Of a stretch of 64,000 bases of DNA, positions 1 through 64,000 are shown piece after piece. Both the position numbers and the translations under genes were made by a program. The notes beneath the pieces are model-generated. The model was not told the origin of the DNA, did no database searches, and saw nothing but the letters and a program-made list of their open reading frames with translations. This stretch comes from Dendrobates tinctorius (lineage: Eukaryota): positions 31,124,001-31,188,000 of the forward strand of contig NW_027361730.1 of NCBI RefSeq assembly GCF_039654945.1. The letters are read 5' to 3'. Each line of letters starts with the position of its first letter. Position 1 is the stretch's first letter.

Positions 1-487
1 TATGTAGTATATATGTAGTATGTATGTAGCATGTAGTATGTATGTAGCATGCATGTAGTATATATGTAGTATGTATGTAGCATGTAGTATGTATGTAGTA
101 TGTATGTAGTATGTATGTAGTATATATGTAGTATGTATGTAGCATGTAGTATGTATGTAGCATGCATGTAGTATATATGTAGTATGTATGTAGCATGTAG
201 TATGTATGTAGCATGCATGTAGTATGTATGTAGTATGTATGTAGTATATATGTAGTATGTATGTAGCATGTAGTATGTATGTAGCATGCATGTAGTATAT
301 ATGTAGTATGTATGTAGCATGTAGTATGTATGTAGCATGCATGTAGTATGTATGTAGTATGTATGTAGTATGTATGTAGTATATATGTGTTATGTAGTAT
401 GTATGTATGTAGTATGTATGTAGTATGTATGTAGCATGTAGTATGTATGTAGCATGCATGTAGTATGTATGTAGTATGTATGTAGTA
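1..487. repeat. (TATGTAG/CATGTAG)-type simple repeat array
   Basis: Continuous imperfect 7-11 bp tandem units followed by a poly-T run. Confidence 0.95.
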
Positions 488-645
488 TTTTTTTTTTTTT
501 TTTTAACATTTAACACATTAGCCGGATGATGGGACTACTACTGTCCCATCATTGGCTAATGTGTCAATCACTGTCATGGTAGCAGGCATCGCCAGATGGG
601 ACTTGTAGTCCCATCGGACGATGCTTGCACAGACCCCCGGACATC

Positions 646-905
646 AGCACAGCCCCCCGGCAGGCCGGCACAGCCCCCCGGCAGGCCGGCACAGCCCCCC
701 GGCAGGCCGGTACAGACCCCCACAGGGTGCACAGACCACCGGCAGGCCGGCACAGCCCCCCGGCAGGCCGGTACAGACCCCCACAGGGTGCACAGACCAC
801 CGGCAGGCCGGCACAGCCCCCCGGCAGGCCGGTACAGACCCCGGGCAGTCCACACAGCCCCCGGCAGGCCGGCACAGCCCCCCGGCAGGCCGGCAGAGAC
901 CCCCG
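646..905. repeat. GC-rich ~21-bp minisatellite (GCACAGCCCCCCGGCAGGCCG)
   Basis: Tandem copies with variants; explains the six overlapping repetitive ORFs. Confidence 0.9.
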
Positions 906-1770
906 GAAGGCCCGAAATGACGGCGCATCATGATGCGCACACACCGCGCATCATGATGACGTCAGGCTGTCAATCAACTTTGAACTTCCGATTCCGATGC
1001 CGACTTCCGATATTGAAAAAATATCGGAAGTCGGTATCGGAATTCCGATACAGCAAGTATCGGCCGATACCCGATACTTGCGGTATCGGAATGCTCAACA
1101 CTACTGATGACTCATTATGTACACAATCCTCCCACAAGTGAGGACAGTAGTAGCAGATATCAGCTTTCACAGACAGAAGAAACAGAAATTGAAGTACAAC
1201 TCCTCAAAAACAAAGTGTTAAAATAAAAACACTGGAATCAAGTAGTGCCTTCCTTAAAGGGGCAGCTGCAGCAGAGGAGACTTTTAACCAAGATGAAGAA
1301 GATTATGAATACTCATCTCCTTCAAATAGTCCAAACAAGCAGAGAATAAGAAGGGATTTTAGTGACTAGGCTAATGTACAATCATCAGCATACCATCGCA
1401 TGTCAGAAAAAAATCAAGGAGACCCATGGGAGAATATTAGACCAATGGGGAAGAATTTATCAACAGAAGAGTATACAACCCCTGGAAAAATTATGTAATC
1501 ACCGGCCTTGGAGGATGTTCATGCAGTTGTTTAATTATGCAGAAAAAAAGCAGATCACAGACATGGCACAAAACTAAAGTCATTTCAAATAGCACCTTTC
1601 TGGCTTTAAGAAACACTAAAAGAAATCAAGAGCAAAAAATGTGTTAGTCAGTAATGGTTACCTTTTTAAACCAAGCATAGGGGAAAAATTATGGAGTCAC
1701 TCAATTCTGAGGAAAAAATTATGGAATCATAAAAAACAATCCAACAAAAAAAAAACACTCCAACACATCA

Positions 1771-3446
1771 CTAGTATTTGTTGCACCACCTCTGGCTTTT
1801 ATAACAGTTTGCAGTCTCTGAGGCATGGACTTATTGAGTGTCAAACAGTACTCTTCATCAATTTGGCTCCAACTTTCTCTTATTGCTGTTGCCAGATCAG
1901 CTTTGCAGGTTGGAGCCTTGTCATGGACCATTTTCTTCAACTTCCACCAAAGATTTTCAATTGGATTGAGATCTGGACTATTTGCAGGCCATGACATTGA
2001 CCTTATTTGTCTGTTTTCAATTAATGTTTTCACAGTTTTTGCTCTATGGCAGGATGCATTATCATCTTGAAAAATGATTTCATCATCCCCAAACATCCTT
2101 TCAATTGATGGGATAAAAAAAGTGTCCAAAATATCAACATAAACTTGTGCATTTATTGAAGATGTAATGACAGCCATGTCAAGTTACAAGGACACAGGCA
2201 AAGTGTACGTGAAGGACTCTTACCCGCAGCTGCGAGAGTCCGGCATCTAACGTGGGTATGAGCAGACCAGCTCGAGGACCTGTGGGAGGTGGAGCAACGG
2301 TGAAGACCTGGGCGCTCACAGGACCTGCGTGCATGTGACAGCTCGTCAGGGAGAGAGGGGTTACCACAGAAACCCCTGCAGCACCGACAGTAACACTGAT
2401 GATACCGTGGCTCAGAGGAGTGAATGGCAGACAAGTCAGACAGGCAAAGAGGTCATACACAGGGCGGGCAGCGAGGAACAGTAGGGATAATCACAGAGAG
2501 GTCAATACGTAGCCAGGGGTCATACACAGAGCGGGCGGCAAGGTAAAGGAGGGATAATCACAAAGAGGTCAATACGTAGCCAGGGGTCATACACAGAGCG
2601 GGCATAAAGGTACAAAGTTAGAATGCAAGAGACGTTAACCGTGACGGGACCGGATCAAAAACCAAGCAAGCATACAGAGACAGGCATGAAGCACAGACGG
2701 AACAGGGTCAGGCACACTCAGCTAAGAGTATAAATGACAGGGGACGGTTCCTCCATGAGGATATAAGAACCCTCTCCGGATCTATAGAGAGGCTTCCCAT
2801 ATTAACCTCTGCACCGCCTAACCTGAAGCCTCAGTAAACCATGACAAGCCATCTCCCCAGTGCCTTTACCTGACATGCAGCCCCATATCATCAATGACTG
2901 TGGAAATTTGCATGTTCTCTTCAGGCAGTCATCTTTATAAATCTCATTGGAACGGCACTAAACAAAAGTTCCAGCATCATCACCTTGCCCAATGCAGATT
3001 CGCGATTCATCAGTGAATATAACTTTCATCCAGTCATCCACAGTCCACGATTGCTTTTCCTTAGCCCATTGTAACCTTGTTTTACTGTTTAGATTTAATG
3101 ATGGCTTTTGTTTAGCTTTTCTGTATGTAAATCCCATTTCCTTTAGGCAGTTTCTTACAGTTCGGTCACAGACCTTGACTACAGTTTCCTCCCATTCGTT
3201 CCTCATTTGTTTTGTTGTGCATTTCCTGTTTTGGAGACATATTGCTTTAAGTTTCCGGTCTAGACACTTTGATGTCTTCCTTGGTCTACCAGTATGTTTG
3301 CCTTTAACAACCTTCCCATGTTGTTTGTATTTTGTCCAGATTTTAGACACAGCTAACTGTGAACAATCAACATCTTTTGCAACATTGCATGATGATTTAC
3401 CCTCTTTTAAGAGTTTGATAATCCTTTCCTTTGTTTCAGTTGACAT
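1771..3446 (-). pseudogene. Tc1 DD34E transposase, disrupted by a solo LTR and stops
   Basis: HTH N-terminus, GRPRKTS, FTDES, FQDDNA, SPDLNPIENLW. Confidence 0.92.
2177..2846. mobile_element. Solo LTR inserted in the Tc1 transposase
   Basis: TGTCA...TGACA termini, 5-bp TSD AGCCA (2172-2176, 2847-2851); removal restores the GTGEMAVITS frame. Confidence 0.9.
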
Positions 3447-3947
3447 CTCTCATGTTGGAGCCATGATTCATGTCAGTTCACTTGGTGCAACAGCTCTCCA
3501 AGGTGTGATCACTCCTTTTTAGATGCAGACTAATGAGCAGATCTAATTTGATGCAGGTGTTAGTTTTGGGAATGAAAATTTACAGGGTGATTCCATATTT
3601 TTTCCCTCAGAATTGAGTGGCTCCATAATTTTTTCCCTATGCTTGGTTTAAAAAAGTAACCATTACTGATTAACACATATTTGTTCTTGATTTCTTTTAG
3701 TTTTTCTTAAAGCCAGAAAGTTGCCATTTGAAATGACGTTAGTTTTGTGCCATGTCTGTGATCTGCTTTTTTTCTTCAAAATTAAACAACTGAATGAACA
3801 TCCTCCAAGGCCAGTGATTACATAATTTTTGCCAGGGGTTGTATAACTGAAGCTCTTGAAACATTTGGCAAGTCAATTCAAATAAGCATAGAAAAGCAAT
3901 TTAATTTTATCCAAAACTCAATAGAAAATATTAATACAAAACTGGAA

Positions 3948-4415
3948 GTGTATGATAGAAAGATAAATAACATGGAACAAGCCATAGAATCAAATAATAA
4001 GGACCAGAAAGAACTGAGTGAAGATATAAAAAATCTAAAAGCAAAGATGGCAGATCTGGAGGACCAAAACAGAAGAAATAACCTGAAGATGAGAGGTATC
4101 CCAGAGGGTATCACACAATCCAAACTCCAACCTTTCATTCAGGATTTAATAAAGAAAACAATTCCAGACATTAAAGAAGTGGACACAAAGATGGACAGAA
4201 TTCATAGACTGTCAAGACCAGAAAACATGTCCCCAGAGTTACCAAGGGACGTAATAATGCGTTTTCACTTTTTTCAGACAAAAGAACAGATCACAGAATA
4301 CATAAAGGAAAATGACAACCTCCCAGCTCCCCTTGAAAAATTAAGATATTCTCAGACTTTCCTAAAGAAACACTGGCAGCAAGAAGAGCATTTGTGGATG
4401 TCACGTCCTTTCTGA
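3948..4415 (+). pseudogene. L1 ORF1p (coiled coil and RRM) fragment
   Basis: LEDQNRRNNLKMRGIPE and RIHR motifs typical of L1 ORF1. Confidence 0.88.
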
Positions 4416-4837
4416 GATGAGAAGAGATCCCCTACAGGTGGGGCTTTCCCACAAAAATCCTCATACTTCAACATGGGAAAATCATCCCTATCTACAGACC
4501 AGAAGAGACAAAAGAGACACTAAAAAGGATTGGAAAGAACTACCAACCTTCATCTGAAGAATTCATCCTCCAACAGGATTAATCATAAAGCCCAATCTTT
4601 AGGATTTATATACATTTGGGGTCTCGGAAGCCCAACCTGTGGTGAAGATTTATAAGGATGCCAGAGCCAACAAATATCCTTTATATTTTCTTCACTGAAC
4701 ATTTATTCTTTTTCCAGGGATCAAGTCAGAACTATGCACCAAGAGGTTGTTAGCCATTTAGTTTTAGTTTTTTTTTAATCTGTTGGCACCACCTGGAGTC
4801 AATAGAGATAGTGTTAACAGATTCCTTTTCTCTTATA

Positions 4838-5878
4838 CAAGGGGCTGCAGATAAGTCTTGGACTTTGATCTTTTTTATGTTTCCATGGTAATGAATGTTA
4901 CATCACATGAAAGCCTAATGTGTCTAATATATGTTTTCAAAATTTTGTGTTTTTTAGCTTATGGCAACAGTGTTCTACACACGCGGGAAAACAAAATGGC
5001 GAAGTCTAATGCGATATTCACAGCAACTGAGTGCAGAGGAGTGATAAAATTCTTGTTTCTTCAAGGAAAGTCCACAAAGGATATTCATGGTGATATGTTG
5101 CAGACATTGGGGGATCAATGCCCTTCATATTCTACAGTTAAGAACTGAATTGCCAAATTTAAAATGAGCCACTTCAGCACCAACGATGAGGAATGTCCTG
5201 GATGACCTAGTGTGGTTGTTGTTCCAGAGATCGTCAATGCTGTGCAAAACCTCATACTGGAGAATTGGCGAATTTCAGCTAAAGCAATAGCAGACATCAT
5301 GGGGATTTCCCATGAATGTTTTTGTGTAATTATCCATGAACATTTGGACATGAATAAGCTATCAGCAAAGTGGGTCCTTAAATGTTTGACAACAGATCAG
5401 AAAAGCATGCGAGTGAAAGCTTCCTTGTCCATTTGTCAGCATTTCCAGACTGATAAGAACTTCCTGGATCGACTGGTCACTATGGACGAGACCAGAATTA
5501 TTTGTATGACCCTGAAACCAAGGAGTAGTCAAAAGAGTGGAGGCACAGTGGTTGTCCTCGTCCAAAGAAGTTCAGGGTGCAAAAATCAGCCACTGAGGTG
5601 ATGGTGTCTGTGTTCTGGGATAAGGAGGGTGTGCTGCTAGTGGACTACCTTCAAAATGGTCCCACCATCAATGTAAGGTATTACATTGAACTTTTGGACC
5701 AATTGAAGGCAGCTCTGAAGACCAAAAGGTGCGGCAAGCTGTCCAAAGGAATCTTGTTCCCGCAAGACATCGCCTCCGCTCACACTGTACAAGCGACCAA
5801 TGTGGAATAAATGTAAAGGTTCATCTTCCTATCTTGTTTATTTCTGGGTAAAGCCAAAGACTTATCATCAGCCCCTCA
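4838..5878 (+). mobile_element. Mariner-family transposon, internally deleted; transposase pseudogene from ATG 4996
   Basis: TIRs CAAGGGGCTGCAGATAAGTCTT / AAGACTTATCATCAGCCCCTCA flanked by TA; WVLKCLT (WVPxxL-like), TMDET, QDIASAH; the region with the third catalytic D is missing. Confidence 0.9.
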
Positions 5879-6401
5879 TATACCAACAGGGAATATATCG
5901 TGGTTGTATTATAGTTTTTTTACAATCAGTAATATTAATACATAATACTTATTTTCACTGTAACAAATGTACTGTTTTGTTTTGAGTTGTATTAACCTTT
6001 TTACACAAATTAGGAGGGGTACTTTCCAGCCACCTGAGGACCCAGTGGGATAAAAATGAAAGTAAGTTTTTTATTATTAAATGTAAAGGGTTTAAATAGC
6101 CCAAATAAAAGATGCATATTATAGAAAGAAATTAAATAATCCAATGAAAATATAATTGGCTTACAAGAGACTAAATTTGCTCAGGGGAAAACCACAAAAT
6201 TCACAAAGACATTCCACACATTATATCATCTTGTAACAATAAAAAAAGAGCAGGAGTCATGCTGATTATAAAAAATACTATTAATTTTCTAATAATGGAC
6301 CAAATAATTGATAATGAAGGCAGGTTCATAATTTTAGTGTGTACAATTGACAATACATTGTACTATAACCAATATTTATGCACCTAACAAAAGTCAGATT
6401 A

Positions 6402-7765
6402 CCATATTTTTCAGACTATAAGACGCATCGGCCCATAAGACGTACCTAGGTTTTAAAGGAGGAAATTATGAAAAAAATTGAAGCAAAAAATCTGGTCAAT
6501 TCTGTACTTAATATCCCCTATCCTTGTATATGGTCCCCTCATCCCAATTCTGCTACACATGGCCCCCTCACCCCTATCCTGGTATTGATGGCCAGCCTCA
6601 TCCCTACCCTGGTATGCATGGCTCACCTCATCCCTACCCTAGTATGCATGGCCCCCCTCATCCCTACCCTGGTATGCATGGCCCCCTTCAACCCTACTCT
6701 GGTATGCATGGCCCCCCTCATCCCTACCCTGGTGTGAATGGCCCTCATCCCCATCCTAGTCTGCATGCCTCCTTATCCCTAGACTGATATGCATGCACCC
6801 TCGTCCCTATCCTGGTAGGAATGGTCCCCCTCATCCCTATCCTGGTAGTCATGATCCCCCTCATCCCTATCCTGGTATGCAGGGCCCCATCCCTATTCTG
6901 GTATGCAGGGCCCAATCCTAAACCTGGTATGATTGGCCCCATCCCGGTCCTGGTATGCATGGTCCTATTCTTGCCCTGGCATGATTGGCCCCATCCCGAT
7001 CCTGGTATGCATGGTCCCTTCTTTATCCTGGTATGATTGGCCCCATCAGAAAATATTAAAAAACAAACCATTACACTTACCTTTCTGGCGCTCCCTTGTT
7101 CCGATGCCAGCAACTACTTTATCCTTGTAAGCAGCGCATGGCAGGGATGTCATGCACTGCTTGCAAGCTGAAGGGCAGCTGCAGGAATATTCAATGCTCT
7201 GCACGCCGGGACTGTGTGCGTGCAAAGCAGTGAGTATTCTTTGCTCTCTAGTGAGCACAGTGTCAGCCGGAGACTTCCTGCTGCTGTCGGCGGTCACGTG
7301 TGCAGATACTAAATAGAAATAAATATTCATGGAATGGGGTGAATATTCATTTCTCTTAAGTATCGGCACACGTGACCGCCGGCAGCAGCAGGAAGTCTCC
7401 GACTGACACTGTGCTCGCTAGAGAGCAATGAATACTCACCGCTCTCTGCGCACACAGTCCCGTGTGCAGAGCATTGAGTATTCCGGCAGCTGCCCTTTGG
7501 CTTGCAAGCAGTGCATGATGTCCCTGCCATGCGCTGCTTACAAGCATAAAGCAGCTGCTGGCATCAGAGCAGGGCGCTGCGAGGGAGTGCCAGGAATGTA
7601 AGTGGAATGGTTTGGTTTTTTAATGTTTTATGATGGGGCCATGCATACCAGGATGGGGGCCAATCTTAACAGGATAAGGAAAGGATGATATCAATCATCC
7701 CAGGACCGGGATGGGGGACGATAATACCAGGATGCCATTAAAGAGAAATGAATATTTATTGCCCT
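6402..7765. mobile_element. pogo/Tigger-like non-autonomous element (right end lost) inside L1 ORF2
   Basis: TA followed by CCATATTTTTCAGACTATAAGACGCA terminus; contains a minisatellite and a long palindrome; L1 frame resumes at FSRIDL. Confidence 0.7.
6534..7046. repeat. ~30-bp minisatellite (CCCCCTCATCCCTACCCTGGTATGCATGG)
   Basis: Tandem degenerate copies. Confidence 0.9.
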
Positions 7766-8535
7766 GCTTTTCGAGGATTGACCTTTTACTTACCAATATA
7801 TACATGATACAAAAAAATAAAACTGTAGAAATTGGTACGATCACTTGGTCAGATCACGCCCCACTGAAATGTGAGATTGAATCGAGTAACACTATTAAAA
7901 ATTCCATAATAGGGAAATGCAATAATTTTATAATTCAACTCCCCCAGTTTAAAAAAGAAATTGAAGAGGCATTAGAAAATTATTTTAAAGAAAATCCATC
8001 AAATAATTTATCACCACATACATTCTGGAGCGCCAATAAGGCAGTTATGAGAGAGATATTAATTCAGATGTCATCGACATATGAGAGTTAAAAAGGGAAA
8101 CAATTGTGGAAATTACAAAACAAATAAAAAATGCATTAAAAGCCCAGCAAGAACTTACTACACCTTCACCAGACCTTCACAAAAAAATTGTAGGGTTAAG
8201 AATAGAACATAAAGCCCATTTATCAGACGAATACGATAAATACAACAAGAATATGAAAATTAATCACTATTTTTCTAATAATAAACCAACAAAACTTATG
8301 AAAAGGAGGATCAAAGAGCAAAAGGCCAAATCAAGAATTGCACTAATTAAAAATGAGAAAGGAGAAAGACAAGAACACCCAAAAGATATATCAAAAGCAT
8401 TTGCAGAATACTACGAGGCATTATATAATCTAAAAAATTACAAACAATTCAACCAACAGAAAAAAAACCATAAACAACTTATTTAAGAACCTTCTGATAC
8501 CAAAATTAGATTGTGAAAAACTAGATAATCTAAAC

Positions 8536-8697
8536 CAGGGTTCCCCAACTCCAGTCCTCAAGGCCCACCAACAGATCATGTTTTCAGGATTTCCTTTGTA
8601 TTGCACAGGTGATGCATTTGTCACCTGAGCAATACTAAGGAAATCCTGAAAACATGATCTGTTAGTGGGCCTTGAGGACTGGAGTTGTGGAACCCTG
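8536..8697. mobile_element. 162-bp palindromic hAT MITE
   Basis: CAGGG...CCCTG ends, near-perfect hairpin, 8-bp TSD ATCTAAAC (8528-8535, 8698-8705). Confidence 0.93.
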
Positions 8698-10637
8698 ATC
8701 TAAACAAACCATTTACAGAACCTGAAATACAAGAAATTATAAGTAAACTAAAAAACAACAGGGCCCCAGGCCCCGATGAGTTCAGTAACAAATATTATAT
8801 AGCTTATACAAACAAATTAACCTCCCATATAACTAAAGTATTCAACACCTTTTTAATTCAAGGAAACATGCCAAAAGAAATGGTAGAAGCAAGTATAATA
8901 GTCATATAAAAAAAACCAAGGTTACCAAACATTAGTAAAAAATTACCGGCACATATCACTACTAAAGTTGGACATCAATATATACTCAAAAGCTATTGCT
9001 AATACTGTAGACTAAAAAATATTACCTAAAATTATACACCAGGACCAAGTAGGATTTGTATATGGTTGACAGGCCTCTGATGCAACCAGAAGGCTTATCA
9101 ACCTCATTAGCCTAGTAGAGCTTGAGCAAATGCCTTCTCTGCTCCTCATCCTGGATGCAGAGAAGGAATTTGATATGATTCATTGGGGAATTCTCACTTC
9201 CACCCTTGAAAAATTTGGCTTTAGTGGTCCCATCATGAATGGAAAAATGGCACTGTATAAAAATCCCTCGGCTGTACTTTGGAAATCTTTATCATCACCA
9301 ATGGAACGAGTCAAGGTTGCCCTCTCTCTCCCATACTATTTTCAATAGTAATGGTGCCATTATTATAACTATTTGCAGAAAAAAATAGAATAAATCTTCT
9401 AATTAAAGGTATTCCAACAAAAGTCAGAAACTATAAAATAAGTCTACTTGCAGACAATGTAATTCTCATCATAACTAATCCTTTAGAATCATTTAGAGAG
9501 ATAATCAAAACAAAAGATGAATTTTCCATTTTATAAAACCAACCAGAACAAATCACAAATTTTGAACTTATACTTGGATGAGGAAGAAAAGGAGAGTATT
9601 ATGAAAGAATTCAAGTATGTATGGGAAAAAGACACTATACCATATTTGGTAATTCATATAGCTAGGAAAACAAAAGACTTAATAGATACAAATCTGGCCT
9701 TAATTCAGAACAACATAAAGATTGCTATCACAAAATTTGCCAATCAAAACATATCTTGGTTGGAAAAAACATTGACATATAAGATGTTTTGTCTCCCTAA
9801 AATACTTTATGTATTTAGAACAATCCCCCTTGAGGTTTCTTAAAACTGGCTACAGAATTTACAAACCCAAGTTTTGGCTTTTATTTGGAGCAGTAAAAGA
9901 CCAAGGGTTGCTAACGCTACACTGCAAAAACAGAAAAAAATGGAGGCGTAAGCGCGCCAACAACTTAATCAAATAAAGTAAAAAATGGATCAACAGTAAT
10001 GGTAACACAGGATGGGTATTACGTTACAAATGTTAAACAATAACAAATCATTAAAATCTCTAATTTTAGCCCATATCTTAGATTCATCTCTTCAATTGCC
10101 ATAATTTCCAACCCTACAAGCTTCAATTAGATCATGGAAACTACTAAACAAAAAAGTAATAGACCATCCCATCTAGGATAAAATAAAAAAATATTCCAAC
10201 AAGCATTCTAGAATAGGCATTAACATATGTACCATTAGAGGAATGGGAAAAAAAGCATGAATCACTTGGATGACATATATCAAGAAAGAACTAAAGCACT
10301 ATTGCCTTTCTACATGCTACACAAAAATATAAATCAGATGATATTGAGTTTGCAAAATACTTGGACATTAAAAGATACATAAACAAAAAAAATAAAAGAA
10401 AAAACAGAACCAACATCTACAAATACCTAAACCAATAATCACTTTGTTTGAGGAACCCAATAATGAAATAAAATAGAAAACATATAGTATATATAAACTT
10501 TTTAATAACAACATTGATCTTAAAAAGACAACTAACATGACAAACTGGTTGAAGGATCTGAACTTTACTCAAGATTCAGACCAATGTGAAAAATCTATTA
10601 AAACAGTATGTAATCTGTTTTCTGTAATCAGTATGTA

Positions 10638-11095
10638 ATCACGTAATCTCTGGTCCTCCCAAGACCTCCTTCTCTCCTCGACACTTATTCGTGCCTCACC
10701 CAACCGCCTCCAAGATTTTTCCTGAATATCCCCCATCCTCTGGAATTCTTTGGCCCAACACGTCTGACTATCAACCACATTCGGATCCTTCAGACGGTAC
10801 CTGAAAACCTATCTCTTCAGGAAAGCTTACAGCCTGCAATGACCTCGCTACCTCCTAACCACTACTGGAGCTATTGCCTCACCATCACTGGAGCTGCTGC
10901 AACCCCCCAACCTACTGTCTCCTTCCCCACCATCCTGTAGAATATAAGCCCGCAAGGGCAGGGTGTTCTCTCTTCTCTATATCAGTCTGTGATTGTTAGT
11001 TTGTTTACTGTAAGTGATATCTGTAATTTGTATGCAACCCCTTCTCATGTACAGCACCATGGAATCAATGGTGCTATATAATTAAATACTAATAA
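10638..11095 (+). mobile_element. 5'-truncated L2 LINE 3' end; (TAA)n tail continues at 12905-12918
   Basis: Translates PILWNSL...SFRRYLKTYLFRKAY; L2-type 3' stem-loop TGTACAGCACCATGGAATCAATGGTGCTATATA. Confidence 0.8.
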
Positions 11096-11451
11096 TCTCT
11101 ATATATAAAACTGAATGTATGTATGTGTGTATCACCAACCAATCATGAAGCATCTTTCATTTCACCAGAGCTGTTCAAAAGAAGCTGAGCTGTGATTGGT
11201 TGCTATGAACAACAGTTTTCCTTGCAACCAATCACTAAGCATCTCTCATTTCACCAGAGCTGGTTAAAAGTAGCTGAGCTGTGATTGGTTGCTATGAGCA
11301 AGTTTTCCCACTTCACAACACCTCAGCAGACACTGACATGGTGGGAGAAATCTAGCATCCCTGGGAACATAAGCTCCCAGCCATTGTCAGCCTCCCAGAA
11401 AGGAGCACAGAGCACATGACAGAAATGAATCCCCCCCTCCCGTGGATCAAT

Positions 11452-12339
11452 GGTATGCAAGTTAGGGCAAATCCAATCAGCATTTTGGTACTGACCCCAG
11501 GCCTTTCTTAAAGGGATCTCCGATATGGAAGGCAGGGCAAATCCATCCAGTGCTTTGGTTCTGACCCCATGCCTCTCTTAAAGGGATCCTCGGTATGGAA
11601 GTCAGGGCAATTGCCTTCAAATGCTCTGGTACTGACCCCAGGCTCTCTTAAAGGGATCTCCTGTACGGAAGTTAGGGCAAATCCTTCAGTATTCTGATTG
11701 TGACCCCAGGGTTCTATTAAAGGGATCATTGATATGCAAGTCAGGGCAAATTCATCCAGCGCTCTGGTTCTGATCCCAGGCTTTCTTAAAAGGATCCCCG
11801 GTATGGAAGTTAGGGCAAATCCACTCAGCGCTCTGGTTCTGATCCAAGGCCCCTCTTAAAGGGATCCCCAGTATGGAAGTGATGGCAAATCCAATCTGCA
11901 CTTTGGTACTGACCCCAGTCCTCTCTTAAAGGGATCCCCAGTAAGGAAATCAGGGCAATTGCCTTCAAATGCTCTGGTACTGACCCCAGGCTCTCTTAAA
12001 GGGATCTCCGGTATGGAACTTAGGACCGTTCCACTCAGCGCTGTGGTTCTGGCCCCAGGGTTCTATTAAAGGGATCATTGGTATGCAAGTCAGGGCAAAT
12101 CCACTCAGCGTTCTGATTCTGATCCCAGGCTTTCTTAAAGGGATCTCTGGTATAGAAGTTATTGTAAATCCCTCAGCGCTCTGATTCTCACCCCAGGGTT
12201 CTATTAAAGGGATCATTGGTATGGAAGTCAGGGCAAATCCACTCAGCGCTCTGGTTCTGACGCCAGGCCTCTCTTAAAGGGATCACTGGTATGGAAGTTA
12301 GGACTGTTCCACTCAGCGCTCTGGTTCTGACCCCAGGCT
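11452..12339. repeat. ~69-70-bp tandem repeat, about 13 copies
   Basis: Unit GGTATGGAAGTTAGGGCAAATCCACTCAGCGCTCTGGTTCTGACCCCAGG...TTAAAGGGATC. Confidence 0.9.
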
Positions 12340-12770
12340 GACGGGATGATGTGGGATATTAGGGGTAGTAGTCCGGTGGCTGTGGCTGATGGGATGATGT
12401 ACAATATTAGGGGTAGTAGTCCAGTGGCTCTGGCTGACAGGATGATGTGGGATATTAGGGGTAGTAGTCCGGTGGCTCTGACGGGATGATGTGGGATATT
12501 AGAGGTAGTAGTCCGGCGGCTGTGACGGGATGATGTGGGATATTAGGGGTAGTAGTCCGGCGGATGTGACGGGATGATGTGGGATATTAGTGGTAGTTGT
12601 CTGGTGGCTCTGACTGATGGGATGATGTGGGATATTAGGGGTAGTAGTCCGGTGGCTTTAACGGGATGATGTGGGACATTAGTAGTCCGGTGGCTCTGGC
12701 TGATGAGACGATGTGGGATATTAGGTGTCGTAGTCCGGTTGCTCTGGCTGACGGGATGATTTGGGTATTA
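12340..12770. repeat. ~44-48-bp tandem repeat, about 10 copies
   Basis: Unit GACGGGATGATGTGGGATATTAGGGGTAGTAGTCCGGTGGCT. Confidence 0.9.
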
Positions 12771-13779
12771 TAGTAAATGTGGCTATGCGGACTGGGCGGG
12801 GCTATACACTCAGCTTTATATATATATATATATAATCATTATAATTTGTTATAACTAACCGTAGTTAGTTACTATGCCCGGGCAGCGCCGGGCTCTTCAG
12901 CTAGTAATAATAATAATATAAATCCAATACATGTGCTACGCTGAATGAAACTTATTTTAAACTGATGACAAGATGGTACTTTACCCCAGTTAGACTTAAT
13001 AAAATCTTCCCAGCACAGTCACCATTGTGCTGGAGGGAATGCAGGATAAAGGGAGACATCAAGCATATCTTTTGGGAATGTACCTTGATTATAGAAACAT
13101 GGAAAAAAGTGGAACAGCTGATATAACAGAATACACACAATAATATATGACTCTCTCCACAATTAAAAATTCTATCATTAGGGATAAGTGATATACTGAA
13201 AGAAAATATCTATATGGTCTCACATATAAGAATGGTAACAAATCATTTAATTGCATCCCATTGTAAAAGGAAAGATCCTCCAATACAGAGGACATCATAG
13301 AAAGAATAGCTCCACATAATGTGTACGAATTTAATCACGCCACAAGACACAATAGATTTCCCAAAAACTCAAAAAATTTTGCCCCCTGGAATAAAGAATT
13401 CACAATACCATTCACCTAGTCCCCTCTAATCACGGGAGAGAAGGAAAGAGAAAGGGAAAAAGGAGAAAAAGAAAATCAGTATGAGAAGTTCTCGGGGTAG
13501 GATCCTTCCTATACAATGGGAGAATTAGCAATTGCAAAAGAAGTGTAGGCTTAGAATACAAGAATTTGTTTTATTAAATGTCGAATTAATAGAAACGTAA
13601 TTAGAAATAAAAATATTGTGTATTATTGGTGGATATAAAGTTGATATAATTGTATTTTCTTTAATAATAGGTAATAGTATGTTTATAACTGTTTAAACAG
13701 ATAGATATTTTTATTGTTTTTGTTTGTTTGTTTTTTGGGAAAAATGGACTATACAGCATTTACTCCTGTTTTTATCCTA

Positions 13780-15318
13780 GATTTGGATAAACCCATTCCA
13801 ACAAGTCCGATAAAGTCTTGGATATACTCAAAAGACACTGGGCGATTTTAAAAACTGATCGAAATATATGTAAGTTGTTACACTCAGGCCTTGTCCTGGC
13901 GCGGCGCCCAGGTCTGCTACTGTTACACCTGGTCCCCGTCCTGGTGCTGCGTCCAGGTCTGCCGCTGCCCCTCGTTCTGGGCACTCACCTCGAGCCTCAC
14001 ATGCTGTCCTTGGGCGGCAGCCGGCCTCCTCTGGATCTCATGCTGCTGCTCAGCGTTCAGGTCTCCCTCCTGCCTCCACCTCCTGGCGCCCTGTGGGGAG
14101 ATCTGTAGCTAAGGCTATTAGGGCACGCCCGCCCGCTCTCCTGCCTTCTTAAAGGGATGGCGTGCATTATTCAAAAAATGCAATTAACCAATGGCAGCAC
14201 ACTGGCTGCTATTTCTGGCCTCTCCTCCATAGGGAGGGCGCCGGAGCAACGAGTATCTATCATTGCTACATCTGGTTCTCATGCTAACCTGTCTGCGCTG
14301 CGTCTGCAGTCTCTGTGCATTTTCTAATGCTCTCTGTCTCCACAGCATATCAGTATCCTGTGCTTCCTGGCTATATCTGCAACCATCTGGGCGAAAGCCA
14401 TCCCGTTCCGCAACAGCGATCCGTGTCTGAGGACTGTGTGAAGGTCACTGGAACCGACTCCTTACCATCTACCTGGATCCAGGACCCGGCTCATTATGGA
14501 CTCTACTGTAACTACTGTTATCCCTTTTGGTCCCGCTGGGACCGCTGCCACGTGTTCGGGGTCTATCTGGAGGTAGCACCTGTGTCCTCCAGGTATTCCA
14601 TTCTGGCCCTGTCTGAAGGGCTTTACTATGGGTGCCCGGGGCTCACTAGTCACGCCCCCTTCGGAGCCCCCGGAACCGTGGTCCCGAGGTTCCACTTTAA
14701 AAATAAAAACGAATGTGAACTTCACCATCTCTGCCTCCGCTTCCATTCGTTACACAAGTACATTACCCCAAAACCCTCAGTAATGTATAGGAAGGGTAAA
14801 TCAATTAAGACCGGGTGGTAAGGAGCCATCTGGAACCCTGTAAGAAAGAGTGCACATGGCTACAGAATAGAGCCATGGGCACATTCAGATGTGGACACTG
14901 CAGTTTTTGTAAAAGTATATGTCCATTACAGACATTCTGTAGTGCGTATGCTAAAAGGACATATAATATGAAATCGTTTGCTAATTGCAAAACTGCAGGA
15001 GTTATATATCTGTGTACCTGTTCTTGTCCCCTTGACTATGTGGGGAAAACTAAACGTGACCTGAGAGTCCGAATAGGTGAACATCTGGGGGATATCAGAC
15101 ATTGTAGAGACACCCCCCTTGCATGCCATGTCAATCTGATACACGGGGGTGATATTAAACAGATTTCTTTTCATGTGATTGAGAGAGTTCAGCCCGCAGT
15201 GAGACAGGGAGTTTGGGATTGGAAGATCCTACAGCGAGAAACACGCTGGATCTTCTGGCTTGAATCACAGAGCCCTAAAGGTTTAAAAGAACAATTAAAT
15301 GTTACTAGTTATTTATGA
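13780..15318 (+). pseudogene. Penelope-like element C-terminal region with GIY-YIG endonuclease (Neptune-like Cys linker), split by an LTR
   Basis: ILKRHWAILKTD...ICK|YITPKPSVMYRK; FRCGHCSFC; VIYLCTCSCPLDYVGKTKRDLRVRIGEH; ETRWIFWL. Confidence 0.85.
13876..14754 (+). mobile_element. Solo LTR inserted in the Penelope ORF
   Basis: TGTTAC...GTTACA termini; 5-bp TSD TAAGT/CAAGT with one mismatch; AATAAA near 14702; removal restores the Penelope frame. Confidence 0.82.
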
Positions 15319-15582
15319 TCAGTGTGGTCCTGTAAAGTTCCAGTATATCTCTTTAGGCTCCTCTGACACCTTTATGATGATTGTGTCAGTATAATATTAT
15401 GAATTATTGCAATTTCTATTTTTTTCTGGATACAAATAAATTGCTCTAAGTCTTTTTATGGGAAATGCAATCTGAGTTGGGGCATGGTAACTGAAATGAT
15501 ATAATGCTCTCATATGTTTCAAAATACACTGAATGTGGACTAAATTGTTATCCACAGTGTGCAGGATTTGCATTTGGGGCAC

Positions 15583-15936
15583 TGTTGTGAGTTCATTCTC
15601 CCCTTCACCTTTGATGTCTGATGAACTCCCTCTGCGGGTGAAGAGAGGTAGTGAAACTGATTGGGATGGGAAGAACCTGTCGTCTGAACAGGCGGAGTGT
15701 GATTGGACATCTGGAATTTTTGAGTGGATATAAGGCAGCCGACGCCCTGCAGGGCTGCTGGTGATCCTTTCTGCTCTGAGCTCTTGCATCCAGTTTAGTT
15801 CCTGTCTACTAAAAGCTAAGTTTTGCCCTGCTATTATTCCATGAGATTTTGTCTGGTTTCCTTAGTGTTTGTATTCAGCCAGTCCTGGTTGGGACTGGCT
15901 GAATTCCATTTTTGTCTCTGATCAGTTTATCTCTTT
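15583..15936 (+). mobile_element. 5' fragment of an LTR of the same family as the 23514 and 31581 LTRs
   Basis: Starts TGTTGTGAGTTCATT; shares GGATATAAGGCAGCCGACGCCC...GCTGGTGAT. Confidence 0.8.
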
Positions 15937-17229
15937 CTGGATGCAAGAGCTCAGAGCAGAAAGGATCACCAGCAGCCCTGCAGGGCGTCATCGGCATCTT
16001 CTGCGGCAGGCCTGCCCCAAGGAATGGAAAGAGACTCAGACTGCTCTGTGTGGATTATAAGCACCTGTGGAATACAAATCACCCACCTGTGGATTACAAA
16101 TTGGGAACGCTGTCGCGGATCCGCATTGTTGGTTAGAGGATCCGGGGTGGTACCAGGAGCTGTGCAGGATGGCGGTGTTACTTCAACACAGAAAAGAGAT
16201 CCAGGTGTTTGCTGTTGTCCCCAATGGACTGGGGCCCCCTCCTACGTACCCCTGGGGCCAGCGATATGTACCAGGAGTCCGGCGCTCCCACATACTGGAC
16301 CCTGGCAGATGGGTGGAAAGGCCTGCCAATGCCCCACCCAGCAGAGGGAGTGGCACTGAGAAAAAGTTTGGCTGCAGTTGCTTGGCGCCATTCGATTGCT
16401 GCCCACCGGACGGTATGAGACGCTGCTGGTGTCGAGGCATCGGCCGCCTGGAGTGGCAATGGCGGCGGGATGTCGAGCTCCGCCAGAAAGTGTCATCTGC
16501 AGAGCCACGAGCAGGCAGCAGGATGATGAGGGGGAAAGCGGAGCCTGTGCGGAATCAGCGGGAGCGGCCACCCAGAATATCGGCGGAGAGTCTGCCCGCG
16601 GAGGCCCTAAGCCTGGAAGCTAGGCCCGTCGGATGACAGGGTGAAGAGCAGAGACCGCGGGAGGAGCTGCGTGATGACGTAACGGAGGCCGCGGTGCCGG
16701 GGAAGGTGAGAGTTCCTGCGGCCCCCACCATTTGGCTGCAGCACGCGGCAGCCTGCGTACCTGAGAGACCGGTCACAAGAGGCCCTCCCCTCTATGCTGA
16801 ACTGAGCGGGGCCTCCGCTCCAAGTCCTGAACCACCCCGCCCGGAGACGCCACGTACGGTGCCGCCGGAGCGGAGCCTGATCCCATAGGGCGCTGTTGCG
16901 CTTCCCCTGCCACTGACGACCTCATTTCTAAAAGCGGTCACTACCCCGGCCCCGGCTGAAGCGTCAAGTGCGGCCTACCCTGCGGCCACGGTTATGCCGG
17001 TGCTGGAACCGGCTGTGTCCTATTTGGCAGGTCCCGTGACCCAACATACCGAGAACACAGCTACCCCCATCCGCCATTCGGCTCCAGCGGCTGCTGGGCC
17101 GCAGAAACCATCGGCCGCCTCTGTCCTTCCCTCTTCTTCGGTGGAGCCCTGCCCAATGGACTCTAGAGCCTGCGCTGTGCCCTCCATTTGGGTTGCGGAG
17201 GTTATTAAAAAGAAGAAGGCACGGGAGCA

Positions 17230-19129
17230 TCTAAAGAAGAATATAATGCTGTCTGCAGAACCTGCAGGGCACAAATCAGATTATCTAAAGCTGAAAATGA
17301 ATTGAGGCTTGCAAGAGATGTCAAAAGCAATAATAAAGGATTTTGGGGATATGTCAAAAGTAAAAGAAAAGTCAAAGATGCTATAGGATTTTTACAGGAT
17401 GAAAATGATGAAATGGTAAGACAGGATGTTGAGAAGGCTGAACTTTTAAATTCCTATTTTGCATCTGTTTTCTCTCAGAAAGGAAATGTAACATCAACTG
17501 TTATTCACTGTCCTATTAAGGGAATAGAAGAATCCAGGATATCTATAAACAGAAAGATAGTGAGGAAACACTTAGCTAGCCTAAATGAATTCAAGTCTCC
17601 AGGTCCAGATGAATTACACCCCAGAGTACTGAAGGAGATAGCAGAAGAAATTTTTGAACCCCTCTCTATAATCTTTGAAAATTCTTGGAGAACAGGAGAA
17701 GTGCCAGAAGACTGGAGAAGAACAAATGTTGTTCCTATCTTCAAAAAGGGGAAGAAGGTGGACCCAGGTAACTATAGGCCGGTGAGTCTGACTTCTATAC
17801 CAGGAAAGATCTTTGAACAAATTATTAAACAACATGTATGTCAATACCTGGATAAGAATGAAGTGATTAAACAGAGTCAGCATGGGTTTGTAACTAATAA
17901 GTCATGTCAGACTAACTTAATTTCCTTCTATGACGGTATCACTGATTGGTTGGATCAAGGAAATGCTGTAGATATAGTATATCTTGACTTCAGCAAAGCA
18001 TTTGACAAAGTCTCTCATACAATCCTTATTGAAAAAATGATTAAGTATGGAATGGACAAGGCAACTGTTAGGTGGATTCATAACTGGCTTAGTGATCGGA
18101 CCCAAAGAGTGGTCGTAAATGGCTGCACATCCAGTTGGAAGAATGTCTCAAGTGGGGTACCACAGGGCTCTGTCCTGGGCCCTGTATTGTTCAACATCTT
18201 TATCAACGATTTAGATGAAGGAATTGAGGGTAAACTGATTAAATTTGCTGATGACACAAAGCTAGGAGGGATAGCTAATACTAGAGAAGAGAGAGAGAGG
18301 ATTCAAAAAGATTTAAATAAACTGGAGAAGTGGGCAGCAACTAACAGAATGGTTTTTAACAGGGAGAAATGCAAAGTACTACATCTGGGCAATAAAAATG
18401 GAAAAAGCATATATAGAATGGGAGGAATAGGGCTAAGTGACAGCACATGTGAAAAAGACTTGGGTATACTAATAGATCACAGACTGAATATGAGTCAACA
18501 GTGTGATGCAGCAGCAAAAAAGGCAAATGCAATTCTAGGATGTATTAACAGAAGCATACAGTCTAGATCACGTGAAGTCATTATTTCCCTCTACTCCTCT
18601 TTGGTCAGACCTCATCTGGAATATTGTGTCCAGTTTTGGGCACCACATTTTAAAAAAGACATCAACAAACTGGAGCAAGTTCAGAAAAGAGCGACCAGAA
18701 TGGAGACCGGTCTGCAAACCCTGTCTTATGAGGAAAGGTTGCAGGATTTGGGAATGTTTAGTTTGCAAAAGAGAAGACTGAGAGGAGACTTAATAGCTGT
18801 CTACAAATATCTAAAGGGCTGTCACATTGTAGAAGGATCAACTTTATTCTCATTTGCACAAGGAAAGACTAGAAGCAATGGGATGAAACTGAATGGGAGG
18901 AGACACAGATTAGATATTAGAAAAAACTTTTTGACAGTTAGAGTGATCAATGAGTGGAACAGGCTGCCACGAGAAGTGGTGAGTTCTCCTTCAATGGAAG
19001 TCTTCAAACAGAGGCTGGACAGACATCTGACTGGGATGATTTAGCGAATCCTGCTTTGAGCAGGGGGTTGGACCAGATGGCCCAGGAGGTCCCTTCCAAC
19101 TCTACGATTCTATGATTCTATGATTCTAT
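17230..19129 (+). mobile_element. 5'-truncated CR1 LINE, young
   Basis: Open RT frame to the stop at 19044; CR1 3' UTR GGGTTGGAC...GGTCCCTTCCAAC; (ATTCTATG)n tail; GAGCA duplication at the junctions. Confidence 0.95.
17302..19044 (+). CDS. CR1 ORF2 reverse transcriptase (partial, uninterrupted)
   Basis: KSPGPDELHP, NYRPVSLTS, YLDFSKAFD, SGVPQGSVLGP, FADD. Confidence 0.92.
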   Translation: MRLARDVKSNNKGFWGYVKSKRKVKDAIGFLQDENDEMVRQDVEKAELLNSYFASVFSQKGNVTSTVIHCPIKGIEESRISINRKIVRKHLASLNEFKSPGPDELHPRVLKEIAEEIFEPLSIIFENSWRTGEVPEDWRRTNVVPIFKKGKKVDPGNYRPVSLTSIPGKIFEQIIKQHVCQYLDKNEVIKQSQHGFVTNKSCQTNLISFYDGITDWLDQGNAVDIVYLDFSKAFDKVSHTILIEKMIKYGMDKATVRWIHNWLSDRTQRVVVNGCTSSWKNVSSGVPQGSVLGPVLFNIFINDLDEGIEGKLIKFADDTKLGGIANTREERERIQKDLNKLEKWAATNRMVFNREKCKVLHLGNKNGKSIYRMGGIGLSDSTCEKDLGILIDHRLNMSQQCDAAAKKANAILGCINRSIQSRSREVIISLYSSLVRPHLEYCVQFWAPHFKKDINKLEQVQKRATRMETGLQTLSYEERLQDLGMFSLQKRRLRGDLIAVYKYLKGCHIVEGSTLFSFAQGKTRSNGMKLNGRRHRLDIRKNFLTVRVINEWNRLPREVVSSPSMEVFKQRLDRHLTGMI

Positions 19130-19252
19130 GAGCAGCAGATATGGAGCCTGCTTCATGAAAAGGGAGAGGCAGGTATGGCGGCTAAGAGATCGAGGGGACG
19201 GCTGGTGTACACTAACATTGCAAAGGGTTATGGTTTCATCCAGGATGAGACT

Positions 19253-20686
19253 GGGGCGTGCAATATTATTCGGCCCCTTTACTTTCAGTGCAGCAAACTC
19301 ACTCCAGAAGTTCATTGTGGATCTCTGAATGGTCCAATGTTGTCCTAAATGACTAATGATGATAAATATAATCCACCTGTGTGTAATCAAGTCTCCGTAT
19401 AAATGCACCTGCTCTGTGATGGTCTCAGGGTTTTGTTTGATGCACAGAGAGCATCATGAAGACCAAGGAACACAACAGGCAGGTCTGTGATACTGTTGTG
19501 GAGAATTTTAAAGCCGGATTTGGATACAAAATGATATCCCAAACTTTAAACATCCCAAGGAGCACTGTGCAAGTGATCATATTGAAATGGAAGGAATATC
19601 ATACCACTGTAAATCTACCAAGACTCGGCCATCCCTCTAAACTTTCATCTCAAACAAGGAGAAGACTGATCAGAGATGCAGCCAAGAGGCCCATGATCAC
19701 TCTGGATGAACTGCAGAGATCTACAGCTGAGGTGGGACAGTCTGTCCATAGGACAACAATCAGTCGTACACTGCACAAATCTGGCCTTTATGGAAGAGTG
19801 GCAAGAAGAAAGCCATTTCTTAAAGATATCCAATCCATAAAAAGTGTCGTTTAAGGTTTGTAACAAGCCGCCTGGGAGACACACCAAACATGTGGAAGAA
19901 GGTGCTCTGGTCAGATGACACCAAAATTGAACTTTTGGTAACAATGCCAAACGATATGTTTAGCGTAAGGGCAACACAGCTCATCACCCTGAACACACCA
20001 TCCCCACTGTCAAACATGGTGGTGGCTGCATCATGGTTTGGGCCTGCTTTTCTTCAGCAGGGACAGGGAAGATGGTTAAAATTGATGGGAAGTTGGATGG
20101 AGCCAAATACAGGACCAATCTTGAAGAAAACCTGTTGGAGTCTGCAAAACACCTGAGACTGGGACGGAGATTTGTCTTCCAACAAGGCAATGATCCCAAA
20201 CATAAAGCAAAATCTACAATGGAATGGTTCACAAATAAATGTATCCAGGTGCAGAATGGCCAAGTCAAAGTCCAGACCTGAGAGAATCTGTGGAAAGAGC
20301 TGAAATCTGCTGTTCACAAACGATCTCCATGAAACCTCACTGAGCTTGAGCTGTTTGTCAAGCAAGAATGGGAAAGAATTTCAGTCTCTTGATGCACAAA
20401 ACTGATAGAGACATACCCCAAGCGACTTGCAGCTGTAATCGCAGCAAAAGGTGGCGCAACAAAGTATTAAGTTAAAGGGGTCGAATAATATTGCATGCCT
20501 CACTTTTCAGTTTTTGAATTTCCACAAAAATTTAAAATAACCAATAAATTTCGTTCAATTTCACAATTGTGTCGCACTTGTTGATTCTTCACCAAAAATT
20601 TACATTCGGTATCTTTATGTTTGAAGCATGATATGTGGGAGAAAGTTGAAAAGTTCCAGGGAGCCGAATACTTTCGCAAGGCACTG
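19253..20686 (+). mobile_element. Tc1 transposon lacking the outer left TIR; frameshifted transposase 19456-20470
   Basis: Right TIR ...GAATACTTTCGCAAGGCACTG followed by TA; MKTKEH, WSDDTK, FQQGNDPKH, GGATKY. Confidence 0.92.
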
Positions 20687-20844
20687 TATATAATCTGTAC
20701 ATGACTTCCAGCTCAGTGCTATATTTCTGTAGCTACGGCAGCCATTAGTCCTCTTAAGTTAGGCTACTTTCACATTTGTGTTTTTTTGCGCTGCGCTGCG
20801 TGCACAGTGCAAACACGCATAAAAAATGCATCATGCATTTTTAA

Positions 20845-23197
20845 CCCCTTCACTACCTAGGGTGGTTTGCACGTTAACTCCCGGGCCAATTTTTACAATT
20901 CAGACCACTGTGCCTTTATGAGGTAATAACTCTGAAACGCTTCCATGGATCCCGGTGATTCTGACACTGTTTTCTTGAGACATATTGTACTTCATGTTAG
21001 TGATAAAATTTAATTCAAATAACTTGCGTTTATTTGTGAAAAAAATGGAAATTTGGCGAAAATTTTTAAAATTTCACAATTTTCCAACTTTGAATTTTTA
21101 TGCTCTTAAATCACAGAGATACGGCACGCAAAAATCTTAATAAGTAACATTTCCCACATGTTTACTTTACATCAGCACAATTTTGGAACCCAAATTTTTT
21201 TTTGTTAGGAAGTTATAAGGGTTAAAAGTTGACCAGCGAGTTCTCATTTTTGCAACACCATTTTATTTTTACGGACCACATCACATTTGAAGCCACTTTG
21301 AGGGGTCTATATGATAGAAAATACCCAAAAGTGACACCATTCTAAAAACTGCACCCCTTAAGGTACTCAAAACTACATTCAAGAAGTTTATTAACCCTTC
21401 AGGTGCGTCACAGGAATTTTTTTGAATATTTAAAAAAATGAACATTTAACTTTTTTTCACAAAAAAAATACTTCAGGTTCAATTTTTTTTCTTTTACCAA
21501 GGGTAACAGGAGAAATTGGACTGCAAAAGTTATTGTGCAGTTTGTACTGAGTACGCTGTTACCTGATATGTGGGGGGGAACCACTGTTTCGGCGCATGGC
21601 AGAGCTCAGAAAGGAAGGAGCGCCGTTTGACTTTTTCAATGCAAAATTGGCTGGAATTCAGATCGGACGCCATGTCACGTTTGGAGAGCCCCTGATGTAC
21701 CTAAACAGTGGAAACCCCCCAAGTGAACCCTTTCTGGAAACTAGACCCCCTAAGGAACTTATCTAGATGTGTGGTGAGAACTTTGAACCCACAAGGGCTT
21801 CACAGAAGTTTATAACGTACAGCCGTACAATTAAAAAATCATATTTTTCCCACAAAAATGACCTTTACACCCTCAATTCATATTTTTTCAAGAGTAACAG
21901 GACCCTAAAAGTTATTTTGCAATTTGTCCTGAGTACGCTGATACCCCATATGTGGGGGTAAACCACTATTTGGGTGCATGGCAGAGCTCGGAAGGGAAGC
22001 AGCGCCATTTGACGTTTTTGGCTGGAATTAAGATCGGACACCATGTCGCGTTTGGAAAGCCCCTGATGTACCAAAACAGTGAAAACCCCCCACAAATGAC
22101 ACCATTTTGGAAACTAGACCCCCCAAGGAACCTATCTAGATGTGTGGTGAGCACTTTGAACCCCCCAGTGCTTCACAGAAGTTTATAACGACCGGGTGTG
22201 AAAATAAAAAAATCGTATTTTTTCCACAAACAAGATCTTTTAGTCACCAATTTTTTTTATTTTCCCAAGGGTAACAGGAGAAATTGGACCCCAAAAGTTG
22301 TTGTCCAATTTGTCCTGAGTACGCTGATACCCCATATGTGGGAGAAAACTACTGTATAGGCACACGTCGGGGCTCGGAAGGGAAGTAGTGACGTTTTGGA
22401 ATGCAGACTTTGATGGAATGGTCTGTAAGTGTCATGTTGCCTTTAGAGAGCCCCTGATGTGCGTAAACTGTGGAAATCCCCCACAAGTGACCCCATTTTG
22501 GAAACTACACCCCCTAAGGAACTTATCTAGATGTGTGTTGAGCACTTTGAACCCCCCAGTGCTTCACAGAAGTTTATAACGACCGGGTGTGAAAATAAAA
22601 AAATCGTATTTTTTCAGCAAACATGATCATTTAGTCCCCATTTTTTTTATTTTCCCAAGGGTAACAGGAGAAACTGGACCCCAAAAGTTGTTGTCCAATT
22701 TGTCCTGAGTATGCTGATACCCCATATGTGGGAGAAAACTACTGTATAGGCACACGTCGGGGCTCGGAAGGGAGGTAGTGACGTTTTGGAAAGCAGACTT
22801 TGATGGAATGGTCTGCGGGTGTCATGTTGCCTTTGGAGAGCCCCTAATGTACCTAAACAGTGGAAACCCCCACAAATGACCCCATTTTGGAAACTAGACC
22901 CCCTAAGGAACTTATCTAGATGTGTGGTGAGCACTTTGAACCCCCAAGGGCTTCACAGAAGTTTATAATGCCCGGGCATGAAAATAAAAAAATTGTATTT
23001 TTTCCACAAACATGATCATTTAGCCCCCAATTTTTTTATTTTTGCAAGGGTAACAGGAGAAATTGGACCCCAAAAGTTGTTGTCCAATTTGTCCTGAGCA
23101 CGCTGATACCCCATATTTGGGGGAAAACTAATGTATGGGCACACGTCAGGGCTCGGAAGGGAAGTAGTGACGTTTTGGAATGCAGACTTTGGAATGG
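20845..23197. mobile_element. TTAA-target (piggyBac-like) non-autonomous element, left part, with ~390-bp tandem repeats
   Basis: TTAA followed by CCCCTT terminus; the unit AAGGGTAACAGGAGAAATTGGAC recurs near 21500, 21890, 22267, 22657 and 23046. Confidence 0.6.
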
Positions 23198-23513
23198 TGT
23201 TATGAATGGGTCACCGAGGAGAAAAAAACAAAACAAGCTAAGTCACAGAAAACCAGAGAGGTTGGTAACTATGCAGATTGCAGATCCCTGATCCTAACCA
23301 CACAACTAGCAGCAGCCGTGGAGCGTACCTACGATGGTCCTAGACGCTTCGTCACAGCCGGAGGACTAAATAAGCCTATAGCAAGAAAGGGGGAAAACTA
23401 ACTGCCCCAGAGCAGACCTCATAGGAAAGACAGCCCCCACACATGTATTGACGGTGAAACAAGATGAAAGCACAAACACAGGCAGGAAAATAGGCTGACC
23501 AAGCGATGGGGCC

Positions 23514-26500
23514 TGTTGTGAGTTCATTTTCCCCTTCATTACTGAGGCCCGAGGAACTCCCTCTTCTGGTAAAGAAAGGTAGTGAGCCTGATTGTCAAAC
23601 ACCTGAGGCTGATGATTGTGACTGGCTGAGTGGAGTTACGGACTGGATATAATGCTGCCGACGCCCTTCTGCCCTGCGGGTGATTTCTCTGTGGGATCCT
23701 TGGAGACCAGTCTGAATTCCTGCTCCTCCAAAGCTAAGTTTGCTTCTCGGCCTTTTGCTTTTGTGCTTTGACTTTGTTTTTTTTCTGGATTTCTGCCATT
23801 CCCTGCTGGGGTGTGCTGAATTCATTTAGCTCTGTCTTCTGAAAATACCTGAGTGCTGATTCAGTTTTTGAAGCCTAGCTGCTTCAGGGCCTTTTTCATA
23901 TCAGCTGGTTGGCTTTTGTCTTTGATAGGGTTTTGGCAGATTGCAGACAGCAGCCTTCCTGTCCTTTCCTATCTAGGTACTTTTGGGGCCCCATCTTTGC
24001 TCAGTCTATCTTTCTGTCTGTGTTAGTATTTTCATCTTGCTTCACCGTCATTATATGTTGTGGGCTGCCTATTGCTTTGGGGTCTGCTCTGGGGCAGTTT
24101 AGATTTCCCCTTTCTTTCTTTAGGCCTATGTATTTCTCCGGCTGTGATCGAGGGGTCTAGGGCATCGTAGGAACCCCCCACGGCTACTGCTAGTTGTGTT
24201 GATAGGGTCAGGGGTCTGCAATCTGATAGTTGCCAACTTCTCTGGTTTTCTGGACTTAGCTTGTATTTCTGCTTTTGCCTCCTACGGTGACTCATTCATA
24301 ACAGAATCACCCGCCATACCGCAGATTCTAGGGTACTCAATAGCAGGAAAGAATTGTAAAAAAAAAAAAAAAAAGTGTATATTTTTTCCTCTATATCTCT
24401 GAGGCCATAGGGGGAATTTTTTTTTTCTCTCAATGGAGATAAAGCAATTGTCTGATCGTGTGGAGCAGCTCGCTGCGGAAGTGCGGGGAATTTCCGCCTA
24501 CCTTGCTCATTCACATGCTGCTGAACCAAAGATTCCTACACCTGATGTATTTTTTGGGGATCGGTCTAAATTTTTGAATTTCAAAAATAATTGTAAATTA
24601 TTTTTTGCCTTGAAGCCTAACTCGTCAGGGAGCTCCGCGCAGCAGGTTAAAATTGTCATCTCTTTGCTGCGTGGCGATCCCCAGGATTGGGCGTTTTCTT
24701 TGAAACCAGATGATCCTATTCTCACTAATGTGAACGCATTCTTTCAAGCTTTGGGGTTGTTGTATGATAAACCTAATGCCATTGATCAGGCTGAAAAGAC
24801 CCTGCTGGCATTGAGCCAGGGTCGTGATTCTGCAGAATTGTACTGTCAAAAATTCCGAAAGTGGGCAGTACTTACTACCTGGAATGATAATGCCTTGGCT
24901 GCTCTCTTTCGGAAGGGGTTGTCAGAAGCCGTAAAAGATACTATGGTGGGATTTCCTGTTCCCTCTGGTCTGGACGATTCTATGTCATTAGCCATTCAGG
25001 TTGATCGGCGTTTACGTGAACGCAGGATTGCACGTGAGGTGTTGCCACCGGTTGAATAGACGTCTGAACCTATGCAATGTGATAGAGTATTGTCTAAGGC
25101 GCAACGTCAGGAGTTCAGAAGGCGTAATAAGCTGTGTTTTTTCTGTGGAGATGCCTTGCATATTATTTCTGTTTGTCCTAAACGAGAGAAACGCTTTGCA
25201 CACACGTTTTCTGTTGGTGGTGTTCAACCTAAGTTTCTTCTGGCAATTACTCTGATCTGCTCCCTGTCCACATTTTCCGCCATGGCGTTTGTGGATTCGT
25301 GAGCAGCCCTAAACCTAATGGACTTGGATTTTGCTAAACGTTGTGGATTTCCGATGACACCTCTGCAGACGCCTATCCCTTTGAGGGGAATTGATGCTAC
25401 TCCTTTGGCTAAAAATAAACCCCAGTTTTGGACCCAGGTGGTAATGCGGGTCGCCCCAGACCATCAAGAAAATTGCAGATTTCTGGTGTTGCATAATCTG
25501 CATGATACTGTTGTTCTGGGGTTTCCCTGGTTACAGATTCATAATCCAGTTTTGGATTGGAAATCTGTGTCTGTGGTGAGTTGGGGTTGTCGGTGTGCCT
25601 TTAGTGAGGCTCCGGTGTTTTCCACCTCTCCTCAGTCGCATGATGTTCCTGATTATTTGGCGGACTTTTATGATGTATTTAGTGAGAATGAGTCTGCGTC
25701 TCTGCCTCCTCATAGGAGTTATGACTGTGGAATTGAACTGAGCCCGGGGTGTAAATTTCCCAAGGGTCGGCTCTTCAATTTATCTGTACCCGAGCACGAG
25801 GCTATGTGATCCTATATTAAGGAGGCGTTGGAGAAGGGTCATATTAGACCATCCTCGTCACCCTTGGGTGCCGGGTTTTTTTTTGTAGCCAAAAAGGATG
25901 GATCATTAAGACCTTGTATTGATTATCGTGCCCTCAACAAAATTATTGTTAAATATCAGTATCCGTTACCCCTGATTTCTGATCTATTCTCCAGAGTTAA
26001 AGGTGCTTGCTGGTTTACCAAGCTTGACCTCAGGGGGGCGTATAATCTTATTCGCATTAAGCATGGGGATGAATGGAAGATGGCGTTTAATACTCCGGAG
26101 GGGCATTTTGAGTACCTGGTGATGCCTTTTGGGCTCACTAATGCCCCTTCTGTCTTCCAGTGCTTCATGAACGATATTTTCCGAGATTTTGTTGATAAAT
26201 TTTTGATTATCTATCTGGATGATATTTTGATCTTCTCCAAGGATTGGGATTCTCATGTGGAACATATTCGGACTGTGTTCCGGATCTTGAGGGAGAATTC
26301 CCTGTATGTCAAGGGATCTAAATGCCTTTTTGGAGTACAGAGGATTTCTTTTTTGGGATTTATTTTGTCCCCGTCAACTATTGAAATGGACCCGGCTAAG
26401 GTACAGGCCATTCACGATTGGGTTCAGCCCACTTCTTTGAAGGCCCTCCAGAAGTTTTTGGGTTTTGCTAATTTTTATCGGAAATTTATAGCAAAATTTT

Positions 26501-26815
26501 CTAGTATTGCCAAGCCATTGACTGATTTGACTAAAAAGGGTGCTGATGTGTTAAATTGGTCATTATATGTTGGGGGCTGCCTATTGCTTTGGGGTCTGCT
26601 CTGGGGCAGTTTAGATTTCCCCTTTCTTTCTTTAGGCCTATGTATTTCTCCGGCTGTGATCGAGGGGTCTAGGGCATCGTAGGAACCCCCCACGGCTACT
26701 GCTAGTTGTGTTGATAGGTTCAGGGGTCTGCAATCTGGTAGTTGCCAACTTCTCTGGTTTTCTGGACTTAGCTTGTATTTCTGCTTTTGCCTCCTACGGT
26801 GACTCATTCATAACA
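23514..26815 (+). mobile_element. Related Gypsy element inserted in the 3' LTR of the minus-strand copy; 5' LTR 23514-24303, truncated 3' LTR ~26561-26815
   Basis: TGTTGTG...CATAACA termini; GGGGCC on both flanks; gag 24433, CFFCGDALHIISVC, protease, RT 25828-26560; RNase H and integrase deleted. Confidence 0.92.
24305..24314 (+). promoter_or_regulatory. Self-priming primer-binding site (AATCACCCGC)
   Basis: 1 nt after the 5' LTR; exact complement of GCGGGTGATT at 23676-23685, ~25 nt after the TATA-like GATATAAT. Confidence 0.75.
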
Positions 26816-29800
26816 GGGGCCCAAACTAACTAGAAAGGATAGGAAAGGAAAGACACTGTCTGCAATCTGCAAAAAACCCTACAAAAATAAAGTCCAACAC
26901 TTCTGATAGCAAAATTAACCCTGAAGTCACTAGACTTCTCCCACAATATCAGCACTCTGAAATATTCTGAGACAGAGCAAAAAGAGGCCAATCTAATAAG
27001 GGACAAAAAGCAAATTGGCAAATACAGATAAATAAGAGTGGAAATTTAGCGCAGCCCCAGCCGGGGCTGGCTGACCACACAAGAAACTGAATAGACCAAC
27101 AAAATCAAGTGTGAACATTAGCAGAAAAACTTAGCTTTAGATGACTGGAACAGAGCTGAAAACCAAGACCTGACAAGCCTGAAGGTATCACCAGCACCAG
27201 AAAAGGGCGTCGGCTGTCTTAAATCCAGTCTGAGATCCCTGAGGTCCAATCGTCATCCTCATTATCAGGTGGCAGATCTCTACTGATTAAATCAGCCTCA
27301 CTACCTCCGGTTCCAGCAGAGGGAGTCTGGAAGGAGATCTCACAACTGGTGGACCAGAAAATGAACTTTAAACCGGGGACCAATGGTCCTATGCCGGTTG
27401 GAAAATCGCTGAGCCTTTTTCTGAGAGAGTGACAACTTATCCACCACTTGATCCCATATCTGCTGCATTCTCTCAACCACAGTGTCCACACCTGGGCAAG
27501 ACGAAGATTCCACTTGTCCTGAAGAGAATCGAGGATGAAACCCAAAATTATAGAAAAAGGGTGACATCAAAGGGGCAGAACTAGCTCTATTGTTCAGTGC
27601 GAATTCGGCCAAGGACAAAAATGAGACCCAATCATCCTGATCAGCAGATATAAAACATCTTAAATAAGACTCCAAGGTCTGGTTTGTTCTCTCAGTATGT
27701 CCATTGGTCTGGGGATGAAACACGGAGGAGAAGAATAACTGAATTCCCAGATTGGAACAAAAGGCTTTCCAGAATCTGGAAACAAACTGGACTCCTCTGT
27801 CGGACACAATGTTCTCAGGAATCCCATGTAACCGAACCACCTGTTGTAAAAACAAGGGCACCAACTCAGCCGAAGATGGCAACTTTGGGAGTGGTACAAG
27901 ATGGACCATCTTCGAAAATCTATCACAAATCACCCAGATAACAGTCATTCTCTGAGAGACAGGAAGATCAGAAATAAAATTCATTGAGATATGGGTCCAT
28001 GGCCTCTTGGGCACCGGCAGGGGCATCAGCAACCCACGAGAACGAGAACAGGATTTAGACCGAGAACAAGTCCCACAGGACTTGACAAAATTCCTGACGT
28101 CACGAGATAAGGCAGGCCACCAAAAAGACCGACTCACCAAATCTCTGGTACCAAAAATACCTGGATGACCAGCCAATGCGGAGCAATGAATTTCAGACAT
28201 CACTCTCTTTCTCCACTGGTCAGGAACATACAATTTTCCCATAGGGCAACGCTCAGGTTTATCCTCCTGAAATTCCTCCAGGGCGCGTCTCAAATCGGGC
28301 GAAATGGCAGAAAGAACTACCCCCTCATCTAGGATGGTAGTAGGCTCGGTCACATTAAGAGAATCGGCAAAGAAACTCCTAGAAAGGGCGTCCGCCTTAA
28401 CATTCTTAGTGCCCGGAAGAAAAGAGACCACAAAATTAAAACGCGTGAAAACAAGGCCCATCTAGCCTGTCTAGGATTCAAGCCTTTGGCCGACTCCAGA
28501 TAAATCAAATTCTTGTGATCGGTGAAGACCACACCTTGATGTCTAGCTCCCTCCAACCAATATCTCCACTCCTCAAATGCCCATTTCATGGCCAACAATT
28601 CCCAATTCCCCACGTTATAGTTGCGTTCAGATGGGGAGAACTTTCGAGAAAAGAAGGCACAGGGATTCATCTTAGAAGTCACAGGGTCTTTTTGGGACAA
28701 AACAGCTCCTGCACCAATCTCAGAAGCATCTACCTCCACCTGAAATGGAAGTGAGACATCAGGTTGCCGTAAAACTGGAGCTGAAGTAAATCTCTGCTTA
28801 AACTCCTGAAATGCTGAGACAGCCTCAGGAGACCAATTCAGCACATCAGCGCCCTTCTTGGTCAGATCAGTCAGTGGTTTGGCAATACCAGAAAAATTAC
28901 CTATAAATTTACGATAGAAATTAGCAAAAGCCAAAAACTTCTGGAGAGCCTTCAAAGAAGTAGGCTGAACCCAATCATAAATGGACTGTACCTTGGCCGG
29001 GTCCATTTCAATAGTCGACGGAGACAAGATAAATCCCAAAAATGAAATCCTCTGTACACCAAAGAGGCATTTCGATCCCTTAGCAAACAGGGAATTCTCC
29101 CTCAAAATCCGGAACACAGTCCGAACATGTTCCACATGAGAATCCCAATCACTGGAAAAGATCAGAATATCATCCAAATATATGATCAAAAACTTATCCA
29201 CAAAGTCCCGGAAAATATCATTCATGAAGGATTGGAAGACAGAAGGGGCATTAGTGAGAGCCCAAAAGGCATCACCAGGTACTCAAAATGTCCCTCCGGA
29301 GTATTAAACGCCGTCTTCCATTCATCCCCGTGCTTGATGCGAATAAGATTATACGCCCCCCTGAGGTCAAGCTTAGTAAACCAGCAGGCACTCTTAACTC
29401 TGGAGAATAAACCAGACATCAGAGGTAACAAGTACTGATATTTAACCATCACCACAGACCCAGATTTCCAATCTAAAACTGGATTATGAGCTTGCAACCA
29501 GGGAAAACCCAGAACAATAGTATCATGCAAATTATACAGCACCAGAAATTTACAATTTTCTTGGTGGTCTGGGGCAACTCGCATTATCACCTGGGTCAAA
29601 ACTGAGGTTTATTCTCCGCCAAAGGAGAAGCATCAATACCCCTCAAAGGAATAGGACAAACCACAACGTTTAGCAAAGTCCAAATCCATCAGATTCAACG
29701 CTGCTCCAGAATCCACAAAAGCCTTAGTGTAAAAAGTGGATAAGTAGCAGATCAGAGTACTTGCCAAAAGAAACTTAGATTGTACACCACCTACAGCAAA

Positions 29801-30714
29801 TGTGTGTGCAAAACGTTTTTCTCATTTAGGGCAGACAGAAATAGTATGAGAGGCGTCTCCACAGAAAAAACACAGCCTATTAGGCCATCTAAACTCCTGA
29901 CGTTGCGCCCTAGACAAAACCCCATCACATTGCATAGGTTCAGACATTTGTTCAAAAGGTGGCAGCGCCTACTGTGTAGTTTTACGTTCACATAAACGCT
30001 GATCAACTTGAATAGCTAATGACATAGAATTATCCAGACCAGAGGGAACAGGAAATCCCACCATAACATCTTTTACGGTCTCTGATAAACACTTCCGAAA
30101 GAGAGCTACCAATGCACTATCATTCCATGTAGTAAGGACCGCCCACTTTTGGAATTTTTGACAGTATAACTCTGCAGAATCCTGACCCTGGTTTAATGCC
30201 AACAGAGTTCTCTTAGCTTGATCAACAGCATTAGGCTCATCATACCCCAAGGCTTGAAAAAATGCATCCACATTAGTCAAAATAGGATTTTCAGGTGTCA
30301 GAGAAAAAGCCCAATCCTGGGGATCGCCGCGCAGCAAGGAGATGACAATTTTAACCTGCTGCACAGAGCTCCCCGATGAGTTAGGCTTCAAGGCAAGAAA
30401 TAATTTTCAATTATTCTTCAAATTCAAAAATTTAGACCGATCCCCAGAAAACACATCAGGAGTGGGGATCTTAGGTTCAGCTGCATGTGACTGAATGAGG
30501 TAAGTGGAAAATCCCTGCACTTCAGCAGCAAGTTGCTCCACACGATCAGTCAATTGCTTAATCTCCATTAGGAAAAAAAAAAATCCTCCCACGGCCTCAG
30601 AAAAAAAAATAGGAAAAAATATATTAAAAAAAAATTAATTCTGACACTTTTTTTTTCTCTTTTTCTTCTAAACAATCTTTCCCTGCTATTGAGTACCCTA
30701 GAATCTGCGGTATG

Positions 30715-30724
30715 GCTGGTGATT
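30715..30724 (-). promoter_or_regulatory. Self-priming primer-binding site (AATCACCAGC on the minus strand)
   Basis: Exact complement of minus-strand GCTGGTGATT at 31392-31401 in its own 5' LTR. Confidence 0.75.
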
Positions 30725-31581
30725 CTGTTATGAAACGGGTCACCGAGGAGGACAACAAAAGCTAAGTCCCAGAAAACCAGAGAGGTTGGTAACTATGCAG
30801 ATTGCAGATCCCTGATCTTAACCACACAACTAGCGGTAGCAGTGGAGCGTTCCTACGATGATCTAGATGCCTCGTCACCGCCGGAGGACTACATAAGCCT
30901 AAAGTAAGAAAAGGGAAAACTAACTGCCCCAGAGCAGACCTCAAAGGAAAGACAACCCCCACACATGTATTGACGGTGAAATAAGATGAAAACACAAACA
31001 CAGGCAGGAAAATAGGCAGAGCAAACGATGGGACCCAACTAACTATAAAGAACAGGAAAGGAAAGACACTGTCTGCAATCTGCCAAAAACCCTACAAAAA
31101 TAATGTCCAACACTTCTGATAACAAAATTAGCCCTGAAGTCACTAGACTTCTCCCACTATATCAGCACTCTGAAATATTCTGAGACAGAGCAAAGAGAGG
31201 CCAATCTAATAAGGGACTAAAAAGCAAATTGGCAAATACTGATAAATAAGAGTGGAAATTCAGTGCTGGGGCTGGCTGACCACACAAAAAACTGAATAGA
31301 CCAACAAAATCAAGTGTGAACATTAGCAAAAACAGTTAGCTTTGAGAAGGCTGGAACAGAGCTGAAAACCCAGACCTGAGAAACCTGAAGCAATCACCAG
31401 CACTAGACTAGGGCGTCGGCTGTCTTAAATCCAGTCTGAGATTCCTGAGGTCCAATCGTCATCTTCATTATCAAGTGGTAGATCTCTACTGATTAAATCA
31501 GTCTCACTACCTCCTGTTACCACCAGAGGGAGTCTGGAAGGAGAACTCACAGCTGGTGGACCAGAGAATGAACTCACAACA

Positions 31582-32511
31582 GCCAGGCTTGGAAGCTGTG
31601 AAGGGTCTCTCTCGCAGTTAACCTACACATGTAACACAGTTCCATCCAGGCCAGCAGAGGGGACTCTGAACCGGATTTGAAGGGAGGAGTGCTCTCTGAG
31701 GGCCAGGAGGAAGGAGTAGTCAGTTAGTGTGAGGAGGGCCACGTATGGAGAGAAGCTGGAGGTTGAGCTGAGGAAAGAGTGCTCCCTCACAGCAAGAGCG
31801 CATGAACTGGAGCCTGGTCTCCACGGTTGTATGGATACTAACGGTCCTGCAACAGACACCAGAGGAGTAGGAGGCTGTAAATGCCCTACCCCCATCTAAG
31901 ACTCAGAGGCACAACAGCACGGAGTGAGCCAAGAGAGGAATAGCGGCTACAGCTGTCTGCCATACGAGGAGTGCTCGTAGAAGAGAATTAGGAGGAATTT
32001 CAGTGTAATTCAGTACTAGGAGTACTTCACTCAAATAAGCGCTAAGAAGGAGACTGCACAGCCCATCTGCTGAGAGAGAATCCCTGAGTTGCTTCCAGGC
32101 TAGCCTGCTCCGGTACCATCTGTAATCAGGACCCTGGACTGCATTTATCAAGTAAAGGTACAGAAATTGCACCCCGCTGTGTCTTTGTCTGCTTCCTACC
32201 CTTCCAGCACTGCTACATCCCCTGCCAACCACATCTACACTGCCCTGGGACTACAACTTCACCTGTGGGGAGCTTTTACATCTTTGCTGCACCATATCAT
32301 CAGTCCCAGTGGATCTGCATACAGCGTCGGCTTAACATATCACTTGCCGAACACCACAGGTGGCGTCACGAACTATTCCATTAACTACATTCCACCATTC
32401 AATCTTCCCCTATTAATTGGGTGCCCAGGGCCACGGACCGGGTCACCGCTGCTGTGACACATCCCGCTGACCCCGGCACCGAGTACCCCACAGCCCTGGT
32501 AGGGCGACCCA
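31582..32511. mobile_element. Remnant of an unrelated LTR-like repeat (3' part)
   Basis: Ends GGGCGACCCA; no coding capacity; abuts the Gypsy LTR. Confidence 0.45.
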
Positions 32512-33681
32512 TGTGTACACGTTGCGGATTGGGCTCAAGAATTTCCTGACCGGATTCTGCATCTCTTGGAAGAATCCGCAGGTCAAAATCCGCGCATTTT
32601 TTATGCTGATTTTGTGCGGATTTAGTGCGGATTTTAAGCGAATTGTCATGCGTTTTTAGGCCTGCTGTTTTCTATAATGAAATGGATGTAGAAACATAGC
32701 GGAATCCGCACAAAGACTTGACATGCTGCGGAAAATAAACTGCTGCTTTTCTGCGCAAAATTTTCCGCAGCATGTGCAGTTGTGTCCTGAATGTAGCTGG
32801 ATGTATCCTTTACCAGGGGTTTAAGAACACCCTCTACCCATCAAGATATCTGCTCAGTAAGGGTGCCCACGCATGAAATAATCGGCCTCTCTAGGTTTAC
32901 TGTAGTTATTATTGCTTTAAGATAGAGTGGGGGTCTGTCCCACATCCAAAAGTCATGAGTAGAGTTGAGCGACTTTTGGTTTTTTAGGGTCGCGTTTCGT
33001 TTCGTGAAACCCGACTTTTCCAAAAGTCGGGTCGAGAAAGATCGTCCGATTATAGGGAGAAGTCGGGGTCGTCCCGAAACACGAAACCCAATGTAAGTCA
33101 ATGGGGAATAAAAGTCGGCAGTGAGAGGAGGACAGGAAACACACCAACAGTGCCCATTTGAATGCCAAAAGCAACAATTCTTCTTACTTAAGCTTGTCAA
33201 CCTTAATTAACTTCATAATACAAGTTACGCGCTGAAAAATGGGGGTTATTTGGCTACAGACTGTGGGGGGGGGAGGGCTGGCTCCAGGTTTTCATGTGCC
33301 CTGGGCGAAAGAGCGCCCCTTTAACACATACCACAACTCATCATGCTCCGATACGGCAGAGAAATAGCGGTATAGTACAATGAAAAATACCTCACTTTTT
33401 ACATCTCATGACGAGGCCCATCTATTTCTCCATACAGAATCATTGGTCCCATATAATGTTTGAAACAGTATATGATGAGCTCCACATAATGCTACAGTAT
33501 ATGTTGGTCCCCATGGATGTCTTATGGGCCCCATGGATGTCTTATGGGCCCAAATAATGCTCCAAACATAATGGGCCCCATTTCTAATGCTCTAGTGTAT
33601 AATGGGCCCTGTAAATGCTGCTCCAGTGTCTGATGTCCACCTTTGGAATGTTCCAGTGTATGGTGGGCCCCATCTATCATT

Positions 33682-36178
33682 CTCAGACGGTGTTAGGCCC
33701 AGTATGGATTGCACGTGATTGCACAAAGGTGAGAAAGGGTACCGTATCCCCAGATAACATGTATGGATAGTGTACACATTCAAAATATATGTCTATACAT
33801 CAGGAGGCAGGCTCAGACGGTGTTAGGCCCAGTATGGATTGCACGTGATTGCACAAAGGTTAGAAAGGGTACCGTATCCCCAGATAACATGTATGGATAG
33901 CGTACACATTCAAAATATATGTCTCAGGAGGCAGGCTCAGATGGTGTTAGGCCCAGTATGGATTGCACGTGATTGCACAAAGGTTAGAAAGGGTACCGTA
34001 TCCCCAGATAACATGTATGGATAGCGTACACATTCAAAATATATGTCTCAGGAGGCAGGCTCAGACGGTGTTAGGCCCGGTATGGATTGCACGTGATTGC
34101 ACAAAGGTTAGAAAGGGTACCGTATCCCCAGATAACATGTATGGATAGCGTACACATTCAAAATATATGTCTCAGGAGGCAGGCTCAGACGGTGTTAGGC
34201 CCAGTATGGATTGCACGTGATTACACAAAGGTTACAAAGGGTACCGTATCCCCGGATAACATGTATGGATAGCGTACACATTCAAAATATATGTATCAGG
34301 AGGCAGGCTCAGACGGTGTTAGGCCCAGTATGGATTGCACGTGATTGCACAAAGGTTAGAAAAGGTACCGTATCCCCGGATAACATGTATGGATAGCGTA
34401 CACATTCAAAATATATGTCTCAGGAGGCAGGCTCAGACGGTGTTAGGCCCAGTATGGATTGCACGTGATTGCACAAAGGTTAGAAAGGGTACCGTATCCC
34501 CAGATAACATGTATGGATAGCGTACACATTCAAAATATATGTCTCAGGAGGCAGGCTCAGACGGTGTTAGGCCCAGTATGGATTGCACGTGATTGCACAA
34601 AGGTTAGAAAGGGTACCGTATCCCTGGATAACATGTATGGATAGCGTACACATTCAAAATATATGTCTCAGGAGGCAGGCTCAGACGGTGTTAGGCCCAG
34701 TATGGATTGCACGTGATTGCACAAAGGTTAGAAAGGGTACCGTATCCCCAGATAACATGTATGGATAGCGTACACATTCAAAATATATGTCTCGGGAGGC
34801 AGGCTCAGACGGTATTAGGCCCAATATGGATTGCACGTGATTGCACAAAGGTTAGAAAGGGTACCGTATCCCCAGATAACATGTATGGATAGCGTACACA
34901 TTCAAAATATATGTCTCAGGAGGCAGGCTCAGACGGTGTTAGGCCCAGTATGGATTGCACGTGATTGCACAAAGGTTAGAAAGGGTACTGTATCCCCGGA
35001 TAACATGTATGGATAGCGTACACATTCAAAATATATGTCTCATGAGGCAGGCTCAGACGGTGTTAGGCCCAGTATGGATTGCACGTGATTGCACAAAGGT
35101 TAGAAAGGGTACCGTATCCCCAGATAACATGTATGGATAGCGTACACATTCAAAATATATGTCTCAGGAGGCAGGCTCAGACGGTGTTAGGCCCAGTATG
35201 GATTGCACGTGATTGCACAAAGGTTAGAAAGGGTACCGTATCCTCGGATAACATGTATGGATAGCGTACACATTCAAAATATATGTCTCAGGAGGCAGGC
35301 TCAGACGGTGTTAGGCCCAGTATGGATTGCACGTGATTGCACAAAGGTTAGAAAGGGTACCGTATCCCCAGATAAAATGTATGGATAGCGTACACATTCA
35401 AAATATATGTCTCAGGAGGCAGGCTCAGACGGTGTTAGGCCCAGTATGGATTGCACGTGATTGCACAAAGGTTAGAAAGGGTACCGTATCCCCAGATAAC
35501 ATGTATGGATAGCGTACACATTCAAAATATATGTCTCAGGAGGCAGGCTCAGACGGTGTTAGGCCCAGTATGGATTGCACGTGATTGCACAAAGGTTAGA
35601 AAGGGTACCGTATCCCCAGAACACATGTATGGATAGCGTACACATTCAAAATATATGTCTCAGGAGGCAGGCTCAGACGGTGTTAAGCCCAGTATGGATT
35701 GCACGTGATTGCACAAAGGTTAGAAAGGGTACCGTATCCCCAGATAACATGTATGGATAGCGTACACAATCAAAATATATGTCTCAGGAGGCAGGCTCAG
35801 ACGGTGTTAGGCCCAGTATGGATCGCACGTGATTGCACAAAGGTTAGAAAGGGTACCGTATCCCCAGATAACATGTATGGATAGCGTACACATTCAAAAT
35901 ATATGTCTCAGGAGGCAGGCTCAGACGGTGTTAGGCCCAGTATGGATTGCATGTGATTGCACAAAGGTTAGAAAGGGTACCGTATCCCCAGATAACATGT
36001 ATGGATAGCGTACACATTCAAAATATATGTCTCAGGAGGCAGGCTCAGACGGTGTTAGGACCAGTATGGATTGCACGTGATAGCACAAAGGTTAGAAAGG
36101 GTACCGTATCCCCGGATAACATGTATGGATAGCGTACACATTCAAAATATATGTCTATACATCAGGAGGCAGGCACAG
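33682..36178. repeat. 124-bp satellite, about 20 highly similar copies, inside the hAT
   Basis: Exact 124-bp period (ORF starts 33839, 33963, 34087 and so on); few substitutions per unit. Confidence 0.97.
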
Positions 36179-36605
36179 TATGGATTTGACGGCCCAGATT
36201 ACACAGCGGAGGAGCAGGGAGAGGTAAAGATTGCAAATGCTGGGGCCCTGCCCAAGCAAGGGGGGCCCACTCGTGGGCGTCGGTACTGGCACTGGGCCCC
36301 TCATAGTACAGCGGTGTGTCTGACGGCGGGTGTGCACCACCACCGTCAGAGACACTTGATTGCACTATGAGGGACCCTGTGCCAGTGCCCGCGCCCAAGA
36401 GTCGGCCTACCCACCTGTCCAGGGCAACGGCACTCGCACGGTGTCGTGCGCTAGGTGGTTACCCCGGCCATGGGGGGGGAGGCAGCACAGTTAGGGAGTT
36501 TTAGAAAGTGGCATATGTTGATGTTGGACATTCAGCTGATGCAAAAGGCGAAATAGGTGAAGTACCAGGAAGAGGTGGACCAAAGCAAGCCATTTTTCTG
36601 TCACC

Positions 36606-39600
36606 CTATGTGTCATCAGGGGAAGGTGGGACAAAATCCTTGGAAACCCATGCGTGGTTCATTTTAATGAAGGTTAGATCATCCACATTTTGGGTTGACA
36701 GACGGGTCCTTTTTTCTGTCAGGATTGATCCAGCTGCACTGAAGACTCTTTCCGATAGCACACTTGCAGCTGGGCAAGCGAGCTCCTGTAAGGCATATTG
36801 GGCCAATTCAGGCCAGGTGTCCAGTTTAGCGGCCCAATAGTCAAAGGGGAATGACCTGTGTGGGAGAACATCGATATGGGAGGAAAAGTAGTTTGTAACC
36901 ATAGTTGACAACTGCTGTCTCCTGTCACTTTCCATCGATGCAGTATTACCAGTTGTGTGAGCGGTATTTGAAAAATCAGTCCACAACATTGTCATGAAAC
37001 CCCTGTCTCCAACGCCACTTCTGCTGTGTGCACCACGAACACCTCTGCCAAGCTTCCCCCGGCCCGTACGGCTCGTGTGAGAACCATCACCGCTGCTGTG
37101 TGCTGGGAATGCCTCAAGCAACCGATTTACCAGAGTTGCTTGTTTATTAGCCAATATTAGGTCAAGGTTCTCCTGTGGCATGATGTTTTGTAATTTGCCT
37201 TTATAGCGTGGATCCAGGATGCTGGCCAACCAGTAGTCGTCATCGTTCATCATTTTGGCAATGCGGGGGTCCCTTTTTAGGATCCGCAAGGCATAATCTG
37301 ACATGTGGGCCAATGTTCCCGGTGTCAATGATGCACTGCGAGTGCTGGGTGGAGGAGCACTTTCTGGCAAATCCACATCCCTCCAGTCACGCACAAACCC
37401 TGTACCAGACCTTGCCATGCCAACATTTTCAGTTGCCCCACGAGATGCATCCTCCTCCCCTAAGTAATCATCCCCATCATCATCCTCCTCCTCCTCTTCT
37501 TCCTCCACATCGTCCAGGAGAGGTCCCTGAGCAGACAATGGCTGAATGTCATCAAGGATTCCCTCCTCCTCTTCCTCCTCATCAACATTGGCTGCAGACG
37601 CCTGCTCCTTAAGGTGCGTCAAAGTTTGCATGAGCAGATGCATAAGTGGGATGCTCATGCTTAGGATGGCGTCGTCTGCGCTTACCAGCCGTGTGCATTC
37701 CTCAAAACACTGAAGGACTTTACAAAGGTCTTTCAGCTTCGACCACTGCACACCTGTCAACTCCATGTCTGCTCTCAAAGTGCCTGGCCGTGTATCCTCC
37801 CACAAATGCATTATGGCCTGCCTCTGCTCGCACAGCCGCTCCACCATGTGCAGGGTGGAGTTCCACCTTGTTGCAATGTCGATAATGAGGTGGTGGTTGG
37901 GAAGGTGGAGCAATCGCTGCAGCTTCTGCATACGAACGGAGTGTACAGGCGACCGGCGGATGTGCGCGCACAGTCTTCGCACCTTCTGGAGCAGGGCTGT
38001 TAACTCCGGATAATTTTTGAGGAAGCACTGCACCACCAGGTTCAAGGTGTGAGCCAAGCAAGGTATGTGGCTGAGTTTTGAAAGGGCTATGGCTGCCACA
38101 AAATTACGGCCGTTATCACTAACTACCTTGCCTGCCTCAAGATGTACACTGCCCAGCCATGACTCAGTTTGTCGCTTCAAGTACTCGGCCAGCACCTCGG
38201 CGGTGTGTCTGTCGCCCAAACACATCATCTGCAACACAGCCTGCTGACGCTTTCCACTAGCTGCTCGATAGGGGGACACATCATGTGTAACAGTGGCAGC
38301 TGCAGATGGAGTGCTCGTACGACTGCGCTCTGTGGACGAGCTTTCGCTTCTGGAGGAGGAGGAGGAGGGTCGAACGCCTACAGCCAACTGTTTCCTATAC
38401 CGTGGGCTAGGCAGCACTGTCCCACCACCACTGTCCCCTGTGGACCCTGCATCCACCACATTAACCCAGTGCGCAGTGATGGACATGTAACGGCCCTGGG
38501 CATGCCGACTGGACCATGCATCAGTTGTGAGGTGCACCTTTCCGCTCACTGACTGCTTGAGTGCATGGACAATGCGGTCTTTCACATGATGGTGGAGGGC
38601 TGGGATGGCTTTGCGAGAGAAGAAGTGGCGACTGGGTAGGTCATAGCGTGGTACTGCATAGGCCATGAGTTCGCGGAAAGCTGTGCTTTCCACCAACCGA
38701 AAGGGCATCATCTCAAACGAGATTAGTTTGGCAATGTGGGCGTTCAAACCCAGTGTACGCGGATGAGAGACTGAGTACTTTCTTGACCTACTCATAGTGT
38801 CTGGGAGGGTGAGCTGGACTTGAGAGCTGCATATGGTGGAAGTAGCGGTGGACAGGGCGGACTGAGAGAGGGTTGATGATGGTGATGGAGTTGGTGTTCT
38901 TTCTGATGGCCTAGAATCAGTCTTTCGTTGATATAACAGTGGGATTCCCTGACTGCTGTGGTCTTGCAACGACACCTCAACATTTGCTGCTGTGCTAACC
39001 GGTGGGCTTACAGTGGAGGAAACAATGTAGCGTTGCTGACTACCTTCGTTGTGATCAGTTGCACATGTGGCACTTGAGGTTTGGTGTTGTGTCCACGCTT
39101 GCAAGTGCATGCTGGTTAAATGTCTAAGCATGCAACTGGTATTCAAATTTTTCAGATTTTTCCCTCGGCTAAAGGTCTTTGCGCACTTCTTACAGATAAC
39201 CTTGGCCTGATCATGAGGATTTTGGTCAAAAAAGTGCCACACTGCACTCTTCCTACTTTGGCAGACATTTTGCGGCCTAGCACGCTGTGATCTTTTGACC
39301 CTCTGGACAAGCTGTCCAGCAACTCTTTTGATGTTTGGAACCTGTCTTTGGAGTGCTCCGGGCCTGCCAGATAACAGCTGTTGCGATGTCGATGTCTGCT
39401 GTGGATGCTCCTCATCTGAGCTATTGGAAGCAGCACCCTCTTCCCCCAATGGATGCCAATCTGGGTCAACAACTGGGTCATCCATCACCTCCTCTTCTAT
39501 GTCATGTGCACCTTCCTCTGTGTCACCGTGTATGGTGGTATAGTGTGCGGGAAGGGGCACCTGAGTCTCATCAGAGTCAGAATCTGGCTCTGTACACTGC

Positions 39601-40142
39601 GAGGACAATGTAGTGCTCTGAGTGAATGTACCAGCAGAATCATCCATCAGCGGCTGTGCATCAGTGCACTCCATGTCAGATTCATCTTGGCCTGGGTAAT
39701 TCACCATTTCACTTGATAATCCAGGCATGATATGTGAAAACAGCTCCATGGAGTAATCAGTAGTATGGCCTGCGTCATCCTTCAATCTTGGTTGGGGTGA
39801 AGGACACAAGGAAAGGTGTGGTTCATGAACATGAGCCTCCAATGACGACTCAGTGCTTTTACTTTTTACAACTGAAGAAGAGGAGGCGATAGAGCTGGAG
39901 GCTGAGTCAGCAATGTAAGACAAAACTTTTTCCTGATGCTCTGGCTTTAAAAGCGGTTTGCCAACTCCTAGAAAACTAAGCGTTCGAGGCCTTATGTAGC
40001 CAGACGATGATGCAGGGTCAGCACCTCCTGCATTCGGTCCTATTTTGCTCTTGCCACTACCATCAGATCCACCACCAACACCATCATTACCAGCTGCCAA
40101 CCCCCGCCCAATTCCACGGCCTCTTCCACCAGCCTTCCTCAT
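36606..40142 (-). CDS. hAT transposase (BED zinc finger, DDE core, C-terminal dimerisation domain; ZBED4/6-like), ~1178 aa from MRKAGGRGRG
   Basis: SAVWHFF..CKKC..LRHLTSMH, LTTDAWS, VSDNG, CLAH, TRWNST, SVLSERVFSAAG; no stops. Confidence 0.93.
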   Translation of the reverse strand: MRKAGGRGRGIGRGLAAGNDGVGGGSDGSGKSKIGPNAGGADPASSSGYIRPRTLSFLGVGKPLLKPEHQEKVLSYIADSASSSIASSSSVVKSKSTESSLEAHVHEPHLSLCPSPQPRLKDDAGHTTDYSMELFSHIMPGLSSEMVNYPGQDESDMECTDAQPLMDDSAGTFTQSTTLSSQCTEPDSDSDETQVPLPAHYTTIHGDTEEGAHDIEEEVMDDPVVDPDWHPLGEEGAASNSSDEEHPQQTSTSQQLLSGRPGALQRQVPNIKRVAGQLVQRVKRSQRARPQNVCQSRKSAVWHFFDQNPHDQAKVICKKCAKTFSRGKNLKNLNTSCMLRHLTSMHLQAWTQHQTSSATCATDHNEGSQQRYIVSSTVSPPVSTAANVEVSLQDHSSQGIPLLYQRKTDSRPSERTPTPSPSSTLSQSALSTATSTICSSQVQLTLPDTMSRSRKYSVSHPRTLGLNAHIAKLISFEMMPFRLVESTAFRELMAYAVPRYDLPSRHFFSRKAIPALHHHVKDRIVHALKQSVSGKVHLTTDAWSSRHAQGRYMSITAHWVNVVDAGSTGDSGGGTVLPSPRYRKQLAVGVRPSSSSSRSESSSTERSRTSTPSAAATVTHDVSPYRAASGKRQQAVLQMMCLGDRHTAEVLAEYLKRQTESWLGSVHLEAGKVVSDNGRNFVAAIALSKLSHIPCLAHTLNLVVQCFLKNYPELTALLQKVRRLCAHIRRSPVHSVRMQKLQRLLHLPNHHLIIDIATRWNSTLHMVERLCEQRQAIMHLWEDTRPGTLRADMELTGVQWSKLKDLCKVLQCFEECTRLVSADDAILSMSIPLMHLLMQTLTHLKEQASAANVDEEEEEEGILDDIQPLSAQGPLLDDVEEEEEEEDDDGDDYLGEEDASRGATENVGMARSGTGFVRDWRDVDLPESAPPPSTRSASLTPGTLAHMSDYALRILKRDPRIAKMMNDDDYWLASILDPRYKGKLQNIMPQENLDLILANKQATLVNRLLEAFPAHSSGDGSHTSRTGRGKLGRGVRGAHSRSGVGDRGFMTMLWTDFSNTAHTTGNTASMESDRRQQLSTMVTNYFSSHIDVLPHRSFPFDYWAAKLDTWPELAQYALQELACPAASVLSERVFSAAGSILTEKRTRLSTQNVDDLTFIKMNHAWVSKDFVPPSPDDT

Positions 40143-40218
40143 TTTTGGTAGAAATGTAGACAAAATCCAACAAACTATATAGTAATGTAAAACAAGGTAC
40201 AAGGTGTCTATAGGACAG

Positions 40219-40612
40219 GGGAGATTTTGAATTTCTGCAGACACTTGTGGACACTGGACACTTTTGGATTGTGTGAGGCCCACTGATATCTGAGCGCTAT
40301 GTGACAGGCTCGATGGCACAGCTGTGACCAAAGTGACTAGAGGATAAGGGAGATTTTGAATCTCTGCACACACTTTTGGACACTGGACACTTTTGGATTG
40401 TGTGAGGCCCACTGATATCTGAGCGCTATGTGACAGGCTCGATGGCACAGCTGTGACCAAAGTGACTAGAGGATAAGGAAGATTTTGAATCTCTGCACAC
40501 ACTTTTGGACACTGGATGGACACTTTTGGGTTGTGTGAGGCCCACTGATATCTGAGCGCTAAGTGACAGGCTCGATGGCACAGCTGTGACAAAAGTGACT
40601 AGAGGATAAGGG
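40219..40612. repeat. 129-bp tandem repeat x3, upstream of the hAT transposase
   Basis: Units at 40219, 40348 and 40477; a 43-codon period that creates the apparent N-terminal ORF extension. Confidence 0.9.
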
Positions 40613-40618
40613 AGATTG

Positions 40619-41025
40619 GATTGCTTTTAAAAAAGCAGTTTGCGGAGCAGTGGGTAAACAGCAATGCAGGAATGTCAGGAAGCCTTAGAAGGCAGCCCAA
40701 CAACCAACACCACTGATACACCACTATATAGCCTCCCCTTGCACTGCACACACAGTGACTGGTGTGTTGTGCAGGCCAAATTGCTAGCAGCACAAGCAGT
40801 TTTTTTTTCTTCTCAGCAGGACAAAAAAAGAAAATTGGGATTGCTTTTAAAAAAGCAGTTTGTGGAGCAGTGGGTAAACAGCAATGCAGGAATGTCAGGA
40901 AGCCTTAGAAGGCAGCCCAACAACCAACACCACTGATACACCACTATATAGCCTCCCCTTGCACTGCACACACAGTGCCTGGTGTGTTGTGCAGGCCAAA
41001 TCGCTAGCAGCAGAAGCAGTTTTTT
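40619..41025. repeat. 220-bp tandem duplication in the hAT 5' region
   Basis: GATTGCTTTTAAAAAAGCAGTT at 40619 and 40839; duplicated ORFs at 40664 and 40884. Confidence 0.9.
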
Positions 41026-41791
41026 TGTCTTCTTCCCTGCCTAACGCTCTCCCTACAGAATCAGCAGCAACCTCTCCCTATACTAAGATCGGCAGAAGTA
41101 AGATGGCGGTCGGCGTGCACGCCCTTTTATACCCCCTGTGACGCCCACCAAAGCAAGCCAATCACTTGCATGCCCTTCTGAAAGATGGTGGTGACCCGTG
41201 CCTATGTCATCACGTTGCCCACAGTGTCCGTGGATCCTGATTGGCTGAAAAAGAGCGCAAAACAAACTTTTGAAACGCGACTTTGGCGCGTAAGTCGCCG
41301 ACCTCGTGGCCGACCTCATCCTAGGGTCGGGTTTCGTTTCATGAAACCCGACTTTGCTAAAAGTCGGCGACTTTTGAATTTTTTCGACCCGTTTCGCTCA
41401 ACTCTAGTCATGAGGCTTTTGCACAGTGTCTGTGTAGTATGCAGGTGATGTATCAGGAGACAGTTGGCAGTCTGGTCAAATACTCACACTGTGTTTGGTG
41501 TGTTTGCAAATGCTCAGGATTTGTAAAAGCAGTGACATGTGGTGCAGGCAAGCTATAAGGAGTGAGAATGGGCTCATAACTATGTCGTGGACTAGGCGGC
41601 ACATGCCACATAACGAGCAGGGTGCGCTCTCTGTGTTGTGCCTTTTTGTAATAGTGTAGCACTGGTAAGTCAATGGACAAAACTTGCGTAGAAATCTTGA
41701 AGATGTGTGACCACTTAAGTTAAGGTCCATGCATATGGTAAGATAATCATGAACAAAGGAATGCTCCTTTCACAATAGTCATGCAGTCTAA

Positions 41792-43746
41792 GGGCTCTTT
41801 CACATGTCCGTTTCTACGGTACATCTGGTGACAGTTTTTACATTTACCAGAGACACTGACACACGTAGACCCATTCAAGTGAATGGGTCTGTGCACATAT
41901 CAGTGTGTTTCCACGGCCCATGTGGCCATGGGCAAAACACGCTGACATATCCGTTTTTTTACCATCAGCATGGGCCGCAAAACATCCTGCACATGCGCAC
42001 ACGGAGAACACACATGGATGTCATCCATGTGACACACACCGGCGCCAGGGAAAAAGCGCTGCAGTAAGCGCGTTCCCCAGCAGCGGGTGCTGAAGACGCT
42101 CTCATCATTCTCCCCTGCTCTTACGGCGATCAGCACTAGCAGGGGAAAATGAGGAGAGTTATATTCAGTGATAATGACGGCAGGCAGCAAGTGATGGGAT
42201 TATTACTCCCATCAGCTTACGCCTGCTGCCACTAATTATAGTGACAGCAGGAGCGGATGATGGGAGTATTCTTCAGCTAGGTCCTGTGCTATAAATACAT
42301 AAATAAGAAAATCTGTAGTGGGTTCCTCTCTAGTTTCTATAACCAGCCATGTAAAACTCATAGCTAGGGGCTGCAACCCTTAATTATTTAAATAAATAAG
42401 TAAAAACAACGATGTGGGGTCTTTTATTAGAAATAATACAAAACACAGTTTTCCCTTTTTATTTAAAAATAATCAACACAGTCATACTCACCTAACGCCT
42501 AATTCTCCTGAATCCCTCATCCTTTGTAATAAAACTAAAATAAAAAAACAATAATATCCCTCACCTGTTCATCGTTTTGTCCAACGTCGTAATCCATATC
42601 TGGGGCATAAATAGTTTTCAACCTGGATGGTGCCAAGATGCAACCATCCAGGCTGAGATCCACTGGTGACTGATCTGCTGTGAGCACAGCATCATTGACC
42701 AGCAGTGACATTACCGTGGTTACCACCATTCAGTGAGGCTGAATTCCCAGCAGGGCTGAACTGACCAGTGGAATTAGGTGTTACGTGAGTATAACTGTGT
42801 TTATTATTTTTAAATAAAAATGGAAAACTGTTTTGTTTTATTTCTAAAAAAAAACTTTATTCTGGCTCTGTCTTTTTTTACCATGTAACTATAGGATAAG
42901 TAATGGAGAGGTGTCTTATAGATACCTCTCCAATGCTAAGATGTGGGCTTGATTTCACCTGACAATACAAAGGTGACATCAATTGCACTACAGGGCAAAT
43001 GGGAAGAACCGGGCAAAGCTCCAGAATTGGCGCATCTTATAGATGTGCCTTTTCTGGGCAGCTGTGAGCTGCTATTTTTAAGCTGCCGGGGTCTATATCA
43101 ATGGCCCCTGACCAGCCTGAGAATTCCAGCCCCCAGCTGTCAACTTTAGCAAGGCTGGTTGTCAAAAATGAGAGGGACCCCATGCCATTTTTTAAAATTA
43201 TTTATTTAAATAATTAAAAAAACAGCATGGGACCCCTTTATTCTTGATAACTAGCCTTGCTGAAGTTGAGAGGTGAGGGTTGCAGCCCCCAGCTGTCAGT
43301 TTTGCCTGGCTGGTTATAGAAAATAGAGAGAAACCCACGCTGGGTTTCTTCATTTATTTATCGCGCAGGTGGCAGGTGAGGAATACTCTCATCAGCCGCT
43401 CTTGCTGTCACTGTTATTAGTGGTAGCAGGTGTAGGCTGATGCGAGTAATAGGCCCATCAGCTGTCGCGTGCTGTCATTGTTATCACTTGAATACAACTC
43501 TCACCATTCTCCTCTGCTCGTGCTAATCGCCGGCAGAGCATGGGAGAATGATGAGAGCATCTTCAACATCTGGCGGCAGCACTTACCTTTGCGTTTCTTC
43601 CCTGGCACCCATCCGTGTGGTACTGATGTGGCACACGGGCGGCACGATTGCCACACATGTGCCGCAAGTATTACACACATAGACACTGTCATCTCCGGTA
43701 CCATTTGTTTCTGGTACCACAAATATCAGGACGTGTGAAACCGGCC
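41792..43746. mobile_element. Large PIF/Harbinger-type non-autonomous element with internal inverted repeats
   Basis: TAA flanks; ends GGGCTCTTTCACATGTCC / GGACGTGTGAAACCGGCC; inverted blocks ~42090-42400 versus ~43230-43570. Confidence 0.65.
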
Positions 43747-43942
43747 TAAATAGGCTGCCAATCGCCCAACAAACAAACATTTTGAAATGATCTTTTGGGT
43801 TGCAAAGAAGATCATAGTACTCAGCACCACATCATCCTGTGTAAGCAGGGCTTGCACTGCAACTGTTCATTCAGAACTATGGCAGACCATCTATTACAGT
43901 TCAGTCAATCTGAAGTGCGGTCTGCCTGTGTAAATAGATTAA

Positions 43943-45473
43943 CACCTTTCTGCCATTAGACGCACTGTCCTGTCCATGTGGCCTGGGAGTTAATTCCCAT
44001 GGACGGGATAGTATATCATAGCCGATTGGCCGCGCTCATGGGGGAAGCGTGGCCGATCGCGGCCGGGTGTCAGCTGATTCTCACAGCTGACACCCGGCAC
44101 TAAGTGCCAGGAGTGGTCACAGACCGCTCCCGGCTCTTTATCCCCTGGACCACTGCGATCAAAAAAGATCGCAGCATTCTGGAGCTCTTTGGATCAGAGA
44201 CGCTGTGGCATGCCGCGGGGTCCCGATCGCTGCCATGGAGTACCGATGTCGTCATGACGACATCCGGGTCTCCAGAGCTGAGAAACTTCCTGTCATGTGC
44301 AGTGCATGTCAGGAAGTCTCTCAGGTTAGCGTATAGAAAATGCAGCACTGACAACTTCTATAGCATGCAGATCTGCATGCTATAGAAGCGATCAGCCTGC
44401 ACAAAATGAGTATCCCATAGTGGGACAAAGTGTAAAACTTAGATTGAAATAAAAAAAAATAATTGTAAAAATATGAAATAATAATAATAATAAAATCAAT
44501 ATTTATTTGATCACTAAATAAATATTTGAATGAAAAAAAATCAAAACAATAAAAGTACACATATTTGGAATCGCTGCGTCCGTAATGACCCGACCTATAA
44601 AACTGTCCTACTAGTTAATCCCTTTAGTGAACACCATAAAAAAGGCAAAACACAATGCTTTATCATCATACAGCCAAAGAAAAAGTGGAATAATACGCGA
44701 CCAAAAATACGGATGTAAATAAACATTGTATCACTGAAAACGTCATCTTGTCCCGCAAAACAAGAGCTGCCATACAGCATCATCAGCGAAAAAATAAAGT
44801 TATAGCTGTAAGAATAAAGCGATGCAAAAACAATTATTTTTTATATAAAATAGCTTTTATTATATAAAAGTGCCAAAACATAAATATGATATAAATGAGG
44901 TATTGCTGTAATCGTACTGACCCGAAGAGTAAAACTGCCTTATCAATTTTACCACACGCGGAACGGTGTAAACGCCCCCCCAAAAGAAATTCATGAATTG
45001 TTGGTTTTTGCTCATTCTGTCTATAAAAAATCTGAATAAAAAGCGATCAAAAAATGTGCCCGAAAATGATACCAATAAAAACGTCAACTCATCCCTCAAA
45101 AAACAAGATCTAGCCTGACATTGTGGGCCAAAATATGGAAAAATTGTAGCTGTCAAAATGTGGTGATGCAAAAACTATTTTTTTGCAATAAAAAACATCT
45201 TTTAATGTGTGACAGCTGCCAAACATAAAAAAAACACTATAAATAGTAACTCAAACTGCCCTTTATCACCCCCTTTTTTATAGAAAAATAATAAAATAAA
45301 AAAATGCATTTATTTCCATTTTTCCATTAGGGTTAGAGTTAGGGCTAAGTTAGGGTTAAAGTTTGGGTTAGGGTTGGGGCTAAAGTTAAGGGTTGGGGCT
45401 AAGTTAGGATTAGGGTTGGGGCTAAATTTAGGGTTACGGTTGGTATTAGGGTTAGGGTTGGAATTAGGGTTAG
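43943..45473. mobile_element. TTAA-target non-autonomous element (left part), ending in telomere-like repeats
   Basis: TTAA-CACCTT start; AT-rich body sharing motifs with the 60.3-61.9 kb element. Confidence 0.5.
45327..45473 (+). repeat. Degenerate (TTAGGG)n interstitial telomere-like array
   Basis: TTAGGG, TTGGGG and CTAAGT variants in tandem. Confidence 0.85.
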
Positions 45474-45474
45474 A

Positions 45475-45742
45475 GGCATAGCCACATGCGGAAAGTAAGC
45501 GTACTTCATGCATTCCGATGTGTGCGGAATCGCGGCAATTCTTTGCGGAATCGTGGCGATTATGCAAAAATAATGAGCCTGCTGCATTTTTTTATGCTAA
45601 GCGATTCTGCTGCGGAAAAAAATGCAGCATTAGCGCAGCAGTTGCGGAATGCCATAGGAATGCATGGGGTGCATTCTGTATGCGTTTTCGTGGCGAAAAA
45701 CGCGGCAAAAACGCATACAATCCGCAACGTGGGTACACAGCC
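45475..45742. mobile_element. PIF/Harbinger-type MITE
   Basis: GGC...GCC ends with imperfect inverted TGCGG/CCGCA motifs. Confidence 0.55.
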
Positions 45743-46695
45743 TCATATTTTTCTAGCACACCAAAAACACTCGGTTAGCACACGAGCATTCACCAATACG
45801 AGAATGTTCACTCATCACTAATTATGTGTCCTGTGTATGCAACACATCATAGTTGCTCATTGAAGAAACACTGAAAATTAGACAAAAAGTCTTCCAAAGA
45901 GAAAACAGGTGAAAAATACAGGATTTTGCATAAAATTAGACAAAGAATCTTCCGAAGAGAAAACAGGTGAAAAATACAGGATTTCGCATAAAACCGCACC
46001 TGACGTTTCTGTCAATGGCTTCTCTAATGCTGTGAAAATATACATCAATCCATCAGATGTGAACATTTCAACTGAATATACCTGCCTACAAACACTTTGT
46101 GTATAAGTGACAAAAAAAAACGTGCCTATATCCAACAATGCCACAACACATGTTCCTGTAACTTATAACAACAAAATAGACAAACAGGATTGTTATACCC
46201 AGTGTAATACCCATGTGGCTTACCAAACTGCAGTGCAGGTGAAAATGTTGAATGTACTAACCTCAATGTAATACTCGCCTACTGCTTGTACTTCTAATTG
46301 CTCTGGTCGGATGTTTCACTAATTAGAGATCAGTGAAATATATTTTGCTTCTTTTGCATCAAGAAACAAATTGAATAAAATAAAAAAGTGTCCAGCTAAT
46401 TTTTGCCCCATTATGTGAAGCGCCCGGCTGGCAGGGCTCACTTTGAATAAAAACTATCCTTACGTTCCATGCTAGATTTCCAGGTGGAACGTTGGGTGAT
46501 GTCATGATGATGCAATGTGAAGAGCCACAGACCATGAAGCGTTCCAAAACATTTTGGAACATGTCTATTATATATATTTTCTATATATAATAATAATATC
46601 CTTTCTTCCTCAGGTAGGATGTAGAGAACATGTCATACAATGGCCAAAATTCCTCAGGTATGCACAAGACAGCTTAGATACCAGGTACATTTTAA

Positions 46696-47147
46696 AGAAG
46701 CATTCTTTCTCCCATTGACTATTTTATCCACCTAATATATTGCAGTCATCATATTATATAGCATTGTGTACTTACAATTTCTCATTTTGTCTTTCTATCC
46801 AGGTAATTCTTCTCCTTTCTCTGCTCTATGTAGAAACAGGAAGTCTCTTGTCCCTGCATTTATCATTCCCCTCTACAACTCCTTATCCAGCTGCTCATCC
46901 TCTCCCCCGCCATTGACTTTTGCAGTGACTGATGACTCATACAGGGAAAATTGACCTCCTGTTTCTACATAGAGCTTAAAATGATTCCACTAGTCAGTTT
47001 TTAATCAAGTGATGTCATAGACCTGATGAGAAGCAGAAGAATTAGCTGAGTAGAAAGACAAAAAGAGGAATTGTAAGTACACAGTGCTATATGATGATTG
47101 CAATATAGTAATAGGTTATACATTTTGATGGGAGGAGGAGTGCTTTT
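46696..47147. mobile_element. T2/Kolobok-type palindromic MITE
   Basis: TTAA flanks, AGAAGCA...TGCTTT ends, long imperfect inverted arms. Confidence 0.7.
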
Positions 47148-48042
47148 TTAAAGACTTTGACATGCAAGATTAGAATCTGCTTACAGCATTGAGCAACTCT
47201 GTATATACTCTGCTTTTATACCAATTATAAGCCACATGGCATTTTTCTTTCTGCTCATGTCCAATGCAAAATTATGTATTCTGCCAGTTTCCTGTTCCCT
47301 GAGAGCAGTGCAGTATGGGAGCGCAAATCACAGTTAAATGGTTAGGGCAAGGCCATTAGGTTACGTGTTACAGTTGAGCAGATATTTATCTAAAGGCCGT
47401 TAACGAGCTGTATCCAGCTGTGTACATGAAAGGAAAGAAAGACAAAAGGATAAAGTGAATTAACCTTATTTTGAAATATGAAATGTGTTCACTAGTGTTC
47501 TCAACATTGGAAATAGTCTGTAACTGTCCACATCACATAGATTAACTATAAGAATGTATATGGAGGTTCCTAAAGATAACTTAGCACATGTGGATCTGTA
47601 GGGGAGTGTGAAGATAGCAGTCGTGCCTGTTCCATTGATCTTGAGGGGCCCAAACGGGACCCATATTAGAAGACTAATAATACTATTAGCCTGTCATGAT
47701 TGCTGTTCCTGTTGAAAATTTTGCATTTGATCTTGATAGATTATTGACCAAATAAATAAAACTATGACCCCAATTTATTAAGGCTAGTGTTGTGTATGTC
47801 AGTCTTAATAAAAGTGGCCACTGCGGAACGATGCCGCTCAATGAATTAGGCTCATCTTACAAGTACAGAGACTAGAGTACTTTTCTTCCAAAAGTTACTG
47901 CAGTAAAGTAGGTTTCTCCTTGTGGAGAGTGACATAAAAGCTCTGGCTTGTTAAGGTAAGGAGGCTTATTCGCCGTGCAATGCTCCTCTGGGAAAATAAT
48001 ATGCAAATTGCCTCTTCAGAGAAAAAGAGGGCTTGAACTCTA

Positions 48043-48058
48043 TAGCGCCACCTGTTGG
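48043..48058 (-). promoter_or_regulatory. CTCF-like motif (CCAACAGGTGGCGCTA) next to an octamer ATGCAAAT (48001-48008)
   Basis: Close match to the CTCF core consensus; motif match only. Confidence 0.5.
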
Positions 48059-48561
48059 TAGTAGCGATCCTACAAGTCACAATCAACCCTTTAACGAGTC
48101 TTGTAATATGACTTGTATTCTAAGTCATATTACAAGACTCGTTAAATGGAGCATTGCACGGCGAATAAAAGTAGTGTGAGTGTAAGTTTTCATGAGTTAG
48201 ATGAGGGGGCTTAGCCCTGTTCCAAACCGCCAATGCTTCATCCACTTTGACAGAGCTGCTTGGAAGTGGTGTGAAAAAAACAAAAGTGACATTTTTGCTC
48301 AAATACCAATTTGTTAAAAAAATAGCAACATTTGAGGGTGTTTTAAGGCACATAAATGGAGTAAACACCTTTATGAATCGGGCCTATTATTTGTACTAAT
48401 GTACAGATCACACACCCTGCTCTTCTTTAGAGAAGAGATGCATTGTAGCCTGAGCAGGCCTCAGGCACAAGTCTGTGTCATTATGATTCCCTTTTACCTA
48501 CTGGTTCACAAGCACCATACAGCGGCACATGCAGTGCCCGTAGCATCATGGTATGGAGCTA

Positions 48562-50196
<1,635 letters not shown>

Positions 50197-51777
50197 TATT
50201 AACGTCCCACGTGTCTGTCCGGGCTCCATGCACCCAGCTATGTGCACTAACTTTAAGGTGCTTCTATCCATGGACGCTAACAGATGCTTCACCCTGTATG
50301 TCTCTTTCTTACAATGATATAAAATAATTTGAGGTTGCTTTAATTGTTGATTCTTACACACACAAGCAAATTCCTTTGTTTATTCATAAACTTCTTATAT
50401 TGCGTTCCTTCAAGGTTTAGCCTTGAATTCCGTCCTTTTCATACATTTAGTTACACAAAAAATGTTCCTTCACATCGTTGTCAGATTTCTCTTTTATGAT
50501 GTTTCCTGCTATGTTGTACTGCTTTATGTCTTATCCAGACAAGACATGTTTCCCATGGTTATCATAGAATTCTTTCTCATTTTACTTAGTTGTAAGAAAG
50601 TTTTTTTTCCCTATGTGGTTAACATAATTCTTTTACACCTTATAGTTTTATGACAGCAATTTTATAACGTTTACCTGGAGAATATTTTGAGCCTTTGTGT
50701 TACAATTGCATTTCTTCTTGCTGAGCCAAACAACCTAGCATTAATTCACTTCCTATGTATTTCACCAAAGTATGATGTTTTCCCATGTGTGTTCCCTAGC
50801 TATAATTACATCGCCTCTTATCTCATGCGATGCTATCCCTTGAATCTTTCCCTGCTCTGTAAGCTTCTTCCCCTGTGTCTTATCCATTTTTTAATAATAT
50901 TCACTTATCTCATCAAGCTTGCTAGTGTTTCTTTGCATCTCACCAACTTTGACAGCGCTGCATCTTAAAAAGCTATGGTCGCATTTCCTTACACCGCTCC
51001 CACGCTAACCAGTATTCCCAATGTCCCAGACGTCACCCAGTCACACAAGTGTTCGCATTGTATCCAGTTATAATAGCATTTCCTCTGATTTTGCCCTTCT
51101 GAGATAAGCTTCCACCCCATTTCATCTATTTCTGACTACATTTTGCCATCTACCAGTCATGAAACCTTCTCTTAGCTTATGATAATTCTTCCTTTGATCC
51201 ACCTCTAATGCTTTTTGCTTCTCCTTCCTATGCCACCAAACAATGTTATCTTTCTCTCAAAGACTACCCATTTGTGCTGGCATTACCTGGTATTTCACTC
51301 CGTTGTGATGGTGCTTGCTTGTTTCCCATCCACCTCATATCACATTTACTGTCGCTAATCTGTGATGACGTTTCCTTGTATCTCAAAGGAATATAATAGC
51401 TTTTACCCGCAGCTCACCAAGATATGAAAATGTCAGGTACTGTACTGGTGACAGGGCTCACTTACCTTAGGGCTTCCGAAACCCATTACTGTGTTCTATT
51501 TCATGTTATCTTAATCTTAGTCTTATGTGCATGCTTCTCGCTGGTGTAGAATGGTATAATCTTGAAGTCCTCTGAGAAAAATTAGCCTTTTCCCTTTTTT
51601 GAAAATAGTCAGGAAATAGTATTACAACTTCAAAAGGCTGGAAAAACTTACGTTATCCTGAAGTCTGATGAAATACTCTCAAGTCTTAAGCCTTTGGCTC
51701 TTTCTGGGAAGAAAACTTTTCCGGAGGGAAAAAACAAAACGCTATATATAGTGCTGCTAGATGTTGTGAGCCATTAA

Positions 51778-52297
51778 AGGGAACCTGTTACTTGAGTGCT
51801 GCCCAAACCATGGGCTGCATGAAAATATACTGATAAGATCTGGCCTGGACCACAGCTGGTGACAAGAGTAGTCCAGTATCGACCCAGGTCGACTCCCCCC
51901 AGTTCAGCTGCAGATGATTGACGGGTCTCTCCCATAGCTAGAAAATAACCAAAGCACTTAAGTAGGATCCTATTCTGTAACTTGACGTTTAATAGACTTG
52001 GCACTCAAAATGATGAACATGAATGATTTTTAACGGAATCCAAATAAAATACAAATGTTTCGGTCAATAGGAGACATTCATCAGTGTGCGGATTGCCCAG
52101 GAAGATGAACTTTAACCAGAAGATGAGTGCACAGTGAGGTCCGCGATATCCGCCTCTGGTAGCAGGAGAGAGGCACCATATGTTTTCAGAAACATACAGT
52201 ATAGTCTCTGAGAAAAATATACCTGCCAACAATAACGCAGCCGGGCTTTGATTCAATCTGTCCCCGGTTTGGGAACCATGAAGTTGACAGGTTCCCT
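51778..52297. mobile_element. T2/Kolobok-type MITE
   Basis: TTAA-AGGGAACCTGT...ACAGGTTCCCT-TTAA. Confidence 0.85.
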
Positions 52298-53239
52298 TTA
52301 ACAACAGTCTCACACATCTACTCAATTTTATGGATTAAAAAAGGCAACAGTTTGTTTAAAAACATATTGAAAAAGGAGTTAAGGAATATCCCGAAATGCG
52401 TTTTTATATTTGTACCCAGCTAATATTGCTGGAACTGTTTGTTACATCGGTTCAACCATACAAGAACAGTAACGTACTCATGTTATGGAAATACAAGTTG
52501 CAGTGTTCCTAATCATTGTTTCCATGCATCAACTCTGCAGTCACCACTATACTTTTGTGTAAATTGAACTATTAAATTGTGGAAAATCATGTAAGTATAT
52601 TTTTATGAAGTATGCACAGATTGCTGAATACCATCTGAACAACACAAATACAAGCAATAGTGAAACTGTGAATGGTGAGTAATCTCAAGTACACCAGGCA
52701 GTTTACATTCTCTACACTGCAACAGAATTTAGCCATACCAGTGTCCAATATGCACTCTACTATTATTGAACATTATTATTGTTCGCTATGTTCTTGACGT
52801 GATTCACCTTACTTGGCTGGGCTATATAGGGTTATTTGTGAGGGCCTCATAATAATAAACTTTTTTTTAATCTTTGGACTGGAGATACAGTAATATTTGT
52901 TTTGTCTTATGGGTGTTTCTATTTCAATGTAGTGCATTTAACTGTTTTAGCTTTCATTATCTTTAGAATTAATGTAAATTTTTTTCAGGCTTCTCGACGA
53001 TACGTCAAAAATCCCTGGAAAAAAATGTATGTTCCAAATGTTACAAAATAAAAAATGCCAACAAAAGCAACTCTAATAAATTTTGCATAAAATTCAAAAT
53101 TTCTTAAAAAAATAAAAATAGTGTGTGAAAGAATCTCTATTTGGTTTAGATGAACAAGATTCAATAAACCTGAATATTACAGAAACTGCCCCATATACAG
53201 TAGACTACAGTCAGCCAATACTATCGATGTTTGTGGGAT

Positions 53240-54260
53240 CATGGGGTGCATTATACTATATGAAGAACTATGGTGAGTGAATTATACTGTATAGAGGAAT
53301 ATGGCGAGAGCATTATACTGTATGGAGGACTATGGGGTGCATTATACTATATGGAGAATTATAGTGAGTGAATTACACCATATGGAGTAATATGGAGAGT
53401 GCATTATACTGTAAGGAGGACTATTGGGAGTGCACTATACTATATGGAGGACTATGGTGGGTGCATTATACTGTATGAAGGACTATGGGGTGAATTATAC
53501 TGTATGTATGGAGGACTATGGAGTGCATTATAATGTATGGAGAACTATGGGGAGTGCATTATTTATACTATATGAAGAACTATGGGGAGTGCATTATACT
53601 ACATGGAGGACTATGGTGAGTGCATTATACTGTATGGAGGACTATAGGGGTACATTATACTATATGGAGCACTATGGAGGTGCTCATGGGGTGCATTATA
53701 CTGTAAGGAGAACGACGGGATGTTTTGTTGTGGATGTCTTAATAAAGATTTAATATATTTTTGAATCTACTTTTGGTGATCCCTATATTCTACATGCCTC
53801 TTTTCTTTTGTTATTGTTGCAGTCTTTCAGCATGTATTAGGTGATCCCTTACAGCGGTGCCCTCCTTAATGTGTGTTTTGAGAACTATGGGGAGTGCATT
53901 ATACTGTATGGAGGACTATGGGGTGCATTATGCTATATGGAAGACTATGGGGAGTGCATCATACTGTGTAGAGGGTGCATTATACTATATAGAGGAATAT
54001 GGGGGTGCATTATATGTGGGGCAATTAAAATATTTGGAGGGCTATCTGGGAACCTTTTTATTTTATGGAGGACTATGTGAGGGCATTATACTGTATGTAA
54101 GCAGATATTCAGTGTGAAGATTTGTGTGGGGTCATCATACCGTATGGGAGCCATCATACTGTATGGAGGGCTAGTGGGGGACTATTATACAGTGGGGTGA
54201 GGTGTTGGGCCATTATGCCGTATGTAGGCCCATTATACTGCATGGAGGACTGTGTGGGTC
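53240..54260. repeat. ~29-bp degenerate minisatellite (GTGCATTATACTGTATGGAGGACTATGGG)
   Basis: Many tandem copies, interrupted at ~53710-53880. Confidence 0.85.
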
Positions 54261-54998
54261 ACAGTTGGGTGATCATACTGTGTTGGAAATCACCATATTT
54301 TGCCAGGGTAGTTGAGGTGGGGTGCAGTAGGGTGATCGTAATGTGTGTGTGAAGGGTACTGTAGAGGAATTCACTGTCAATGTGTCATACAGTGTTTGTG
54401 TGGCATTTTTCTTGGCATCATACTTTATGGGGTGCAATGAAAGGTTACTCTAGGGCTTCACTAGGAGAAACATTACTGTGTGAAGGATGCAAAGTTGTGA
54501 AATATGCTCTACTGTGACCCCACCAAATATTAATTTTTTTTTTGTTGAGGGGGGGACCCAAATAGAATTTCTGTTATGGGGCCCCATGATCTCTATGTAT
54601 GCTCCTGTATACATCACTAATGATGTGCCAATACAAGTTACTCTGTCCAAGCTCTGTATAAGCTGGAGACCAGGGAAAATCACTATTAGTAGAAGATATT
54701 AACAACTGTAAAAATGTAAATATATTAATAAAATTTATATATTTATATCGGATAGTTTTTTTTTTAGTGTAAAACCCCTTTAAAGTTCCTCTGGTTATTA
54801 AAGTGTTTTATATATTAACATATTTCAGCACTAGCACAATGACCCTAATGTATATAACTAGTAATGTCACTAATAAAACTGTGAAACAGTTTTATTTTGT
54901 GTGGTAAATGAATGGGGGAGACATTATAAAAATTATTTACTGTAACATTTGTATAGTTTTTATATGCACGTACTACTTTATGTAGGTTACGTCCTTAA

Positions 54999-55409
54999 AA
55001 AGGTTATCCACTACTTTTACATTGATGGCCTATTTTTAGGATAGGTCCTCAATATCTGATCAGTCGGGGTCTGACATCAGCACCCCCGCCGGTCAGATGT
55101 TAGCAGTGTCAGAGGCGGCCACCGTTTGGAAGTACTCACTCGCCGAGTTGCTCCATCTACTTGTAGTGGCTGCTACAGAGTAGTGTACATCTGTCTCCTA
55201 TTGATTTGATTAGAAGGTGGATATTCATTACCAAGCTCCGCACACAATTAGACGGAGCAGCTCGGCGAGTGAGTACTTCCGGACAATGGCCACCTCCGAC
55301 ACGATAACATCTGATCGGCGGCGGTGCTGGATGTCGGATCTCGACCAATCAGACATAGATGACCTGTCCTAATAATAGACCATCAATGTAAAAGTAGTGG
55401 ACAACAGCT
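54999..55409. mobile_element. T2/Kolobok-type palindromic MITE
   Basis: TTAA flanks; TCCACTACTTTTACATTGATGG / CCATCAATGTAAAAGTAGTGGA arms. Confidence 0.85.
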
Positions 55410-56080
55410 TTAAGAGTTCTGTATTGTAGATGAACTACAGATGTTGCTATCAGTGTGAGAGACAAGGTTCATCTCTCCAATCACAGTTATTCATAAATAC
55501 TTTGCTGTAAAAATGCATTCACAGCCTTTGTCTGCAAATAAAGGGGTGTTCTCAACTCTCTTTGGGTATGACTGCCGTGGTCTCCAAGGATCCTAAGAAC
55601 CGTGGCTGAATGGAGCTTTTGGTCAATTGTTGTACTACTGCAGCATTTATTCTTCATGTGAGCACCAGAGATTGCAAATTGCTGCTCTTAGAATGAATGG
55701 AGCGGCAGTGCACATGATCGCCTCTACTACATTCAGCCAGCAGGCCCTGTTTTTGGGATAGCTGGGGACTGCAGCAATCTGTATAATTTGGAGAAAATCA
55801 ATCCGGCAATATAAATTATTGTGTTTTTCCATTGTATCTTTACGTTTTTACATATGTATTGGGGACTTGATTTTGCAGCACTTACTAATATATAACTATT
55901 ACAAGTTCTCCTGCTCTTGTAAAACTTATATATCAATAAATGCCACAAATTCATGTTCCCAACATATTTGTTAAAATAAAGAGCAAGTGTTCATCTTCTT
56001 TAATATTTGAGACCAAATCGACAGAGCTGATCAAGTCAAGTGAATAAAGTCATGCTTGTGCAGATGTGTAAAGTGCTTAA

Positions 56081-56411
56081 AGAGTAACTAAACATTTGGA
56101 TAATTTTTCATAATTTTTTTATATATGTTTAATTCTGAACAGATTGGTGTGGGTCATGACCCTGAGATTCTATTTGCTCAAAAGACCTTTTAGAAGTGCA
56201 CAACTCACGAGGCAGTAGTTCACAGCGCCATGCCGGAGCACGTGCAGACAGCAGAGTAAGGAATCGGTAGGAATGCTATTACTTTCATAACTATCCTATG
56301 ACTTGCATATACATACTCTGGTCTGTGCACTTACTCAGACAGGAAGTATGCAGCATAGTCCTAAGGTTTTTTGAGTGACACATAAAAAATTACCGAAAAG
56401 TTAATTACTCT
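56081..56411. mobile_element. T2/Kolobok-type MITE
   Basis: TTAA-AGAGTAA...TTACTCT-TTAA. Confidence 0.75.
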
Positions 56412-56650
56412 TTAATTGTAGTAAAGTTTGTTTATGCAATTTTTTAAAAAAAAAGTATATATTTATACTTCAATTAACATGTGCACTCTATAAAACCTTA
56501 GTGTTCACTGCTTAGCTTAAATGTCAGCAGCATTTGATCCATAAACTCCAACTGCCACAAAACAGACAACACAAAATTATCATTTTTAAAATAAGATAAC
56601 TTTTTTGGAGTTTTTACAGTTTTTCTTTAATTTTTTCCATAATATTGTTA

Positions 56651-56656
56651 TTTATT
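56651..56656 (-). terminator. Candidate LINGO1 polyadenylation signal (AATAAA)
   Basis: TTTATT on the + strand, ~460 nt past the stop codon; AT-rich context makes it uncertain. Confidence 0.35.
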
Positions 56657-57118
56657 TTTTTTAATAAAAATCACAGGTATTGAAATCAGGAGAACATACA
56701 GAGGTCAAAGTTCATTTTATGTCTCTTGGTCTCCCTCACTCAACACCTTGTGCTTCACTCTGCAAATATTCCAATTATTTTTTATTATTATATTCTTTGA
56801 ACACAACCTGGTCTCATGAAGGCCATATCAACAAATGTATTGTTGGTTTGGAACAGAGGGTATTTTTTGAGAGCTGGGGAAGTTTTGGGGATAAAACTCA
56901 CAAGGTTAAAAGTGCAAAGGTCATTCCCCAAACATACAAAGTCCATGGATTGAAAACAGCAGGATAAGGAATCCCTGTTACCATTGCTTCCCTTAAAAAA
57001 GTCATGTTGCTTGTATTTAAACAGCTGTGTAGAGAAGGTAGGATGAGAACAGGCTTCGTGCATTCCACAAACTGCCCAAATAACTCCATCCCTCACCTTC
57101 CCCAGTGCTCAACCAATA

Positions 57119-58957
57119 TCAGATCATCTTCATATTAAACTTGCGGGGTGCATCTGCAGAGGAGAGTCCAGCATCAGATTTTCGTGGCACATACTCAATC
57201 TCAATGTTGTGTTTGGTGTTTCCTTTGCCTCTGCTCCAAAGAAAAAGAAGGACCAAGCAGAATAAAACCACCCCCAAGAAGGAAATAAAGCCCATTGTGG
57301 TTGCAATAATTAAAGTCTTAATATCGAATGGGAACGGTACACTTGTGCGAGTGCTGTTGACATCACTTTCATTCGGCTGATTTGAGATGAAGGCAAAGGT
57401 CTTATTGGGTTGGTGAGGCCAATCTGGAGAATAACTGCGCACGTGGAGATGAGCTAATGAAGTATCGTTGCCACCAGCATTACTTGCCACACAGTGGTAA
57501 GTCCCATTGTCTTGTATCTGAGCATAGCGTACCTCTAAAGTTCCATCTGGAAATACTGTCAGACGCCCATTGCTTTTGCTGGTAATGAAAGTCTTTCTTG
57601 GGGACTGCCACAGTATGGTTGGTGGTGGATCACCGTCAGCCCGGCAGAAAAAGTGTACAGTATGACCTTCATCTACATGTACAACTTGTGGACTTCGGTC
57701 CTGGATTCGTGCACGTCGGCAAGTAAAGTAATTAGGCTGCAGTACATCAGGAAAATCTTTAAATTCCTTTCCCTGTACATATTCTGGACTGGAACAGGAT
57801 GGCTGTTGTTTATTGAAGTTGAGTCGCCAACGTCGCCGGAAGATCCATAATAGTCGGCAGTCACAAGCTAGTGGGTTGTGATCTAAAATTAGTGTCTCCA
57901 GATTACCAACAGAATGGAACGAAGACTCCTCCAGTGTACTAAGAAAATTGGAAGAGACATTTAGTACTCGCAAATGGTTAAGACCTCGAAAAGCATAGGG
58001 TTCCACCACAGTCAGTTGTCCACCTACCAAGTGAAATTCCTGAAGTCTGAGTAACTCATGCAACATAGATCCCACCACAGATGTTATGGGGTTATATGAA
58101 AGATTAAGAAATCGAAGGTAAACAAGATGTCTGATTGCCACATATGGTATACTGCTCAAATTGCAATAAGTAACAGATAGAGAAGTTAAATTCAACCCAT
58201 AGAGGCTATTGGATGTCATTGTGTCCAAGAATGGCCAATGTGCTACCTCTAAGTTTTTCAACCGAAACAACCTTTTGAAAGAATAGTCACGGATGACATT
58301 AATATTCAGGTACCTTAGTCGTAGGGAGATGAGACCATGAAGGTGGGACAAAGCTTCTGTGGGTACCAAAGTGAGGTTGCATTTTTCCAGTGTCAGCTCT
58401 TCCAGACTGTTGAGTCCACGGAAGGCACGGTGAGAGATGTATACCAAATCATTATCTCCAACTTCCAGAGATTTGAGGTTATACAGGTCCTGGAACATGT
58501 CATCCAAAAGAATAACAATTTTGTTCTCACTAATATCAAGTTGTGTAAGGTTGCTAAGTCCTGTGAATACACCTAGTGGAATGAGTTTTAGACGATTATT
58601 TCGCAGCCCTAGGAATCGTAGATTGAAGAGACCATTGAAGGCGCCTGGTTCAATGATGGATACAATGTTCTCATTAAGTTCCAACTCCTCCAAATATGGA
58701 AAGGCAGAAAATTCATCCTGATTGAGTGTCTTAATGCGATTTTTGCTTAGGTCCAGCAGTCGTGTATCTGTGGGTATGCCTTCAGGAATGGTAAGATGTC
58801 TTTTACGATGGCAGAGAACTGATCGATCCTGAGCTGAGCACTCACAGCGTTGGGGACAACCTGAGGCAGCGCCAGACAGGTAGGAGCCCACTATAAGCAA
58901 CAGGATGGGACACAGGCAGGGTGGCAGCGGGAGAATCATACTGGACCTTTGTCTCAC
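57119..58957 (-). CDS. LINGO1: LINGO1 main coding exon (signal peptide, LRRs, Ig domain, TM helix, short cytoplasmic tail); first in-exon ATG at 58939
   Basis: Very close to LINGO1 as recalled ([56 protein letters not shown]); splice acceptor TTTTTTTCTTTCTAG directly before GTG at 58957. Confidence 0.95.
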
Positions 58958-60339
58958 CTAGAAAGAAAAAAATAAAACATATTAGTGAATACATAAAAAA
59001 CTACATTAGGAATTCTTAATGGAAAAGTAAGCATTTCGCATTAGATAGAACATTGGATTCTACAAATAAGGGAAGGTTTACACAAGCATATTAAGGCCGT
59101 ATTTTCTTGTCCATACTATGCCAAATTTCCAGCCCAACTGCAGGTCTCGTGATCTGAACTACAAGTATCATAGGCCCAAAACCGTTGTGTGAACCTTCTC
59201 TAATTAAACCCTTTTAGAAAAGTATACTGAATTGCTTTTGACATTCATTTTGAAGAGAGTAAAAGTAAAGTAAATGTTGAAAAGTTAATATTTGTTTGAA
59301 AATATGACATTATTTTAGATGACACCTATTTATTTATTAATTAGGATTAACTGCAAGTTTATACTTTTCTACATATTTATGTAGAAGCATAGAAAGACAA
59401 AGTGACTGGCTGTTGCTCAACAGCTGATGACTGGCTGGAAATTATATGTGCTGCAGTTGAAATGACATTTGGTCATCAGTTGATTTGATACAGGATTATT
59501 GATAGTTCGTTCCCTCATGGAAAAAATTATAATAGTCATTAAAATCAACAGTGATAAATTAGATCTTGGAAACAATATGACAATACTATTATTTGTCTGG
59601 CAAATAGATGGAAAGCTGTATGAAAAAAAGGCTCAAACATTACGTAATATATAAGAAGGACAGGAACTAAGCAGTTTACACATTAATCTACTTGTAGGGT
59701 GTCTGCTGGCTGACAGGTGCATTTAAGTACATGTGGGTAGTGTAAGGACTCATTCAGACATCCATTGTTGAGATACGATATACTATGCTTGTTTTTAACA
59801 GATAGAACATGTACCCATTATAATCTATGAAGTTGTTTACATGTCTGTGTTTTTTTTTAGGCCCGTGTGTCCGCAAAGAATCATGGATATGTTTTTTATT
59901 CAAATCATGGACCAAAATCAAAGTCTATGTGTCCGTAAAAATCTTGGACAGCACCCAGATGGCATCCATGTGTACTGTCCGTGGTTAACATTGGAATGTA
60001 TAGGAGAAGCTTAGTAATTTATTTATTTTCCCATGTGAGAAAATGAAACACTGAACAAACACTGATAAAAATCGAATGAAAAGCACTGATGATATTGGAC
60101 AATTTTTGCGCCCAATTGAGGCCCTTGGAGATCTGATGGACGGCATACCCAGAAGTAATATCCAGTCAACTCCACAACATTAATGTGTCTTTATTTGCAC
60201 TTTGGTATATGTTAGGTGATGGCCAAGTTGATTTCACTTAGCATTTCAGGTGCCTTTAAATCATCGACTGTTTCTCTGCCTTTGATGCAGGCTTTCAAGC
60301 TGAGCCCCTATCTTTCCCCGCACTTGACGGGTCTTAACC

Positions 60340-61885
60340 AGTTAAATGCCACTATCAATCAGTGACAGCGGCATTTAATATTTTCAGACAGAAATCGTGT
60401 CATTGATCCCATCTATTGGCGCGCTAGTCACGTGATCACGTGGCGCCGATGGGCTGTTCTGACAGCCGGGGGTCTGCAGAAGCCATAGGAGATCTCCGAT
60501 GGTGATTTCTGATATTCTGCTATGTATAGCACAGGCGATGAGATGAATGCAGCTACAAGTCTTCTAAGGGTCCTATTAAATATGGTAAAAAGTTTAAAAA
60601 AAAGTTTTAAAAAATAAAAAAAAGCAAAAATTCAAAACACCACCCTTTTGCCCTATTAAAAATAAAACAATAAAAAAAAAATAAAAATACACATATTTGG
60701 TTTAGCAGCATCCAGAAATGTTCAATCTATCAAAATATAAAATAAATTAATTTGATCGGTAAACGGCACGAGAAAAAAAATTAAAATGCCAATGTTCTGT
60801 TTTTTTGGTCGCCACAACATTGCAATAAAATGCAATCAAAAGTCGATTAAAACATTGTATCTACCCCAAACTCCAAAATGGTATCAGTAAAAATGTCAGC
60901 TCAAGGCACAAAAAAATAAGCCCTCACCCAGCAATAGATCACGAAAAGTGAGAACGTTAAGGGTCTCACAAAATGGTGACAAAAGCAATTTTTTTTTTTT
61001 ACAAATTTCAGATTTTTTTTCAACACTTAAATAAAAGGAGGAAGCGGTTATACCGCAAAACGTGCGTCGGGGCTCTCCTGGTCAGCAGGCTGCCGGTGGT
61101 TGCAATAATGGGCATGTTTTAACCATATAATGACTTGACTGGGCTAAGTGCAATAGACCATTTATTTCCCTCCACCCTGTCCCATTATTTATGAGGATTT
61201 TATTCCCAGGCTATGGTTATGGGAAAAAACAGGGATTTTGGAAGGTTCACTATGTCTCTCTGCATATACTTCACTTGCCCACTGTGATGGAATACATCTT
61301 ATTTTCCCTCATCTGCCACTAGTCTCACTGCCCAGGGTGCTTCTTGTATCCGGTGTCAAAGATAGTTTTTCTTTAATTGATGTAACTATGCCTCTATTTG
61401 TCTTGCTCCCTCACTATCTTTTGTAATAAAAGCAATTACTCAAATGTAGCTTTGGACTCAGTTTCTCTCCTTTTTTTCAGTTTTTGAGAGTCGTTTCTAC
61501 GTCTTCATCTTTATTTGGGGTATTTTTTGTGCACTTGCACAGCATGAATAAAAATGTATTTTGAGGGTATTTTTCTTTCTTTTTTTTTACTTAAATAAAA
61601 AACTATACATGTTTGGTATCTGCGTACTCATACTGACCTGGGGAATCATATTGCTTGGTCAGTTTTACCATACAGTGAATGTGATATATAAAAAAACAGA
61701 AAAAAAACATTGTGGAATTGCTGTTGTTTTTTTTTTGTGATTTCAAAACATTTGGAATTTGTTTCCCATTTTCCAGTACACTGTGTAGCAGAATGAATTG
61801 GTGGAAAGCAAAAAGTACAACTTGTCTTGCGAAACCAATCACTCAAATGGCTATATGGCTGGAAAAATAAAAAAGTTACGGCTCG
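60340..61885. mobile_element. Fragment of a non-autonomous DNA element in the LINGO1 intron, interrupted at 61037-61588
   Basis: Shares AT-rich motifs (ACACATATTTGG, TACTGACC) with the element at 43943; ends unclear. Confidence 0.45.
61037..61588 (+). mobile_element. Short retro-insert with a degenerate Penelope-type minimal hammerhead core at its 5' end
   Basis: 12-bp TSD ACTTAAATAAAA (61025-61036, 61589-61600); begins GGAGGAA-GCGG-TTATA-CCGC-AAAAC-GTGC-GTC. Confidence 0.6.
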
Positions 61886-62288
61886 ATATACTTTGCTTAT
61901 AGGGAACTAAGGATGATATAATCAGCTTCCTTTACGGAATTACTTCTTTATCTTGTTTGTTTGGTCTTATTGCTAGACGAGATGTAGAAAATGATCCTAA
62001 AGTAGTGTGCAGTATTGTGACTGTGGTTCGGTTATGTAATATTTTGCCCAGCGGTATTTGGAATATACAGTATATGGAGGGCGCACATACACTGATAAGG
62101 TATACCACGTCCAATGATTATGGTAAGGGCAGAGACACACTGCAAGAATCGCTTGGTAAACCTCTTACTAGCTGTCGGCTCTCCTGACCTGAGCACGACA
62201 GCTGCATAGTAATCCATCGTGCTGTCACGCTCAGGTCAGGAGAGGTGTCAGTCAGTCCGAAAAATACCACAGTGTGACTCCAGCCTAA

Positions 62289-62483
62289 GGCCACATGCAC
62301 ACATTGAGTATTTGGTGAGTTCTTTACCCCAGTATGTGTAAGCCAAAACCAGGAGTGGGTGAGAAATGTAGAAGTGGTGCAAATGTTTCTATCATACTTT
62401 TCCTCTGACTGTTCCACTCCCGGTTTTGGCTTACACATACTGGGGTAAAGAACTCACCAAATACTCAATGTGTGCATGTGGCC
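62289..62483. mobile_element. Young PIF/Harbinger (Tourist-like) MITE
   Basis: TAA TSD; near-perfect ~70-bp TIRs starting GGCCACATGCACACATTGAGTATTTGGTGAG. Confidence 0.92.
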
Positions 62484-63532
62484 TAAGAGTGAGCCCCAGC
62501 CTGGCCGCCAGGAGCCCTAACCATTTCTAAACATTTTGCTCCACCTTTCCCGCACATTAGAGATGTAAACAAAGCCACGGCCCCCACTTCCTCTGGTATT
62601 TCATTGCAGACAGCGCAATTAGACGATTAACGATAATTACAGACAAGGAACTTTAGTCTGGGAAAAAGGAGGATGAATTAACACATGGTGTGACGGTAAG
62701 CACAGCATTAGCTCCATACAGAATATGAACACTCACAGCTACTTTCTATCCTGTATGATCATTATACATGTAGATAGACTTCCAGATATATCACATATAG
62801 CGATCTCTCAATTTTCTGCTCGAAATACACAGCTATCCCTCATACAACTTAATATAATGGCAAAATATTCCACAGACATGTTCAGAGATCATCACCACTT
62901 TGGATTCAAAATTCTGCATGAGTGTTTTTTAAGGTTTTGCTGCAGATCCTGTTACCAATTCACATCGGATTTCAGCCTTCACATTAAAGGGGTCACATTT
63001 TTAGTGAAAATCCAGCTGAGAAATTGGAAAAACTATGTGGATAAGATTGGTTAATTTCTCATCCTCCTCTCAACTACCTTATGCTGCTGTAAATTTCACC
63101 TGGGGAAATCTGATGGTAAAATTAGTGCTTTTTCTGTCCCATATGGACTTAGCCTCAAGACTAAGGCCTTATTCAGACATAAAAATTTCGTGTACGCCTT
63201 CTTTTCATGTTTTATATGGATAGAACATGTACCTATTATAGTGTACTGGGTTGAGAGTCAACGCCAAAAAATTAAACAAAAAGGGGACATCCGTTTTTGT
63301 TCCAAGTCACGGATCAAACATGCCCATTTAAATGAATGGGTCCGTGAAAAAAACACACAGCACACATCTACCATCAATGTGTCAAGCTTTGTCTGTGTCT
63401 GTTTAATGGTTAGGAGAAGTTTGTAAGTTTATTTCTTTGCTTACATGAAAAACAGATGCCACACTGATGGTAAAAATTGACACTTGGAAAAGAAATGTCT
63501 GTTTTTTCTTCACCTAAGGAAAAAACGACATA

Positions 63533-64000
63533 CTGTATATACTCGTGTATAGGTTTTTCAGCAAATTTTTTATGCTGAAAAAGCCCCCCCTCGGCTTATA
63601 CTCGAATGAGGGTCCCACATACAATATTTTTTGGACTATGAGACAGAGAGGTAGTGACAGCGGCAGACCAGCGGGTCACAGGAGGCAGGAGTCGGCTGCT
63701 GCGGCTAACACCTGTGCCCGCTGCTAAAGAGAAATGAATACTCACTGCTCTCCATGCCCATGTGAGTGCAGAGACGTGAATATTCTTTTCTCTTTACTAG
63801 CGGGCACTGTAACCTCAGCCGCTAGCTTGCTACAGCGGCCAAACAATCACATGTGCCCGCTACTAAAGGGAATGAATATTCACTGCCCTCCACACCCATG
63901 GGAGTGGAGAGCAATGAATATTCATTTATTTTTAATAGCAGACACACTTTTAGCTGCAGCAGCCGGCTTCCTGCAGCTGCTGGGCTATGAAGTGTGCCTG
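63533..64000. mobile_element. pogo/Tigger-like MITE, left part
   Basis: TA followed by CTGTATATACTCG terminus; shares AAAGAGAAATGAATA(T/C)TCA motifs with the element at 6402. Confidence 0.65.

Follow-up and report, generated by a model that had tools for sequence, protein, structure and literature searches.

A decayed, probably repeat-borne gene with a predicted C-terminal cold-shock domain in the poison frog Dendrobates tinctorius

A 64-kb stretch of Dendrobates tinctorius DNA (64,000 nucleotides; hereafter the window) contains the decayed copy of an intronless gene that, on balance, probably comes from a frog repeat family and was carried by a mobile element as an additional ORF encoding a cold-shock domain (CSD) RNA chaperone. 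The putative repeat family has been seen so far only in D. tinctorius. In the predicted protein of about 430 aa, an N-terminal region is followed by a low-complexity stretch of about 200 residues rich in Pro/Ala, then by a basic helix and, at the C-terminus, by a CSD. The carrier of this ORF would most likely be an element of the adjoining Ty3/gypsy LTR lineage, and the setting hints that some frog jumping genes bring their own RNA-binding helper protein. The ORF would represent a previously unnamed frog gene and the CSD an element-borne cargo; a targeted literature search found no earlier report of a CSD in a transposable element. The region is organized as follows.

14809..15318, forward strand: end of a GIY-YIG endonuclease (Pfam GIY-YIG E 5.1e-5, above cut-off), presumably of a Penelope-like element, whose AT-rich tail reaches the LTR
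15583..15936, forward strand: Ty3/gypsy-type LTR represented by its 5' portion of about 350 bp, with the TGTTGTGA start and a TATA-like box near 15727, lacking the 3' end
15741..15989, no strand: perfect 53-bp inverted repeat, arms 15741-15793 and 15937-15989, 143-bp spacer
15990..16168, forward strand: ORF leader, belonging to the repeat family of the ORF and containing TAA 16058; residues 2-45 of XP_073442857.1 match it in another frame
16169..17229, forward strand: ORF part 1, about 353 codons, in which an N-terminal region with Cys/Arg precedes a long stretch rich in Pro/Ala and the beginning of a predicted helix; broken by TGA 16634 and TAG 16886
17225..17229, forward strand: left copy of the 5-bp GAGCA target-site duplication (right copy at 19130)
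17230..19129, forward strand: 5'-truncated LINE, taken to be CR1 from its tail type; 611-codon open frame, Pfam RVT_1 E 3.8e-35, 8-bp tandem tail
19130..19255, forward strand: ORF part 2, with the right GAGCA, the remaining helix, and predicted CSD strands 1-2 including RNP1 (about 19190-19255)
19252..20686, forward strand: Tc1 DNA transposon, right end intact (TA at 20687); Pfam HTH_Tnp_Tc3_2 E 3.9e-18, HTH_SB E 2.4e-16

A single frame opens at ATG 16169, extends to 17227 with stops at 16634 and 16886, and resumes past the CR1 at 19130, where it translates EQQIWSLLH...KGYGFIQDETG. From 15866 to the CR1 this frame is interrupted only by TAA 16058, TGA 16634, and TAG 16886. The three stops that the original prediction placed in one frame are thus present, but the first lies upstream of ATG 16169, outside the coding part. 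Because that ATG is the only one in frame between 15953 and 16400 and equals Met1 of the homolog XP_073436531.1, TAA 16058 falls in the leader and the part preceding the CR1 has about 353 codons, not the roughly 410 first proposed; coding starts at 15990 or 16067 are rejected. The remark that each stop is a single C>T change away from a sense codon carries no weight because this is true of any stop codon, and at 16886 neither homolog has the residue expected from such an origin. Openness of the frame is modest evidence: the two stops in 16169-17227 compare with a mean of 11.2 in 5000 shuffles (P=0.0002 for that frame alone), and the same test taken as the best of six frames gives P=0.056. It is the homolog that supplies conviction. 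ORF part 1 is 63% GC, with a CpG observed/expected ratio of 0.71 vs 0.46 across the window. No second copy of the ORF was found within the 64-kb window.

XP_073436531.1 is a 431-aa RefSeq protein of D. tinctorius annotated as "uncharacterized," with an uninterrupted model; the ORF is colinear with it and intronless. In a database search, ORF part 1 aligns with residues 1-343 at 55% identity (E 2.7e-96), and ORF part 2 with residues 342-383 at 71% identity (30/42). The homolog has a Pro+Ala content of 35% across residues 119-325, aligns gap-free across the CR1 site, and has what appears to be a complete CSD at its end. The second homolog, XP_073442857.1, is also "uncharacterized" in RefSeq, marks another Dendrobates locus, and is rearranged, with the CSD and about 130 codons missing; it reads 16039-16165 in a different frame from the ORF and looks like a pseudo-translation. 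The N-terminal frame is not secure because residues 98-118 of XP_073436531.1 also match the window in another frame.

With at least two Dendrobates loci, the comparison shows that a gene family is involved; their contigs measure 69.2 and 29.1 Mb, and this difference in length is the only sign of dispersal. No relative beyond Dendrobates was found among 1.84 billion representatives, where both of the two matches were to Dendrobates. A query with residues 325-431 of XP_073436531.1 recovered only itself among 34 candidates (lengths 237-755), and a word-index search with the 42-aa CSD piece gave one candidate, which did not score. The copies diverge fast and include a compensated frameshift between them. 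A protein-only proxy for substitution constraint gave no significant signal in the N-terminal (P 0.36) or middle (P 0.31) regions, and values of 0.16 and 0.085 in the others. The pooled C-terminal regions (17 differences in 58 codons) lean toward conservative changes at P=0.04 vs neutral simulation, a post hoc result and one of five tests.

Evidence for the CSD is modest and convergent, with four libraries pointing to one fold. A profile search of the PDB gave a best match to CspB (E 1.3e-4, 60 positions) and two matches below E 0.001; up to E 10, 27 of the 28 matches are of CSD type, 25 being named cold-shock proteins and two more being matched by a bacterial CSP control. Pfam CSD (PF00313, gathering score 27 bits) matches XP_073436531.1 at 16.1 bits (E 0.01) and ORF part 2 at 11.9 bits (E 0.22), both below the gathering score, and the NCBIfam CspE match of the homolog (E 0.01) is under the curated cut-off. 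All seven PDB matches of ORF part 2 are cold-shock proteins (E 0.27-0.76). Among ESM-Atlas structure neighbours, five of five rows are CSDs (TM 0.57-0.61, residues 357-430; model pLDDT 0.41 overall), and the feature scores of 0.84-0.87 serve as leads only. Identities to a Sinorhizobium CSP number 18 of 45.

The original prediction read KGYGFI as a cold-shock motif, which the homolog supports by possessing the rest of the domain. RNP1 lies on strand 2 in register with CspB in both sequences (KGYGFI in the window, REYGLI in XP_073436531.1). The RNP2 strand of the homolog is degenerate (VYVNV): the first aromatic residue is kept, and the His and second Phe of CspB (V-F-V-H-F) are lost. In the window copy the RNP2 strand is deleted, since ORF part 2 lacks the homolog's final 48 residues (strands 3-5). 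XP_073436531.1 queried whole gave no PDB match to E 10, and its residues 1-130 found no usable ESM-Atlas feature match and structure TM of 0.33 or less. PHROGs returned nothing of note. AlphaFold produced low-confidence models from the homolog alone and from a three-row alignment (pLDDT 35.5 and 36.3), and Foldseek with the latter was uninformative (0 matches at E 0.001). From its fold, the protein would bind nucleic acid.

The CR1 is a young secondary insertion into the ORF, because it is bounded by the GAGCA duplication and the homolog has no gap at the site; these two observations also rule out CR1 ORF1 as the origin of the CSD ORF. Its reverse-transcriptase frame is free of stops, and its tail consists of 3.9 copies of TCTATGAT at 19101-19131. 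As predicted, excision at GAGCA preserves the frame: the copies at 17225 and 19130 are 1905 bp apart, a multiple of 3, and the flanks are contiguous in XP_073436531.1. At the other end the ORF is truncated at a Tc1 junction, also as predicted, but by deletion rather than insertion. Comparison of the terminal repeats reveals that about 184 bp of the left one are lost, with the join at the inner direct repeat and a few common bases at 19252-19255, and a clean Tc1 insertion is therefore rejected. A deletion running into the Tc1 removed the 3' end of the putative CSD gene.

The left flank bears on which element carried the gene. The LTR piece is 67-72% identical to window LTRs at 23514 (forward), 31581 (reverse), and 27345 (reverse), which flank gag/pol sequence (gag Pfam PF03732, E 1.6e-8 at 24403-25056). 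Members of this LTR family begin with TGTTGTGA and end with TCATAACA, and of their length of about 800 bp the piece retains the first 350 or so. The 53-bp inverted repeat joins it to the ORF leader, with short common bases at both joins; its RNA fold (-163.5 kcal/mol, z -17.3) was equalled by none of 200 shuffles. Two stops suggest about 1-12% decay of the ORF, and the probability that a 53-bp pair stays perfect is 0.004 at 5% decay and 0.35 at 1%. The inverted duplication is probably a later rearrangement, younger than the decay of the ORF. Since a perfect inverted repeat fits such a late join, the adjacency of the LTR may be accidental. Template switches are usually local, so the ORF would have lain near the LTR before the rearrangement. 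A Pfam search with six frames of 13001-17230, 20600-24400, and 30500-33800 and with XP_073442857.1 gave 0/19 at the cut-off, at a sensitivity low enough that the known GIY-YIG match was also lost. The proposal that the gene is an accessory gene of a mobile element stands as likely; a gag, pol, or second LTR belonging to this deleted copy was not found in the window, nor was a PBS, PPT, or target-site duplication.

The mobile-element explanation includes a tentative sub-case, its weight counted there, in which the CSD ORF came from some other element, such as a DIRS or Penelope-like element, a DNA transposon, or a different LTR family, and only local rearrangement brought it up against the Ty3/gypsy LTR, its helper role being the same. 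The join, an inverted duplication with short common bases, is unlike a normal LTR-internal boundary, the LTR piece stops short of its full length, and the region is a stack of nested insertions; yet no terminal repeat of another class flanks the ORF. Another possible but not favoured reading is a young poison-frog host gene family, intronless or retrocopied and perhaps domesticated, encoding a YB-like RNA-binding protein, of which the window copy would be a pseudogene that later gained the LTR, CR1, and Tc1. The uninterrupted 431-aa RefSeq model, a low match count suited to a small family, and an architecture like the YB-1 Ala/Pro domain plus CSD all agree with it, and the recovery of only two relatives, few for a high-copy element, tells against the mobile-element explanation. 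Against a host family stand a second locus that is rearranged and lacks the CSD, fast divergence and a compensated frameshift between copies, the lack of any relative found outside Dendrobates, and the setting of the window copy in repeat debris.

Derivation from a known host CSD gene (YBX1/2/3, LIN28, CARHSP1/CSDC2, CSDE1/UNR), whether as a processed pseudogene or as a fragment, is largely refuted and very improbable. The ORF is intronless, and two ESM-Atlas feature rows, 3 and 19, correspond to chordate CSD/CSDE1 clusters (0.86 and 0.84; leads only). Nevertheless, none of the 28 PDB matches to E 10 is named Y-box, CARHSP1, UNR, or Lin28, whereas the bacterial CSP control finds YBX1/2, CARHSP1, and UNR in the same library (E 2e-8 to 5e-4). 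A retrocopy is unlikely because no YBX, CARHSP1, UNR, or LIN28 chain scored; YBX, CARHSP1, or UNR origin is rejected, and LIN28 is less well excluded because it is absent from the control. Moreover, no host protein matched the roughly 350 upstream residues in database searches, and the CSD is C-terminal, with no charged tail, CCHC fingers, or tandem CSDs in XP_073436531.1. With two Dendrobates loci and no named host CSD match, the window copy does not resemble a single-copy retropseudogene of a known gene. It is likewise improbable, if slightly less so, that there is no real gene, and that a GC-rich non-coding repeat with a chance frame and a chance CSD-like motif was called by an annotation pipeline. 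The best-of-six-frames P of about 0.05, the lack of significant constraint in the N-terminal and middle regions, and the pseudo-translation-like XP_073442857.1 would fit; against this, a 60-residue CSD pattern in register with CspB ends the 431-codon open frame of XP_073436531.1, and four libraries point to the one fold.

Under the favoured mobile-element explanation, the aromatic surface of the CSD would bind single-stranded RNA, and the protein would act as a chaperone or stabiliser of the element's own transcript. By analogy with YB-1 and retroviral RNA, it may protect or store the transcript or control its translation in germ cells and early embryos. This copy would have been killed by the two stops, the CR1 insertion, and the deletion running into the Tc1, and a template-switch rearrangement would have produced the 53-bp inverted repeat joining the ORF to the LTR. 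A bolder version seems rather unlikely: a frog Ty3/gypsy lineage that regularly carries an extra CSD gene, derived from a bacterial-like, horizontally acquired CSP and not from YBX, LIN28, or UNR, and that masks and stores its own RNA in oocytes as host Y-box proteins store maternal mRNA. That the domain resembles bacterial CSPs more than it does vertebrate CSDs raises the possibility of a foreign origin without demonstrating it.

Bacterial CspA/CspB/CspE (PF00313) are the best sequence matches and, like the ORF protein, have short loops, a strand 1 G-x-x-x-x-x-N, the RNP1-like KGYGFI of the window, a V-Y-V strand, and LKEGD-x-V-S-Y in register. Unlike them, the ORF protein has Tyr at the Trp8 position, neither His nor a second Phe in RNP2, a further 360 residues at the N-terminus, a eukaryotic repeat context, and scores below cut-off. 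The Ala/Pro region of YB-1 spans about 50 aa. At about 200 aa, the Pro/Ala region of the ORF protein far exceeds this length; the CSD closes the protein, no basic/acidic tail following it, and no YBX chain scored to E 10. What the ORF protein has in common with YBX1/FRGY2 is an Ala/Pro-rich region preceding a single CSD, as described for YB-1 (PMC6040738). The same article reports that YB-1 supports HIV, MLV, and MMTV production in an RNA-dependent manner (PMC6040738). LTR retrotransposons with accessory ORFs (Ogre, Burro, foamy-like fish ERVs) also have an unrelated extra ORF beside an LTR (PMC6431247), whereas the present ORF has a putative carrier, and its deleted copy shows no gag-pol of its own. 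The main text of that review contains neither "cold" nor "RNA-binding" (PMC6431247). The retron Se72 effector (NCBIfam NF038236) is likewise CSD-like and associated with a reverse-transcriptase element, but it belongs to a bacterial defence system, and its weak match (E 0.026) reflects the common CSD alone and implies no common origin.

In vertebrate LTR elements, most additional ORFs are env or have no known function. If the mobile-element explanation is true, an element-encoded CSD would add a novel type of cargo whose role can be tested. Retroelements are described as leaning on the host CSD protein YB-1 (PMC6040738); here the element would carry its own. Because Ty3 elements have been linked to large frog genomes (PMC12822217) and unassigned repeats are reported to make up about 39% of the D. 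tinctorius assembly (10.1101/2023.11.06.565769), a marker gene for an unclassified family would be useful. Caution is also warranted with "uncharacterized" CSD-like RefSeq genes of poison frogs, which may be repeat-borne. Finally, in a motif scan for GG(A/G)(A/T)TA(C/T)AA, three of the four window copies fell in the ORF leader (16052, 16069, and 16091).

The open reading frame (ORF) split by CR1 is the defunct copy of a so far unnamed frog gene that encoded a divergent C-terminal cold-shock domain (CSD) and was probably borne by a mobile element. Between 15866 and CR1 (17230-19129), the frame of 16061 contains only three stops (TAA 16058, TGA 16634, and TAG 16886). The sequence GAGCA is present at 17225 and again at 19130, and because these copies are 1905 bp apart, the ORF sides flanking CR1 are in frame. 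Translation from 19130 yields EQQIWSLLH...KGYGFIQDETG. The frame separated by single stops across CR1, as proposed in the original prediction, is thus confirmed. That prediction also placed TAA 16058 within the ORF. This stop belongs instead to the leader, since the only in-frame ATG in 15953-16400, at 16169, corresponds to Met1 of the homolog described below. The remark that each stop is one C>T change from a sense codon is uninformative because it holds for every stop codon, and the residue predicted from a C>T origin at 16886 is absent from both homologs. The region 16169-17227 has 2 stops versus a mean of 11.2 in 5000 dinucleotide shuffles (P=0.0002 for the ORF frame), which on its own is weak evidence because the P for the best of six frames is 0.056. 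CR1 carries a 611-codon frame without a stop and is therefore young, its insertion much more recent than the decay of the ORF.

At the sequence level, a homolog settles that the reading frame is real. A search with the window protein (X at stops) gave one match in 8000 scored candidates (E 2.7e-96), an uncharacterized 431-aa RefSeq protein from Dendrobates tinctorius, XP_073436531.1 (P0002). P0002 is 55% identical (199/364) to 16169-17227 and 71% identical (30/42) to 19130-19255; the alignment is gap-free through the CR1 site, and sense residues lie opposite both internal stops. Its last 48 residues extend past the window ORF and are lost from the window. When 1.84 billion representatives were scanned in full with HMMER, two matched, P0002 and XP_073442857.1 (P0003), encoded on contigs of 69.2 Mb and 29.1 Mb, respectively. 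Both loci are in the same species, and the gene therefore belongs to a family that has two or more loci in a single genome. P0003 aligns with the leader (16039-16165) in a different frame and, after about 130 skipped codons, with approximately 16559-16890 in the frame of the ORF; it lacks the CSD.

Protein-level comparison with P0002, rather than homolog DNA, served as the proxy for constraint. Identity in four successive regions is 80% (78/97), 55% (108/197), 71% (12/17), and 71% (29/41), and substitutions are not conservative beyond neutral in any of them (P 0.36, 0.31, 0.16, and 0.085, respectively); pooling the last two post hoc gives a conservative leaning (P 0.04). Residues 98-118 of P0002 match the window in another frame, reflecting either a frameshift that was compensated within one of the copies or an artefact of the gene model. 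The ORF is best secured at its C-terminus, in the helix and CSD, and less well in the N-terminal frame. That there is no real gene here is very unlikely.

The C-terminal domain is taken here as a divergent CSD, which does not reach the Pfam cut-off. The Pfam CSD model matches P0002 with E 0.01 (16.1 bits; cut-off 27) and the window piece with E 0.22, and the NCBIfam matches are CspE (E 0.01) and the retron Se72 effector (E 0.026). A three-row profile searched against PDB to E 10 gave 28 matches, of which 25 are named cold-shock, 2 are also found by a bacterial cold-shock protein (CSP), and 1 is unrelated; the best is CspB (E 1.3e-4, 60 positions). For the Atlas model, all 5 rows have CSD structure neighbours (TM 0.57-0.61, residues 357-430), with feature scores of 0.84-0.87 serving as leads only. 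A Sinorhizobium CSP has 18 of 45 residues in common, a score reached by 0 of 5000 shuffles, although this protein had been selected as a top match (tblastn E 0.03). RNP1 is retained, whereas RNP2 keeps its first aromatic as Tyr and has lost the His and second Phe. Both AlphaFold models failed, voiding the fold search built on the second, and are counted against a CSD. Individual scores are modest but agree, and the CSD-like motif predicted at the ORF end holds up in this divergent form. By inference, the domain would work like a CSD.

The top matches are bacterial CSPs, a ranking rather than a tree, which does not demonstrate gene transfer. No Y-box, CARHSP1, UNR, or Lin28 chain is named among the 28 profile matches, whereas a control search of the PDB library with a bacterial CSP found YBX1/2, CARHSP1, and UNR (Lin28 was not seen). 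YBX, CARHSP1, and UNR were rejected as the source on these grounds, LIN28 less securely, and a retrocopy of a known host CSD gene is very unlikely. The approximately 350 residues upstream of the CSD have no match in Pfam, NCBIfam, or PDB, and Atlas offers no look-alike for P0002 residues 1-130.

Features bearing on the carrier, and the host gene of the window
15583-15936, upstream of the ORF: LTR start (first 350 bp), 67-72% identical to three window LTRs
19252-20686: Tc1, right end intact at 20686, lacking about 184 bp on the left, where the terminal repeat begins with its inner direct repeat
57119-58957, reverse strand: single-exon LINGO-1-like coding sequence (E 3e-280 to PDB 4oqt/2id5), the sole host gene seen in the window

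The three related LTRs flank Ty3/gypsy gag and pol. Directly after the LTR piece, its bases 15741-15793 recur as a perfect inverted copy, which folds into a stem of 53 bp (z -17); the leader and ORF, both rich in GC and CpG, come next. Two stops in 353 codons are consistent with approximately 1-12% decay. At 1% decay, P for a perfect 53-bp pair is 0.35, and at 5% it is 0.004; because of this improbability at 5%, the join is younger than the decay or came from an already-broken parent. A template switch may have altered the orientation of the ORF relative to the LTR. Within the LTR piece, in the loop of the stem, 15873-15904 forms a 14-bp perfect hairpin that is shorter in other LTR copies. Three spaced copies of GG(A/G)(A/T)TA(C/T)AA at 16046-16105 in the leader may serve the ORF as a promoter element, since two of them contain GGATTA, a K50-homeodomain site.

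Points in favour of a mobile carrier are the second locus with its rearrangement, the absence of introns, the CpG content, a narrow range of taxa, and the adjoining LTR. On the other side, no other element end, gag, or pol belonging to this copy survives in the window, and the few homolog matches cut against a high-copy family. The predicted accessory gene is kept as a mobile-element gene with moderate preference, and its carrier element is putative. CSD-like frames may also occur in other poison-frog LTR families. Ty3/gypsy, to which the related LTRs point, is a tentative choice of carrier; another mobile element is unlikely. A young host gene family, against which the rearranged second locus stands and whose small size would fit the few matches, is likewise unlikely. 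The Tc1 junction that truncates the ORF is a deletion rather than an insertion: the left terminal repeat is about 184 bp short, and the 3' part of the CSD gene was lost along with the tip of Tc1.

The Pro/Ala-rich region of the protein spans 207 residues (35% Pro+Ala). Beyond the frame, the homolog, the CSD-type sequence, and the family, we infer that this region, the basic helix, and the CSD would together form a single-stranded RNA binder, which may stabilise, store, or remodel the transcript of the carrier element. A Pro/Ala-rich region before the CSD would liken the protein to host YB-1, whose Ala/Pro-rich domain is N-terminal to its CSD and whose support for the production of HIV, MLV, and MMTV is described as RNA-dependent (PMC6040738). 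Literature searches for CSDs in transposable elements or frog genomes turned up no such report; Repbase, Dfam, supplementary repeat libraries, and subscription journals may already describe the ORF. In the accessible text, "cold" has 0 occurrences in PMC6431247 and in a frog genome paper (PMC12822217), and "cold shock" has 0 in another (10.1101/2023.11.06.565769).

Besides the LINGO-1-like gene, the window is vertebrate DNA consisting mostly of repeats. Nested Ty3/gypsy elements of one family occupy 23198-31581. The forward-strand element (LTR 23514-24304, gag, part of pol, and LTR piece 26559-26815; LTR identity 98.8%) appears inserted in the 3' LTR of a reverse-strand element starting at 31581. 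Its GGGGC(C) target is similar to the sequence flanking the 15583 LTR, which hints at a target preference. A probable solo LTR of another family (13877-14755; TGTTAC...GTTACA), with near-matching 5-bp flanks, breaks the Penelope-like frame between about 13790 and 14760. On the reverse strand, 36606-40598 holds a hAT transposase frame of 1330 codons without a stop, which includes a BED finger, a dimerisation domain, and an unusually long N-terminus, and this element may be young and intact. Next to it, a 124-bp unit is repeated about 19 times (33676-36207) at 97-99% identity.

Follow-up and report, generated by a model that had tools for sequence, protein, structure and literature searches.

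The window, by which we mean the whole stretch of 64,000 nt of Dendrobates tinctorius DNA that was analysed, contains two copies of a Gypsy-type LTR retrotransposon, which we call the + copy and the - copy after the strands on which they lie. Their parts, in window coordinates, are as follows.

23514-26815, + strand: whole + copy, Gypsy-type, nested in the 3' LTR of the older - copy
23508-23513 and 26816-26821: left and right TSD of the + copy, GGGGCC, 6 bp
23514-24303, + strand: 5' LTR of the + copy, 790 nt, with TG...CA ends (TGTTGTG...CATAACA)
24304-26558, + strand: internal part of the + copy, with leader, gag and then fragments as far as the RT domain
24433-25059, + strand: gag ORF of the + copy
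25828-26682, + strand: ORF of the + copy with the RT domain, continuing into the LTR remnant
26559-26815, + strand: 3' LTR remnant of the + copy, the final 257 nt alone, with the self-primer motif (below) gone
30726-31581, - strand: 5' LTR of the - copy, 856 nt
27368-30725, - strand: internal part of the - copy, with gag fragments, RT, RNase H and integrase
27340-28461, - strand: ORF of the - copy with RT, RNase H and integrase, continuing into the LTR
26817-27367, - strand: U3-R side piece of the 3' LTR of the - copy, 90.8% identical to the 5' LTR over 554 nt (BLAST)
23198-23513, - strand: U5-end piece of the same 3' LTR, 89.6% over 317 nt (BLAST), separated from the other piece by the insertion of the + copy

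Nesting, state and family of the two copies

The picture given in the preliminary description of this DNA, of two Gypsy copies, has to be amended, because they do not lie side by side: the + copy sits within the 3' LTR of the - copy, whose two 3' LTR pieces overlap at LTR positions 305-310 in the BLAST alignments, at the TSD of the + copy. Comparison by script of the - copy's 5' LTR with both 3' LTR pieces placed in order gives 92.5%, and we prefer the piecewise BLAST values listed above. The LTRs of the + and - copies are 76% alike.

Both copies are internally deleted and dead, and they therefore have no function at this locus today. Reading of the junction reveals that the internal part of the + copy is cut off and fused to position 534 of its 3' LTR; the last 257 nt of its 5' LTR and the remnant at 26559-26815 share 98.8% identity. 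The coding sequence of the - copy meets its 3' LTR about 9 nt inside that LTR, and this copy is without the C-terminal part of integrase, the chromodomain and the polypurine tract. Neither LTR contains AATAAA or ATTAAA, so that the R/U5 border is left undefined.

The domains matched in the internal part of the + copy are Retrotrans_gag, DUF4939 and RVT_1, and the window copies overall have gag, RT, RNase H and integrase, with the C-terminal part lost. In a relative, L007, we found gag-asp_proteas (a weak match), RVT_1, RT_RNaseH, Integrase_H2C2, rve, SH3_Tf2-1 and Chromo, that is, the chromovirus gene order of gag, protease, RT, RNase H, integrase and C-terminal chromodomain. The Gag protein, matched by Retrotrans_gag and DUF4939, has PEG10 as its sole PDB relative, a likeness (DUF4939, PEG10 structure) to the sushi-derived PEG10/RTL genes, while the RT has its closest PDB structure in Ty3, the only element of the comparison set (Tf1, Tf2, sushi-ichi, Ty3) that PDB contains; relatives at about 50% identity are found in Takifugu and other fish. 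From the domain set, the PEG10-like Gag and the fish relatives, the family is most probably a chromovirus of the Ty3/Gypsy group, Tf1/sushi-like. The end of the frog LTR, CATAACA, also matches the Sushi 3' integrase motif CNTNACA (PMC3601003).

The LTR motif and its complement behind the LTR

Each copy has in its 5' LTR a short motif that is complementary to the PBS behind that LTR. The sites, together with the TATA-like box ahead of each motif, are these.

23647-23653, + strand: TATA-like box ATATAAT in the + LTR; from its first T to the start of the motif is 28 nt
23676-23685, + strand: predicted self-primer of the + copy, GCGGGTGATT, the predicted first 10 nt of the transcript
24305-24314, + strand: PBS of the + copy, AATCACCCGC, at +2 to +11 past the LTR end, with a start other than TGG
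31424-31430, - strand: TATA-like box ATTTAAG in the 5' LTR of the - copy, 28 nt ahead of the motif
31392-31401, - strand: predicted self-primer of the - copy, GCTGGTGATT
30715-30724, - strand: PBS of the - copy, AATCACCAGC, at +2 to +11 past the LTR end

Sequence reading and a pattern search both place the four 10-mers where the preliminary description had them, and the geometry of box, motif and PBS is identical in the two copies. Also correct was its report of a compensated difference, G:C against T:A: at position 3 the motif has G in the + copy and T in the - copy, and the PBS partner is C and A, respectively. The T variant is present in the 3' LTR of the - copy as well (GCTGGTGATA at 27186-27195) and, being in both LTRs of this copy, is older than the insertion of the - copy and not the product of subsequent decay. 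An additional G.U pair is possible in the + copy between T at 23686 and G at 24304. The pattern AATCACCNGC has five matches on the two strands of the window against 0.52 expected by chance, and five matches were reached in 0 of 100 shuffles; four of the five are the sites claimed in the preliminary description. The fifth, at 1497-1506, has no LTR around it and was judged a chance match.

For the box, the majority sequence of the family is ATATAAG, the change of T to G at 23653 being almost fixed among the contigs compared. In contigs at least 85% like the + copy, the best-supported differences listed include none in the motif or PBS; these contigs are about 100-300 nt long, and none covers motif and PBS together. 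They come from four of 24 assembled public runs, all without an RNA label, and no piling up of starts or ends was seen in them.

Covariation and folding in related elements

Since the two copies supply one compensated change only, we added nine relatives, from Ranitomeya imitator, Engystomops pustulosus, Phyllobates terribilis, one contig from a sequencing run and two further assemblies, so that the covariation table comprises 11 elements. Loci from Aquarana catesbeiana (L011) and Pimephales promelas (L012), which are rearranged or partial and have no usable LTR/PBS pair, were left out. In each of the 11 elements the 14 nt past the 5' LTR have a perfect complement of 9-11 nt in the element's own LTR, and each time this LTR-side partner lies 28-31 nt downstream of the first T of a TATA-like box. 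Positions 1-9 of the duplex are Watson-Crick pairs in 99 of 99 cells of the table; covariation is seen at eight of the nine positions, and no fewer than 18 compensated changes have to be assumed. Independent variation of motif and PBS, which the preliminary description had named as evidence against a functional pairing, was never seen among the 11 elements. Its proposal of Tf1-type self-priming had been drawn from the single compensated pair, which is weak evidence when taken alone; with the nine relatives, and with the consensus fold described below, the proposal is strongly upheld. Natural compensation shows the pairing to be maintained, which is not to show that it primes. It is plausible that the LTR/PBS pair marks sub-lineages, as had also been suggested.

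The base before the motif (-1) is T in 10 of the 11 elements and the first base of the motif (+1) is G in all of them, which fits the pyrimidine/purine rule for transcription starts. The helix stops at that G: the motif base at -1 and the PBS base at +12 are unpaired in all eight elements checked.

Given the whole R-U5-PBS region of six elements, RNAalifold predicted the helix between 5' end and PBS unaided, with changes on both sides at six of the nine pairs and no pair broken. When eight elements were folded as single sequences, the helix was in the minimum-energy structure with a probability above 0.9 in six and outside it in two, where its probability was 0.15 and 0.5. The pairing of motif and PBS is part of the minimum-energy fold in both window copies, at 0.91-1.00 for the R-U5-PBS RNA of the + copy and 0.97-1.00 for that of the - copy. 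A consensus fold of 180 nt round the LTR end, in which we looked for a stem like the U5-IR, gave 0 pairs for seven poorly aligned elements. As a separate observation, locus L010 has an 11-nt complement between U5 and leader that lies on both sides of the PBS.

Probable self-priming and its alternatives

We consider it highly probable that both copies are defective members of a frog chromovirus (Ty3/Gypsy, Tf1/sushi-like) that begins reverse transcription without a tRNA. The simplest objection, that the complementarity is due to chance or to the picking of best matches, is refuted on present data, and we give it next to no credence. The motif was selected as the best PBS complement in each LTR, a choice that biases towards pairing, and a 9-nt match in an LTR of about 800 nt is not very rare: perfect complements of at least 9-10 nt anywhere in the shuffled LTR appeared in 4-73 of 2000 shuffles per element (eight elements), the two window copies giving 7 and 9. 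However, all 11 elements have a match, while of 55 control windows from the leader a single one reaches 9 nt; the match always lies 28-31 nt past the TATA-like box and is preceded by T in all but one element, and the helix was recovered by RNAalifold unprompted. In the slid controls, computed like the pair table by script, a partner moved by 1-4 nt leaves only 26-47 of the 99 cells Watson-Crick. The best-complement bias is only partly offset by the fixed position and by the two sets of controls, leader and slid. In locus L010, three LTR pairs belonging to other families have complements of 7-8 nt at most.

Priming by a host tRNA, or by a fragment of one, bound behind the LTR, with an incidental complement in the LTR, is very improbable. 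Because tRNAs end in CCA, a binding site for a tRNA 3' end must start with TGG. Not one of the 11 sites does, which speaks against the match to a tRNA 3' end that the preliminary description had named as a refuting outcome, and without a TGG start there is no alternative candidate PBS after the LTR in any element. Internal tRNA fragments and half-tRNAs prime some elements (PMC6317226), and ARAGORN identified no tRNA gene with which the sites might be compared, either in the window or in the nine fetched loci it was run on; yet eight of the nine site positions differ among related elements, unlike the conserved tRNAs, and each change has its counterpart in the LTR. An Rfam scan of 23000-32000 found no family, two sub-threshold lncRNA matches being judged chance. 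A long-range pairing conserved for another role, such as leader circularisation for packaging, dimerisation, translation control or strand transfer, with some other primer in use, is less easily dismissed and is in our view unlikely. Covariation shows that the duplex is kept and not what it is for, and the poorly aligned seven-element consensus fold gave no U5-IR-like helper, both of which leave room for such a role; but in 11 of 11 elements the paired site lies exactly where the end of a minus-strand primer is required, 2-3 nt past the LTR end, where no further candidate PBS is seen, and the nearest studied relatives prime with this very pairing (PMC7175516, PMC4600332).

In self-priming as we envisage it for the frog elements, the first transcribed base would be the G of the LTR motif, 28 nt past the TATA-like box, and the first 9-11 nt of the RNA would fold back across some 630-680 nt of R-U5 to pair with the PBS, whose start is 2-3 nt past U5. 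If the frog elements behave like Tf1, their RNase H, a domain present in the window copies and in L007, would then cut where the duplex ends, and the short RNA would prime minus-strand DNA synthesis into U5 from its freed 3' end.

In the standard retroviral scheme, plus-strand strong-stop DNA would copy the attached primer, by which the PBS of the daughter element could be re-templated. We tentatively suggest that the pair of primer and PBS might thus be a self-copying, fast-drifting tag, in which one mutation in the first 9-11 nt would become a compensated pair within one or two cycles, priming never being lost; because the PBS would be re-templated from the primer, the letters could drift freely while the pairing stays unbroken. 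If true, this would account for the eight of nine positions that differ, the absence of mismatched cells and the U5 regions that can still be aligned; the pair would be a natural lineage marker of sub-families, and it might limit priming between co-packaged RNAs of different sub-lineages.

Tf1-type self-priming has precedents in this group of elements, to which the frog families are a well-supported addition. To our knowledge, experimental proof of self-priming comes from fission-yeast elements only, and self-priming in vertebrates rests on sequence complementarity. The frog series, with 11 elements, eight of nine positions covarying and none broken, comes near the ceiling of in-silico support, and the frog families yield a prediction of where transcription starts that is precise and open to testing.

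Descriptions or proposals of self-priming in Tf1/sushi elements range from yeast to vertebrates (PMC6317226, PMC4600332), the vertebrate proposal being that of Butler et al. 2001 (J Mol Evol 52:260) as cited in PMC4600332 and PMC6317226. What the preliminary description had stated of the Tf1 mechanism and of the vertebrate Tf1/sushi proposal agrees with PMC7175516, PMC6317226 and PMC4600332. Like the frog elements as we read them, Tf1 and Tf2 of Schizosaccharomyces pombe (Levin 1995, 1996; Lin and Levin 1997, 1998, as cited in PMC7175516) are tRNA-free, with a transcript start complementary to the PBS after U5, and they share the Ty3/Gypsy gene order, the chromodomain and the Tf2-1-type SH3 behind integrase seen in the frog relative L007. 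Tf1 primes with its first 11 nt, RNase H cutting between nt 11 and 12 (PMC7175516). The frog elements differ in having a duplex of 9-11 bp where that of Tf1 is fixed at 11, in their long R-U5 (612-677 nt in the frog relatives of the window copies, about 345 nt in L003 and L004), in showing no U5-IR-like stem-loop of the Tf1 kind in the seven-element, poorly aligned fold, and in their vertebrate host; moreover, the pairing in Tf1 was shown by mutation and compensation to be needed, whereas cleavage and priming in the frog elements are predicted from sequence.

Closer in host are the vertebrate Tf1/sushi elements, including sushi-ichi of pufferfish, which are likewise chromoviruses with proposed or described self-priming, as far as the sources cited above relate it. 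For Tj1 of Schizosaccharomyces japonicus and the Tcn1-like elements of fungi and non-seed plants, which belong to a chromovirus branch adjoining Tf1/sushi and differ from the frog elements in hosts and sequences, self-priming has similarly been predicted from complementarity between upstream LTR and PBS (PMC4600332, PMC6317226, PMC7175516); such complementarity is most of the evidence there, as in the frog, and transposition activity has been demonstrated for Tj1 (PMC4600332). With tRNA-primed LTR retrotransposons and retroviruses the frog elements share a PBS right after U5, 1-2 spacer bases past the terminal CA of the LTR, as well as TG...CA LTR ends and a TSD of 5-6 bp. Unlike theirs, the frog PBS has no TGG start and is not tied to any host RNA that is itself conserved, and it therefore varies between close relatives, its partner within the element changing in step.

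The family appears to be very abundant in this frog, in that one DNA run contained 24,318 contig pieces with at least 85% identity to it; a tRNA-independent chromovirus may therefore contribute heavily to the repeat load of the genome. In annotation, PBS finders based on tRNA libraries would label these elements 'no PBS', and a check for complementarity between LTR and PBS, 28-31 nt past the TATA box, picks them up.

Nested arrangement and identity of the two copies

The preliminary description had reported two Gypsy copies, one on each strand. Both are present, but they are nested rather than mere neighbours: the + copy (23514-26815) sits within the 3' LTR of the - copy, and is therefore the younger. 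A perfect GGGGCC duplication borders it on both sides (23508-23513 and 26816-26821). The internal part of the + copy stops within the reverse transcriptase region, where it is joined to position 534 of a 3' LTR of which only the last 257 nt are left (98.8% identity to its 5' LTR). The LTRs of the - copy are only about 90-91% identical to each other. No target duplication was found at the flanks of this copy, which on the - strand read CTGGC (31582-31586) before the 5' LTR and CCATT (23193-23197) after the 3' LTR; the - copy may be a recombinant of two older copies. Its integrase reading frame continues directly into the 3' LTR, which it enters about 9 nt from the LTR edge, so that it has lost the C-terminal part of integrase, the chromodomain and the polypurine tract. 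Given the losses in both copies, both are dead.

LTRs and pairing sites of the two copies (motif, predicted self-primer; PBS, primer-binding site; motifs and PBS located by sequence reading and pattern search)
23514-24303, + strand: 5' LTR of the + copy, 790 nt, TG...CA
23676-23685, + strand: motif of the + copy, GCGGGTGATT
24305-24314, + strand: PBS of the + copy, AATCACCCGC
23198-23513 and 26817-27367, - strand: 3' LTR of the - copy, in two pieces whose overlap is exactly the six duplicated bases
30715-30724, - strand: PBS of the - copy, AATCACCAGC
30726-31581, - strand: 5' LTR of the - copy
31392-31401, - strand: motif of the - copy, GCTGGTGATT

Sequence and pattern search bear out these four 10-mers and the paired change reported between the copies: their sole difference, G or T at motif position 3, is compensated by C or A in the partner. 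As T at this position also occurs in the 3' LTR of the - copy (GCTGGTGATA, 27186-27195), it predates the insertion of that copy and does not reflect later decay. The degenerate pattern AATCACCNGC has five matches on the two strands of the window against 0.52 expected, a count reached by none of 100 shuffles; the fifth match (position 1497) was set aside, having no LTR context.

Pfam identifies Retrotrans_gag and DUF4939 in the first ORF and RVT_1, RT_RNaseH, Integrase_H2C2 and rve after it. Among solved structures Gag matches only PEG10, a gene that descends from a sushi-like retrotransposon. The closest proteins come from the frogs Ranitomeya imitator (74%) and Engystomops pustulosus (46%), which identifies the host as a frog. 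Relatives in frogs and fish number about 5,600 and include a Takifugu protein (52% identity). One relative, at locus L007, has the complete domain set (protease, RT, RNase H, integrase, SH3_Tf2-1 and Chromo), i.e. a chromovirus architecture, and the best match of its RT among solved structures is Ty3.

Complementarity of LTR and PBS in eleven elements

Since two copies with a single compensated pair provide little evidence, we retrieved the sequence surrounding related gag and pol genes and read the LTR ends directly. This gave a set of 11 elements, i.e. the two window copies and nine others having a 5' LTR and adjoining sequence.

Elements added to the two window copies
R. imitator, four elements: L001, L002, L006, L007
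E. pustulosus, one element: L003
Contig from a public run, one element: L004
Phyllobates terribilis, one element: L010, 72457-72878
NCBI assemblies, two elements: L008, L009

In all 11, the 14 nt 3' of the LTR contain a perfect complement of 9-11 nt in the element's own LTR. A complement of at least 9 nt occurs in 1 of 55 leader control windows, and three LTR pairs of other families at L010 reach only 7-8 nt. The PBS starts at +2 or +3 after the LTR and ends at +11 (+12 in L008), while its LTR partner starts 28-31 nt past the first T of the TATA-like box in every element, always with G as first base and with a preceding T in 10 of 11. The pairing sequences themselves are diverse (e.g. GCCACTTGT, GCTCCTTGT, GCTTCCTGT, GCCAGTTGT, GCTGGCTATT, GCTGGCTAAT, GCTGGACTT, GCGAAGTCTT and GTCAGATCCTT). 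Nevertheless, duplex positions 1-9 are Watson-Crick paired in 99 of 99 cells, compared with 26-47 of 99 when the partner is slid by 1-4 nt; two to four kinds of pair occur at eight of the nine positions, and at least 18 compensated changes are required. These observations show that the two sites are complementary, where they lie and that their pairing is maintained, and the covariation proposed from two copies holds across the 11 elements.

RNAalifold, run without any hint on the complete R-U5-PBS of six elements (each about 650 nt), predicted this same helix, placing it at alignment columns 1-9 and 782-790, with changes on both sides at six pairs and no broken pairs. When eight elements were folded singly, the helix was in the minimum-energy structure of six, with pair probabilities >0.9, and had probabilities of 0.15 and 0.5 in the remaining two. 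No U5-IR-like helper stem appeared around the LTR end in the consensus fold of seven elements, whose alignment is poor.

A purine-rich motif 3' of the PBS (TCTCAATAGCAGGAAAG in the + copy, close variants elsewhere) is conserved in the leader; in the alignment of otherwise diverged elements, an A-run and a T-run come after it in that order.

Purine-rich leader motif
24330-24430: leader of the + copy
30590-30700, - strand: leader of the - copy
Also in the leaders of L001, L002, L006, L007 and L010

At L010 an 11-nt complement of this motif lies 31 nt before the LTR end, and the two would form a stem with the PBS between its arms; such a stem is not evident in either window copy. The same locus carries a 972-nt LTR pair of another family (L010:26930-27901 and 33820-34791, 100% identical, TGACGCG...GTCACA), whose post-LTR sequence has neither a TGG start nor a complement of at least 9 nt in its own LTR.

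Priming mechanism

A PBS for a tRNA 3' end requires a TGG start, and none of the 11 PBS sites has one. Because the PBS differs at eight of nine positions among relatives, it cannot be tied to a conserved tRNA. A search for tRNA genes to compare with the PBS found none in the window or in the nine fetched loci scanned.

Self-priming is already known and is not new here. In Tf1 the primer arises when RNase H cleaves, between nt 11 and 12, an RNA whose first 11 nt are paired with the PBS (PMC7175516). Tj1 has been proposed to prime in this way too (PMC4600332), and self-priming has been described or proposed for Tf1/sushi elements from yeast to vertebrates (PMC6317226 and PMC4600332, citing Butler et al. 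2001). The geometry of the frog elements is that of Tf1, and a self-complementary PBS, maintained pairing and a chromovirus architecture are found. It is well supported that the frog elements would work like Tf1 and fit the description of the vertebrate Tf1/sushi group, as the preliminary description had suggested.

The transcript would start at the G of the motif. None of the eight elements checked can pair base -1 with PBS base +12, and the helix ends exactly at the predicted +1 G, which fits a transcript starting there. Cleavage by RNase H would follow, and the short RNA would then act as primer. On the basis of the standard replication scheme, the daughter's PBS could be re-copied from the primer, which would convert single mutations into compensated pairs; we propose that this would explain free drift without broken intermediates.

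Copies in the host genome and other features

The public runs that contain the sequence all consist of assembled contigs, with none on record as RNA. Four of them were compared with the + copy, and their contigs show no pile-ups of starts or ends. The family is very abundant, with 24,318 contig pieces of at least 85% identity to positions 23515-24900 in one 2-gigabase DNA run, and is assembled even from runs of 50-120 million letters. Nearly all contigs have G instead of T at 23653, giving a family box ATATAAG, and none of the best-supported differences listed from contigs lies within the motif or PBS. Coverage is several times deeper at the U5 end of the LTR (24032-24313) than over U3 or gag, a pattern suggestive of numerous solo or truncated LTRs or of a U5 module that is shared. 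AATAAA and ATTAAA are absent from both LTRs (+ and - copy).

In several contigs of one public run (X1), position 24303 at the end of the LTR is joined to position 23515 at its start through 7-14 other letters, e.g. CCCAACT or TGGTATGGCTTTCT. The genome thus contains LTRs joined head to tail, either as tandem LTRs, as fossils resembling circle junctions or as insertions nested at an LTR end.

A third related LTR start lies at 15583-15989, with 71% identity to the first 228 nt of the + LTR.

Sites in the third LTR
15726-15735: box, GGATATAAGG
15757-15766: motif, T variant (T instead of G at position 3), GCTGGTGATC

This LTR ends abruptly after about 354 nt, and 15741-15793 recurs as a perfect 53-nt inverted copy at 15937-15989 (100% complementary, 143-nt loop), the repeat covering the motif and 16 nt upstream of the predicted start. 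The region has the look of a truncated LTR that was rearranged by fold-back (snap-back), and it adjoins the ORF region annotated in the preliminary description at 15990-19255. Finally, a 124-nt unit is repeated in tandem about 20 times at 33676-36207 (97-99% identity), within the stretch annotated there as a hAT transposon (32960-41406).
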